Assembly: GCF_964204645.1 (NCBI RefSeq)
Contig: NC_134028.1
Location: forward strand, 18,979,653-19,043,652
Direction of reading: 5' to 3'
DNA from: Tubulanus polymorphus
Lineage: Eukaryota; Animalia; Nemertea
Length of the DNA stretch: 64,000 nucleotides
Shown: piece after piece, positions 1-64,000 of the stretch
Layout of the letters: the number at the start of each line of letters is the position of its first letter
Numbering within the stretch: position 1 is the first letter of the stretch
Position numbers and translations under genes: made by a program
Notes under the pieces: generated by a model
The model's input: the letters and a program-made list of their open reading frames with translations, nothing else
Told to the model about the DNA's origin: nothing
Databases searched by the model: none

Positions 1-710
1 CTAAGAAAAGATAAGTGAGTTTCAATAGACGTGTTGTTTGTTAAGAATACGGAACAGGAGGTCATCTTAAAGGGTAAAGACAACTGTACAATTATTTACA
101 GTTATGTAGGTAAGCGCATTTTACTTCTTAATTGGGTACTTTTTTATGATGTGGCAGTATTTGCCTTACTCGAGAAACCCAGGTATTTCTTTGTGTGGCC
201 TAAGTAAAAAAATGTACTTCTATCTTGTTTCGTTGTTCACCTCCCTCGATTAAATGCATGCTTAATGTGGCGGTAAACAGAACAGAATTATCAAAATTTA
301 ACTCAGAGTGTAAGACGTAATGAAGGTAAGGCTAGTACGTACAATATTCCCAGGACTCCTAGAGAATGCTGTTGCACGTCTAATGTTCCCAACAAGTTGT
401 CCAAATGAGGCAAATTTTTTCCAAGGACTTCAGTACTTTTGCTGATGAATTCGCACAATTGAGCAAAATTCCCTGGAAAATAAATTCATACATAGGGGGC
501 CTATATTGTTAGAAGGGGGTATTTTGGCAATTATTCTAGTAAACACCATTTTGCCGATTCATATACGGACCATATGCATTGGCCCTGTAGCTCGCTTGGA
601 CTGCATTTCCGCCAGAATGTTTCAAATTTTAGGCATAGATCAAGTATGCAATCAGAAAAAAAATTAGCATGAGGGCAAAATAGCGTTTACATGAGTCATT
701 ACTAACTACT

Positions 711-1951
711 CACAGGGGTTTGGCGATGGGCTTGGATTTCATTTCCGGGTTGTTGATAATCTCGCGAGAATGGCGCTAAATATGAACTGCGAATAAATTC
801 AAAATATCACGGAAATACCTTGTGTTTATATTGTTTATTTATCCGCTATTAAGTTCCGATAAACAATTGGTCGTTAAGAATCATTATTACTACATAAAAT
901 CACAAGGGATGAAATGCCAGGCCTCCGCTGTACTTAAATTTTCAGCCAGAAAGTTGGGACAGTCACGTGACATTCTGATGACGTCATCGCATTTAAAACT
1001 TCAACATAAAAAGTTAACATATTCACAGACCGATATCAATTGTCAGATTATGATTCATATGAAATAAATAACTTATAAAGAATAAATTATGATGAAATAT
1101 GTAATTCATAGTCAAAAAATGCATTTGAATGTAAGTTATTCTCAAATATTTTTCGTATCATAGTTTCCATCTTAGATGCTTCAGGTTCGCATTCAGTCAA
1201 ATAAGAAGCGTTAAGTCGAATTACGGTCAAAACGTCCTCATGTCAAAACGTCCCCGTGCCAAAACGTCCTCGGTCAAAACGTCCTTGTCTGTATTAGGGG
1301 CCTAGTGTCCTTTCCACACTCAATCAACGGTAGTGGGGAGAGGGCGGCACCTCACGATAGTCACCTTTAACCTTGATTTTTAAAAAAATCTTTTTTTAGA
1401 GTATCTAGACCCCTCCTCCTATAGTATGTAATTAGTATGTTGTAAATAACGTTTGTCTTATGTTTTAAATACTTTTATTTTCTTTTTTTGTAAATATTGA
1501 TCGACTGCCTCATACGCCCTATACATTAAAGGTCATATATTTAGCTTACAACTCGGATTTAACAGTAGTGCATTGACGGAATTTATTGTATGATGAAGTT
1601 ATTCTGGCATGAGTGAGGACGTTTTGACTGACGAAAGTGAGGACGTTTTGACCGAAAAAAGCGAGGACGTTTTGACCCGTCACGTGACTGTCCCAACTTT
1701 CTGGCTGGCACGACTTGAAGGGTGTTTCATCCCTTTGTGATTTTATATAGTAAAGCGTGACGACCGTCAGATAATGATTCTTAACCAACGACCAATTGTT
1801 TATCGGAACTTTATAGCGGATAAATAAACAATATAAACACAAGGTATTTCCGTGATATTTTGAATTTATTTGCAGTTCATATTTAGCGCCATTCTCGCGA
1901 GATTATCAACAACCCGGAAATAAAATCCAAGCCCATCGCCAAACCCCTGTG
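711..1951. mobile_element. Non-autonomous DNA transposon with ~260-bp terminal inverted repeats (CACAGGGG...CCCCTGTG)
   Basis: 711-~970 is the reverse complement of ~1680-1951. No coding capacity. Flanks CTACT / TTACT are a 4/5 match to a 5-bp TSD. Confidence 0.8.
1223..1684. mobile_element. Nested foldback-type MITE with short tandem subterminal repeats (CAAAACGTCC / GGACGTTTTG)
   Basis: Four CAAAACGTCC units at 1228-1285 and three inverted GGACGTTTTG units at 1616-1674. Confidence 0.6.
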
Positions 1952-1968
1952 TTACTACATTCCCATCT

Positions 1969-2035
1969 TCACCCGTCAAGGGATTCGAACCCACTACGCT
2001 AAAGCTGTTCGCCGAACCCCTTGACCTCACGAGTC
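1969..2035 (-). repeat. tRNA-derived sequence (SINE head or tRNA pseudogene)
   Basis: Minus strand has a B-box/T-arm GGTTCGAATCC, an acceptor-like pairing ACTCGT/ACGGGT and a degenerate A-box. No convincing anticodon arm. Confidence 0.4.
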
Positions 2036-3178
2036 GTTGGAGTCGTTACTAGCCGACCAGAATCCGGTCGTACCAATCACAGCGCTCGTAACAAAGGACA
2101 GTAGACTTCTGTTGGTTTTCCCGTCAAATGGACCAATCAGCGAACGTTTTACAGAACAAGGAAGTATTTCGCAAAGATATATGACGTCATGCGCAACAGC
2201 GCCAGTAATGAAATCGTGCTTCGTGAGGCCAGGGGGCTGGTGGAAGCGATTTCGGGAGTGATACCCGACCCCTGGCAAGCGAGGATGCTACATTCCATTA
2301 CAAGTACTAAGTAGTAACAAAAAAGCATAGTTTAGGCCAGCAGAGGGATTTAATGCTGCCATTAATTACTACGACGAAAGTCCAAATGAAACGGAACGCA
2401 GTTTCGATATTTACCTTGCGTTGACAATGACCGTACATTGTTCACGTATTGTTCTAACGCTGCCATAACTTATAAGTCATGGAAATATACACTTCAATTA
2501 AGGGTGCTGTTTTTACCAATTTTTTGTAGAGGCGTGTTCGGATGGTCACACCTTAAATTACGTAAATAACCTACCGGGTTTCAAACATCAGCAACATCAA
2601 AGCATTAAGTAAAATGAAAATAGATAAAATTGTTTGACATTTTTATCATTAAGTCAAAAAAGCTATCTCAATTATCTTTTCAAATTCTAGTAGGTCTAAC
2701 AATATTAGCTTGAATGTCAGCGTAATTGAATATGTGTCGGGTATAATCGAATGTACTCAGTAAATATGTTGAGCTTACGCGGTACCAAAATGATTATGAT
2801 TGCCAGAGTATGTTTAAAATTCAAATTAATTTTATTTATCTTAATTTTGAACCCAATTGCTTCGATCAACTGGTATTAAAAGCAACACGTGGCAAATAGT
2901 AATACATGATAACTGCCACTCCGAGAAGATAAGATCACTTGTAGACTTAAACCATCTCACTGTAGTAGGTTTGTAATTTCCACGTAGCAAACCCATTAGG
3001 TAGAAACAGATTTCAATTGAGAAGAAATTGTCAACCAGTCTAAGAAAGAAATGAGTGTAAAACAACCTTTTAAACAAAATTTCCACTTTATATCAAACAA
3101 ATTTTATATTTATAAATAGAGGTAAGATACTGATACAAAAGTGACAACTACACAAGTCTTCACATTATTTTCACCATT

Positions 3179-3502
3179 TCATACATCGCTTTCTTCATTC
3201 AATGCCTTGTCTAATTCTGTGCCTTCTATAAGTAATTTTTTATCTATTGCCTGTCTTATTTTCCTCGAATTAAATCTCTCCTCCGACCATTTATAACGGC
3301 ACCACGACCATGTTGCCATGGTTACTAGTAGGTAGGAACCAAAACCGACGTTGGTAGAACGTCGGGGATTACTGGAAGCTAGAAACGATACAACCCCGAT
3401 TCCGAGTCCCGAACTAATTCCTGCTAACAGTGATTTTCTCATGCAAGGAATTTTGGTGAACTTTTCGTACCATGATAGATTTTCCTCGGAAGTCTCCTCC
3501 AT
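3179..3502 (-). CDS. COX20: Cytochrome c oxidase assembly protein COX20 (FAM36A), 107 aa, single coding exon
   Basis: Motifs IPCMRKSLLAGISSGLGIG and WSWCRY with two hydrophobic segments are typical of COX20. ATG at 3502 is preceded by a splice acceptor (TTTATTTTGCAG, AG at 3510-3509). Stop TGA at 3181-3179. Confidence 0.9.
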   Translation of the reverse strand: MEETSEENLSWYEKFTKIPCMRKSLLAGISSGLGIGVVSFLASSNPRRSTNVGFGSYLLVTMATWSWCRYKWSEERFNSRKIRQAIDKKLLIEGTELDKALNEESDV

Positions 3503-5392
3503 TTGAATCTGCAAAATAAATAACTTTTCATATAAGAAACACTTGAGAAGACGCTCCAGGCTGGATGAAAGAGCACTTTTTAGTTTTGGCAGATGCCTCA
3601 GGCAAAAATTGCTTGCAGGTGGGATGAGCGACTGCTGTTTAGGTGTCCCTAATGGTTATATGTACCTAACCTTACCATAACACTATTCTTTAATAACACT
3701 AGCGCCACCCAGTGGATAGGTGACCCAAACTGCAGTTAGACCAATAAGGCCGCATTGGCAAAATATCCACTTCCTAAATTATAATCGGATGGGCTTGCTT
3801 GAAAATCAGATCGTGAAACTAAACAATTACTGACTAATTAGCCGCAACCGGTGGTACGAATTTTCGGCGAGGCCCACTGTTGGTTGATGTCATTGTCGCT
3901 CTCACCCTGCTACCTTAGTAGTTAGTTACCTAATCGTTGGTGGTAAGCTTTTTATAATCGGATGAGCTTATACCAACGTAAGGGATGACAAGGGCCAAAA
4001 CACGGTTGAAAATAGTAACACTTCAAAAATATACTTTCTATTGATTTCAGTCCACAATTAATGGCTTAATTCACAAACTAACACAGGTACTTTACGAAAT
4101 AATCCAGTGATTTATCAACATTATTTTGAGAAATTAATTGATTTCTCCACAAATTTCGCCATTGGCCGCCATTTCTCTGTATTGCATACATGTGGCATGA
4201 TAGACAAGGTGACCTACAAGGATTTATATAAAACTTTCAAGACGAAACGACAATTTTTATTTTTGATGGTTTTCCAACTTATATTTCAAATCTTCATGTT
4301 TTCCATAATGAATAATGCAGAAATAATTTCTGGTTGAAGAAAAATGTGAATAAGTGTTGATTTCTTAATTTTTTCAATTCCGTCGTTTCGTCTCGTTAGT
4401 TTGTGTTGTGGTCCTGACCTCAGTCCACAGGTGCCAGCACCTACCACACGTTTTCAAAATGGCCGCCGTTGAATCGCCGGAAATTTACTCTCACTTTATG
4501 GCCGATTTGCACATGGATTAAGATCGTCAGGTGAGGTGTTATAGGTATCAAACAAACTACAAATCTGCTGTGCGTTGATTACAACAAAAAATAGACGGAT
4601 ATCTCAAGACCAGAAAATGCCAGGCAAATTACTCGTCAGTCAAATTGGCTAACGAAAATTGCCTGCAAAAATGACGTTCCCATTCCTGACTGTGGTTTGT
4701 GAAAATATCCGATCGTGAAACTAAACCACAGTCCGGTTACTGACTACTACCTTAGTAGAGTAAGTAGTGTTCCTTATTCCCTTGGGTCCGGTGAATGATG
4801 GTCTGCAGAGTTTCCAGAACCTGTCATGTCAGGTCTCAAGACAGGTCAGAAAAAAACCAAACTCACGACTATATTTGACGAAACGGTGAAATGTCTAGGC
4901 ATGCGAGACGAATGGAAGAAAATTTGTGGACGAATATCAAGTTGGATGAACTTTAACCAGGCGCAGATCCAGGGGGTCTTTACACTAGGTCTAAATAATT
5001 TGTCTTATCTTGAAATAAAGTGCACTATTTCCGAAGACTTTTTAGTTGGAGGGCATGGGCCGGGGGTGGAGGTTATAGGTTATCGTTTTGTAACGTTTTA
5101 GTTCACAGGAAATGGCTTCAAACCACTGCTGGAATCTCAAAATTTATCAGCGCGAAGCAGTGTTAGCCTGGAGCACTGCGCTCGGTGTGTTAACAATGTT
5201 GCCCTTTTCTTTTACTTTAGGCCTAGTAGATGCCCCTAGAATTCTGAGAAGACCCTCCGATTTACCCCCTAGATCGCCCCCAGTTAACTTGAACATTATC
5301 TTATTGCTCCAAACAAATACACCGTAATTTATATATGCAATAAGTATTAACATTAATACAGGATCGACTGTACTTGAAACATTAACGGGCAA

Positions 5393-6220
5393 ATCAATTA
5401 CCTTGATCTTTCGTATATATTTGAATCCCCCAAGGGCCCATCACCGTAAGAAAAATTGGGTCGATCGGGCTCAAGATGGCCGCCCTATGACCTTTTTAGT
5501 GCCCAAAAATGTCAATTTTGGGCCAAATTACGAGTCCTGTAGCTTCCTACTGGTTCGCCATTTCTCATTGCAATTTGTGAAGGGTATTCTTTGGAAAGGG
5601 ATGTTTTATACCTGAGCCAGGTACTTTTGATCGGCCAATTAATAAACGCAATTGGCGGCCATCTTATGGTATCATCAGTACTCATTCGTAGGTGGGAAAA
5701 AGTTTTTCCACATTATATTGATACCTAAGCATATTTTGTTACCACAATCAATTGCAATGTTGTAGCTCATGACATTGTCTATGATTGTGATGAGTTTTAA
5801 GGACATTAGTAATTCAATATGGTCACCAGGGGGCGTTGAATAGTAGAATAACTTAGTATTTCCTTATTAGATTAGTACCTAGGTATATTTTGTTACCATG
5901 ATCAATTGCAAAGTTGTAGTTTATGACATGTTCTATTTTTGTGGTGAGTTTCAGGGTCATTGGGTTTTGCATATGGTCACCAGGGTGCATTGAATAGTGG
6001 AATTACTTAGTATTTCCATATTAAATTGGTAACGAGGCATATTTTGCTATCACAATCAATTACAAAATCGTAGCTGCTGACATGTTCTATGATTGTAGTG
6101 AGTTTCAAGGTCATTGGTTTTTGTATATGGTCACCAGGGGGCGTTGAATATTGAAATTGTTAGATTGTTGAGCATTGGAAACCACTTCCCAAGTGGGTAT
6201 GGTGTCCCTGGACCCCTAAT
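5393..6220 (+). mobile_element. 5'-truncated Helentron-associated non-autonomous element (HINE), same family as 62102-63349
   Basis: Colinear with ~62380-63349. Has ~120-bp internal tandem units (GGTCACCAGGGGGCGTTGAATAG), a 3' subTIR TCCCAAGTGGG and a T-rich end. Confidence 0.75.
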
Positions 6221-6428
6221 TTTATGATGTGTTGCAATATAGATAGGCCTACTGATTTTATAGAGACTGATTTTAAATCAACTCTGCAATTTAAAGCATG
6301 CAAATCTATCTATCTATCGGGTTAGCTATTTCTTATACCGGTAATAATCTTTTTATTATGATAAATATTATTATTTGTCAATTATCATTTGTTTTGTTTT
6401 TAGACAATATGTATAGTTAATTTTGAAT

Positions 6429-6570
6429 CCGGGCCATAACTCCCCCGCCCAAAATACCTCCACCCAGATATCCCATAACCAGAATGTTGTAGGGAAAAAT
6501 CTCCAGGGTAAAAATCCCCTAGGTAGAAATCCCCTAGGTAAATATCCCCTGGGTAAAAATCTCCAAATAT
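6429..6570. repeat. 15-bp periodic repeat (GGTAAAAATCCCCTA-like), probable end of a foldback MITE
   Basis: About five units at 6492-6563. They explain the periodic spurious ORFs on both strands. Confidence 0.55.
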
Positions 6571-7046
6571 TCAAAGTCGGTAATAATCCCCACTTGGTGA
6601 TTTTCAAAAAGATTTCAAAGCAAGATGTTTCTCTTAGAATAAAATAAATTGTTCGAATTAATAAGAGAAACGAACTTTTTATTTGTAAAATTCGAACTGG
6701 AATATTTTTGAACTGTGTACTCTTGTTAATTTGTGGTATATTTGAGCTGTGCGATGCCATGAATTATAAGCAATAATGAACTTTTAATTTGAAATATTTT
6801 AGATTCAAGCTAGTGTAATATATTTTAAATGTGCGATGAACCCTTCCTAACCCACGATAACTTTAAGTACGGTTAATTTAGTATCAATGAACTGTTAATT
6901 TGTAGTATGTTTTAATTCAAATAGTGTACATACTATAGTTTGTATGCTCATGATATCCTAATCGTGTTCCACAGTAAAAAATGAATAAATTGGATATATG
7001 TATCAATAAATATGAATTAATTAACTGACCTTAAGATTGTATTGTA

Positions 7047-7729
7047 GGAAAAAATGGCCAAGGAAAAAATGGCCAGGAAAAAATGGCCACTGAAAAAAAG
7101 GCCTAGGAAAATTTATGAGAACTACTGACAATGTTAATAAACATTAAGCTTTCAATTTTATGACATAATTTATTTTTCATGGGGCTAAAATCAATAGAAT
7201 CGGTATAATGAGTTCAGAAATTTGATGAACTTACATTTAATTTCATACATATAATGAATATATCAAGAACTATCATGAAAGAACTATCATGCAAGTGGGC
7301 AATGGATAAACTTAATAGTGATAAACTTTAACTTAAACTTAATTAATCAACTTAATTAGTATTTCAAAACATCTAAATAAGCTATTAGGGCACAGACTGT
7401 CTCAAATCATCAAAGGTAAATGCATTGAAATTGTGTGGTAATTTATATAGCAAGCTGGTGTAGTGTCTGATAACACCGAAGTGAGATATGCTTATCATAA
7501 ATTTACCTAAACTAATCCAGGAATAGGTCTAATAATCTCAAAAAGTGACATGTCAAAACATCAATGCATTTGATTTCTTTTTAGTCAATGAAATGATGGT
7601 TAGTTTTCTATTTAATTTTCCTTGGCCTTTTTTCCGTGGCCATTTTTTCCTTGACCATTTTTCTTAGGCAAATACCTTAGCCATTCTTTCCTTGGCCATT
7701 TTTTCCTTGGCCATTTTTTCCGTTCACCG
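7047..7729. mobile_element. Foldback MITE with 15-bp subterminal tandem repeats (GGAAAAAATGGCCAA / TTGGCCATTTTTTCC)
   Basis: Direct units at 7047-7110 and inverted units at 7615-7720. Confidence 0.65.
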
Positions 7730-7861
7730 TTTATTCAATATTAGACGTACGGCCAGCAGCCGTAACGGTCAGACGATCGGTCGTTTCTTTTCCCCTGCCT
7801 GGAGATATATTTGAATGATGGATCAACAGCCCGTTAACGCATCCCTGACCACTATTACAAT

Positions 7862-8908
7862 CAGTGGCGGTCCAGGGGGGATGCACAGGGGGCACGTGCA
7901 CCCCCCTAAAGTCCTCGCTAATCTTTTACGGACTGACCTTTTCGTGAGAACGAAGACAAGCATGTGAAAAATCCCTGAAAATGTGTAAGCTTATGTCGTC
8001 GCTTACAAATACCAGCGCTTTACGGCAGTACATCGTTCATGAAAGTTGTGAAAATCGCTATTCAAATTGCGAGTTAAATGGTACTCTGATCTTACCCAGA
8101 ACGTGTCTCCGTGCGTCTAATTTCAAAAGAAATTTCTGGGGGAGGATCCCCAGTCTATGGTGGCTGATAAGGGCCAAAGCGTTAAATTCCTGGTATGTAA
8201 ATGAGGGCGCCAGAACGCCAAAACGAAAAAAAAAAACGTCCAATTTTCTCGGAAAGTTCGTTTTGGAAAGCCAAATTTTGGCGGGGGCGCCAAAAAGAAC
8301 TTTCATTTTGGCGCCCCCGCCAAAACGAACTTTCGTTTTGGCCCCCCGCCAAACAACGAAAAACGTCCAATTCTCTCTGAAAGTTCGTTTTGGCGCGCCA
8401 AAACCAAAAAAAATCCGTTTTGGCGCGGTTATTTCCGTTTTGGCGCCCCCGCCAAAACTAACATTCAACCACAGTAAAATTATTTTTCAATTTGGTGCGT
8501 TGATCTTGTGTGTAATTTGCATAAATTTGCATATATAGAATTATTTTACGTGGTTGAAAGTTCGTTTTGGCAGGGGGGCCAAAACGGAATTTTGTTCGTT
8601 TTGGCGCGCCAAAACGAACTTTCAGAGAGAATTGGACGTTTTTCGTTGTTTGGCGGGGGGCCAAAACGAAAGTTCGTTTTGGCGGGGGCGCCAAAACGGA
8701 ATTTTTCTTCGTTTTGGCGCGCCAAAACGAACTTTCAGAGAAAATTGGACGTTTTTTTTCGTTTTGGCGTACTGGCGTTCTGGCGTTCTGGCGCCCTCAT
8801 TTACATACCAGGAATTTTACGCTATGGCCCTTATCAGCCACCATACCAGACCCCCCCCGCCCCATTTGGATTTGTGCACCCCCTCTATGGGTCCTGGATC
8901 CGCCGCTG
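7862..8908. mobile_element. hAT-like MITE (CAGTGGCGG-TCCAGG ... CCTGGATCCGCCGCTG) hosting a nested foldback element
   Basis: Short imperfect TIRs beginning CAG. No exact TSD seen. Confidence 0.5.
8156..8845. mobile_element. ~690-bp palindromic foldback element with TA flanks (Tc1/mariner-type MITE)
   Basis: Ends TATGGTGGCTGATAAGGGCC ... GGCCCTTATCAGCCACCATA. Arms of ~310 bp are built from GCCAAAACGAA repeats. Confidence 0.8.
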
Positions 8909-11900
8909 ACAGTATCCGTGTATGCCCGACGCGTTGCAATTCGGTACCAAGAACGTACGATGTTAATGTAACGCCGATTGATATATCAAGAATGTAATTT
9001 ATGAAATATATACGATGTTTCAGTTTCAAATTCAACTTACATGATTTGATTTGCGGACCGCTGGAAGGAACGAAGATTTCTCAAGTTCTTCTGACATTTG
9101 TCAAATGATTACTCCAAGAAATAACTATCCCCGGCCAGTACGTGTTTGCCAGTGCATCTGAGCCGAATATTGAAAGCAATCTCCCGACTTGGTACCGGCC
9201 TTAGTTACCCCAGGCAAAGAGTCCGAATTATGAGAATGCCGGTTTGCTAGCGTATCTATTTAACACCCGTATTGCTCGGGTTAGTTTCACTATCAACGGG
9301 TGGCGCTGTATGTAAATTTCACATCAATCAACGACTTTCGGCTATTAGCGGTACTTAAGACCACTTGAAAACATCATAGTCAATTACGGTAGTAGTGAAC
9401 ATAAAAAGATACAGTACAAAGATACAGTACGGTGTACAGTTAAGGACATGATTCCATAGGACCCATACCAGAGACATTTTGTTCAGACAAGGACTATTAG
9501 TTAAACACTAATCTTCATTTTCAGCAATTAACGATCTGGTGAATTAATTAGTGATTCGGTCTTTCGGTGGTTCGAGATAAAATGCCCGCAAAATAAGAAC
9601 CTAACGAACCAGGGCTGACCACAAATTGCCCAACAGATGAATTTTCGAAACGACACAATCCAATCATGTTTGGTATCAAATGTGGCGTGGACCATGGTCT
9701 TTTAACTGACCAGTACTGACCATATAGTAAATTATTTGTTTGCAAACAATTAAGTTGTTTGGTGTCAAATAACTAGATATGATGTGGGCATTAATCTAAA
9801 AATTGTTTAAGTGACCAATGCTTGACCAGTACAGACCAGTTACCAGTGCTAACCAGAACCCCCATAAGTAATTTATATGTTGAGTGAATCCTTCGTTAGT
9901 ACTACTAGCTCTTAAATTTGTCGCTTGAAAAAGTCTTGTCCGATTTTTGTTGTAGGTAGCGAGCTAACTTTGAAATTCCGCTAAAATGCATAAGATTTTT
10001 ACGTAGGGTTTTGAACGAACAACGTTTCCATTTGTAATTGTAACGTGCGCATTTGAGCCTGTAACGTGCACATTTCACTCGCGAGAACGTGCGTATCGGT
10101 ACCAACATGCGAGACTTGTCAAACTTTTACGATCAAGACTTTTAAACTGAACAAAGAAGATATCATATCATATTATATATACATGAATAGATGGAATGAT
10201 AATGTAGTAGTTTTAAATGTTTCGTAGCTGCTGTCCACTGACCACAGATCAAAGCTAATTGCCTGATATGAAATATATTTTTGTTATAGAGATGTAGTAG
10301 ATCAGTGAGAATTCAAACTTATGGTTAATTTTGAGTGATCACAACGCTAACCAATAGAGAAAGCTGTAAGGCCCAAGAAAAGATGCATTAAGTATAACAT
10401 ATCTTTCAATATAATGATGAGGTATTCAACTGGCCATCACAACAATAGTTTGACTTATCTTATTGAAAAATACCGGAGTGTTAATGGGAAAACCTTGAAT
10501 TCGAAACAATTCCACACTCAATCGTTTACTTTGAAAACACAATTTGCATTTTGTGGACATGTATTTTTTTCTGCACCAAAAGCATGAAGTATATTATCTT
10601 TGCTTGTAAAAATTTGAAATTTTGGGGAAGATTTTTGGCCTCGTTAACCTGTGAACACGTCCTTCATATATTTTCTAAGACCGACCCTTGAAATAATACT
10701 GAGAGTTTCGAGGATAATTTTGGTAGGAAGTAAACTTAGGCTGCTTCGTATCCGTGGAGGGTTGCTAATTATTGATTCTATACACAATAATCATAAGTAC
10801 CATGAGATTCGATAGAATATCGTTTTTCAATCATACGTACACGAGTTATCGCGATATAAAGATAAATAATATGTTCATATACTTTTTACGTCTTATATAT
10901 TTCTTTACTAGTATAAATAAAGAGTGGATCAGCAGGCCACCTGAGACCATTCCACGATCTAAGGTCAGTTGCCAAAAGTTAGTAAGTTTACCAGTGGATA
11001 TTTAACATTTATAATGACAATTAAATTTTCATTGCTAAAATAACTTTGTACTTGTTGACTCAAAAGCAGAGAATTGAAAATACGATAATACGATACGAAA
11101 ACTCAGTGTACAAATTCAAAAGATTATCTCTAGTGAGAGATCGAACGTTGTGTCGTAATTTTCTAATGATGAAACATGGTTTGAAATTTGAAATGTGTAC
11201 ATAGTTGATCTTTTTCAGTGTATTTAGTCATGTATCATATTGGATGATGGTTAATTTAAACTATCTTTTGAGAAACGGGTCCCAGAGCTGTATCCTTTAC
11301 TCCTGTAATAGAGGATGCAATCTATTTGCTACAAACGGCTGGTGCAAATAGCTAGAAAACGTAACAATAGTGCGATGGCAAACTTAGAGCAAGCGTACAT
11401 TGGTTGTTTAGGTTTTTCGAAGGGGAGAATTTGTGGGAAAATTACTGAGATATATCTGTAGTGTTCAATTGTGTAATTTGTAACAGTTAATTTTGCTCTA
11501 GCTAGTGGCGCCCTCATGCGGTATTTCTTTGTACTAAAAGTTAAGATGGTATCCATGTGATTGCAATTTTAAGACAGTTTTAGTTTTTACGTTTGTTTCT
11601 GCCAAATTTATGTTAGATCAATCCCAAAACGTCTGTAAGTACATAGCAGAATATCTTCTAAATGTGTATTAATATTCAGTAATCAGTAACTATAGTTTAA
11701 TGTGCTTTAAATCAGTCGCGAAAGTTTATTAAATTTAGTTATTGAGTACGTGACTTCCGGTAAAGATGGAAGACATTTTTTTTTTTACTTTCGATATTAA
11801 TTTCCTATGTTGCAATATTCTTATAGTGTAATATTGTTTATTTTATTAGAAACCAACAACAACATATGTAAAGAACAACGACAAGATATGTCAAGAACAA

Positions 11901-12027
11901 CACAAGATTAAGTTGATTCAAGAATAAAAAAGTCAAAGAGTTGCGTTTAAACCAAGAAGATTGTTGCGTTAAGTTTATTTGCAAGATTCAAGATTGGCAG
12001 TTACAAAAGTTTAGACGAAGACTAAAG

Positions 12028-15000
12028 ATGACGGAAGAACTGAAATTGAAGAAAACTACAAGTAAGACAATACAGGAAGAAGATGCTGACTCCACGATTA
12101 AGTACGGTGACCTCACCCGTGACCTTGATGCATCAGACTCAGTAAGTCAGTGTTCAAGTACATCCTCGATACGTTTAAAGCTGTTAGAAGAAGAAGCTAC
12201 CAGACGTAGCCTAGAAACTAAGTTGCTGAAAGCCAAAGAACAGCAACAACTTCAGCGAGAAAAATTACGTCTCGAACTTAAACATAAAGAACAGCTCCTA
12301 GAGCTCGATGCTGCTGCGGCATTGCTACAAATCGAATCAGAACTGGAACAGTCGGCTGTAAGGCAGCATGTATATAACGAAGCAGATTGTGACAACGACG
12401 GTGCGCCGAGATCATCGAAACCAATTCTTAGTTCCAGTCAAACCGAAACAAAGGTGCCGCCACTATCGGCCGAAGCACGTGAGTGGTATCCGCAGAATGT
12501 TAACTCAAGAAGTGACATGAGTAATATGATGTCTTGCGTAGAACAAGTGTTTTCGCACCAACAGCAGAGTAATCTTGAATTAACTCTTCCGAAACCAGAG
12601 ATGCCCACTTTCGATGGCAATCCGATCGATTATTACCCGTTCATCTCTGCATATGAAAATCTTATTGCATCGAAAACTCAAAATGCAAGTACACGTTTAT
12701 ATATGTTACAACAGTATACGAAGGGTGAAGCCAACGAAGTAGTGAAAGCATTCTTAACCAATGAACCAAATGTTGGTCTCGCCAATGCGCTCGACGCCTT
12801 AAAAAGGCATTATGGCCAGAATTACCGGATCGCAACTGCGTATATCGACAAGGTTACGAATGGCCCTCCAATACGTTCCGAAGACGGAGCAAGTCTCCAG
12901 AAGCTATCTGTGATATTAAATTCTTGTGCGAATGTCCTAAGTCAAATTGGTTACGTGAGTAAAATAGAGAATCCAGACTTTATGCGTCGTTTGATCTACA
13001 GACTGCCTTACGACATGCGAAAGAGATGGCGTACGAAAGCAGATTACATCACGAACCTTGAACGAGAAATAACAATATCAGACATCGCTAGTTTTATTGA
13101 ACATGAAGCACGAGTTCATACTCATCCGATATTCGGGGACATTAATGACTCGAAAGATAAATCGAAACAGAATCATCCGATAAAAAAGAAAACATTTACT
13201 ACGAACGCTGAAGAAATATACTCTAAGGACTCACGAAAGAACTGTGTTTATTGTAGTGAAAATCACTGGCTTTATCAGTGTAAAATATTTTTAGACAAAT
13301 CAGTTGAAGATCGTCGTAAGTTTGCTCGTGAAAAGGCGCTATGCTATAATTGTATGAAGATGAAGCACAGAGCTAGGACATGTCGTAGTCAAGCATCGTG
13401 TCGTACATGTGGCAAACGCCATCATAGTCTGCTGCATACAGAACAGCCTCCACCCGTGAAGAATGCTTTTGTAAGAAATCCAGTTCCTGGAACAGTAAAG
13501 CTACCTATAGTACCAGTTTTGCTGAAAGCTAATGATTGTCAGCTAACAACGTACGCGCTACTCGACAGCGGCTCAACAGTTTCATTCTGTACCGAGAGCT
13601 TGATAGATCGTCTTAAAATTCCTGCTGAGTATAAACGCTATCAGCTGAGCACTTTAGGAAGGGTTGAGACTGTTGAGTGTCGGGAAATATCAATCAATGC
13701 CTATAGTTTGGATGGGTGCAGTTCTCTTCAGCTGCGGAACATGCTATCTACACCGTCCTTACCAGTCTCGAAGAATGACATGGTATGTCAAGACGAAGTC
13801 AACAAGTGGCCCCACCTGGATGGCGTTACAGTCTCAAACATCGACTCTCGTGTGGAGCTGCTGATAGGTAACGACAATCCAGCTGCATTGGAACCAATAG
13901 AAGTACGGAAACCGGCTAACAGCAACGGTCCATTTGCTGTACGTACACAGTTCGGCTGGACAGTATATGGTACAGCCCAGCCATATGAAGTGATCAACAA
14001 AGGTTCAGTTAATCTAGTCAAAGGCAGCGATGATGAACTTAATCAGAGATTCCGTGAATTCTGCAATCGTGAATTCAGCGACGCATTTACTGATGCTTCA
14101 GCTATGTTAGTGGATGACAAGAAAGCTCTCTCAGCGATCGAGAGTACAGCTGTTATGAGAGAAAATCATTACGAGGTAGGGTTACCATGGAAATACCCTC
14201 CTTCAGAATTGGTCAACAATAGAGTTATGGCCGAACACAGATTGAATCTACTGAAGGGTCGTCTCCTAAAAAATGAAGAATTACAAGCTAAGTATACAAA
14301 ATATATTGATCGTCTGTTGGAGCTCGGATTCGCCGAACAAGTCCCAGTTGAAGAAGTTGTATCGCCATATGTCTGGTACTTGCCTCACCACCCAGTATGG
14401 CATCCGCGGAAACCAGACAAGCTTAGAGTGGTATTCGACTGTTCAGCTAAATATCAGGGTAGATCACTAAACGACATGCTGTATCAGGGACCAGATCTCA
14501 CTAATTCCTTGATTGGTGTATTAAGTCGCTTCCGACAGGAACATGTCGCATTCATTGGAGACATAGAGAGCATGTTTCACCAGGTGAATGTTGAAGAACG
14601 AGATCGAAACGCGTTACGCTTCCTGTGGTGGCCAGACCACGATATTGAACAGCCACCTATTGACCACCGTATGAAGGTTCACATCTTCGGAGCAGCCTCA
14701 TCACCAAGTGTTTGTAACTATGCTCTACATAGGACAGCAGACGACAACAGAGCGGACTTTGCCGCAGATATAGTTGAAACGGTACATCGAAACTTTTACG
14801 TGGACGATTGTCTCAGGTCTGTGGAATCGTCTCAAGCTGCCACAACAATGATCAATCAGTTAAGCTGTCTATTGTCAAGAGGTGGATTTCGACTGACTAA
14901 GTTTGCTTCAAATTCGAGAGAAGTTGTCGAACACCAGAAGAACGAGCACCCCCTCTGCGCGAATTGGGTGATCATGATCTGCCTGGTGACCGCGTCCTCG

Positions 15001-15045
15001 GCGTCTGGTGGGACATGGAAACTGATACGTTACGTTTTAAAGTGA
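12028..15045 (+). CDS. BEL/Pao Gag-protease-RT polyprotein; leaves the pol frame at ~14931
   Basis: DUF1759-type gag (PTFDGNPIDY), three Cys/His knuckles, protease LLDSGS, RT motifs YLPHHPV, KLRVVFDCSA and FYVDD. ATG at 12028. Confidence 0.9.
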   Translation: MTEELKLKKTTSKTIQEEDADSTIKYGDLTRDLDASDSVSQCSSTSSIRLKLLEEEATRRSLETKLLKAKEQQQLQREKLRLELKHKEQLLELDAAAALLQIESELEQSAVRQHVYNEADCDNDGAPRSSKPILSSSQTETKVPPLSAEAREWYPQNVNSRSDMSNMMSCVEQVFSHQQQSNLELTLPKPEMPTFDGNPIDYYPFISAYENLIASKTQNASTRLYMLQQYTKGEANEVVKAFLTNEPNVGLANALDALKRHYGQNYRIATAYIDKVTNGPPIRSEDGASLQKLSVILNSCANVLSQIGYVSKIENPDFMRRLIYRLPYDMRKRWRTKADYITNLEREITISDIASFIEHEARVHTHPIFGDINDSKDKSKQNHPIKKKTFTTNAEEIYSKDSRKNCVYCSENHWLYQCKIFLDKSVEDRRKFAREKALCYNCMKMKHRARTCRSQASCRTCGKRHHSLLHTEQPPPVKNAFVRNPVPGTVKLPIVPVLLKANDCQLTTYALLDSGSTVSFCTESLIDRLKIPAEYKRYQLSTLGRVETVECREISINAYSLDGCSSLQLRNMLSTPSLPVSKNDMVCQDEVNKWPHLDGVTVSNIDSRVELLIGNDNPAALEPIEVRKPANSNGPFAVRTQFGWTVYGTAQPYEVINKGSVNLVKGSDDELNQRFREFCNREFSDAFTDASAMLVDDKKALSAIESTAVMRENHYEVGLPWKYPPSELVNNRVMAEHRLNLLKGRLLKNEELQAKYTKYIDRLLELGFAEQVPVEEVVSPYVWYLPHHPVWHPRKPDKLRVVFDCSAKYQGRSLNDMLYQGPDLTNSLIGVLSRFRQEHVAFIGDIESMFHQVNVEERDRNALRFLWWPDHDIEQPPIDHRMKVHIFGAASSPSVCNYALHRTADDNRADFAADIVETVHRNFYVDDCLRSVESSQAATTMINQLSCLLSRGGFRLTKFASNSREVVEHQKNEHPLCANWVIMICLVTASSASGGTWKLIRYVLK

Positions 15046-17429
15046 ATATTAAGCCACAACCTGTTACTCGACGTGGGATGTTGTCTGTAGTCAGTGCTAT
15101 TTACGATCCGCTCGGACTTGCTTCGCCATTACTGCTACCAGCGAAGGTCATATCTCAACACCTGTGTAAGTCCGGACTAGGTTGGGATGACAAAGTACCC
15201 GCGAATTATGAACGTGAGTGGAGTAATTGGCTGCAAGACCTACCCCTGCTGGAAGAGTTCTCAGTCCCAAGATGTATTAGACCTGCTAATTTTGGTCGCG
15301 CGACTTCAACACAGCTTCATCATTTTGCAGACGCATCTGAGAAAGGATTCGGTGCAGTTTCATACGTACGTCTTATTAATGAAAATGGGCACATACATTC
15401 TGCATTCTTAGCGTCAAGGTCGAGATTGGCCCCACTCAAGGTGATGTCAATACCACGTCTCGAGCTGTCTGCAGCAGTATTAGCAGTGAAACTAGATCGT
15501 ATGCTTCGCGAAGAACTCGACCTGGATATCGACAACTCCACATTCTGGTCCGACAGCCAGGCTGTCTTGAAGTACATCAGCAATACGAGTAGTCGTTTCA
15601 AGGTATTCGTCGCAAACAGGTTATCAGTTATCCAAGAAGGTTCAAATCCAGAGCAATGGAGATACATACCGGGGGTTTTAAACCCAGCCGATGAAGTCTC
15701 TCGAGGACTCACTGCTCAGCAATTCCTGCAAAATGACAGATGGGTTGCTGGGCCAGAGTTTCTACGAAAACAAGAAAGCGAATGGCCTCGACAAGAATTC
15801 GGAAATCACGATGTATCAATAGAAGATACAGAAGTTAAAAAGACATTTGTTTCAAAGGACTTGGAAATCAACTCATCGTCAACCAGCGTGCTGCTAAACA
15901 TAGCAGATAGATCTTCAACGTGGCATAAGGCCAAAATTGTAGCGGCGTTGGTTATGCGTTTTATAGCAAGACTGAAACAATCTGTCTCTAAACGGAAGGG
16001 ACTAAATACTGCAGCTCAAGGTACCGCATACAAACATATAACTGTACCCGAATTGAGAGCTGCCGAAAGCGCCATTGTTGAAGCTGTACAGCGTAAAGTT
16101 TACGGTAAAGAAATGGAAAGACTGGAGCAGAACAGAACGACAGATAGACGTAAATATCGCAAATTCGTTAAGAAGACTAGTGTACTTCGGCGTCTAAACC
16201 CCATAGTGGTAAATGGACAGCTGAGAGTTGGTGGACGTCTGTCTTACTCAACAGGGAACGAGGACCAGAAGCATCCTTTAATACATTCACCAAATGAACA
16301 TGTAACTAAGCTTATTATCCGCCATTACCATCGTTATAGGGCTGGACATTCCGGTCGAAACCACGTTCTGTCACTTGTACGCGAGAAGTATTGGATAGTC
16401 CACGGTATGTCAGCAGTATATCGTATTCTGAGGGACTGCATTGACTGCAAAAAGAGACAAGGTCTTCCAGGTCAACAAATGATGGCGGACTTACCACCTG
16501 AAAGGCTAGTCGCTGATAAACCGCCTTTTTCGAACGTCGGAATTGATTATTTTGGTCCGTATTTGGTAAAGATCGGCAGAAGTCAAGTAAAGCGATATGG
16601 CTGTATTTTTACCTGTATGTCATCGCGAGCAGTCCACTTGGAAATCGCTAATTCTATGGACACCTCTGCGTTCATAAATGCTCTGAGACGTTTCATAGCC
16701 AGGAGGGGCAACCCGGAGTGTATAAGAAGTGATAATGGAACCAACTTTACTGGAGCTCAACGAGAATTACGTGATTCAATAGCTGGGTGGAACCAGGAGA
16801 AAATCGAAGGATTCATGCTCCAGCGCGAAATTACGTGGGAATTTAATCCGCCAAGTGGATCGCACTTCGGTGGCGTATGGGAGCGTTGCATGAGAACAGT
16901 TCGAAAGGTGCTTAATGCGTTGTTAAGCCAACAAGTGTTAAACGACGAGAATTTGTCCACTCTTATGTGCGAAGTGGAATCTGTAATTAACTCGCGTCCA
17001 CTTACCGCGATTTCTGGAGATGTCAGTGACTTACAGGCCCTAACGCCTAATCATATCTTGCTCTTGCGCGCCGGAGGCACCATGCCGCCAGGTGTCTTTA
17101 AACCTACTGATATGTATATAAAGAGAAAGTGGCGTCAAGTACAGTATCTTGCCAATACGTTTTGGCGACGTGCATGGGTTAAAGAGTATTTGCCTGTGTT
17201 ACAGGAGCGCCAGCGATGGCAAAAGCCGAGCGTCAATTTTAGCGTTGGTGACATTGTTTTAGTGATGGACCACACACTCCCTAGGTGTTGTTGGCCGCTA
17301 GGCCGAGTTATTAGCGTACATCCGGGAAAGGACAATAAAGTCAGGGTTGTTACCTTGAAGACAAGGTCGCAAAATTCTCTTTTACGCCCAGTTGATAAAC
17401 TTGTGCACCTCGAGTGTGTACATAAGTAA
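14933..17429 (+). CDS. BEL/Pao RNase H (peptidase A17 region) and integrase, continuation after the frameshift
   Basis: Motifs YDPLG, LHHFADASE, SIPRLEL, NPAD, HHCC zinc finger, GIDYFGP, SDNGTNF, GGVWER and a DUF5641-like C-terminus. Confidence 0.92.
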
Positions 17430-19706
17430 CTTTGTAACAATTTGTATTAATTTGTAATTTTAAAGAGCGTAAACAGAATTTCTTAAGATAAGCCTATAGT
17501 GGTTTAATGTTAAGCTGGTTATGTGATGTTTTTTGATAATTTTGTAGTTTGTAGTACTAAGGTTTTTTGGTTTTATAAGCATAAGGCTAGTTTTTTAAAT
17601 TTTTTGTTTTAAGCGCCCTACGTGCCCTTAAGAAGGTGGGTGATGTAGTGTTCAATTGTGTAATTTGTAACAGTTAATTTTGCTCTAGCTAGTGGCGCCC
17701 TCATGCGGTATTTCTTTGTACTAAAAGTTAAGATGGTATCCATGTGATTGCAATTTTAAGACAGTTTTAGTTTTTACGTTTGTTTCTGCCAAATTTATGT
17801 TAGATCAATCCCAAAACGTCTGTAAGTACATAGCAGAATATCTTCTAAATGTGTATTAATATTCAGTAATCAGTAACTATAGTTTAATGTGCTTTAAATC
17901 AGTCGCGAAAGTTTATTAAATTTAGTTATTGAGTACGTGACTTCCGGTAAAGATGGAAGACATTTTTTTTTTTACTTTCGATATTAATTTCCTATGTTGC
18001 AATATTCTTATAGTGTAATATTGTTTATTTTATTAGAAACCAACAACAACATATGTAAAGAACAACGACAAGATATGTCAAGAACAACACAAGATTAAGT
18101 TGATTCAAGAATAAAAAAGTCAAAGAGTTGCGTTTAAACCAAGAAGATTGTTGCGTTAAGTTTATTTGCAAGATTCAAGATTGGCAGTTACAATATCCGT
18201 GGCGAGCTTTTCCAGGGATTTAAAAAGTTGAGCTGTACACAAGGAATGTTGTGTTGTCCAATATCCGTGATTACCTCTGGCGTGGAGAGATACAATCTAA
18301 AACCAACCATAGAGTCAAATATTTTACCACAATTTTTTATGATCAATAAAAAGATTGAGTAATAGACATTCAAACAGTATTATCTAAATTCCACTCCATT
18401 TTAAACTCATTCATCTCTACACAAACTCCAACTTGTTGAACAGTCCACATTAAAATTAGGGACCACTATTCTTGCTCATCTACACTGGCTACCAATCTAA
18501 CAAAGGATTAAATTTGAGTGTTTGATGTTATAACAATACCAGACTGAATTATTCGGTTTCTACTTTTAAATTGAACATTTATATCACATATTGGGCATCA
18601 ATTTTACTAGTATATATGGAATAACCTATCCATATATCATGTTCAATTTTATATAATCTGACTTTTGAGATGTCATTCAATCAATGCATTCACATGCGGT
18701 CGTCGCTTTCAATAGCCACCACGGACTGGCTCCTTATTGGCGGACGATCATGACGCCAATCGTTCTTTTAAAGATCTTTCTTTCTCGAAAAAAGATTTTC
18801 TTAAAAACTTTGATTATGGCGAATCTTTTATGTGTCCGATAGTTAAACCTTCGGGTATTATACTAGAACACAAATTTTTAAAGATATTCATAACATACTG
18901 AAGGATATCACAGTTTATACCCGAAGATATGCAGTTGGATAGATCTTTTTGTTTCGACTCGCATGCGACAGTAAAAACATTACTTGATATAATAAGTGAA
19001 CTTCATCATTGATATTTTCACTAATCTACTTGAATTCCAAAAAAGAACTGACAATGAAAAAGGGTTACAGCTGTGACTGATATCACTCCAAATTTCAATT
19101 CCTATGAACACTTTTCATATAAAGAAAACTATTAACGAAACAGATTTTAGAGGCAAAGAATCCGCGTTACCATCGAATTTTCAAAACTTGAAGGAATGGT
19201 TAATGCCTCGGTGACCACTTGTCTAGTACGCGGTTTTCTGAAATGAAAGTGGCGTCTAAAGAACAACTATTGTATCATATGATTTCAAATATTAGGAACC
19301 CAATGCGTTTAATGATTTAATTAATTGGTATCGCGCAGATTGGTTGAAAGACGGGTGTTAGTCACCTTGTGATTTAATTGTTTTTCATGCATCGAAATTT
19401 TTAATTAATCTTATTATAACTTATTTGTAGGCGCTTCCCGCAAACATTTTCTATTCGTTGAGTTTTCAAACGCAGTACTGTTCAGATGATTCGAGTCAAG
19501 TAGTAAAAAAGTTTATGTATTAGCATTACTATGCAGTGAAAATAACGCACTGCGGCAAGTGAGGTGCTGTGATCCAGATGTGTAACCCATTTATGGGTAA
19601 TAAATTTCCATCATGTCAACGCCATTCAAAAACAGTAGCAAAACTTTCTGCTGGTTTCTAGAAATAGCAATACGACGACAAGCTTTTTCGAATTCGACCA
19701 CGATAT

Positions 19707-20300
19707 TTGAGAAGTTTCACTTGGGCAGTGGTGGTCAGTGATGGTCAATTTATGAATTTTAATGGCGAATCCTTTCTAGTTTCACACCAAATGCGGTACC
19801 GGTATATCGTTCTTTCAAGAAGTTTCAATTGGTCAGTGGTGGTCAGTGATGGTCAATTTATGAATTTTCAATGGCGAATCCTTTCAAGTTTCACATCAAA
19901 TGCGGTACCGGTATATCGTTCTTTCAAGAAATTTCAATTGGTCAGTGGTGGTCAGTGATGGTCAATTTATGAATTTTAATGGCGAATCCTATCTAGTTTC
20001 ACACCAAATGCGGTACCGGTATATCGTTCTTTCAAGAAGTTTCAATTGGTCAGTGGTGGTCAGTGATGGTCAATTTATTAATTTTCAATGGCGAATCCTT
20101 TCTAGTTTGACACCATAACGCGGTATATCGTTTTCATATTCGAGAAGTTTGAATTGGTCATTGGTGGTCAGTGATGAATTTGCAATGACGATTCCTTTGT
20201 AGTTTGAAAACAAACATTACATGATAAATTTCCGGAATTCGAAGTCAAGTGTTCAGACTCGGGGATATCTCAATTGGTCAGTTACTGACCATCATGGTGT
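19707..20300 (+). repeat. ~115-bp tandem array (GGTCAGTGGTGGTCAGTGATGGTCA), right subterminal array of the TIR element
   Basis: About five units. A homologous array lies at 25820-26430. Confidence 0.85.
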
Positions 20301-20417
20301 CACCATTGTGGCCTATAGCTCAAATGAAACATGTGGAACCGACGAAGGGGCCCAAAAGCGTTAAGACATTTCCTGGAGTGACGTGATCCAAAAATGCCCT
20401 AACTGGAAAAGGCAGCA

Positions 20418-23400
20418 TTATGAGAATGCCGGTTTGCTAGCGTATCTATTTAACACCCGTATTGCTCGGGTGACTTTTACTACCAACGGGTGGCGCTGTG
20501 TGTAAATTTCACATAAATCAACGACTTTCGGCTATTAGCGGTACATAAGACCACTTGAAAACATCATAGTCAATTACGGTAGAAGTGAAAATAAAAAGTT
20601 ACAGTTCGGTGTACAGCACCATAGCACCCATATAATACCACATACATTTCATTCAGACTAAGGACTTAGTTAACACTGATCTTCATTTCCATTAATTAAT
20701 GATCTGTTGAATTAATTAGTAATTCAGTCTTTCGGTGGTTCGAGATAAAATGCCCGCAAAATAAGAACTAACGAACCAGGGCTGACCACAAATTGCCCAA
20801 CAGATAAATTTTCCGAAACGACACAATAATGTTTAGTATCAAATAACTCGTGGCGTGGACCTTGGTCTATCAACTGACCAATGCATGACCAGTACTGGCT
20901 ATATAGTAAATTATCTGTTTTGCAAACAATTAAGTTATTTGGTGTCAAATAACTAGATATAATGTGGACATTAAACTAAAAATTGTTTAACAGACCAATG
21001 CTTGACCAGTACTGACCAGTTACCACTAACTAGAACCCACCATATGTAATTTATATGTTTAGTAAAGCAATAAAATCGCGTTTGGGCGTCGAGCTACTAG
21101 ATACGGTGCGGGCTATGATCTAACAACTATTTAACTGACCAATATTTTACCAATACTGACCTTAAAGTAATTTGTTTATTCTAGAAGCAACACAGTCGTG
21201 TTTGGTGTCTAATAATTAGAAATGGTGTGGGCTTTCATCTAACAACTATTCAAGTGACCAAATATTGACCAATACTGACCACATAGCTATATTTATCTGT
21301 TTCGGACACAACTTAGTCGTGTCTCGTATCAAATAATTTCATTCGGTCTGAACGTAAATATAACAACTCTTTTACCTGTACCAGCCTAACCAGTACTGTC
21401 TAATTACCGGTTAAATGTTTTTAGAAATAACACGGGGTATTGCCTGAATCCTTCGTCAGTACTACTCTTATTAAATGTGTCGTTTTAAAAGTCTTGTCCA
21501 ATTTTTATTGTAGGAAGCGAGCTAACTTTGAAATTTCCCACTAAATGCAAAAGATTTTCACATCGGGTTTTGAACGAACAACGTTTCGATTTGTAATTGT
21601 AACGTGCGCATTTTAGCCTGTAACGTGCACATTTCACTAGTGTAAACGTGCGTATCGGTACCATTATGCGAAACTTGTCAAACTTTTGCGTTCAAGACGT
21701 TTAAACTGAACACTAAAGGAGATATTATATCATATCATATCATATCATATATATGAATAATGAATAGATGGAAGATAATGTAGTAGTTTTGAATGTTTCG
21801 TAACTGCTGTCCACTGACCGCAGATCATCAAAGTTAATCGCCTCATATGAAATATATATTCGTTATAAGGGATGTAGTAGTTCAGCGAGAATTCAAACTT
21901 ATGGGTAATTTTAAGTGATCACAACGCTGACCAATAGAGAAAGCTGTATCACAACAAAAGTGCGACTTACGTATCTTATTGAAACATTGTAAAATACCGG
22001 AGAGTAAATGGGAGAACCCTGAATTCGAAACAATTCCACACTCGGATCGTTTACTTTGAAAACACAATTTGCAATTTGTGGACATCCATTATTTCTGCAC
22101 CAAAAGCATGAAGTATATTATCTTTGCTCGTAAAAATTTGAAATTTTGAGGAAGATTTTTGGCCTCGTTAACCTGTGAACACGTCCTTCATATATTTTCT
22201 AAGACCGATCTTGATATAATGCTGAGAGTTTAGAGAAAATTATGGTAGGATGTAAACTTAGGCTGCTTCGTATCCGTGGAGGGTTGCTAATTATTGATCT
22301 TATACACAATAATCATAAGTACGTAACACGAGACTCCATAGAATATCGTTTTTCAATCATACGTACACAAATTATTGCGATATAAAGATAAATAGTACTT
22401 TAATATACTTTTTACTTCTTATACTGAATATTTCTTTAGTAGTATTAATAAAGAGTGGATCAGCAGGCTACATGAGCCCATTCCACGATTTGAGGTCAGT
22501 TGCCAAAAGTTAGTAAGTTTACATACCAGTGGATAGTTAACATTTCAAATGACAATTAAAACTTCATTGCTAAAAATAACTTTGTATTCGTAGAATAGTC
22601 ACACTCAAATGCGGAGAATTGATAATACCATAATACGATACGAAAATTCACTGTGTACAAATTCAAAAAGATGATCTCTAGTGAACGATCGAACGTTGTG
22701 TCGTTATTTTCTAATGATAAAACTTGGCTTGTGATTTGAAATGTGTACATATTGGATCTTTTTCATATTAACAGTGTATTTGGTCATGTATCATATTGTA
22801 TAATGGTTAATTTAAACTAACTGGTTTTAGAGTTGTATCCTTAAATCCTGTAATAGAGGATGCAATCTTTTTGCGGCAAACAGTACAAATAGCTAGAAAA
22901 AGCAACGATAGTGCATTGGTAAACTTAAAGCAAGCGTACATTGGTTGTTTAGGTTTTTCGTTGGGAAAATTAATGTTTAATCATTATTGAAATATCCGAG
23001 GCGAGCTTTTCCAGGAATTTACAAAGTTGAGCTTTACACAAGGAATTTTTTTGTAGTCCGATATCAGTGATTACCTCTGGCTTGGAGAGATACAATCTAA
23101 AACCAACCGTCGAGTCAAATATTTTACCACAATTTTCTATGATTAGTAAAAAGATTAAGTAATAGACATAGGCATGCAAACAGTAATATCTGAAGTCCAC
23201 TCCATTTCAAACTCATTCATCTTTACACAAACTCCAACTTGTTGAACAGTTCAAAATCGCGTGGCTTGAATTATTACGATAGCTAAAATCAGGGACCACG
23301 ATACTTGCTCATCTACACTGGCTTCCAATTTAACAAAGGATTGAATTTGAGTGTTTGATGTTGTAACAATAGGCCTACCATACTGAATTATGGATTCGGT

Positions 23401-26400
23401 TTCTACTTTTTGATTGAACATTTATATCACATATTGGGTCATTTCATTTTTACCAGTATAGGCCAAATTGGAAGAACCTATCCGTATATCATGTTTAATT
23501 TTATATAATCTGACTTTTGAGATGTCATTCAATCAATGCATTCATATGCGGTCGTCGCTTTCAATAGCCACCACGGACTGACTCCTTAGCGATACCTTGG
23601 CGGACGATCCCACACGTTTCTTGCTCCAGCCCTAGAATGCTCAATTATAAGGCGCTTTTACGAAATTGAATCTGATTCGGTTTAGCTAAATCCGATTCGA
23701 TGTTGGAAAACGTAAGGATTAGTAAATCGAATCGTTTTTCGTAAATGAGTCGAATCAATTTATCAATCTAAAGGTTGCGATTCGAAAGAAAATGGGCGTC
23801 AATGGTGACCGAATTATTGATAGATGATGGTCTGCAATAGATGTCTTTAGCCCGCGGTCGAAGAGGACGCCATGTTGGATTTCACTGACTAAATCGCCAC
23901 TAACTTGCTCGCCGAGCAAGTTAGTCGATTTAATAAATCAATTTACTAAACCGCGTCCATAAACGAGTTGATTTACCAAATCGGATTCACTAAACCGCGT
24001 GCCGTAAACGTGAAACTTAAATCGATTTACAAAGATTCAGTTTCGTAAAAGCGCCTATAGTCGTCATGAACACCCGATTTGAATTCAAATTCAAAAAACT
24101 CCTAAAAACGCGCCTGTTTACTCGATTACTGTAAAGCGCCTTTGAGCATTTATATGCAAGAATCAGTGAAATTGGCGCTTTATCAGTTGTATTCATCATT
24201 CAAACCATTATTCTCCTCATCCTATGAATTTGGAGACCCATCCTCGCATGAGAATGAATATAATGTTATTTCAATTAAAGATGACACATGGCCTCATATC
24301 ATTACGTTATGTTTTTTAACGGGTGGGCGAGATTATATTCTTATGTTTTTGTTTCTCTGAATGTCGCTATTTAAGAGTTCAATAATAATTTCAGTCAACC
24401 AAACAAAGGATTTTTCTGTATGTTTCGTGTCCTGTTTTTCCATAACCCTAGGACTGCATTTTAGGTATTTTTCGTGGATGACCGAACGCTGCTGTCCCTT
24501 TCTAGTAATTTGATGATATCTGTCGAAATCTAAATTTTAAAAAGGAATCAGGCATATCTCCTTGTTTGACTACGTAAGAACTCAACTTTAAGGGACACTC
24601 CCTTAAAGGCGCCGAAGTAAAATCATGTGTCGAGTGGAGATGATATTGTGTCAGAATTTCTTCAAAAGCGGAGAAAATTGAATATTTTGAAAATAATGAT
24701 TTCACATGTATGTTTGAATCCGTTATAACTGGAGCAATTTTCATAAAAACATATCTATGGAATCAACGAAATGTAATTAAGAAGAATACTATGTTTAAGA
24801 TGTTATCAAAGGCATTTGAAAAAAGTTTTCTGATTTCGTCAACTGTGAAACTAGTGTCAACCAGATGTGTTCCCATTAAACGAACCGACTGCGAGCCGAG
24901 TCGATGTGAGATGTGACCTACACTGAAAATCTCAAGCGCTACCACTGGTTTTTAGGTGCTTCTGAATGTCGGCCGTTGAAAAATTAAACAATTGCCATTT
25001 GGAAAGGGCCTAGTTAGAGAAAATGCTAGATGTGCATATTGTGTGATATTTCATGTGCGTTTGGAATTTAACCTTGTTTATAACGAAACACACATGTTCT
25101 TTTCTATTTTAGAAGAGCGCGTGATAGTGCAATAAAGAACTGACAATGAAAAAGGGGTAACAGGTGACTGATATCACACCGAATTTCAATTCCTATGAAC
25201 ACTTTTCATATAGTGAATTCTGTACAAGAGTTAAAAAAAACTTGAAATATTAACGAAACAGTTTTTTGACGGACAAATCGTTACCATCGAATTTTCAAAA
25301 CTTTTTTAATGCCTTGGTGACCACGGGTCTAGTACGCGGTTTTCTGAAACAAAAGTGGCCAAGTTTAAAGAACGACAAATGATCACAAATATTAGGAGCC
25401 TAATGCGTTTAATGATTTAATTAATTGGCATCGCGCTGATTGGTTGAAAGACGGTTGTTAGTCATCTTGCCTGTGATTTAATTGTTTTTTTTTAAGCATC
25501 GATTAACCATAGATTTAATCTTATCATAACTTATTTGCAGGTGCTTCTCGCAAACATTTTCTATTCGTTTTCAAACGCAGTACTGTTCAGATGATTCGCG
25601 TCAAGCTTTGAGTCACGTAGTAAAAAAGTTTATGTATTAGCATTACTATGCAGTCAAAATTACGCACTGCGGCAAGTGAGGTGCTGTGATCCAGATGTGT
25701 AACCTATTTAGGAGTAATATATTTCCATAATGTCAACGCCATTCAGAAACAGTAGCAAAACATGCTGCTGGTCTCTAGAAATAACAATACGACGACAACC
25801 ACTTTCGAATTCGACGATATTCGAGAAGTTTCACTTGGGCAGTGGTGGTCAGTGATGGTCAATTTATGAATTCTAATGGGGAATGCTTTCTAGTTTCACA
25901 CCAAATGCGGTACCGGTATATCTTTCTTACATTCGAGAAGTTTCAATTGGTCAGTGGTGGTCGGTGATGGTCAATTCATGAATTTTCAATGGCGAATCCT
26001 TTCTAGTTTGACACCATAACGCGGTATATCGTTCTCATATTCGAGAAGTTTGAATTGGTCAGTGGTGGTCAGTGATGGTCAATTTATGAATTCTCAATAT
26101 TTATGGCGAATCCTTTCTAGTTTGACACCATAACGCGGTATATCGTTCTCATATTCGAGAAGTTTTAATTGGTCAGTGGTGGTCAGTGATGGTCAATTTA
26201 TGAATTCTCAATATCTATGGCGAATCCTTTCTAGTTTGACACCATAACGCGGTATATCGAACTCATATTCGAGAAGTTTGAATTGGTCAGTGGTGGTCAG
26301 TGATGGTCAATTTATGAATTTGCAATGATGATACCTGGGTAGTTTGAAAACAAACATGACTTGATAAATTTCCGAAATTCGCAGTCAGGTGTTCAGACTC

Positions 26401-27192
26401 GGAAATATCTCAATTGGTCAGTTTCTGACCATCATGGTGTCACCATGTGGTCTATAGCTCAAATGAAACACGTGGGACCGACGAAAGGGCCCAAAAGCGT
26501 AAGTCATTTCCTGAGTGATGTGATCCAAAAATGCCCTAACTGGAAAAGGCAGTCTTTCAATTGGACGAAACCAAATCGGACAGAACAATTAAAATTTGGG
26601 AAGGCCACAGGCAGTGGTCTTTCTACGAAGCCCACGCGGTAGGCCTATACTTTGAGCGTATCATTATGAAATCTTTTTTTAAACCACCATGTAGGCCTAC
26701 CACATTAAGTAATAAGCATCGTTGTAAGCACTTGAAACACCCATTAACCACTTGAAACTGTCAGATCAAACATCATACCGCATCCCCGCAAAGAGGGGTA
26801 GTTCAGCAAACCGGAGCTTTCATTTGCCTATCTAGACTACCCCGCCAGTACGGGTAGCCGAGCAAACCGGAAAACTCATAATGGTCTCTCAATTGGATGA
26901 AACCAAATCGGACAGGACAATTAAAATTTGGGAAGGTCACAGGTAGTGGTCTTTCTACGAAGCCCACGCGGTGAGCGTATCATTATGAAATCTTTTTCTA
27001 AACCACCATGTACCACGAAGAAATAAGCATCGTTGTAAGCACTTGAAACAGCCATTAACCACTTGAAACTGCCAGATCAAACATCATACCGCATCCCCGC
27101 AAAGAGGGGTGGTTCAGCAAACCGGAGTTTTCATTGGCCTCTCTAGACTACCCCGCCAGTACGGGTAGCCGAGCAAACCGGAAAACTCATAA
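20418..27192. mobile_element. Copy B of the non-coding TIR element, with both termini; right terminal ~310 bp tandemly duplicated
   Basis: Left end TTATGAGAATGCCGGTTTGCT. Right ends AGCAAACCGGAAAACTCATAA at 26881 and 27192. ACTGACC arrays at 20870-21400 are inverted relative to GGTCAGT arrays at 25820-26430. Confidence 0.7.
23650..24056. mobile_element. PIF/Harbinger-like MITE
   Basis: TIR AGGCGCTTTTACGAAA(T/C)TGAATCT with ATA on both flanks (3-bp TSD). Internal AATCGA repeats. Confidence 0.75.
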
Positions 27193-28223
27193 CAGGAATT
27201 CTCTATGATCAATCTGTCAACTGATTTCAACCGAAATTCGTCACTTCCCATTTGCAGAATATGGCATCCTTTGGGGATCTCTTTTTCACTCTAAGTAGGC
27301 CTACTAGCCAACTCTGGTTATTGTCGGATGCCACATTGCATCGAAATGTAAAATGGTGGAGTGTAGAACCGCTCTTTAACTACTTAGTAGGTAAGTAAAG
27401 AGGCCGGCAACTAGTCTATTTGCTGTGAGACGACATGTATATTCTCGGAGCTACCCACTTTTCAACCCAGAAGTGAATATAACAAATTCAATACAATATA
27501 ATTTAGTTCCATTCGAATGTCGTTTTTTGGCGTAGCCAAGGTAAATAGCGAAACAGAATCTATAAGCTCGTAGGTAAGGTTTGCATTTACCAATTCCACG
27601 CTAAGGCTTATAAAAAAGGAAGTGATTATTTAGCCGGATCCGGTCACCGACTTCTGAACGCTAATTTGCCAGATCCATTAGTAACAATAAAATCATATTC
27701 ATGCCTAATCATTTTATTGGTGTAACTCTGTCGAACAAACAATGATCAACTAACGACGGAAAAGTTAAACGTCGCAAATGCGTCTTCCAATTCTTAACAA
27801 ACGTAACTAAGCTAAGCTAAGCGAGACTCGACGATTAAATGACAACGACGTACAGAATCAATCACAATGACGATTAATTACAAGAAAAAACACGTCACGA
27901 CACCTAAGTAACATAATAACACAATAAGTAATACAGAAAGCAACAAACCGGTTAAGCATACCGAAACATTTGGAACTTTTATACCATAGAGCTACAAAGC
28001 TTCTATCAGCATTGAAATCGAATGGCGCATTAAAACTGTGTTTCAAATTTCCGGTACAAAAATCTAGCTAATAACTCACAGAAACCAACATATCCAATTT
28101 GGGAGGGCTCCAAATGGAGTAAAACAGATATTTGAGCTTAACATACCGGCCCCATAATTGGGTCACCAATTATTCCCTTCAAAGGTCAAAATATCCTAAC
28201 TCATATCATTAATAAAATCTTAG

Positions 28224-30202
28224 TGTCGTAGCTCGTTCCCGTATGCACCGGAGTTAACCTCTGATCGAATGCAGGGAGAACCGACCTACGAGTTCCTCTC
28301 AGCTCTTCACCTCACCCACGTTCCTATTCAGCAGGATGCAGCTGTGCCGTTCCTCCTTGTTCCGTACTGTAGAAGCCGGTGGGAAGAATCCTCGAACGAC
28401 CCCGAACCTGCAAGACACTGTAAACATAAGACTTATATTCATGCAGTATTACCAAAAGAAAAATATAAACAAAACTCAAATAATTGAAGCGTCCTTCGCT
28501 AATGAATTAATAACGAATATCGGCAACACAGTTTAGTTCCACACAATCAACTAATAACGTGACCGCCACAAAAACCGAACTAAACTACACCACCCCACGC
28601 CGGACATTCCCGATCCGCCACAAAAACGAATTCTCCACGAAACGAAATCTATGAACGAAAACTTTCTGCGAACGCACGCAGAATCATATACGCCACAATC
28701 ACCAATACGAGCACGAATACCACGCACCCGAATTTAGTATAAAACCATATTATTTGATTAACGCTGCTGGGAATCTGCAGTGTCGTCTTGTGTTGCATGA
28801 TTTTATACTAAATTCGGGTGCGTGGTATTCGTGCTCGTATTGGTGATTGTGGCGTATATGATTCTGCGTGCGTTCGCAGAAAGTTTTCGTTCATAGATTT
28901 CGTTTCGTGGAGGAGAATTCGTTTTTGTGGCGGATCGGGAATGTCCGGCGTGGGGTGGTGTAGTTTAGTTCGGTTTTTGTGGCGGTCACGTTATTAGTTG
29001 ATTGTGTGGAACTAAACTGTGTTGCCGATATTCGTTATTAATTCATTAGCGAAGGACGCTTCAATTATTTGAGTTTTGTTTATATTTTTCTTTTGGTAAT
29101 ACTGCATGAATATAAGTCTTATGTTTACAGTGTCTTGTAGGTAATTGTGTTTAATTATTTACTTTTCTTGTCATTTTTGTTTGTTTTTGTTTTTGTTTTT
29201 TTTGTTTTTTTGTGTTTTTTTTTTTGCTTTATTTGATTGTTTTTTTTTTGCTTGCTTTTGATTAATTGTAATTCGATTTGCTAGGATTGTGGTACACTTA
29301 ACACGCTTGTTTGTTACAATAATATTGTGGTTGGTGGAGCTAGGGGTAGAGAGTTTTTTTTTTTTTAGCTTATCGCATAAGAGTAAGTAGTTACGGTACA
29401 AACAATCAACACTGTTCTTGTCGATAACTGTATCAACGTGGTTTTTTTCAAATCATAGTGTTCACAGGTTACGGGTGTGAGTATATTAACGGGAAATTTA
29501 GACGTCCATATTAGGTTATTTCGTACGGTATATACTGGGTAAGAAATTGACTTGAAACATGTCGACGCTTGAGCGTGTACTTTTTGTAGAAATAGATCCT
29601 GTATCGGTGACTGAGCGTGAGTTGTCGACTGCTTTAATGGCTTATGGAGTGGTGGAATTAGTTGTCGAGGATCCTCGCGGCAAAGGTTGGTTTGTGATGT
29701 TCACCAGAGTGTCTACTGTAATGTCTTTGTTGTCGGTGGGTGAGTTGCCAGTAGGTAAGGCTATCGCTACACTCACCTGTATTGATGCCGCGGAGGCTGA
29801 GCAAGTGGGGGATATTCTATCCGAGGGGAGGGAGAGGAAGGCGCTAGAAGAGGCTCAACGCCTTCTTAGCTCCGTTAGGAGGAATTCTGCTCAGCGTAGC
29901 TTCCTACAGTCGAAATTAGACTCGGTCACCCCGGTTAAAGTGGTCCCAGAGCGGGCTGTTGGGGTTCAGCCGATATCTTTTTCCTCACCACGGTTGGACA
30001 ATTTCTCTGGAAGTGAGCGGAAAGGCGAAACCACGTATAAACTCTGGAGGTCGCAGGTGGAAGGTTTATTAACTGATCCCGCGATTTCGGATCACGCCCT
30101 TTTGGCTCTAATAAGACGATCGGTCCGGGAATTGCCGGCCGAGATTGTATTGAGCATGGGCAGTAGCGTTACTCCGGAGGATGTGTTGCGGAAATTCGAT
30201 TC
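28224..30202 (+). mobile_element. Duplicated left end of the inverted-terminus Gypsy (inverted U5-like segment, hairpin 28406-29142, truncated gag)
   Basis: Near-identical to 33156-35134. Confidence 0.9.
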
Positions 30203-30221
30203 GGCCTACCACATTAAGTAA
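29559..30221 (+). pseudogene. Truncated PNMA-like gag (220 aa) ending in junction-derived AYHIK
   Basis: Matches the first 215 aa of ORF 34491-35861 (one L/P difference), then reads into flank. Confidence 0.85.
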
Positions 30222-32660
30222 TAAGCATCGTTGTAAGCACTTGAAACACCCATTAACCACTTGAAACTGTCAGATCAAACATCATACCGCATCCCCGCAA
30301 AGAGGGGTAGTTCAGCAAACCGGAGCTTTCATTTGCCTATCTAGACTACCCCGCCAGTACGGGTAGCCGAGCAAACCGGAAAACTCATAATGGTCTCTCA
30401 ATTGGATGAAACCAAATCGGACAGGACAATTAAAATTTGGGAAGGTCACAGGTAGTGGTCTTTCTACGAAGCCCACGCGGTGAGCGTATCATTATGAAAT
30501 CTTTTTCTAAACCACCATGTACCACGAAGAAATAAGCATCGTTGTAAGCACTTGAAACAGCCATTAACCACTTGAAACTGCCAGATCAAACATCATACCG
30601 CATCCCCGCAAAGAGGGGTGGTTCAGCAAACCGGAGTTTTCATTGGCCTCTCTAGACTACCCCGCCAGTACGGGTAGCCGAGCAAACCGGAAAACTCATA
30701 ACAGGAATTCTCTATGATCAATCTGTCAACTGATTTCAACCGAAATTCGTCACTTCCCATTTGCAGAATATGGCATCCTTTGGGGATCTCTTTTTCACTC
30801 TAAGTAGGCCTACTAGCCAACTCTGGTTATTGTCGGATGCCACATTGCATCGAAATGTAAAATGGTGGAGTGTAGAACCGCTCTTTAACTACTTAGTAGG
30901 TAAGTAAAGAGGCCGGCAACTAGTCTATTTGCTGTGAGACGACATGTATATTCTCGGAGCTACCCACTTTTCAACCCAGAAGTGAATATAACAAATTCAA
31001 TACAATATAATTTAGTTCCATTCGAATGTCGTTTTTTGGCGTAGCCAAGGTAAATAGCGAAACAGAATCTATAAGCTCGTAGGTAAGGTTTGCATTTACC
31101 AATTCCACGCTAAGGCTTATAAAAAAGGAAGTGATTATTTAGCCGGATCCGGTCACCGACTTCTGAACGCTAATTTGCCAGATCCATTAGTAACAATAAA
31201 ATCATATTCATGCCTAATCATTTTATTGGTGTAACTCTGTCGAACAAACAATGATCAACTAAGGCGCTAGAAGAGGCTCAACGCCTTCTTAGCTCCGTTA
31301 GGAGGAATTCTGCTCAGCGTAGCTTCCTACAGTCGAAATTAGACTCGGTCACCCCGGTTAAAGTGGTCCCAGAGCGGGCTGTTGGGGTTCAGCCGATATC
31401 TTTTTCCTCACCACGGTTGGACAATTTCTCTGGAAGTGAGCGGAAAGGCGAAACCACGTATAAACTCTGGAGGTCGCAGGTGGAAGGTTTATTAACTGAT
31501 CCCGCGATTTCGGATCACGCCCTTTTGGCTCTAATAAGACGATCGGTCCGGGAATTGCCGGCCGAGATTGTATTGAGCATGGGCAGTAGCGTTACTCCGG
31601 AGGATGTGTTGCGGAAATTCGATTCGGCCTACCACATTAAGTAATAAGCATCGTTGTAAGCACTTGAAACACCCATTAACCACTTGAAACTGTCAGATCA
31701 AACATCATACCGCATCCCCGCAAAGAGGGGTAGTTCAGCAAACCGGAGCTTTCATTTGCCTATCTAGACTACCCCGCCAGTACGGGTAGCCGAGCAAACC
31801 GGAAAACTCATAATGGTCTCTCAATTGGATGAAACCAAATCGGACAGGACAATTAAAATTTGGGAAGGTCACAGGTAGTGGTCTTTCTACGAAGCCCACG
31901 CGGTGAGCGTATCATTATGAAATCTTTTTCTAAACCACCATGTACCACGAAGAAATAAGCATCGTTGTAAGCACTTGAAACAGCCATTAACCACTTGAAA
32001 CTGCCAGATCAAACATCATACCGCATCCCCGCAAAGAGGGGTGGTTCAGCAAACCGGAGTTTTCATTGGCCTCTCTAGACTACCCCGCCAGTACGGGTAG
32101 CCGAGCAAACCGGAAAACTCATAACAGGAATTCTCTATGATCAATCTGTCAACTGATTTCAACCGAAATTCGTCACTTCCCATTTGCAGAATATGGCATC
32201 CTTTGGGGATCTCTTTTTCACTCTAAGTAGGCCTACTAGCCAACTCTGGTTATTGTCGGATGCCACATTGCATCGAAATGTAAAATGGTGGAGTGTAGAA
32301 CCGCTCTTTAACTACTTAGTAGGTAAGTAAAGAGGCCGGCAACTAGTCTATTTGCTGTGAGACGACATGTATATTCTCGGAGCTACCCACTTTTCAACCC
32401 AGAAGTGAATATAACAAATTCAATACAATATAATTTAGTTCCATTCGAATGTCGTTTTTTGGCGTAGCCAAGGTAAATAGCGAAACAGAATCTATAAGCT
32501 CGTAGGTAAGGTTTGCATTTACCAATTCCACGCTAAGGCTTATAAAAAAGGAAGTGATTATTTAGCCGGATCCGGTCACCGACTTCTGAACGCTAATTTG
32601 CCAGATCCATTAGTAACAATAAAATCATATTCATGCCTAATCATTTTATTGGTGTAACTC

Positions 32661-33075
32661 TGTCGAACAAACAATGATCAACTAACGACGGAAAAGTTAA
32701 ACGTCGCAAATGCGTCTTCCAATTCTTAACAAACGTAACTAAGCTAAGCTAAGCGAGACTCGACGATTAAATGACAACGACGTACAGAATCAATCACAAT
32801 GACGATTAATTACAAGAAAAAACACGTCACGACACCTAAGTAACATAATAACACAATAAGTAATACAGAAAGCAACAAACCGGTTAAGCATACCGAAACA
32901 TTTGGAACTTTTATACCATAGAGCTACAAAGCTTCTATCAGCATTGAAATCGAATGGCGCATTAAAACTGTGTTTCAAATTTCCGGTACAAAAATCTAGC
33001 TAATAACTCACAGAAACCAACATATCCAATTTGGGAGGGCTCCAAATGGAGTAAAACAGATATTTGAGCTTAACA
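32661..33075 (-). repeat. Probable 3' LTR of the minus-strand BEL element (duplicate at 27729-28143)
   Basis: On the minus strand, PPT-like GGGGCCGGTA (33085-33076) is followed by TGTTAAG. Distal CA boundary uncertain (32653 or 32661). Confidence 0.6.
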
Positions 33076-33337
33076 TACCGGCCCCATAATTGGGTCACCA
33101 ATTATTCCCTTCAAAGGTCAAAATATCCTAACTCATATCATTAATAAAATCTTAGTGTCGTAGCTCGTTCCCGTATGCACCGGAGTTAACCTCTGATCGA
33201 ATGCAGGGAGAACCGACCTACGAGTTCCTCTCAGCTCTTCACCTCACCCACGTTCCTATTCAGCAGGATGCAGCTGTGCCGTTCCTCCTTGTCCCGTACT
33301 GTAGAAGCCGGTGGGAAGAATCCTCGAACGACCCCGA

Positions 33338-34074
33338 ACCTGCAAGACACTGTAAACATAAGACTTATGTTCATGCAGTATTACCAAAAGAAAAATATAA
33401 ACAAAACTCAAATAATTGAAGCGTCCTTCGCTAATGAATTAATAACGAATATCGGCAACACAGTTTAGTTCCACACAATCAACTAATAACGTGACCGCCA
33501 CAAAAACCGAACTAAACTACACCACCCCACGCCGGACATTCCCGATCCGCCACAAAAACGAATTCTCCACGAAACGAAATCTATGAACGAAAACTTTCTG
33601 CGAACGCACGCAGAATCATATACGCCACAATCACCAATACGAGCACGAATACCACGCACCCGAATTTAGTATAAAACCATATTATTTGATTAACGCTGCT
33701 GGGAATCTGCAGTGTCGTCTTGTGTTGCATGATTTTATACTAAATTCGGGTGTGTGGTATTCGTGCTCGTATTGGTGATTGTGGCGTATATGATTCTGCG
33801 TGCGTTCGCAGAAAGTTTTCGTTCATAGATTTCGTTTCGTGGAGGAGAATTCGTTTTTGTGGCGGATCGGGAATGTCCGGCGTGGGGTGGTGTAGTTTAG
33901 TTCGGTTTTTGTGGCGGTCACGTTATTAGTTGATTGTGTGGAACTAAACTGTGTTGCCGATATTCGTTATTAATTCATTAGCGAAGGACGCTTCAATTAT
34001 TTGAGTTTTGTTTATATTTTTCTTTTGGTAATACTGCATGAATATAAGTCTTATGTTTACAGTGTCTTGTAGGT
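33338..34074. repeat. Long inverted repeat (hairpin), ~340-bp arms, ~48-nt loop
   Basis: 33338-33680 is the reverse complement of 33729-34074 apart from a few substitutions and one 3-bp indel. Confidence 0.95.
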
Positions 34075-34490
34075 AATTGTGTTTAATTATTTACTTTTCT
34101 TGTCATTTTTGTTTGTTTTTGTTTTTGTTTTTTTTGTTTTTTTGTGTTTTTTTTTTTGCTTTATTTGATTGTTTTTTTTTTGCTTGCTTTTGATTAATTG
34201 TAATTCGATTTGCTAGGATTGTGGTACACTTAACACGCTTGTTTGTTACAATAATATTGTGGTTGGTGGAGCTAGGGGTAGAGTGTTTTTTTTTTTTTAG
34301 CTTATCGCATAAGAGTAAGTAGTTACGGTACAAACAATCAACACTGTTCTTGTCGATAACTGTATCAACGTGGTTTTTTTCAAATCATAGTGTTCACAGG
34401 TTACGGGTGTGAGTATATTAACGGGAAATTTAGACGTCCATATTAGGTTATTTCGTACGGTATATACTGGGTAAGAAATTGACTTGAAAC

Positions 34491-35861
34491 ATGTCGACGC
34501 TTGAGCGTGTACTTTTTGTAGAAATAGATCCTGTATCGGTGACTGAGCGTGAGTTGTCGACTGCTTTAATGGCTTATGGAGTGGTGGAATTAGTTGTCGA
34601 GGATCCTCGCGGCAAAGGTTGGTTTGTGATGTTCACCAGAGTGTCTACTGTAATGTCTTTGTTGTCGGTGGGTGAGTTGCCAGTAGGTAAGGCTATCGCT
34701 ACACTCACCTGTATTGATGCCGCGGAGGCTGAGCAAGTGGGGGATATTCTATCCGAGGGGAGGGAGAGGAAGGCGCTAGAAGAGGCTCAACGCCTTCTTA
34801 GCTCCGTTAGGAGGAATTCTGCTCAGCGTAGCTTCCTACAGTCGAAATTAGACTCGGTCACCCCGGTTAAAGTGGTCCCAGAGCGGGCTGTTGGGGTTCA
34901 GCCGATATCTTTTTCCTCACCACGGTTGGACAATTTCTCTGGAAGTGAGCGGAAAGGCGAAACCACGTATAAACTCTGGAGGTCGCAGGTGGAAGGTTTA
35001 TTAACTGATCCCGCGATTTCGGATCACGCCCTTTTGGCTCCAATAAGACGATCGGTCCGGGAATTGCCGGCCGAGATTGTATTGAGCATGGGCAGTAGCG
35101 TTACTCCGGAGGATGTGTTGCGGAAATTCGATTCCGTGTTTGGGTCAGTAACGACTCCGACTCAGGCATTGTCAGCATTTTTTACTGCGGAACAAAGACC
35201 CGAGGAATCCGTTGCCCTTTGGGCCTGTCGTCTCGAGACCCTGAAGAGTCGTGTTCTGGGAGTAAGTGAGGAGATGTTAAGATCGCAATTCTGTAACGGT
35301 CTGAAGGACTCTCAGATTAAGCTGGCATTGCGACCGACTCTTTCCACGGCTGCTAGTTTCCCTGACATGGTCCTGGAAGCTAGAGGTGTGGAGGACATGA
35401 TAGGAAAGACTTCGACAACACCGGTACACAGAAGGTCGGGAGTTGTGCAGCAGCACGCAGTTCAACCTCAAAAGATAAAACTTAAGAGTTCAGTCTCGTT
35501 AGAGGATGTTGCTGCTAAATTAGATGATGTAGTTAGAAAATTGAATGGGTTCGAACTGGAAATTCATCGCTTAAGTAAACGAGTTGACCATATAGATCGA
35601 GTGGTGGAACAGTTCGGGTTGGGGGTAGAAGGAAGGAGTCAGACCGATACGAAGGTTTCGGTTGACCCTGATCCACCGATCTCGACAAAGCGCTGTTTCA
35701 AGTGTGATTTGCCTGGTCATTTTGTCAGGGAGTGTCCTCAGTGGAGGAACGACATGGGTTTGCGTCGACCTCCGCCCACTTACACCTGTTATAAATGTAA
35801 TGTCGTTGGTGATCACTACTTTCAGGATTGTGGGAAAGGACAGCCACCGTTAAACTCCTAA
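34491..35861 (+). CDS. Gypsy Gag, PNMA-like (RRM-like N-terminus, capsid, two CCHC zinc knuckles), 456 aa
   Basis: Motifs PRLDNFSG...YKLWRSQV, IRRSV, KFDSVFG, QRPEESV, CFKCDLPGHFVREC and CYKCNVVGDHYFQDC. Ends GTTAAACTCCTAA with pol starting in the -1 frame. Confidence 0.9.
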   Translation: MSTLERVLFVEIDPVSVTERELSTALMAYGVVELVVEDPRGKGWFVMFTRVSTVMSLLSVGELPVGKAIATLTCIDAAEAEQVGDILSEGRERKALEEAQRLLSSVRRNSAQRSFLQSKLDSVTPVKVVPERAVGVQPISFSSPRLDNFSGSERKGETTYKLWRSQVEGLLTDPAISDHALLAPIRRSVRELPAEIVLSMGSSVTPEDVLRKFDSVFGSVTTPTQALSAFFTAEQRPEESVALWACRLETLKSRVLGVSEEMLRSQFCNGLKDSQIKLALRPTLSTAASFPDMVLEARGVEDMIGKTSTTPVHRRSGVVQQHAVQPQKIKLKSSVSLEDVAAKLDDVVRKLNGFELEIHRLSKRVDHIDRVVEQFGLGVEGRSQTDTKVSVDPDPPISTKRCFKCDLPGHFVRECPQWRNDMGLRRPPPTYTCYKCNVVGDHYFQDCGKGQPPLNS

Positions 35862-38800
35862 GGGATCAGCGTTCTGGGCGCGTTGGGCCCCGCCATGGTG
35901 AAAAGCCCAAGTCGGAAATTAAATCGCCGTCGGTTGCGTCTCGCGAAGAGTTGATAGAAGGGTTATTGGGACCTCCAGTGAGACAGAGGTTCTCGTAAAT
36001 AGTGTCGGTTGCAAGGCCCTGATTGACACTGGCGCCATGGTGTCAACGGTGTCGGTGTCATTTGCACAACAGATAGGTGCGGCAGTGTACCCTTTGGAGG
36101 GGATCTTGAATGTTTCGACAGCTGCGGGTCATAAGTTGCCCTATCTCGGTTGTACTGTCGTGACACTCGGTATCGGGAACAAAGAAATCGAGGTATTGTC
36201 GCTGGTTGTGCCGGAAACTGAATATAACCGGGTAGTACCGGTTGTCGTAGGCACGAATGTCTTGAAACGGGTATGCGGACTCGTAGATGAGTTACCCCTG
36301 CCTTGGAAGGCATGCGTCCAGTCAATGGCGCAAGTGGAGGAAGAGCTGGTAAAAACGACAAAGCCGATACAAGTGCCTCCCATGAGCGAAATTGCAATTC
36401 ATGGAATCATCCGAGGGGAGTTGAGTAGAGCTAGTACGGTGATGACCTGTCAGTCTACGGTCGTTTTACCCGGAACGCTTACAGTGGTTCCATCGGTGTC
36501 GTCTTTGAACGGCTACGGAGTGAATCGGGTGACGGTAGTTTTAAGGAATGTGGGTTCATGTCCGGTGAGTATTCCGGCTAAGACGCCCGTTTCCAATGTT
36601 TTCTTAGTGTCGCCGGTTCGCTTGGCAGGGCTCGGGACTGATGCTTGGTCAGCAAGGGACGGTCCCGAGCCAGCTGTCAACGGTTGCGGTAATTTGTTTA
36701 GTATGACTGCTGAGACAAACTGTGTAAATAATTCGAGTGATTTAGAGAATCTGAGTAAAAAAGATTTTCTTGCGTCTTTTAATTTTAAGGACACGTCCTT
36801 GAGCGAGGCTGAGTTTTCAGAGTTGGGAGATTTTCTATACAGTTGGAATTTGTTTATTTTCCAAGTCTGCCGATGACATCGGGCGCACATCGATGGTGCG
36901 ACACCGTATTTTATTGAAAGATAAGATTCCGATCAAAGAACGGTACCGACGGGTACCCCCTGCTATGTTCGAAGAGGTACGCCAGCATTTGAAGATGATG
37001 CTGGATGCGGGTATAACCCGGCACTCGTCCAGCCCTTACGCGTCACCTGTTGTGTTGGTAAGGAAGAAAAATGGTGAGCTGAGGTTCTGTGTCGATTATA
37101 GGGCGTTGAATTCGAAAACTGTTGCCGATAGTTTTAGCTTGCCCAGAATCGATGATCTCTTGGACTCAATGTCTGGGGCGAAACTTTTTTCGAGCCTTGA
37201 TTTGAAGGCAGGTTATTGGCAGGTCGAGATGGAAGAGTCCGACAAAGCAAAAACTGCCTTTTCTGCTGGTCCAGGCTTAGGGTTTTTTGAGTTCAACGTT
37301 ATGCCCTTTGGACTTACAGGGGCGCCGTCCACCTTTCAGCGCCTGATGGAGAGATGTTTGGGCGACTTATGTATGCGCGAATGCTTATGCTATCTGGACG
37401 ATGTCCTTGTACATTCGGTCGATTTTAGGCAGCATTTGGTCCGTTTACAACACGTTTTTGAGCGGTTGCACCAAGCAGGGCTCAAGCTTAATCCGGCTAA
37501 ATGTGTATTCTGTTGTTCGTCTCTCATATATCTAGGGCATAGGTTGTCGTCGGAGGGCATCGAAGCAGATCCCGGTAAAATCCAGGTTATCTCTGATTGG
37601 CCTGCTCCCAAGACCATTGGGGAGGTTCGTAAATTTCTTGGGTTTACGGGGTTTTATCGCAAATTCATTTGCTCTTACGCGTCTATAGCCAAGCCCTTGA
37701 CGGATTTACTGGTGGGTGTTGAATCGGGACGAGGAAAAGCTTCAGAGAAAAACTCAGTACAGTGGGGAGATGAACAGGAGAATAGCTTCCGGGAGCTGAA
37801 ATCTTGTCTCACGACGCCTCCTGTGCTTTGCTTCTCAGATTTTACGAAGCCATTTGAGTTACACGTAGACGCCTCCGGAACTGGTCTCGGCGCTGTTCTC
37901 TACCAGGAGCAAGACGGATGTAAACGAGTCGTGGCATATGCTTCTAGGTCTGTATCAAAGACCGAGCGGAATTATCCGACTCATAAATTAGAGTTCCTGG
38001 CCCTCAAGTGGGCTGTAGTTGACAAATTCAAAGATTATCTCTATGGGAACCGTTGTCGGGTACTTACGGACAATAATCCGCTGACATATGTCCTTTCGAC
38101 GGCGCGTCTGGATGCCACCGGCCACCGATGGCTTCAGGCTCTGTCTGTTTTTGACCTGGAAATTTCTTATCGTCGAGGTTAATTGAATGTCGACGCCGAT
38201 CTCTTGTCCCGATGTGGGGTTAGGTCGGAACACTTGGAGGTCAACAGGGATTGTGACATATCAGGCGAGGTTTTTGCAGCTGTGTGCCAGTCTGTCGTTA
38301 GCGACGTTAAGTTCGTGGAGGCTGATTTCGGTATCGGGGAGGTCGACTTGTTAAAATCCCAGGAGAGAGACCCCATTATTGGTCCCATTCGGGAAGCTTT
38401 AGTCAGCGGGAAGAAAGTAAATCTTACTTCCCGTGAGAGTAGGCGGTATCGAAAGTACTTAGCGGGTTTTTCTGTGAGAAATGGACTACTTTGTCGTCGG
38501 ATGAGAGGTAACACGGGAGAAAGGTGGCAGGTGGTCCTGCCTAATTCCGAGCGAGCCTCAGTGCTAAAGTCATTGCATGATGAGATGGCTCATCCTGGAC
38601 GCGATCGATCAGTTGCGCTTATTAGCGATCGTTTCTTTTGGCCAGGAATGAGAGCGGAGGTGGAGGGTTATGTACGTTCGTGCCGACGCTGTGTACTTTT
38701 TAAATCAACGGTTGAACGGGCTCCTCTTTCTTCGATAGTTACCACATATCCGTTTCAGCTGTTATGTATCGATTATTTGAAAATCGAGCCATCAGGAGGA

Positions 38801-40099
38801 GTTGAAGATGTGTTGGTAATAACGGACCACTTTACGAAGTATTGTTGGGCTTTTCCAACCCGGAATCAACTCGCTTCTACCGTTGCAAAGGTTTTGCACG
38901 AGCAGGTGATTACCAAGTTTGGTATCCCGTTAGTGTTGCATTCCGATCAGGGCCAGAACTTCGAAAGCAAAGTGATCAGGGAACTCTGCAAGCGGGCCGG
39001 AGTGACTAAATCTCGGACCACACCTTACCATGCCATGGGCAATGGGGCGTGTGAGAGATTCAATTTCACTCTCATTGGCATGTTAGGTACGTTGGAGGAG
39101 GGTAAAAAAGGTGGATGGAAGGATTATGTTAGTTCGTTGGTCTTTGCGTACAATTGCACTCCTCATCGGGTGACCGGCTTTGAGCCATATTATCTGATGT
39201 TCGGTCGTCAGCCACGGTTACCGGTGGATTTGCGTTATGGGTTGAGGGCTGATGAGGAGGGGGAAGTTGGAGAGTTCGCTAAGACGGTTGATGAGAGACT
39301 AGAGTATGCTTGGGGAGTTGCGAAGGAGAGAATGGAAACAGTCGGGGGTTATGACAAGGTCAGATATGACAAAGCTGCTCGGGGAGGTGTTCTGGAAGTT
39401 GGGGATTTAGTACTGGTTAAGTGTACTGGGTTTAAAACCAGACATAAAATCGCTGACAAATGGGAGGCGGATCCGTACATTGTGGAATCGAAGCCGGCAG
39501 GTGAAGTACCGGTGTACGAGGTCAGAAACGTAGTTTCTAAAAAGAGGCGTGTTGTTCACCGCAACCTCTTGAGGGTCTTGGCTGTAGAGCTTCGTCCTCC
39601 CCGCGAGGGGGAGAATCCTAGGGTAAAACACTCTAGGGAAATGATTCCTCAGCCGCCGATTGTGGATAGTAAGGTGGGGGAATCCAGTGATGAAGAAGGA
39701 GATGAGTTTTTCATTCTTCATAGGATGCCCGACGTCGGACTCGGGGGTAACCGGAGTGACAGTGGTGAGGAACTCAGTGGCGTAGATAACATTCCGCCCC
39801 CCATAGAGTTTCAGACTCCTGTACACGACGAGGATAGTACGACCTTGCAGGAGGAAGTGGCCCCATCACCAGAGGTTCCTGAAGTCAGGTCCCCTGAGAA
39901 GGAGGTATATCTTCGCAGATCACAGCGGGTGCGAAATAAACCTGGCTGGATGGAGTCGGGCCAGTATGTCCAGTCCTTGACTCAGCCTGAATGGCGAGAG
40001 GGGGCTGATTATTTAGTGTCGTTGGCCGGAAATGCGAGTGTAGCCAGTAACGCATGCTTGCTGAATGCTGTGGTCCAGTTTCTGGTCAGCACGGTATAG
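35849..40099 (+). pseudogene. Gypsy pol (protease, RT, RNase H, integrase) with about three lesions
   Basis: Motifs LIDTGA, RFCVDYR, YLDD, VDASG, TDNNPL, HSDQG and GACERFN. Frameshifts near 35975 and 36850-36890; in-frame TAA at 38180-38182. Confidence 0.9.
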
Positions 40100-40314
40100 T
40101 ATTTTATTGTGAATTTTACTGATTTGTGATACCGTGCAATGGTCTGCAGAGATTGTCTAGTTTGTTTATTTATGTTATATACCTAGCCGGGTTGTGCGGA
40201 TGTTTTATAGCAGGAGGTAGTTATTTTAGTTGTGACAGGTTTCTTTATTCCTAGGGGGTTAAGAGAATTTCCAGGTACATTCCGGGACGGAATGTTCTTC
40301 AGGCGGGGGAAGTA

Positions 40315-41133
40315 TGTCGTAGTGTCGATTTTGCCGGAGTCGATATGTAACTCCGAATTCCGTGCCGCGGTCATTTTACTGGTCTGGCAAGTGGCGCCGC
40401 CAAATTGAGTTGGCGTCCTTGGAGACCCGCAGCGTCAGTCGTCTTCGTATTACTATGAAGTGAAGTACGTTCTTGAATAAACTGTGGCATTTGACAAAGT
40501 TTTCGTGTTGTTTACTCTGCAGGTAAATTAGTTTGATCTTCTCTCTATTTTAAAGTATACTACGATGTGCTCAAGCTTCGAGTTGTTGATCGTCAGGGTG
40601 TTTGGGGTGAATTGATTGTGTGTTTAGGGGAAATTATTCATGGTAGATTTTCCCGCGCTGAGCGTTATCAAGGGGGCGCTGTTGATTATTTGTGGTTTAT
40701 ATGTGTATGTGGTCTGTGTCCTTAAGTATTTAGTAACGCAGTTCTTTTGCTTGATAAATTAACGAATCTTGGGTGAGTAAAATGTGATATTAAATGATGC
40801 AGTTTTGATGTAATGTGAGATATATTTGTTAGATTGATTGTAAATAATTGTAAGGGGAGCGTGAGTCGTCTTCATATTACTATGAAGTGAAGTACGTTCT
40901 TGAATAAACTGTGGCATTTGACAAAGTTTACGTGTTGTTTACTCTGCAGGTTCGGGGTCGTTCGAGGATTCTTCCCTCCGGCTTCTACAGTTCGGGACAA
41001 GGAGGAACGACACAGCTGCATCCTGCTGAATAGGAACGTGGGTGAGGTGAAGAGCTGAGAGGAACTCGTAGGTCGGTTCTCCCTGCATTCGATCAGAAGT
41101 TAACTCCGGTGCAAACGGGATTGAGCTACGACA
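40315..41133 (+). repeat. 3' LTR of the Gypsy element (819 bp) with an internal ~86-bp direct repeat
   Basis: TGTCGTAG...CTACGACA directly after the PPT. Repeats at 40437-40522 and 40864-40949 each contain AATAAA. Confidence 0.85.
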
Positions 41134-41137
41134 TTAG

Positions 41138-44030
41138 CAAACCTATGCACAAAGACATCTAACAAAAAAATATCAGCACATCAATACTTGGCGATATGCC
41201 GACCGAGGAACAAGGAACTTATACTACAATGTATTCCCCTAACTATAAATCATACAAACGTATTAACCATATAAACCCTCAGAATTAATCCTACAAGAAC
41301 AATAATCTTAACCTTACACACAGAACAACATAATAATCAAACTATACCAAACTATTGTACATGTACGCATCAAACGTAGAAAGAAACAACTCAGTATACA
41401 AATGTCAAGCAGAGACGCCACGATATATGGAAACATAACAACGATTCACGTATCCATTACCAGCAACGTGATCAATTTATCGACCGGACGGATAAACTCG
41501 GTGTTCGCGGTTTTCCCCAAGACGGATCGAACGAAACCTTTCTTGTCTGGACAGGTCTCGACAACACGGCCCATGGCCCAACTATCGCAGCATGAGTTGT
41601 CGACCAGCAATACGACGTCACCGATCTGAAGATTTTGCTTAACGGATTGCCACTTGTGACGCAACTGTTAAGTGGACAAATACTCAAACACCCACCGAAA
41701 ATTGATCCGCTAAGAACTGAACGCTACGCCATCGCTTACGGGCATAATTATCGGTCTTCGCAAAATTACCAGGGGAACCGCATTTTCCTTTTTGCGCGAG
41801 AAGTAAATGGTTCGGAGTGAGCACTTCCATATCATGAATATCACTTGAACCTTTGGTGATAGGACGGTTGTTCAAAATGTTTCCACTTCGCAAAATAGAG
41901 TCGCCAGTAAATCATCATCTAATACTACTGGATTGTCTCTCAGCAAGCCATACAGGACCTGACGCACAGAACGGATAAGCCTCTCCCAGGCACCACTTAA
42001 GTGGGACTCACTGGGCGGATTGAATTCCCACTGGATGCTGCGCTGCTGAAGAGACTTAGATATTTTGTTGACGTCCAAGTTTTCCAATTCCCGACGCATC
42101 TCGGACTCAGCTCCGACTAAATTGGTTCCGTTGTCGGAACGCATAAATTTCACTGGCCCCTTTCGGGCTACGAATCTCCAGAACGAATTTATGCACGAAT
42201 CGGTGTCCAACGAGAATGCGAGCTCCAAGTGGACAGCATGCGACGCAAAACAAGTGAAAATCACACCATACCTTTTTAGAACCAATCGCGACCGTTTAAT
42301 TTCGAAAGGACCAAAGAAGTCCACTCTGGTATGGCTGAACGGTGGTTCATTTACAGCTAACCTCTCGGGAGGCAGATCAGCCATCTTCTGCTCATTCACT
42401 CGTCCGCGATAACGACGGAACAACGTACACTTAATAATGACCGACTTGATCAATGTCACAACTCCGAGTATCCAGTAGGTCTTCCGCACATGAGCTAAAA
42501 TTGAATCGCGACCGAGGTGTCCTACAGCTCTATACGCATCACGAACGATCAATCTGGACACATCCGAATCTTTCGGCAGAACTGACGGATGACGCTGTTC
42601 GTAGGGAATTGTCGCTCGTCCCAAGCGCCCACCAACTCGTATCATATCCTGATCCAAAAACGCATCGATTTGATACAATCTACTTCCCCGACTGACACGA
42701 CCAGAGGGAAGGACGGTTAGCTCGTCGGGGAAGTGCTGCTGCTGGACGATTCGAACGATCAAATCGGTTCCATTGCGAAAGTGTCTCCAGCTGAGGCAAC
42801 GATACTTATCAGGGTCGACAGGATTGCCCCGAACTTTATCACGCAGATAATGAACAACGGATATCAGCCAGCCGACTGCCCGACGCAGTTTAAACCAATC
42901 TCCGTAGTAGTCTATTAACTGACAGACCGGGTGAGGCACCTCACCCTCACGCGCATGCATGGTTCGGAACACGGGTTGGCTCTTTATTTCCGGATCATCC
43001 GACGCATCAAACGATTCATTAGGCCACTCGTCAGGAGCTCGATAAAGAAACTCCGGCCCCTGTAACCACCTTGCTAGCTTGGCGTGAGCCCAGTTGAGAC
43101 TCCGCCCACGAGACGCTTCGTCAGCCGGATTGTCCTCTGATCTTACGTGTCTCCATTTCTGTTCGTCGGGCCCTGCACGGATGGCGCTAACCTTATTCGC
43201 CACGAACGTGCGGAAACGAGTAGATTCGTTTTTCACATATCCTGTCTGTCCAATAGTAGATGTCAACTTGCGCAGGACTAACTTCACTGGAAAAACGAAA
43301 GGCGATATCAGACCCAGAGGATCATACACACTACTGACAATCGATAACAAGCCCCGTCGAGAAGGGGCACGATCCGGAATCGACGGTCGAAAAATGTGTC
43401 AGCACGTACGTCCCATATCATGCCTAAGACACTCTCGATTGACGACGGTTCGGGATCACCATTCAAACACATAGATTACTCCCGACTTTCAGGCAAAACG
43501 GATTCCATCACGTCACGACTATTAGAAATCCAACCGCGCAAATTGAAACTGCCCTTTTTGCAGAGGCTGGTGGCACCATCCAGGAAAACCTTTGCCTCTG
43601 GCATAGAGTTAACCGATTTCAAGTAATCATCCATATAAAAATGCCTGAAAAATGATTCTGAAATCTCTGGTGCGAAATGTTCTTTGTTATCTATGGCAGC
43701 TTGTCGCAACGCTGTGTTTGCTTAACTTGGAGACAAATAAATGACGAGTCATACGATATGTACACGGAGCGCGGCTGGTATCGCTGTTTGGCCACCAGAG
43801 GAAGCGCAAGCAATCTCCATCCCTTTCCGGAACTGACACTATGAGGAACATCTTTTCGACATCGGCAGAGATAGCAATTTTATTTTCCCGGAATCGCTCG
43901 AGAACACCAACTAAGGTACTCGTCAAATACGGGCCCTGCAACGGAACAGTATTTAAGGACGCGCCACAAAACGTAGTGGAACCATCAAGACAACGCGTAT
44001 TTTCCTGCGCGTAGTCATCCAGACGCGTTA
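41138..44030 (-). pseudogene. Degenerate BEL/Pao pol (RT, RNase H, integrase) and 3' UTR
   Basis: Fragments ADVEKMF, LRFLWWP, FYMDD, YDPLG, NPAD, SDNGTN, AWERLIRSV and LTPNHLL, with many frameshifts. Confidence 0.9.
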
Positions 44031-45410
44031 CAAAATCGACGAACGTTTCCTGATGATTCTTCGATTCTTTACGAAACTTAACACGATAAGCTGCCGGTGG
44101 ATAAGATGGCCTCTTTCACGGAGCGATAACACTTCTGATCGGTATCAGATAATGCGAAATATGCCTGCTGCACAGGTCCTGTTAGATAGGGTTCTAACAC
44201 ACGTGTATACTCACTGCCCGCAAGGTTATAACGCTGAGCCAAATTCTCAAAGGTCTTAAAATAGAAATGAATATCATCACTGTTGTTGAGCTTCTGCAGC
44301 TCGATTAACCTCCGCAACTGAGTTACGTTGAATTTCGATTCGATTAATTGATGAACAGTTTTTAACAAAGCCTCGTTATCCTCGCGACGCGTCTCAGAAA
44401 AATGGGCCAGCAATCCCTTGAACATAGTTTCAACACTATTGCCATCAGTCTTCAACGAGTTACCCAGTCCGGGAGATGGCTCGGTAATAACTTTTAAGTC
44501 CGCGAGCGCACTGACTTTATCCTCTTTTGACGGGAGTAAGGCCACACCTAAATGATTGTGTTCGCACAAACACTTGAGATACTCCGCAGTATTACGTCGC
44601 AAAACGGACTTGGATTCTTCACTGGACATCATACGCGGATGTTCTGAAGATACTACTAAGTTTAACGAGACGGACGACAGGATCATACGCGGATGACTCC
44701 TCTGTTGGTCCGACAATACTACTAAACGACGAGACGGACGACAGGATCATACGCGGTTGACTCCTCAGGTGGTCCGACACTACTACTAAACGACGAGACG
44801 GACGACTGGATCATACGCGGACGACTCCGTGGGTGGTCCGACACTACTACTAAACGACGAGACGGACGACTGGATCATACGCGGATGACTCCGTGGGTGG
44901 TCAGACGATACTACTAAACGACGAGACGGACGACTGGATCATACGCGGATGACTCCTCAGGTGGTCCGACGCTACTACTAAACGACGAGACTGACGACTG
45001 GATCATGCGCGGATGACTCCGTGGGTGGTCCGACACTACTACTAAACGACGAGACTGACGACTGGATCATGCGCGGATGACTCCTCAGGTGGCCCGACAA
45101 TACTACTTCAAACTGGTGGCGCGCTCCGTCTGGTCACGTGTGCCAAACCACACCTCGAAAACGCACGAAAAAGTTAGATAAACCGTTTACCTGTAAGGTT
45201 TGCCCCACGCTTTGGGCGCCATTATGTAGAGGGTCCTTCCAACTACATAAAATCAACAACGCGAGATCTTGATGAAAACTTACAGTCAACTTTATTTAAC
45301 GATTCTACCAGACGTTCTCATAAAGCGCGAGCGCCATTTACAACACAAAACTCCACTGACACTGCTGGTGGCGCCACCTTACCATATACCATTAGACTGG
45401 TTCCCCTACA
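44030..45410 (-). mobile_element. 5' fragment of another Gypsy element: 186-bp LTR, tRNA-Lys-like PBS, 64-bp tandem array, partial gag
   Basis: LTR at 45225-45410 (TGTAG...CTACA). PBS TGGCGCCCAAAGCGTGGGG at 45221-45203. Gag motif DDIHFYFKTFENLA...PYLTGPVQQAY...YRSVKEAIL. Confidence 0.8.
44630..45108. repeat. 64-bp minisatellite, ~7 copies
   Basis: ACTAAACGACGAGAC recurs at 44721, 44785, 44849 and 44913, and continues. Confidence 0.9.
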
Positions 45411-45476
45411 GATGGTCTATTGGGATGACGCTGCGCTAGTAATTTACTGGCCCTGGTTCGAGTCTCGCTCTATCCG
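45411..45476 (+). repeat. tRNA-derived sequence abutting the LTR
   Basis: A-box-like TGGTCTATTGG and B-box GGTTCGAGTC at tRNA spacing; stems are imperfect. Confidence 0.45.
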
Positions 45477-45731
45477 CTCTATTTTCTCAAACTGTTCTCC
45501 ACAGTTCCTTCAAATTTTCTAAGTCGCACACCTCTCTGCGTATGCACGGAGTAAATCAGCCAATTAGAGACGATATCTAGCAAAATAGTGTTCAGTAGTC
45601 GGTGACCGGATCTTTTAAATAACTACTGCCTATATAAAAATCATTGCTTAATGAATTATTCAACCAAGTTGAAGAACGTCAATTCAATTCAATGTAGAAG
45701 TAGAAGTAGGCTTATCTATAAGCCCTAAGGC

Positions 45732-46496
45732 TAGTCTAGTACCTAGCCATTGCTCCCCAAACAACGTCTAGGGCCAAAGTGAACATTAGGTTAATTTTCG
45801 TCCCTTGTTTTGAGGGACAAGGATTTGAGCACCTATTTCACCTCTTAAAACACCATCAACTTACCTCAAACTAACTGTTCTGTAATCAGATGGAAGTTAG
45901 GCCTAACTATTGTTTGAGCATAAATTTGTAATCGTAAGTAGCTTTTGACGATCGTAGTAACTCAAAACTTTTGACTAGTCGCCTCAGAAAATAGTTGAAA
46001 TGAAGCAATATAACAAATGTGGCGGCTTTTTTCGTGTTGCATCATGGGAGGGTAAATTACATATTCGGACTTTATCTTGGACTGACATTGATGCCAATGC
46101 AATTATTATTCTTGTTTAAAATTCTTAAAGTACAATTCGCCAAAATTAATGCGTTTTATCAACGAAAAATAATATTTAGAGTTATTTTAGAGAGTCTTAT
46201 TGAATTTTGACATTATATTTATTTAGTCCGTATTGGAAATCCCGATTGTGACAATCAATTCAATTTAAATAAAATCAATAAATTCTCTGGTTCCCGATTT
46301 AAATCATCAAAAATATTATTATAAAACATGTTTTCATAGTCAACAAGGTAACTAGTTCATTTATTTGATTGAGTACAAAGGTTTGATTTGACACTAATAT
46401 CAGTTGTTACATTGCAAAAAACTGGAGTTAACCTCTTTATGACAGTTTGGCGTCAGTCGTTGTAGGGAACCATAACAACGACTGGTATTCAGACTA
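45732..46496. mobile_element. Non-autonomous DNA transposon TAGTCT...AGACTA with a 10-bp TSD (AcademH-like)
   Basis: GCCCTAAGGC at 45722-45731 and 46497-46506. A second similar terminus starts at 46507. Confidence 0.6.
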
Positions 46497-46599
46497 GCCC
46501 TAAGGCTAGTCTGAATACCAGTAATCTGTTATCTGTAGCAATACGTCGCAGTAGAGAGCGCAAGTAAGGTTAATTTTTGCTGAGCTGGGCGTCAATCTA

Positions 46600-47372
46600 C
46601 TCAGTTGTACCAGAGCAGGTGCTATTTTCCGGCAGTTTATTCCAATCAATCAAGTGTTGTTATGAGTGTTGTACTGTTCGGTGTTCGCAAAGGGAACAAT
46701 AAAGCACTTCGAGTTGTTGTAGCCTATGTATAACGATCGACGATGTCGGTTGTTGAGTAGTCTTTATAACGCGCTGGCTGACGAAGACTTCGTCTGCCTC
46801 GGGGTATTGGTTTTAAGAACTCTGATGAGGGTATGGCCGGTACCAGCCCCTCGACAACCCTCTACATAAAGCCATGACATGTTTTCAGACGACGTTCTTC
46901 TAAACTCGGAAGGTTATTTTCCATTAGCAATTTTGTAACCCAACCTGGTTGTCTTGATTTGTAGTCGATTGTAATGAATCGCGCTGCGCGGTACTCTATG
47001 CACTCCAAACAGGTTATATCTTGTCTGAGATAGGGGTCCCATATAATGGCCCCATACTCTAGTAATGGCCGAACAAGTGTGATGTATGCGAGATGTGTTG
47101 ATGCCATTTGAGGTCTTCCGAAAATTCAATGCCGAGATATTGTTGGCTGCTGACCTGTTTTAGAATTTCATTGTTTAGGCTGTAGAAGTATTGGGAATGA
47201 TTTGAGGTACTTATAATATAGCATTTCTTCACATTGAAATACATTCCCCACTCTCTAGCCCATGTTTGGAGTGATGCTAGGTCTTCTTGCATAATTATGT
47301 CATCGTTGAAGCTTTTAATTTCTCGGTAGAGGAGGCAGTCATCGTCGAACAGTCTGACCTGGGATTTGACAG
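46600..47372 (-). mobile_element. 5'-truncated, degenerate CR1/L2-group LINE (RT C-terminal part)
   Basis: Fragments LFDDDCLLYR, QEDLASLQTWAREWGMYFNVKKC, YLGI and LVRPLLEYGAIIWDPY. Confidence 0.85.
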
Positions 47373-47784
47373 TATAGTATAGTAGGGGCCGAGGCCTAGT
47401 GTGGACTCAAAACATCAAAAGAATCAAGTTCTGTAATGCGTTTCTTTTATAACTCAACGTTTATTTAACAATAACTACAAAATACAAATAAAAAATAGTA
47501 AATACATTTTCTACACATAACATGGAGTTCGCATTGCCGTGGGCAAAAACTATAAAGTTTCCCAAGTCTCCGTCCAAGTCTCCGTTCCCAAATCCCGAAA
47601 ATTACTGATCGTATTTCAAGCGTTACGACATGAACTTTGATGATCTAAGTGTCGCTGGTTTATTGTTTGCCACGTATAAATGTTATTGCATCCCGGATAT
47701 GAAATAATGATTTTTGATGACCTCCAGGGTATATATGTAAGTGCAAGGTTCGAATCCCAAATGAGTAACAGAAAAATACATTGA

Positions 47785-48230
47785 TTTTTAGCTCCGCTGT
47801 GACTGAAGGTCAGCCGAGCTGATAGGTGAGGGGGATTATTCATCGTCGTCTCCGTCCGTCACTTTTTGCTTCAATTCGCTACTAGTCCTAGTTTTAATCA
47901 GATCAATTCCAAATTTAGTATGAATGTTCTTTGGACAAAGGCCTATAAAGTTATAGAGCCTTTTTTTTTATTCGTCCCCAGGGGGCGCCCTGGGGGTGGA
48001 GATCCTATTTCTCCAAATTGCTACCAGTCCTACAGTTTTAATCTGATCAATTCCAAATTTGGTATAAATGTTTCATGGACCAAGGCCTATAAAGTTACAA
48101 AGCCATTTTTTGGATCTGTCCCCAAGGCGGCATCCCTGGGGGTGGAGTTTCTATTTCTTCATATGGCTACTAGTCCTACAGTTTTAATCAGATCAATTTC
48201 AAATTTAGTATGAATGTTTCATGGACCAAG
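47785..48230 (+). mobile_element. 3'-truncated HINE (Helentron-associated)
   Basis: Starts TTTTTAGCTC, then a hairpin, a (CGTC)n tract and ~145-bp tandem units. Confidence 0.7.
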
Positions 48231-50072
48231 TTTCATTTTTCGAACATACACTTATATGACCCATGCAAACGATAAAGCAAGATCAGTTTCAAAATATTTC
48301 ATGTGTGGGCCAAAATTTGGGCCTTATCATATATGATAATTTGGGCATCTATATGTAAAAATCCTTAAAAATTATCAAAACTTAAACACATTTCAAACTT
48401 ACAGATAAAACTTTATTGTTATCAAAAAAGGTTCTGGTATCATTCAAATAAAATTACAAACAGAATATGGCTGTTCAGTGTCCTACAGTAATGACCATTT
48501 TCAGGTCTGAGCATACTATATATATGGTACGAATTACATGTTACACAATCAATATTATCATTTATGCCATGCCAAAAAACAGTTCCTCTGCTTATTTAAG
48601 CATAGTATGCATTACATTTGATGCATTTGATATAAGGTAGGGTACCATTTTGGCAATTACAACACCACATACGTTTTAGGTCCCATGAGGGAAATGGTCA
48701 AACTTGGTCCTTCGAACTTCATCGGACACTAGTGCTGTGGCTACCTTGCATCTCTTTTGCTGAAACAGAATCTCTGCGTCTTCGTGTGATGGTCTGCCTA
48801 CACGACCAACCGGTTTTCCAGACTTACAGAGTCCCTGTGCAACCTCGGCCTGAAATCGCCTCAGAGGGAGATGTTTTTTTTTGGAATATCATTTTCGTTT
48901 TGCACTCTTCTGTACAGAAGCCAAGCATTCACTAATGCTGGTTTTACTGTGTGCCAAAATACACATAAATACCATTGTCTGGACCTAATAGATGCTTTAT
49001 TTTAGACCTTACCATTTTTTATGCTGTATCGGTTTGTTTCATCGACAAGCAGATCTAACATGTCGTCATCGATGAAATTCCGAAAGTAGTCAACAGGCAA
49101 ATTGGTTTCAGGATCGATATCAGAGACAGTATCGCCTCGAATTGGTATATTTTGAGGTGGAATAAATGGAACCCATTTATAGTCCTGTTTTCTCGTTAGA
49201 TTGTCATTTGCAAAAAGGTCAGCCAACGGTATGTCATCGTCGCTATCAAATCCATCGTCATTATTATCATCTGAACGGTGGCCATCTGACGTATTTACAT
49301 CGCCGTCGCTATCCGGAACATCATCATCATCGGATTGTTCTAAACCTTCCAATTCACTCTGATTTCCATCATCCAACATATCAATGACATCCTCAACATT
49401 CAGCCTAGTGGGCCCACGGCTAGTTCGACTAGACATTGCCATTACATTCGGTAGTAGTTGGACGACAAAATACCTGAAAATAAAGATAAGGAAGCAATTT
49501 TTATTATTTGCAAAGAAATTAGGATGTATGTGGCATGGTCAAGAAGTTGAACACTGCCAGACTATGGCCGATGTTATGTTGGGGCATTCAATTACAAACC
49601 CTGACGAACTCCATTATGACAGTAGCCACTGGTAGCATCAAAGAGACAAAGTACAGTCCTTCCAGTGACAACCGAACTTCACTTATAGATGCCCAACCTA
49701 TCATATATGATGAGTGAATTTTGACCAGGCCCATTGGATTTTCAGAATAAATAATGCTACATTTATTAGCTCCACATATTGTAGTAACAACTGAATACTA
49801 TTATATTAGCATATCTTTTCAATTAAAGTTGATTTTTAAAAGAAATTACTTACCTTACCTCAAACGTATATCCAAATTTTCATGGGGGCTGCCATCTTGG
49901 TACTACTAGCGCCGATGAAAATTTTGAGCTATCTTCACAGAAATCTGTCAGAAGGCGTATGATACCTATCAGAAATGATTGTTTGAGCATTTGGGGTTGT
50001 ATTTCTAATTAGGTGGCATTTGGGGGGTCCTAAAGTGGGCTTATCATATATGATAGCCTGGGCGGCGTAGGG
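48231..50072 (-). mobile_element. Internally deleted piggyBac transposon
   Basis: TTAA|CCC terminus at 50076-50070. Palindrome TATCATATATGATA near both ends. Acidic N-terminus plus PVDYFRNF...LVDETNRYS (49442-49002). Cys-rich C-terminal remnant at ~48570-48670. Confidence 0.8.
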
Positions 50073-51439
50073 TTAAACCTAAGCAACAAAATTCACCAGT
50101 AGGAAACCAGCACGAAGAATATTGTATGCTTAACAACTTTCACTCAATGAAATCTACTATCACGTAACAACTTTCACTCAATGAAATCTACTATCACTTA
50201 ACTACTTGCACTCAATGAAATCTACTATCACGTAACAACTGTCACTCAATGAAATCTAACATCACGTAACAACTTTTACTCAATGAAATCTAATATCACG
50301 TTACAACTTTCACTCGATGAAATCTACTATCACTTAACAACTTTCACTCAATGAAATCTACTATCACGTAACAACTTTCACTCAATGAAATCTACTGTTA
50401 CCGGGATAAAGATCGACTGACTGCAAGACTGAATTCTGTTTCTTAACTGACTTTGTTTTACTCACACACACTATATAATATAAGCTATACATTGCTACGT
50501 CACTACTCGTGCACTACCCCCTATCCCAACTACCAATCAACTTTAACTCATTATAATTACCCCCAATCAATCATCTTTATGATAACCACCCCCCGCCAAC
50601 AAAAAAATAATTTGTCCCCACAAATTACCATACAATATTATAAGCATTCATATCAATCTACAAAACGATACACTAAAATGAACACAACATCATTAACCAA
50701 TACGAGGAAAAGAAAACAGATACATATAGATTATCATAAGTTCACCACTGTCCGCGTATCATGTTCGCGGAGGAAAAAACTACCACCAACGTTCGCAAAC
50801 ACGTCATCAATCGCGAGACCGTCAAATACACTGAACATCAACACCGTCCATCGCGTTCCACATGAATATCACTGAACGTTAGAATCATACACGAAAATGA
50901 ATACATATATTAAACACACAAAGTTAAAGATATTTGAATTAAACCATTTGCAGCAGGGTACCCAAGGCACTTATCCCCTAAATAAGAACAATAATTAATT
51001 AACCCCACCATTTGATGCCATCATACCTGGATTGAATCATAATGAACAGAAATAAGTTTAAGCTGACTCACTCCAAATCCTACTTGGAACCCTATAAACA
51101 TCTCACACCTGTAGATCAATTAAGATCCCGACTAGAAGAAACAACAGTCAGCAAAGATAAATAAAATTCCCGCACTAATGAACAGCCAGTTTCATATTTC
51201 AACCTCCCTGTTTTCATAACTGTGTATTACCGGTAACTAACACCTGGCCAGAACTCGCTTAATGACTGTTTTCTAATTAACGCAAATATAAGATTCCTAA
51301 CATTCCCCACACCTTTAACGCAGATAAATTAAAACTTTCACTAATTACCAGCCAAAGTTGCCCGCGCTAACGAACGCTTGTGTGTAATTAATCTCTGCGG
51401 TAAGCAACTGCCCAGTAAAGTTCAAAATACAGTTCATAA

Positions 51440-54400
51440 TTACCTTCTATGTCTATACTTTTTTAACTTTCCCTGCATATTCCTAGCTATATGAAATCCA
51501 CGCCTCAAGGATTCAGGTATATTTTCAGCTGGTTCTGTAGTCCTACTACCATCCTCCCATAAAATTTTATACATTCGTTTACCCCCAATGCTTTTACAAC
51601 TTTCAATCTTTTTAACTATATAAAATTCTGACCCACTAGTCGATTTCTCTTTTATCTTATCATCCGCCTGCTGATAATAACTGTCCTTTGAATCTAAAAA
51701 CATTTTTATTCTATTTGCATGGGTCAAACTTTTTAGGATTTTATCAGAATCGCAGTATCGTAACTCGTACGTATGATTTGGCCCCAAAGCAGAAATATAA
51801 AACGGACCAACATATTTTTGTGAAAGCTTCTTTGACAACCCAACCTTCACTTTCTCGTTCTTTACCAAAACCTTATCGCCGACATTAAACTTTGGCTCAC
51901 CCGTGTTACGGCTGTCATACTTGCGTTTTATCTCAGTCTGAGCGCCCTTTAAGTTCTCGGACGCTATATCTTGAAACACCTTTATACGCGATTGCATATC
52001 AGCGATGTAATGCTGTACGTCCCTTATATTGCTTTTTACAAATTCAAAAAGAGAGTCCACGGGTACTCTCATCTCTTCCCCAAACATTAGGCAAAATGGC
52101 GAAAACCCATGGGCCTGGTTAGCCGGCGCCACCCTATAAGCCATCATAACGCCTGGCAACAAACTGGACCAATTACTCTGTTCTTTATTAATGTACATAC
52201 GCAGAGTTTGTTCGATGACAGAGTTCTGTCGTTCACAGGTGGAATTTGTTGCGGGGTGATAACTTGAAGTATAAATGCGTTTGACATCAAAGATTTTCGA
52301 GATAGTTTGTATCAATTTTGATCTAAAGTTTTGAGCCCTATCTGTTAGAATTGATGTAGGGCAGCCATAACGAGTAAAAATCTCTTTATATAGAACATCA
52401 GCCACCTCCTCTGCTGATTGTGATCTTAACGGAAAAGCCTCAGGAAACCGAGTAAAACTCTCAGTTACTAGAAGAATATATTTGTATCCATCACTCTCTG
52501 GCAAAGGCCCTAAAATGTCCATGTGCCACCTTTGAAATCGTGGCACTATGGGTAGAGGGTGCAATGGGGCATTTTTCTTATGAAAGTCGCGTTTGTTGAT
52601 TTGACATGGTGTACACCTTTTCACGTAATCATTTATGTCCGAATACATCCCCGGCCAAAAATATTTCTCGCGAATTGAGGAATATGTCCTATCAAAACCT
52701 TTGTGACCACCCCCTAATAGACAGTTGTGATAAGCGGCTAAAATTTCACCTCTGTGACATTCCGGAACCGCTAATTGCTTAATTAATGTCTTCGTTTTCT
52801 TCGATCGTGGCTGATACAAATGGTATAACAGCTCAGTATTAGAATCGACAATAAACTGTTCCGCGGCGAAGGTGATCTTTCTAGCCGTTTTATTACAGGC
52901 GGGTAAATTCCCTGACAACAAAAAGTCCACCATGTCGTGGAAGTCCTTACTTTTTGCTTGAGCCTCTCGAAGTTTCCCCAAATCGCCCTCAAAACTGATC
53001 TCGCTATTTTCTACCTCACTTATGCAGACGTCAAGCTGCCTGGCTTGACTAGGTACGTCAGGTGAAGCGTACTCGAGGTTTATTTCAAAAACAGGCATTG
53101 TATTAACTGAGTTTTCGTGGTTTGTAACAGGCAGCACGTCTAAAATGTCTGTCTCGTCCTCACTGTCATTGCTGTCACCGCTGTCACCGCCCCCGTACGT
53201 CCGTCTGGACAAACAATCAGCCCCAACATTGTCTTTTCCTGGGCGATACTTAATCGTGTATTGAAAATTTCCTAAGAAAATCCCCCATCTAAGAAGCCTA
53301 TCACTAGATAGCTTATTCGAATTTATGTATTCAAGTGCTTTGTGATCTGTCACTATCTCAAACGGGTTTGTCGACAAATAATGTTTAAATGTTCTTACCC
53401 CTTCGACTACTGCTAGACCCTCCAAATCAGTAATTCCGTAGTTTCTGTCATGTTTACGCAGAGCTCTACCCCCATAAGCGATGACTTTCTCTCCCTCAGG
53501 CCGATCTTGACTTAGAATATACCCAATCGCGTATCCACTTGCATCAGTCGTGACGCGGAATGGTTTGCTCATATCTGGATAACCTAAGATCGGTGGGCTA
53601 ACTAAACTACTTTTAAGCGATAAAAATGCCTGATCCTCGTCCTTACCCCATTGGAAATCTACGTCATTCTTCAACAATTCATACAAACAATGCGAAACCT
53701 TACTATAGCCTTTTATAAACTTACGGTAATACGTACACTTCCCTAAAAATGATCTTAATTCCTTTTTAGTTTTTGGAGGTGGAAACGATAATATCGCTTT
53801 AGTATTCTTCGGACTTACAGCTACGCCCTCGCGATGAAAGATATGCCCCAAAAACTCAACGGATTTAGCCCCAAAACAACATTTTGACGGTTTGAGTGTA
53901 AGACCCGATGCCCTTAATCTATCAAAAACTGCCTGTAGATGTTCTAAATGAAGGTCAAATGTCTCCGACATAATCAGCAGGTCATCAATGTAACATAACA
54001 CATATTTCCAATTTAAACCTCGTAAAACATTCGCCATGACATTCTGATACGAAATAGCAGCATTCTTCAAACCAAAAGGTAAACGACGCCATTGAAATAC
54101 ACCCTGGTGCGTTACAAACCCCGTTTTACACCTAGACTCGGGTGAAGTGGTACCTGCCAAAACCCACATCTCAAATCGCATGAACTAAAAAATGACCCCT
54201 TATTATCACCAACTAAATCGACAACTTCTTCTAATAACGGTAGTGGGTGACTCATAGGTTTGGTGACGTTATTCAATTTTCTATAATCAACACAAAAACG
54301 CCAGGAATCGTCTTTCTTTTTGACGAGTACCACAGGACTCTGCCACGCCGTGGTGGATGGTTCACACAAGTTGTTATCTAACAATTCCTGTGTCAGCTCT

Positions 54401-55437
54401 TCGACGACCTTTTTTTTGTCCGGAGGGTACCTATAGGCCCGAGATCGTACGGGCTGTGCGTCCCCAGTGTCAATAAAATGAGGATAGGACTTTGCCTCCC
54501 CTAATTCCGACATGCTGGTGCTAAAAACATCCCTATTCTTACCCAATAACTGATATAATTGTTTTACTTGAGACGCCGATAATTCAGGATTATCTATCTT
54601 AACACCGAGACTGCGCCCAATTGACTCAAATTCGTCCAAAGCTGTCGGACTATTACCTTCGGGGGCTACCGCGTCCATCGCCGACTCGTCAAATTTAGAC
54701 ACTGTATCGACAGAAAATATTTTGCCCACGGCTGTATTTCGGGGAACTTCGATAAAGTGTTCACCCGGATTTATAAATCTTGCCACTAAGTTATTCTGAT
54801 CCAGAGATAAAACTACCGAGGCACCCTGTAGTCCATACTTATTGGTGAAACTAGTCAATGGAGACATCATACCCTGGCCTATTTTGTATGACCGTGAAAC
54901 TCTTACGGGAAATACGTATTCGGACTTTGGCGGAACCGTTAGATGATATTTTGTTCGCGCTAACCCAATGTGAGCAGGCAGAATCAGTCCAACTGTATAT
55001 TTGGAATTTCGTAAATACAATAACTGTTTACCAAAACAAATTGTTGCTTGACTCGACTTAAAGAAAGGCATACCCAGGATAATTTGACGAGGCAGACATT
55101 GAAACACATAAAATGTTTGCCGAACTACGCATGGACCAAAATCTAGATCTAAGTCAATAGCTCCTAAAACAGGAACTCTTTCGCCCGATACACCTAGAAT
55201 AAATTTAACGTTTGAATTATCATATGCTGGAATTCTATTAAAGGCTGATTTTAAAGCAGATTGAGTGATACAGCAAACTTGCGCCCCGGAATCTAACAAC
55301 GACGTAAACTGCCGCCCGTTAATTTTTACCCCCACCAAGTTATCGTCCACCGGCACTCCGTCTATAGACGAGCCAATAGCCATATTCTTTTGCCTACCCA
55401 GAGAAATTTCCTTTAAGCCCTCCCTCTGGACAGGCAC
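51440..55437 (-). pseudogene. Gypsy pol (PR, RT, RNase H, IN, chromodomain-like tail), frameshift near 54135
   Basis: Motifs LLDSGA, WRFCVDYR, YIDD, TDAS, TDH, DILGP, TDRAQNF, GPF and a YIVKKIES...YKILWED...TTEPAENI tail. Confidence 0.9.
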
Positions 55438-55449
55438 GCCCCCCTATTC

Positions 55450-56339
55450 GTACTGCGAGCGCTTAGCCCTACGACAAACCCTGGCCAAATGACCCAACTC
55501 CCCACATTCGTAACATTTATACCCCTTTTTTGGGCAATCCCTGAGCAAATGATTTAACTCACCACATCCGTAACAAGCTCTTTCAATTTAAGTCTCTGCC
55601 GGTTTCCCTCGTCCGCGAGTACACACTTGAGTCTCTGCCATTTGTTGGCCGTGTCCGCATTCTTCCCTCGCCACTGCCCCAGCTTCCAGACCGCCGCCGC
55701 CTACCAACGTCATTGGGCGTCCGTCTTGATGGTGATCTATGTAGCCGTTCATTGCCGCGATCGTCCCGCTGGCTCATCGCCACCATGACCTGCTTGAAAT
55801 CTTCTACCAGTTGCCCAACCTGCGCAGACAAATCATCGAGTTTTCGCTCTTGATCCATGGCAAACGACACTGAAGGGCTATTTGTGCCAAATGCGGCCTC
55901 CGATAACGCCGCTTTCGACTTAAGCTCCTCCATTGATTTAGGAGCCGCCTGCAACACAAACCCTTTTATGTTCGGCCGCAGGCCATTTACCACCGCCTGT
56001 AACACTTGTTTGTCGGGTAATTCAGCCTGTTTCGCTAATTTCTCTACCCGCGCGACATAGTCTAAAACGGCCTCCGATGGCCGCTGAACCTGCGTGAATA
56101 CGTTTGCCACGTCGGTATAACTGCGTAGAGGCGACACAAACCTCTGCTCGAATGCGGTTCGCATCCGCCAGCCCCTGGAACCACTCCAGCGGGCTCTCCC
56201 CCAACAACAGCGGGAAAGCTGCCATGGACTGTTCGTTTGTCAGGCTCTTCAACGTGACAAAATATTGGAACCGGTCGAACCAAGTCCTCGGACACCGCCC
56301 GGTCCCATGAAAAATCTCCGGAGTAATATTAATGTTCAT
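55450..56339 (-). pseudogene. Gypsy gag with two zinc knuckles, frameshifted
   Basis: Motifs PEIFHG, QRPSEAVLDYV, VNGLRPNIK, CYGCGELNHLLRDC and CYECGELGHLARVC. Frame breaks near 56165 and 55583. Confidence 0.85.
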
Positions 56340-56954
56340 CTTAGCCGTTTCCTTCTGCACCTTCGAGCGTGTACAGCCAGCTGGACCAACGTTCATTGAG
56401 CCAGGTTCTCCACCAATTGTTACCGGGATAAAGATCGACTGACTGCAAGACTGAATTCTGTTTCTTAACTGACTTTATTTTACTCACACACACTATATAA
56501 TATAAGCTATACATTGCTACGTCACTACTCGTGCACTACCCCCTATCCCAACTACCAATCAACTTTAACTCATTATAATTACCCCCAATCAATCATTTTT
56601 ATGATACTACTATCACTTAACTACTTTCAATCATTGAAATCTACTATCACTTAACTACTTTCACTCAACGAAATCTACTATCACATAACTACTATACGGT
56701 AAAAAAGGAAAAGACTTAGAGTGACCAACTTTTATTTCTTGTTTTTCTTAAGAGAATTGGTACACTTCAAAAAAGTCACAGAGAAAGCACCCTTCCCATG
56801 TTTTTATTCCCAGGTACTCACTCCACAGCTTTCGCAAAGCAAAATGTCAGGATTTTACATGTTCGGGTTACAGGAAAGACGAAACCATTTCGGTTCATCA
56901 GTCAAACCAACACATTTCCAGTGAAACCATTGGTCATATGTATTGCACCCAATT

Positions 56955-57905
56955 GAACTTTATTAATCAACTGTGCATGCATACATAAACTTTTAGTACA
57001 GTACAGATACTCTAGGTGTCGTTGCAATGTGCAATCTGACACCTGTAGCAAACTACAAAACTCTGGTCACGGTTTCTATTAAACACCGGATTGCGCATTT
57101 TCTTAATGCTGTCAGCTTCACGCAAATTCTGGGTTGCTTTCTCGGTTTCTTCATAGCTTCTCAGAGCTTGTTTGAAATCGGGGACTCTTATGCATTTTCG
57201 TTTTGAGTCATTACAACTTCAAAGGGCTTATACGATACCGGTAACCCTTTTAATACCATTGCTATTAACAAACTGTACGATATATTCTCATCAGCTTCCT
57301 ACAGGGCTGTGGCTGCTTTTTCGGTCCTAACGACATAGTCAGTTGTTGACTCTGAGTTCGTTTTTAAAAAGGCGTAAGTTCCGTGTAAAGGCAAATAATT
57401 CTCAGTTTTCCCTTACCTTTGTAATGCTGACATAAGATATCCATAGTCTTTTGGCCATTGTCCTTTCATCCCGGATTACTAGCGATAAACTCTTGTCGTC
57501 TAAGTATTGTATTATCTCGGTAAATGCCTCTTCATTTTTATCATCATTCACGATTTTTCCTTCAACGACGTCTTTCAAGTTTTGTAACTTGAGATAACCA
57601 TGGACTCTAAAAACGAAGAGTTTTAGAGCCCATAACCCAGATAACCCATTATTTCTCAAAATCTCTTTCTTCTCCATTAAAACAAAGTCTTGCATATCGA
57701 CCTGGGCCCATAACCTTTTGACGGTACTGTATTAGATGAATGAGCCTGGGTCACTGACTGACTTTGATTAGCCATTTCTGATTCTCAGCAGAGGATAAAC
57801 AATAACAACGTATCTTCTATGAACACTAATGAATAACTTACTTTATTAATCAACTGTGGATGCATACATAAACTTTTAGTGCAGTACAGATACTCTAGGT
57901 GTCGT
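56955..57905 (-). mobile_element. Ty1/Copia (GalEa-like) remnant: gag fragment between two LTR fragments
   Basis: Copia-type PBS GGTTATGGGCCCAGG at 57715-57701. Gag motifs KNEEAFTEIIQYLDDKSLSLVIRD and LIAMVIKGLP. A ~65-bp direct repeat at 56958-57022 and 57841-57905. Confidence 0.75.
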
Positions 57906-57919
57906 ACTAATTTAGTGTG

Positions 57920-59760
57920 CTATGCAGTAAGTTCACATTCTAACACTGCCCGAGATGGATAATCGTTGACTCCACTTTCAATTTTATGCGACAAGTAAGA
58001 TGACGTCAGTTCATCAACACTGTTTATTTTCTTGTTGTGAGCCTTTAAGACAAGAAGATGTTTGCAGAAGTAAGGTTGCCCATTCATAATGAATGCTTCG
58101 CAGCTACAAATACCAAGTTGAAGATTAACTATATGAGAATTATCTCCTATTTTACTCTTGTATTGCATCCGGAACCAAGGTGAATCAATAATTAAAATAA
58201 AGTCTCACAGCAAGTGAAAATAAAGTCTCGCAGCAAGTGAATCTAAGTCTCCAACATAACTGCGACATTTACTGATTATATCATGACTGTGTTCACTGAT
58301 TGAAATCGCAAGAGGAGAGAAACTGTCTACTTATAGGTGTACTTGATGGTAATCTATCTTCTAACATTTGAAGGTCATTATCATTAGTGGCTCTTTCAAA
58401 TAATTGATCAGACAGTGGCTGATTTGAAAGATCTTCAGACCATTTATTTCTATTCAACTTTCTACTTTCTACGAGGACTTTAAAAAACACCCAAACCATC
58501 TCCATCAACCAAAAATCCACCCTTTTACAATTCATGTACTCTATCACAGGTTTCTCGCACTAAAGTCTTCTTTCGGATAGTTTGAAACTTCTCCGAAGAT
58601 TTTTGGTAATTAAAATTGGCCGCCTTTAAATCATCATCAAATACATAATGGAGAATTTTTACTACAAAAATTGATATCAAACGGTTGAGATGATTGCTGA
58701 AGTATGTCGAATCTATATCTTTGAATTTTCGTTCAGTAACTTTGTCTGTCATGAGAAGGAGATTGTGACGTTCAGTAGCTATAGTACGATATATTGGCTA
58801 AGTATTTCTGACCATGTTTTGGATGAAAACCAATTTGTCTCAAGAAAATTTATCAAATTTTTCATTGAGTCATCACTAAATAAATTTGCAGGGATATTAT
58901 TCTTTATAAAATTAAGAAATTCTTTAGCAAGGAAACTGCGTGAAGGTTCATCCCATGAGCGCATAACACATTTAAATCCAGTCTCCAATGGCCTCATAAG
59001 CAATTTCCAGAGATGAGAATTCCCCATTATTGAAAAATATCATTTTTCCAAATAGTCCAATAATGATGTAAAAGTATAGGGGGGGGGGGGGTGATGATAG
59101 TCTCAGCCACTCAGCTGGTCCGGCGCGATTGGTAACCGGGTGAACCATAAAATCGTTCAGCACCTGTTTTACTTATCGTCGCGTATTGCATTTCAATGCG
59201 TATTTATTGCAACACTGATTTTGTATCTACTACGATGTGTACGTATTTTATCATTGTTGCAGAGACACGCGCATGGCAACAGTAGTAATGTATATAGGCC
59301 TAGTGCCGCGCGCATACATAGCGAACGACTTCAGATATTATAAACTGTGTGATGATTTTTAGTGAGCATTCATCGGCGCATTTTAACTGCAATAATTCAG
59401 GGCTTGACCCGTAATGCATGAGATGCTGATTGTTATAGAATGAGGATGTGCCACATTGGAAATAGCCATTACCTTCCCAAATATAATAGTCGTTCATGGG
59501 TTCAAGATTGCTCTAAGTGCTCGGAAAACGCTTTTAATTTCTAAAATTTTCGCGGGCCATGTGCTCGTACCGGAAGTAAACAAACCGGCGAAATCGGCTC
59601 AACTAATGAACTACAGCTCGTGTCGCCTAATAACGATGAAATTCGTAGATACTTTCACCGAGTCAAGACTTTATAATCCTCTTTCAAACGGTATCGTACA
59701 TGATAGCTTTCGATAATTATTTCATGTGTAAAAGGCGAGATAAATACGGCGGCGGTACTA
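57920..59760 (-). pseudogene. Fragmented reading frame with a SWIM zinc finger, probable MULE-type transposase remnant
   Basis: CSC...CKH motif in 57920-58168 and adjacent same-strand ORF fragments. Family assignment is weak. Confidence 0.4.
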
Positions 59761-59939
59761 TTTACTACCGGGAACAATTTCGGGGCTAAGGAGCCGTGGG
59801 TTATCGACGGCACTGGAGTAAGGGGAAAGGTATCTTCTGCAAGGTCACTAATAAACAAGGGGATGGAGGTATCTGTCTTGAGAAATGAAATTTTGTTACA
59901 CACCCCCCTGCCAGACCGAACAAGGTCGAACAATATAGC

Positions 59940-60595
59940 AAAAAAATTGCAGTATGTTATGTGGGCGTAGTGTGCATATTACAAGGATAGAACGTCTTTG
60001 GCGCGATGTTAATGAAATGGTAATCTCACAGTACAAAGATAGGTTTTTATATCTGGAAGAAGAAGGCTATATGTATCCGGACAATGAAGTTCATCTATAC
60101 TGTCTACATAGAGTATTTTTGCCATGCATAAACCAGTCACTAAGACAGTTTGTGTCTATGTGGAACAATCACAAAATCCGTACAGTTCAGAACCACTCAC
60201 CTATGTAGTTATTCATCAGTGGATTACAAAATATTACACGAGATTCGTTTAACCACATTAGCAATGAGTTCTTTGGTGGAAATATAGACACAGTAAGTAA
60301 CAGAAATAAGTAATAGACATATCATCCATTTATTTTGTAAAAAATATGAAAATATCAAATACATGAGGTCAATAATCAAATTATGATATCTATGTTGCCA
60401 GAGTGATCTATCAACCTATGGAACAGATCCAGAAGCTCCACTTCCTGACAATCGATCTTTATACCAGAAATTCCGAATCCGTTATCTGCAGAACTACACG
60501 AAGTACTCGAACAATTGATAGATGCACTTGAGGACTCTGATGATGACCAGAGTGGTGTAACCCAATATTGCCATATCTTACAACATTTACTTTGA
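59940..60595 (+). pseudogene. C-terminal part of an IS3EU-like DDE integrase-core protein
   Basis: GRSVHITRIERLWRDV...LHRVFLP...WNNHKIRT, followed by an apparent intron (GTAAGT at 60293) and a YGTDPEAP exon with stops. Confidence 0.7.
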
Positions 60596-60830
60596 AAATA
60601 CAGCAATGAATAAATGCTTTAAAGACTAAACATGTAACTCTTAATATTTCAACTTGGGGTCCAGGGACGCCATGTCCACTTAGGAAGCCGTCTGAAATGC
60701 TTGTATATATACACAGGGCTATAAGCTATAATTATAATGTCTCGATAAAATGTGTTAAAAATATAAAATGCAGTAGGTCCAATCCGATTTTAATCCGATT
60801 ATAGTTAAGACTCAAAGATACTTCGAAAGT

Positions 60831-61600
60831 TTAGTTCAAGCCAAAATAGCTATTGCAGAATGCATAGTCAAAAAGATTAAAGGAATTTCTATCCTCTATT
60901 GAAAGGTTCTTTGGAAGGGTAAGCTGGTTTATGCACGTTTGACTCTGTGGTATTGAAACATCCCCGAATACAACACTGGGATGAATGCCATATCCAAGAA
61001 GAGGCTCGTTTTCCATTTCAGTTACAAACTGCAACACATCTTCTAACCTTAAAATTTTCCCAGGTTTTCTCCTTCCAGCTATAAATAAAGGCACAATTTT
61101 GGTGATCTGCTCTAAAATTAGGCTGCGGTAGTTGAACACTCAAAATGATTACACACGTACATGTAGAGTGAACCCCCCGATATACTGCCCTCCCAACACC
61201 ACCCCCGCAGGTTTTTTCAATGTACATTTCAATAAGAATACATATAGTAAAACACCCCCGATATACCGCCATACTCTCTACCTCCAAAATCGTTCTGCAC
61301 CGATGTGGGTGGTATATCGAGGGTTGACTGTACATGTAATGATATCTGTGTCAAATGTGTATATTTGTATAGTACCGGTATGTGTACATAATTTTGAAGA
61401 ACAAACTAGGTGTAGAAAATATGCCATAATCATGTACCTACCCGACACTTCCTTTAGGTAGTTACAAAATATTTTCTAACTTTGCTCTTCTGCTAGTCTC
61501 GAATTGGAGCCGACTTCACTGAAGGCAGGCTTCAAGAGGGTAAGAAGTTTCTTGAATTTCATTGGTCCAACCGATTTCATGTAGAATAGATGTTTGAGGA
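60831..61600 (-). pseudogene. G2E3-like HECT domain C-terminal remnant, two exons
   Basis: LKPAFSEVGSN (~61540-61500) and LEDVLQFVT...SQTCINQLTLP...FDYAFCNSYFG. GT at 61437 and AG near 61080. Confidence 0.6.
61163..61332. mobile_element. Small pogo/Tigger-like MITE
   Basis: TAGAGTGAACCCCCCGATATAC ... GTATATCGAGGGTTGACTGTA, with TA flanks. Confidence 0.6.
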
Positions 61601-61988
61601 TGGGTCGTTTAACCTTCTAGAGCCCAACCATACTTCCGGTAGACAAAAAAAAAATCATCCATTGCTGTACATGTCCATTTGTGATAGTATAACAGTCTCC
61701 TGAGGTGAGTTTGAAATTTCCGAAAATTTGGCCCACTTTTTGGCAATGTTGCAATATTACAACATCAGGTCTTAAGGTTACCAGATTATAAAAACATGAC
61801 TTAGATGTAAAGCCTCAATATCCAAGATAAATCAACACAAGGTGTCCAAATAACATATCATACATTCTATTTTTTATTCAATCGTTTAATTTTCAGTATT
61901 CAACATCATCAGAAATTCATTTTCAGGTACTACATACAGTGACTGAAAAATTTTTAAAAATTTTTTTATGGTTACAAATCACCATGTT

Positions 61989-64000
61989 CTACACATGAAT
62001 TGCCCTAAAGCAATTATGTTCCCCATTGAAACAGAGCCTAACGTTGCATTTGTCACATGCTGTATCTGTGAACCCCTTTGTGCACATCTTGCAACGGCCC
62101 CTTTTTAGCCCACTTGGGACTTTAGTCCCAGCGGGCTATTGCGTTTACTTTTCGTCCGTCGTCCGTAGACGGAATCCAGTTATTTTGGGAAGTTTTGAAG
62201 ACGCTTCAAGGTAATGTCTTGATATTTGGGTTACACATGTATCTACCCTAGACACATCTTCAGCCCAAAAACTGGCCCTGTCAGAATCAAGATGGCCGAC
62301 TGGCAGCCATTGTTGTTCGCCAAAATCAGCACTTTTTACACATTTTTGAACTTTTTGAGGGAAATTTTGAAGACGCTTTGATCAATTACGGATATATGTG
62401 AATCCCCCCAGGGCCCATCAACATTACAATAATTGGGTCGGTCGGACTCAACATGGCCGTCCTATGACCTTTTTAGTGCCCAAAAATGTTAATTTTGGCC
62501 CGAATTCTGAGTCCTGTAGCTTCCTACTGGTTTGCCATTTCTCATTACAATTTGTGATGGGTATTCTTTGGAAAGGGATGTTTTATACCTGAGACATGTA
62601 TTTTTCATCAGCCAATTATGACGCAATTGGCGGCCATCTTGGTGTCACCAGTACTCATTTGTAAGTGGGAAAAAGTTTTTCCACATTATATTGATACCTA
62701 AGCATATTTTGCTACCACAATCAATTAGAAAGTTGTAGCTCATAACGTGTTCTATGATTGTGGTGAGTTTCAAGGTTATTGGATTTCGTATATGGCCACC
62801 AGGGGGCGTTGAATAATACAATATCTTAGCATTTCTTTATTATATTCGTACCTATGCATATTTTGTAACCACAATCAATTGGAAAGTTGTAGCTCATGAC
62901 ATCATCTATGATTGTTGCGAGTTTTAAGGACATAAGTTTTTCTATATGGTCACCAGGGGGCGTTGAATAGTAGAATAACTTAGTATTTCCTTATTATATT
63001 GGTACCTAGGCATATTTTGTTACCATGATCAATTGGAAAGTTGTAGTTCATGACATGTTCTATGATTGCGGTGAGTTTCGAGGTCATTGGGTTTTGAATA
63101 TGGTCTCCAGGAGGCGTTGAATAGTAGAATGACTTAGTATTTCCATATTAAATTGGTAACGAGGCATATTTTGTTATCACAATCGATTACAAAATCGTAG
63201 CTGCTGACATGTTCTATGATTGTGGTGAGTTTCAAGGTCATTGGTTTTTGTAAATGGTCACCAGGGTGCGTTGAATGTTGAAATTGTTAGATTGTTGAGC
63301 ATTTGAAACCACTTCCCAAGTGGGCATGGTGTCCCTGGACCCCTAGTTTCTAATCTTATTGGCCATCGGCCAGATCCATCCTTCTGCACGTCAGTGACAG
63401 GGGCAGTTCGAATCCGCTTGGGGGGTTTAGGGGACCTTTCATCATCGAGGGGTCTTCCCCTCTTTCTCTGATCATTAACTCCAATGAGTGCTTGGGCAAC
63501 CTTTGCTTGGAAATGCCTATTGCACATAACATTTTTTGTAGGCACACCCAGCAAACGACACTCACCGCGGTACAAAAGCCACGCGTTTACAACTGCAATC
63601 ATCACACTATGCCAAAATAAATAGAGATACCACCTCCTAGATTTGATTGGGTATTTATATAACGCAGTACAAGCATCTAGTAGATCAACTCCCCCCATAT
63701 ATGAATTGTACATCTTGATAATGTTTGGGCGTTCGATCGGTATGTATGTCTTCTGAGATTTATCTCAGCGCTGAACCTGGTCTATTGGTTCAACCCCTAC
63801 AAATATTGAAATTATTGTCACACAGTTGTTGTCAGCCCACTTCACAGCAACAATATTTGAATTTGTATCAACAACCTCTTCATACGACCCTCTTCCCCTT
63901 TTGAATTTGTATCAACAACCTCTTCATACGACCCTCTTCCCCTTTTGAGCAGTATCTTGTCATCACACAATGTACATCGGGGAAGGCGATTTTTACGTAC
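61989..64000 (-). pseudogene. piggyBac transposase 3' part, interrupted by a HINE
   Basis: KWADN and YNSYMGGVDLLD...RRWY...VNAWLLY. The Cys-rich tail GRCKMC...CDKCNVRLC...CF lies at 62101-61989. Confidence 0.85.
62102..63349 (+). mobile_element. Complete HINE (DINE-1/pearl-like non-autonomous Helentron)
   Basis: subTIRs CCCACTTGGGA (62109) and TCCCAAGTGGG (63314), 5' hairpin GGGACTTTAGTCCC, CGTCCGTC tract, ~120-bp tandem units and a CTAG-TTT end. Inserted in a T-run without TSD. Confidence 0.85.

What the first reader, a model, noticed from the sequence alone, without database searches (positions are those of the whole stretch)
33152..41137. Gypsy retrotransposon with inverted termini instead of two direct LTRs, integrated with a clean TSD
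Seen: there is only one LTR (40315-41133, after the PPT). The left end (33156-~33344) is the reverse complement of the last ~190 nt of that LTR, so both ends are the same U5-type att site (TGTCGTAGCTC...GAGCTACGACA). TTAG flanks both ends, and removing the element rejoins the 3' UTR of the host BEL element to its PPT/LTR. No 5' U3 and no tRNA PBS are visible upstream of gag. Established: Ty3/Gypsy elements with DDE integrase have direct LTRs; inverted termini typify DIRS elements, which use a tyrosine recombinase. Inference: integrase inserted a cDNA that already had this shape. I count ~7 differences in ~188 nt between the two termini, against ~1% between the adjacent hairpin arms. That suggests the ends are templated separately and that this may be a heritable family architecture with a different replication scheme. 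A one-off aberrant reverse-transcription product is the alternative. I know of no described family like this but could not search.
Basis: partly seen in the sequence, partly recalled or inferred. Interest (0 to 1): 0.9.

Follow-up and report, generated by a model that had tools for sequence, protein, structure and literature searches.

The report
Malformed one-off Gypsy copy, ordinary family
A broken jumping-gene copy really does carry the same end on both sides, but other copies of its family have normal ends, so it is likely a one-off copying accident rather than a new kind of element.

Summary
The structure is real. 33156-33344 is the reverse complement of the LTR's last 189 nt (7 mismatches), a 346-nt hairpin follows, no primer-binding site (PBS) is left, and TTAG flanks both ends. 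Reads show the BEL host uninterrupted with one TTAG.

The family reading fails. In raw genomic reads with the same species label, all 76 reads clipped at the U5 junction continue into ordinary LTR, and all 25 clipped at the hairpin loop continue into a linear leader. Reads run from the LTR end into a PBS-like motif, and 36 show the LTR start as a left end. About one read at most could span the odd junction.

The copy also has a frameshift and a stop. Both new junctions sit on short imperfect homologies. Best reading: a one-off mis-jumped cDNA with two U5 ends that integrase accepted (0.62). Rival: template switching after insertion (0.28). No read confirmed this copy's own junctions. This scan noted similar one-off copies in four other genomes (unchecked AI notes).

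The parts
33152..33155 (+). Left target-site duplication TTAG
   Evidence: uninterrupted site with one TTAG in 5 reads
33156..33344 (-). Inverted copy of the LTR's 3' (U5-side) 189 nt; serves as the left att end
   Evidence: 7 mismatches to 40945-41133
33338..33676 (-). Left hairpin arm: inverted copy of the element's own leader; joined to U5 at an imperfect homology (33338-33344) and to the loop at a second one (about 33671-33680)
   Evidence: not seen in other copies
33674..33728 (+). Hairpin loop; ordinary leader sequence in other copies, and the point where this copy's true leader begins
   Evidence: 25 reads and contigs of X1 and X2 continue upstream of 33674 with other sequence
33729..34074 (+). 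Right hairpin arm: ordinary leader
   Evidence: X1 contig spans 33674-34098 linearly
34075..34490 (+). Rest of the T-rich leader
34491..35861 (+). gag with PNMA domain and CCHC knuckle
   Evidence: Pfam PF14893 E 2e-07, PF00098
35923..36876 (+). Protease frame (DTG motif); out of frame with RT
   Evidence: PF13975 E 1e-09
36803..38182 (+). RT (YLDD) and RNase H frame, ending in an in-frame stop
   Evidence: PF00078 E 4e-34, PF17917
38183..40099 (+). Integrase: HHCC finger and D197, D255, E291 (D-35-E) in the 638-aa frame
   Evidence: PF17921, PF00665
40301..40312 (+). Polypurine tract
40315..41133 (+). The single direct LTR (819 nt), long variant with a 94-nt internal repeat at 40431-40524 and 40858-40951
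41134..41137 (+). Right target-site duplication TTAG
41138..43398 (-). Host BEL/Pao element: RNase H-integrase part and 3' UTR, itself broken
   Evidence: PF05380, PF17921
33076..33151 (-). Rest of the host BEL 3' UTR and its polypurine tract; its LTR starts at 33075 reading leftward
26694..31625 (+). Later complex tandem duplication carrying a second copy of the flank, inverted end, hairpin and gag start (28224-30202)
   Evidence: 5 differences in 3509 nt

Best explanation
This is a broken copy of an ordinary direct-LTR, PBS-bearing Gypsy family whose left end was likely rebuilt once by two mis-jumps during reverse transcription, giving a cDNA with two U5 ends that integrase likely inserted in one step. 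Shown: the anatomy, the TSD, the ordinary form of other copies, and imperfect homology at both new junctions. Inferred route: a tRNA-primed strong-stop DNA (U5, 189 nt) jumped onto the leader RNA at 34074, where the leader resembles the end of the LTR's 94-nt repeat, in place of the 3' R. It copied 346 nt of leader. Its 3' end then annealed to the minus strand at about 33674 and ran forward as the plus strand through gag-pol and the LTR. An equivalent route is a minus strand that stalled at 33674, folded back 48 nt, copied 346 nt and jumped to a U5 template. Either way both termini are tRNA-defined U5 att ends, the PBS and 5' U3 are lost, and the copy would be a dead end. Pairing of U5 ends from two cDNAs in one intasome, followed by repair, would leave the same scar and is counted here.
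For: run X5: 76 reads clipped at 33344 all continue into the LTR (agreement 1.0). Mean depth just inside the left arm (33376-33439) is 1.1, against about 105 on U5. 25 reads clipped at 33674 share one linear upstream leader (agreement 1.0), also seen in X1 and X2 contigs; 64 reads clipped behind 41135 have a majority PBS-like continuation (agreement 0.67), also in an X3 contig; 36 reads clipped before 40315 have mixed flanks (0.55). The left end is exact to the base and the TSD is intact. Both junctions lie on imperfect homologies. One of the 7 U5 differences (41098) is a family polymorphism, 45 of 100 reads, and 41121 is a second polymorphic site (57 and 32 of 89), which fits two parental templates. 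Two RNAs are co-packaged and RT switches templates in LTR retrotransposons (PMC6894440, passages). Integrated HIV-1 proviruses with asymmetric LTRs and with inversions exist (PMC9278108, passages).
Against: The hairpin arms look younger than the U5 pair. The 28k copy has 0 substitutions in about 340 nt away from the junction, against 7 in 189 (Fisher p 0.0007). Counted as events, 1 of 340 against 6 of 189 gives p 0.01; the 33k copy gives p 0.08. One time of origin therefore needs either two parents for the U5s or later homogenisation of the arms. Six of the 7 U5 differences are absent from all X5 reads, as post-insertion mutations would be. The 8-nt terminal inverted repeat lets a later rearrangement keep the TSD. 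No read confirmed this copy's junctions. Searches found no paper describing this exact two-U5 product (listings only).
Confidence: 0.62

Rival explanations
1. The copy inserted normally with two direct LTRs. Later, a replication template-switch event (FoSTeS/MMBIR type; mechanism recalled, not read) replaced the 5' LTR, PBS and upstream leader: a switch at the 8-nt terminal inverted repeat onto the far end of the 5' LTR, a second onto the leader at 34074, and a fold-back at 33674.
For: The arms are nearly identical while the U5s differ by 3.7%. Six of 7 U5 differences are private. The locus has had template-switch-like events: the neighbouring duplication has two more junctions, with 0 and 2 nt of homology. 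Both LTR ends start with the same 8 nt.
Against: It needs three switches, one landing exactly at the terminus. The two U5s differ at a site that is polymorphic in the family (41098, 45 of 100 reads), whereas the two LTRs of one insertion usually start identical. The hairpin (-434 kcal/mol as single-stranded DNA) could have caused the neighbouring duplication instead of sharing its cause.
Confidence: 0.28
2. The left end is an assembly artefact, such as a fold-back chimeric long read, in a repeat-rich region that is also duplicated.
For: No read or listed contig piece from the 4 runs laid spans the junctions. The region holds near-identical tandem copies, a pattern that misassembly can give. 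No genome is held for a cross-check.
Against: The inverted U5 has 2 substitutions found neither in the right LTR nor in any X5 read (33175: 86 of 86 reads differ; 33297: 97 of 97). It ends exactly at the TSD. The loop is genuine leader, not adapter. The two copies of the left end differ from each other at 3 positions.
Confidence: 0.06
3. A heritable inverted-end subfamily exists at low copy number and replicates by its own scheme, for example complemented in trans by ordinary copies.
For: Exact att ends, a clean TSD and separately templated termini. The source individual itself could not be searched. X5 was read to only about 12% of the run.
Against: 0 of 76 reads clipped at the U5 junction lead into the arm, and depth allows about one spanning read. 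The element has no PBS and no DIRS-like internal complementary region (longest internal match to the outer ends 8 nt). It keeps an intact PPT and U3 att end that it would not need. Its pol is broken. No U5-type inverted terminus was seen in 34 of 46 related loci examined, though most do not reach both ends.
Confidence: 0.04

Closest known systems
Ty3/Gypsy (Metaviridae) LTR retrotransposons with a PNMA-type gag; PMC3670739 (passages) lists Barthez as the progenitor lineage of PNMA genes
   Same: gag-PR-RT-RNase H-IN order, DDE integrase, PPT, TG...CA LTR, 4-bp TSD; RT 52-63% identical to the best 120 database hits, whose named eukaryotic sources are molluscs and a sea anemone; other copies have an LTR followed by a PBS-like motif
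   Different: This one copy lacks the 5' LTR and PBS and has an inverted U5 plus a leader hairpin instead. Barthez membership was not tested by a tree.
Defective retroviral proviruses with asymmetric LTRs or inversions (HIV-1; PMC9278108, passages)
   Same: Integrated copies whose two ends differ in structure, attributed there to RT misalignment and switching between the two co-packaged RNAs
   Different: There the asymmetry is mostly deletion in the 3' LTR, and inversions were about 1% classes. The passages read describe no U5-at-both-ends form.
DIRS-1-like tyrosine-recombinase retrotransposons (PMC7192593, passages)
   Same: Inverted, non-identical termini, a superficial likeness only
   Different: No tyrosine recombinase or methylase domain, no internal complementary region, a DDE integrase and PPT are present, and the inverted end is not a family trait.

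Membership tests
Ty3/Gypsy LTR retrotransposon | pol order protease-RT-RNase H-integrase | tested here: met
   Pfam hits in that order
Ty3/Gypsy LTR retrotransposon | DDE integrase with HHCC finger | tested here: met
   D197, D255, E291 and HHCC; PF00665, PF17921
Ty3/Gypsy LTR retrotransposon | Two direct LTRs and a PBS, in this copy | tested here: not met
   One LTR, no PBS motif; the copy is a malformed derivative, not a complete member
Ty3/Gypsy LTR retrotransposon | 5' LTR and PBS, in other copies of the family | tested here: met
   36 reads clipped at the LTR start, 64 behind its end with a majority PBS-like continuation; inferred from short reads, no full-length copy seen
Ty3/Gypsy LTR retrotransposon | PPT before the 3' LTR and a 4-6 bp TSD | tested here: met
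Barthez lineage of Metaviridae | PNMA-type gag | tested here: met
   PF14893 above curated cut-off; link to Barthez from a table in PMC3670739
Barthez lineage of Metaviridae | RT groups with named Barthez elements | not tested
   No named reference sequences at hand; no tree built
DIRS (YR) retrotransposons | Tyrosine recombinase instead of integrase | tested here: not met
DIRS (YR) retrotransposons | Internal complementary region matching both outer ends | tested here: not met
   Longest internal match to the outer 45 nt of either end is 8 nt
Proposed inverted-end Gypsy family | Several copies share the U5-to-leader junction at different target sites | tested here: not met
   0 of 76 clipped reads, depth 1.1 inside the arm; the only second copy in the window shares the flank; source individual not searchable

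The most novel reading that the evidence does not exclude
A rare subfamily with two U5 ends and a palindromic leader propagates as such in the source population, helped in trans by ordinary copies, and was missed because the individual in run X5 lacks it. A milder and likelier novelty (about 0.25): such copies are a recurring class of reverse-transcription accident in which minus strands from both co-packaged RNAs anneal at their 3' ends and copy each other, giving an integrable cDNA with two U5 ends.
Probability: 0.04. Interest if true: 0.85.

Novelty: new member of a known kind. Interest (0 to 1): 0.22.

Why it matters
As it stands it is a readable fossil of a strand-transfer error. It suggests that a Gypsy integrase can accept two U5 ends in vivo, and it shows that a clean TSD with inverted termini is not evidence of a new family. 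Had the family reading held, it would have been an integrase element replicating without a 5' LTR or PBS, which would be a real surprise; the reads argue strongly against that. If two-U5 insertions recur across genomes, counting them would give a rate for an error of reverse transcription that is otherwise hard to observe.

Tried and rejected
Whole-genome search: no genome is held.

Viral-contig scan: no relative.

No RNA holder was listed, so expression was not examined.

Spliced-RNA origin of the arm-U5 junction: rejected. The joint looks like AG|GT, but the base three positions before it comes from the LTR side, so the crossover lies upstream of a splice cut.

Whole 5' LTR flipped in place: rejected, because no inverted U3 follows the U5 and the arm has no similarity to the LTR (best local score 23).

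Second left end at 28224 as an independent insertion: rejected, same flank.

Inverted repeats in related loci: 4 of 34 loci examined had one. L013 carries a 79-nt inverted piece of the integrase-side region at its contig end, and L015 has the same repeat and the same contig end. L043 and L044 have internal hairpins that I did not examine. Twelve loci under 3000 nt were left out.

PBS-like motifs in relatives: the pattern is loose and also hits inside ORFs, so it is weak. L001, L003 and L005 assemble with direct terminal overlaps, which says little about element ends.

No RT tree was built.

Literature: searches (listings only) showed no Gypsy family with inverted termini and no two-U5 report. 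The library lacks most subscription papers and Repbase, so this is not proof of absence.
Full report
OBSERVATION. The left end, 33156-33344, is the reverse complement of 40945-41133 with 7 mismatches in 189 nt. TTAG lies directly outside both ends, and a chance 4-mer match has probability about 0.006 at the local composition. Self-BLAST finds only one LTR, 40315-41133, behind a polypurine tract. A hairpin follows the inverted end: arms 33338-33680 and 33729-34074 with a 48-nt loop. No TGGCGCC motif occurs in 33100-34500 on either strand. The coding region is gag (PNMA domain), protease, RT-RNase H and integrase, with YLDD and a D-35-E triad. It is broken by a frame change between the protease and RT frames and an in-frame stop at 38180-38182. 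The left end appears again at 28224, but inside a tandem duplication with the same flank, so it is not a second insertion.

FAMILY TEST. No genome is held, so I used public runs. One search listed 10 runs under one species label; I laid 4 of them (X5 raw Illumina reads, about 12% of the run read; X1, X2 and X3 contigs; at most 3 samples and 2 studies). On 39900-41700, X5 has 36 reads clipped before the LTR start with mixed flanks (agreement 0.55), so the U3 end is a real left terminus in other copies or solo LTRs. It has 64 reads clipped behind 41135 whose majority continuation looks like a tRNA PBS (agreement 0.67), also seen in an X3 contig, and 11 more clipped at 41133 with another flank. 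On 32800-34700, 76 reads are clipped at 33344 and all continue into the LTR, not the arm (agreement 1.0). Mean depth is about 105 on U5 and 1.1 at 33376-33439, which leaves room for about one spanning read. At the loop, 25 reads clipped before 33674 share one upstream leader (agreement 1.0); X1 and X2 contigs show the same, and an X1 contig runs linearly through 33674-34098. Five reads run from 33155 into sequence matching 41138 onward, which confirms the uninterrupted BEL with one TTAG; they may come from a paralogous BEL copy. Both loose-end tables were cut (21 and 8 rows not shown). The family is therefore ordinary in these samples. Limits: no read confirmed this copy's own junctions, X5 is probably another individual, and no full-length ordinary copy was seen in one piece.

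RELATIVES. The best 120 of 5172 RT hits are 52-63% identical; the named eukaryotic sources are molluscs and a sea anemone. Of 46 metagenome loci, 34 of at least 3000 nt were self-compared. Four had an inverted repeat: a contig-end piece of integrase-side sequence in L013 and its twin L015, and internal hairpins in L043 and L044 that I did not examine. None showed an inverted U5-type terminus. Four relatives (L002, L003, L012, L030) share the PNMA gag. Most loci do not reach both ends, so this is weak evidence.

MECHANISM. Two junctions are new in this copy, and both sit on short imperfect homologies. At 33338-33344 the leader end resembles the end of the LTR's 94-nt repeat (TGTTTAC...TG.AGGT). 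At about 33671-33680 the inverted arm meets the leader over roughly 9 of 11 bases (window letters, compared by eye with the clipped reads). The simplest route is inferred. A strong-stop DNA jumps onto the leader RNA instead of the 3' R, copies 346 nt, anneals to a minus strand at the loop and runs forward as the plus strand; or a stalled minus strand folds back and then jumps onto a U5 template. Both give two tRNA-defined U5 ends, so the exact terminus and the TSD need no coincidence. Co-packaging of two RNAs and RT template switching are established for LTR retrotransposons (PMC6894440, passages).

DIVERGENCE PUZZLE. The reads split the 7 differences. Four are private to the right LTR (40977, 99 of 99 reads differ; 41010, 109 of 109; 41121 and 41122, 89 of 89). 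Two are private to the left end (33175, 86 of 86; 33297, 97 of 97). One is a family polymorphism (41098, 45 of 100). The polymorphic site mildly favours two parental templates. The private sites, together with the young-looking arms, favour a hairpin made after insertion or arms homogenised later. I cannot separate these, hence 0.62 for a malformed cDNA and 0.28 for later template switching, which can keep the TSD because both LTR ends share 8 nt. An assembly artefact (0.06) fits poorly with private substitutions in the inverted end and with 3 differences between its two copies.

COMPARISON. It works like a dead Ty3/Gypsy insertion. It is not DIRS-like beyond appearance: there is no tyrosine recombinase and no internal complementary region, both defining features in PMC7192593 (passages). 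The PNMA gag points to the Barthez lineage (table in PMC3670739, passages), but no tree was built. HIV-1 proviruses with asymmetric LTRs (26 of 88) and rare inversions are the nearest documented accidents (PMC9278108, passages). Searches (listings only; searches located the papers above) showed no Gypsy family with inverted termini. No supplements were read. FoSTeS/MMBIR and palindrome homogenisation are recalled, not read. This scan has four unchecked AI notes of similar one-off copies in other genomes and none for this genome; they are not support.

VERDICT. A real, unusual, single malformed copy of an ordinary family. Interest 0.22. The heritable-family reading keeps about 0.04, only because the source individual could not be searched.

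Noticed in passing
window 40431-40951: The LTR holds a 94-nt direct repeat 427 nt apart. 15 X5 reads go from the first copy straight into U5, and depth between the repeats is about half or less of that on either side, so the family has long and short LTR forms. The extra part has GT...AG-like ends; splicing and repeat recombination would give the same joint.
   Followed up: partly
window 26694-31625: Complex tandem duplication in three pieces (3509, about 1060 and 365 nt) enclosing the hairpin; 5 differences in 3509 nt. A real recent rearrangement or an assembly error; not resolved.
   Followed up: partly
window 34072: At the base of the hairpin the right arm differs from all 14 X5 reads and the X1 contig, and matches the U5-derived base of the left arm. 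This fits conversion between arms or a parent with better junction homology.
   Followed up: partly
window 11457-18192: A second BEL/Pao element with 100% identical 550-nt LTRs and an apparent 5-bp TSD (ATATC): a very recent insertion.
   Followed up: no
window 50396-56606: Another Gypsy element on the minus strand with 189-nt direct LTRs (99%) and an apparent 4-bp TSD (CTAC): an ordinary neighbour.
   Followed up: no
window 44078-45600: The host BEL has no matching 5' LTR. A PBS-like motif with an LTR-like end lies near 45210-45230 on the minus strand, next to a 64-nt tandem array and a 222-aa frame with no Pfam hit; probably a different nested element.
   Followed up: no
window 8156-8845 and 711-1951: Palindromic or inverted-repeat elements, MITE- or foldback-like.
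   Followed up: no
L013 3929-4007 and 4603-4681: A distant Gypsy contig ends in an inverted 79-nt piece of its own integrase-side sequence; L015 has the same repeat.
   Followed up: partly

Follow-up and report, generated by a model that had tools for sequence, protein, structure and literature searches.

A Ty3/Gypsy retrotransposon copy with U5 at both ends in mirrored orientation in Tubulanus polymorphus, most likely left by a one-time copying accident

Results

Layout of the element

The window, here the whole 64,000-nucleotide stretch of Tubulanus polymorphus DNA that was analysed, contains a retrotransposon copy lying as one unit (33156–41133) between two TTAG copies (Table 1). Its gag gene is followed by protease, reverse transcriptase (RT), RNase H and integrase in Pfam searches, its TG...CA ends are flanked by a short target-site duplication (TSD), and its polypurine tract (PPT) precedes a 3′ LTR, all of which are Ty3/Gypsy features. 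The left end has neither a direct 5′ LTR nor a site resembling a primer-binding site (PBS), and U5 stands at both ends of the copy, the two terminal segments being identical at 182 of 189 positions. Because the 5′ LTR and PBS are missing at the left end, the window copy is a rearranged derivative. Inside the inverted U5, a leader segment (E) occurs twice as the arms of a hairpin, identical at 335 of 341 positions with three substitutions and one 3-nt indel.

Table 1 Features of the mirrored copy and its duplicate, in window coordinates
Feature	Position	Strand	Remark
TSD TTAG, left	33152–33155		empty site in five reads of X5 (another individual)
Inverted U5 segment, 184 bp, forming the left TG end	33156–33339	−	7 differences from the right U5
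E–U5 joint	33338–33344	−	7-nt overlap, one wobble, C of the LTR side
Inverted E, left hairpin arm	33340–33680	−	not present in the other family copies examined
Apex switch; native leader starts at 33674	33674–33680	+	6 of 7 letters are the inverse of the E start; loose ends before 33674 in X1, X2, X5
Hairpin loop, native 5′ leader	33681–33728	+	
E, right hairpin arm	33729–34072	+	donor-like site (34073) at end
Remaining 5′ leader, T-rich	34073–34490	+	more predicted donor-/acceptor-like sites (34300, 34315)
gag	34491–35861	+	PNMA domain and two CCHC knuckles
pol: protease, RT, RNase H, integrase	35923–40099	+	three reading-frame pieces in the window copy
PPT	40301–40312	+	
U3 of 3′ LTR	40315–40430	+	begins TGTCGTAG; start joined to mixed flanks in X5
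Repeat D, R-like exon with AATAAA	40431–40524	+	ends at donor CAG/GTAAAT (40523)
Spacer S, body of the predicted LTR intron	40525–40857	+	
Repeat D′	40858–40949	+	91 of 94 identical to D; acceptor 40949 at end
U5 segment	40950–41133	+	ends CTACGACA
TSD TTAG, right	41134–41137		
Later tandem duplicate of the element's left 2 kb	28224–30202	+	hairpin and joint C both retained

The family in the sampled runs

Evidence on the family comes from the window and from sampled runs (X5 to about 12%; X1, X2 and X3 as contigs behaving like DNA). In X5, mixed flanks adjoin the LTR start (40315) in 36 reads, which are ordinary 5′ LTR ends, and 64 reads leave the U5 end (41135) for sequence sharing a TGG-led PBS motif at its start, as an X3 contig does. 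A direct 5′ LTR and a PBS are thus present in the family, which is an ordinary tRNA-primed Ty3/Gypsy. Upstream of 33674, a different leader is found in 25 X5 reads and in X1 and X2 contigs. Another 15 X5 reads join D straight to U5, a short form of the LTR.

The earlier note on this DNA had suggested that splicing could provide the second att end, sparing a 5′ LTR and a tRNA primer; read as a strategy of the whole family, this source would be a spliced or antisense RNA. On paper, two RNAs starting in the loop could regenerate the structure. However, the 5′ LTR ends and PBS motifs are abundant, and all 13 X5 reads that cross the end of E run into the T-rich leader and none into U5 (P = 1e-4 were half expected to do so). 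E is not doubled in depth (about 27 versus 40 internally, X5), the loop is native leader, and the layout is seen in none of the close-clade loci. The proposal is largely refuted for the copies sampled, and we regard it as the least credible of the explanations considered; a retrotransposon working without 5′ LTR and tRNA does not hold. The loop might also act as a promoter in both directions, given TATAAAA on both arms; as a family mechanism this was rejected, since other copies lack the left arm.

The copy could instead be a normal one in which the hairpin or the joint was misassembled. Indeed, position 33340 is bridged by none of the listed reads or contigs, and an 872-bp X1 contig passes through the leader without a branch. 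On the other hand, rare paths get dropped from contigs, the TSD agrees with the empty site, an X1 contig (33126–33205) contains the junction of flank and inverted U5 with 30 letters on the flank side, X2 and X3 contain the duplication junction at 34770, and neither the arms nor the U5s are identical to each other. An assembly artefact is very unlikely. Recombination between two insertions of opposite orientation at the same site was rejected, since a double hit at one base would be needed.

The E–U5 joint

The right arm ends at a donor-like boundary, TTGTAG/GTAATT (34072/34073), and the right U5 begins after an acceptor-like one, TACTCTGCAG/GTTCGG (40949/40950). At 33338–33344 the minus strand reads TTGCAG/GTTCGG. 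The left end had been read in the earlier note as the product of splicing out gag-pol; the letters, both sites and the inverted E–U5 order are confirmed, but the joint is one base off the exon–exon product, with C at −3, where an exact splice would leave T. That this C matches the LTR side, as the same note remarked, holds for both copies in the window, the element and its tandem duplicate. The chance of a T-to-C change at one named site is about 0.002 (at the rate of 11 differences per 4101 bp seen in X1 pieces), and the arms of the duplicate carry no substitution besides the joint C, apex excepted. The joint was found twice, both times in the window, and in none of the rows listed from four runs.

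We counted microhomologies of at least 7 nt, allowing wobble-type pairs like that of the joint, between 40858–41133 and 33681–40314. Only 4 of the 364 bring a donor-like and an acceptor-like site into register, so that a joint on splice-like sites is expected about once in 100, beyond ordinary chance. The donor-like site at 34073 agrees with the donor consensus at 7 of 9 positions and is among the top 25 of 635 GT sites. Its GT is kept in the family, while the preceding base (34072) is G in the window and X2 but T in the X1 contig and in 14 of 14 X5 reads. The acceptor 40949 is conserved in 10 families; at 34072 the AG/GT donor is not kept in the family.

A predicted intron in the LTR

In 10 related families the LTR repeat has the same arrangement, the first copy ending CAG/GTA and the second ending with a Y tract and CAG. 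This conservation makes it very likely that 40949 is a genuine acceptor. D-S-D′ as a whole is predicted from these letters to be a self-regenerating LTR intron, which reverse transcription would rebuild. At least 11 Gypsy families of animals carry the module (53–80% RT identity), and a PBS follows the LTR in 9 of the 10 related families. A census of visible LTRs by PPT pattern was unreliable and missed most known LTRs, so that 10 of 88 is a lower bound and not a frequency. The exact placement of donor and acceptor across families gives comparative support to an intron that would survive reverse transcription. We found no report of a natural LTR intron made by a duplicated R in the literature, searched mostly as open-access main text.

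In split-intron retroviral vectors, according to the account in PMC3182074 of Ismail et al. 2000, splice signals are reassembled by reverse transcription via LTR duplication. As described there, these vectors are engineered and single-round and have their packaging signal removed, whereas D-S-D′ is natural and would rebuild the intron every cycle.

Two proposed template switches in one reverse transcription

The mirrored ends are most likely a one-time copying accident rather than a new mode of replication, because the sister copies have the normal layout. Specifically, we propose a single rearranged copy produced by two microhomology template switches in one reverse transcription, and probably inserted by integrase via two U5-type ends; this is our best explanation, with about an even chance of being right. 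First, one RNA would have given a normal minus strand that halted in the 5′ leader near 33674. Second, another tRNA-primed strong-stop DNA would have copied U5 plus the next five bases, switched to the E end through the 7-nt match, with a G·U wobble leaving C, and then copied E. Third, the two minus strands would have paired their 3′ ends at 33674–33680 and extended each other, the second becoming the plus strand. Finally, integrase may have acted on the two U5 att ends.

Both internal joints have a 7-nt overlap with one wobble, and the apex switch bears this signature with no splice site. The splice-free apex supports the accident, as do the ordinary layout of the family, the empty site with its TSD, the C that both window copies have at the joint, the signs of two templates and an independent U5/U5 copy in another host (L152, below). 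It is weakened by the place of the joint, where a conserved acceptor meets a donor-like site (4/364) as would follow directly from a spliced template, by the joint being known from the window alone, with further mirrored copies possible beyond the sampled sequences, and by the G at 34072, which is required for the 7-nt match and absent from X5 and X1. This G may be copy-specific or a later correction templated by the hairpin.

The same one-off accident could have used a spliced RNA (donor 34073 to LTR acceptor 40949) as its second template. Strong-stop DNA would then have invaded this RNA where the two share 184 nt of U5, and its 3′ end, carrying the C, would have passed to the new template 3–5 nt beyond the exon junction. 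This amounts to the joint mechanism of the earlier note minus its family-level claim, and it accounts for the 1-in-100 coincidence with the quality of the donor and the conservation of the acceptor on its side; spliced viral RNAs are reported to be packaged now and then (PMC5086612). However, the hand-over must hit about 3 of 190 positions unless it is biased to the end of homology, the expected T is a C, transcription must read through both AATAAA signals to reach the acceptor, and the base before the donor is T in most family copies examined. We consider a spliced template possible but doubtful. The antisense cDNA that had been suggested to be joined to the genomic strand resembles the second minus strand proposed here, and its spliced origin is the doubtful part; a template switch at the microhomology, which the earlier note gave as its alternative, fits slightly better.

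Two RNA templates are suggested by the arms and the U5s, since both pairs differ at sites that segregate in the family. The 3-nt indel of the arms is long in 12 of 19 X5 reads and short in X1, one position that distinguishes the two U5s also segregates (55 of 100 reads), and none of five private variants is common to both U5s. The U5s are also more divergent than the arms (7/184 versus 2/338, Fisher p = 0.011). The argument is weakened in that gene conversion could maintain the identity of the arms.

The divergence bears on another course, in which a normal copy integrated and three later template switches during DNA replication, at the 8-bp terminal inverted repeat of the LTR, the 7-nt E/U5 match and the apex, replaced the 5′ LTR and PBS. 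Microhomology of 7–8 nt at all three joints, arms that appear younger than the U5 pair, and the tandem duplications also present at the locus would suit this course. However, it needs three switches, one of them flush with the att site, and starts from identical U5s, for which 5–6 private changes in 368 bp exceed the 1.0 expected at the internal rate (P about 0.003). Moreover, left and right carry different segregating alleles, and L152 in another clade has the same outcome. We consider it unlikely.

Relatives and other loci

The best matches of the window element (55–63%) are in molluscs and cnidarians, and no relatives were found in viral contigs. A FastTree tree of 83 rows, which left out loci below 50% identity (except six outgroups) and matches shorter than 330 aa, gave it no well-supported placement.

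L152, from another host and clade, is an independent copy that likewise terminates in U5 on either side. It is flanked by a 5-bp TSD, its joints do not fall on splice sites, and it has a normal two-LTR sibling (L122). In Gmr1-type elements integrase precedes RT. L152 has this order, and the window element, with RT before integrase, is not of the Gmr1 type by it. Two candidates were rejected. L013 had seemed a second element of the window type and actually consists of PPT-U3-D-S-D′(17 nt) with a separate inverted LTR end, and L074, where pol folds back on itself at the end of a contig, is probably misassembled.

Discussion

Comparable accidents are described for HIV-1. Premature or misdirected first-strand transfer is common (61/395 deleted proviruses, 7 with a junction in U5; PMC12657518), and asymmetric-LTR proviruses made from two RNAs exist (PMC9278108). 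As far as these two accounts go, the shared features are strong-stop DNA transferred early or misplaced, two co-packaged RNAs and a product that integrates. The HIV-1 cases described there are direct-orientation deletions and asymmetric LTRs, whereas the window copy has an inverted left U5 and a fold-back. In the literature, covered mostly as open-access main text, no U5/U5-ended retrotransposon copy was found.

The window copy also resembles Ginger1 transposons, which, in the description consulted (PMC2836005), have TGT ends, 40–270-bp terminal inverted repeats (TIRs), a 4-bp TSD and a Gypsy integrase inside, and whose authors suggested that the TIRs derived from two oppositely oriented LTRs. 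It shares the TGT ends, a TIR (184 bp here), the 4-bp TSD and the Gypsy integrase inside. Ginger1 differs, by the same description, in its CCGG/CCGT target, in encoding a transposase only and in forming a multi-copy TIR family; the window copy has a TTAG target, keeps gag and RT, is single and bears no sign of cut-and-paste. A further difference is that Pfam detected no OTU or Ulp1 domain in it.

DIRS-1 elements use a tyrosine recombinase; their ends are inverted repeats, and they contain internal complementary segments. The window copy resembles them in its inverted ends and its internal complementarity, and differs in its DDE integrase, PPT, LTR, TSD and conventional family. Pfam gave rve and H2C2 as its integrase domains, and no tyrosine recombinase match in the four element ORFs scanned.

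A TSD-flanked U5/U5 integrant with a second case elsewhere indicates that a single reverse-transcription accident can place TIRs on either side of a Gypsy integrase, a finding relevant to the question of where Ginger1 transposons came from. We speculate, with little confidence in the scheme as a whole, that the clade has an LTR intron rebuilt each cycle whose acceptor also gives a co-packaged RNA lacking gag-pol; that minus strands prime each other, yielding inverted-U5-ended elements around integrase; and that U5/U5 integrants recurring across hosts are a one-step route to Ginger1-type DNA transposons. The window copy itself, having no PBS or 5′ promoter, would not replicate in its present form. 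LTR-finding tools would overlook or mislabel copies ended by two U5s.

Layout of the mirrored copy

The copy at 33156-41133, flanked at both ends by TTAG, is a Ty3/Gypsy element in rearranged form. On the minus strand, its left end reads as the 5' leader segment E joined to the LTR end segment U5. The earlier note suggested that this end may be antisense cDNA of an RNA spliced from 34073 to 40949, which would dispense with a 5' LTR and tRNA primer. The sequence letters it described at the left end, donor and acceptor are confirmed in the window, and the end is identical to the splice product save at position -3, which is C as on the LTR side. A later tandem duplicate (28224-30202), differing from the main copy at 5/3509 positions, also has C at the joint.

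Positions of the compared features (L numbers, loci encoding related RTs; others, window)
Feature	Position	Remark
Inverted U5		leftmost, 184 bp
Inverted E		after inverted U5, 341 bp
E-U5 joint	33338-33344	minus strand
Apex	33674-33680	
Loop		between inverted E and E, 48 nt
E, then T-rich leader	E, 33729-34072	right of loop
gag		PNMA, two CCHC; right of T-rich leader
pol		protease-RT-RNase H-integrase; three frame pieces
Polypurine tract, then 3' LTR		LTR: U3, repeat D, spacer S, repeat D', U5
D-S-D' module	40431-40951	
L010	7510-7816	duplicated R-like repeat, donor after copy 1, acceptor at copy 2 end
L017	6510-6804	duplicated R-like repeat, sites as in window
L022	3476-3809	same
L036	296-648	same
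L039	7214-7793	same
L045	6874-7122	same
L066	1813-2152	same
L071	8591-8860	same
L089	296-714	same
L115	7170-7486	same
L013	956-1183	partial module
L152	5805-9880	mirrored copy, TSD-flanked, independent, other host
L122	4279-9943	normal sibling of L152, same record set

Nested tandem duplications at 26694-32685 hold flank and the left part of the element (26694-30202 equals 31626-35134), with a second pair (29838-31262 equals 31261-32685) whose 31262 junction is also found in X2 and X3. A degraded BEL/Pao element lies right of the insertion (41872-43398 and 43687-44746, both minus strand), and further large inverted or direct repeats (8156-8845, 711-1951, 11457-17943) comprise palindromes resembling MITEs and what is probably another LTR element.

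Other copies of the family

Three contig sets (X1-X3) and a raw DNA run of another individual (X5, about 12% of the run) were aligned to the element, with 2415 X5 reads on 33685-41300 and 304 on 32800-33728. The best-supported rows were weighed; lower-support rows beyond them comprise 104 and 10 loose ends and 212 and 15 pieces. The E-U5 joint is absent among the three joints listed for 33685-41300 in contig sets and X5. Among the matches listed, 36 X5 reads extend past the LTR start into mixed flanks, and 64 continue beyond the U5 end into a sequence whose beginning, a TGG-led primer-binding-site (PBS) motif, they share, a set that is mixed with flanks because agreement is 0.67; an X3 contig likewise runs from the U5 end into this motif. 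On 32800-33728, the matches listed include 76 X5 reads joining U5 to D and 13 joining E to the T-rich leader, and a different leader lies upstream of 33674 in 25 X5 reads and in X1 and X2 contigs. X5 reads cover E to a depth of about 27, the interior of the element to 40 and U5 to 90-110. Five X5 reads carry the empty TTAG site, and the junction of flank and inverted U5 is found on an 80-bp X1 contig.

With family joints, native leader and empty site as seen in these reads and contigs, the family has a conventional layout. To the extent that three samples allow a judgement, the mirrored end is peculiar to a single polymorphic insertion, and the family-level mechanism of the earlier note is refuted for the samples examined. 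The note asked whether relatives keep an AG/GT donor; 34072 is T in 14/14 X5 reads and X1 and G in X2; since X2 holds the window's duplication junction too, its G may derive from this same copy. The G at 34072 may also have been copied from the left arm in a hairpin-templated correction, instead of having existed earlier as an allele.

Origin of the joint and of the copy

We judge it about an even chance that the E-U5 joint arose by a microhomology jump, favored because of the C at the joint and a second switch of the same kind at the apex. There, 33674-33680 agrees with the inverted start of E at 6/7 letters, which makes each internal joint a 7-nt overlap containing one wobble; the apex is without a splice site, and the native leader forms the loop from 33674 onward. 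A spliced RNA template (donor 34073, acceptor 40949) is in our judgement doubtful, and less likely than the microhomology jump that the earlier note had kept as its alternative. In favor of splicing, donor- and acceptor-like sites are in register in only 4/364 equal microhomology matches, and the acceptor is conserved as part of an LTR module in relatives. To yield the C, such a template requires that the growing DNA be handed over 3-5 nt beyond the exon junction.

Two templates seem to have supplied the left and right parts: a 3-nt indel that sets the arms apart is polymorphic in X5 (12/19 reads long), the two U5s differ at one segregating site (55/100 X5 reads) and at five where a single side departs from every X5 read, and divergence is greater in U5 (7/184) than in the arms (2/338; p=0.011). 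In the simplest route, one minus strand would have halted in the leader, while a second strong-stop DNA would have jumped early to the end of E and gone on to copy it; these minus strands, both presumably tRNA-primed, would then have paired by their 3' ends and been extended, with integrase using the two U5 ends. In HIV-1, PMC12657518 attributes 61/395 deleted proviruses to faulty first-strand transfer, 7 with a junction in U5, and PMC9278108 proposes two-RNA routes for asymmetric LTRs.

A second mirrored copy and known systems

L152, a Gypsy copy with integrase ahead of RT, is the only mirrored case among 158 loci, most of which stop short of one or both element ends. Flanked by CCTAG on both sides, it begins with an inverted 380-bp U5-side LTR part, followed by a 62-bp fold-back and a jump into pol; no splice signals were seen at its joints. 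Its sibling L122 has two direct LTRs and a PBS. Among L081-L158, eukaryotic host contigs with Gypsy elements occur in many prokaryote MAG records.

The element's ends are like those of Ginger1, whose TIRs are proposed to derive from opposite LTRs (PMC2836005), but target, gene content and copy number differ. The element does not belong to DIRS. The literature searched (main texts, partial coverage) gave no account of U5/U5 retrotransposon copies or a natural LTR intron module.

A predicted intron in the LTR

A scan of the 158 loci encoding related RTs gave 12 isolated two-copy repeats outside the window. In 10/12 (10 loci; 64-104 bp, spacing 179-482), copy 1 ends CAG/GTA and copy 2 ends in a pyrimidine tract and CAG, and in 9/10 there follows an LTR end with a PBS-like site, chosen by visual inspection of pattern lists. 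A looser scan gave the donor/acceptor pattern in 11/22, window included, at a chance of about 0.002 each, the relatives not being independent. RTs of module loci are 53-80% identical and fall on several tree branches. L082, with two complete 598-bp LTRs, is without the duplicated repeat; its LTR at 269-866 has intron-like GT-AG segments without a duplicated exon.

The module is predicted to be an LTR intron of animal Gypsy elements that regenerates itself. Transcription would start at D, the 5' LTR intron S-D' would be removed by splicing, and the 3' end would be cleaved inside D', so that strong-stop DNA (D-U5) landing on D' would rebuild U3-D-S-D'-U5. D is joined directly to U5 in 15 X5 reads, and thus short LTRs exist too. 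At 40524, long and short LTR forms stand side by side in X5 DNA, with S depth of about 36 versus 90-110 on U5.
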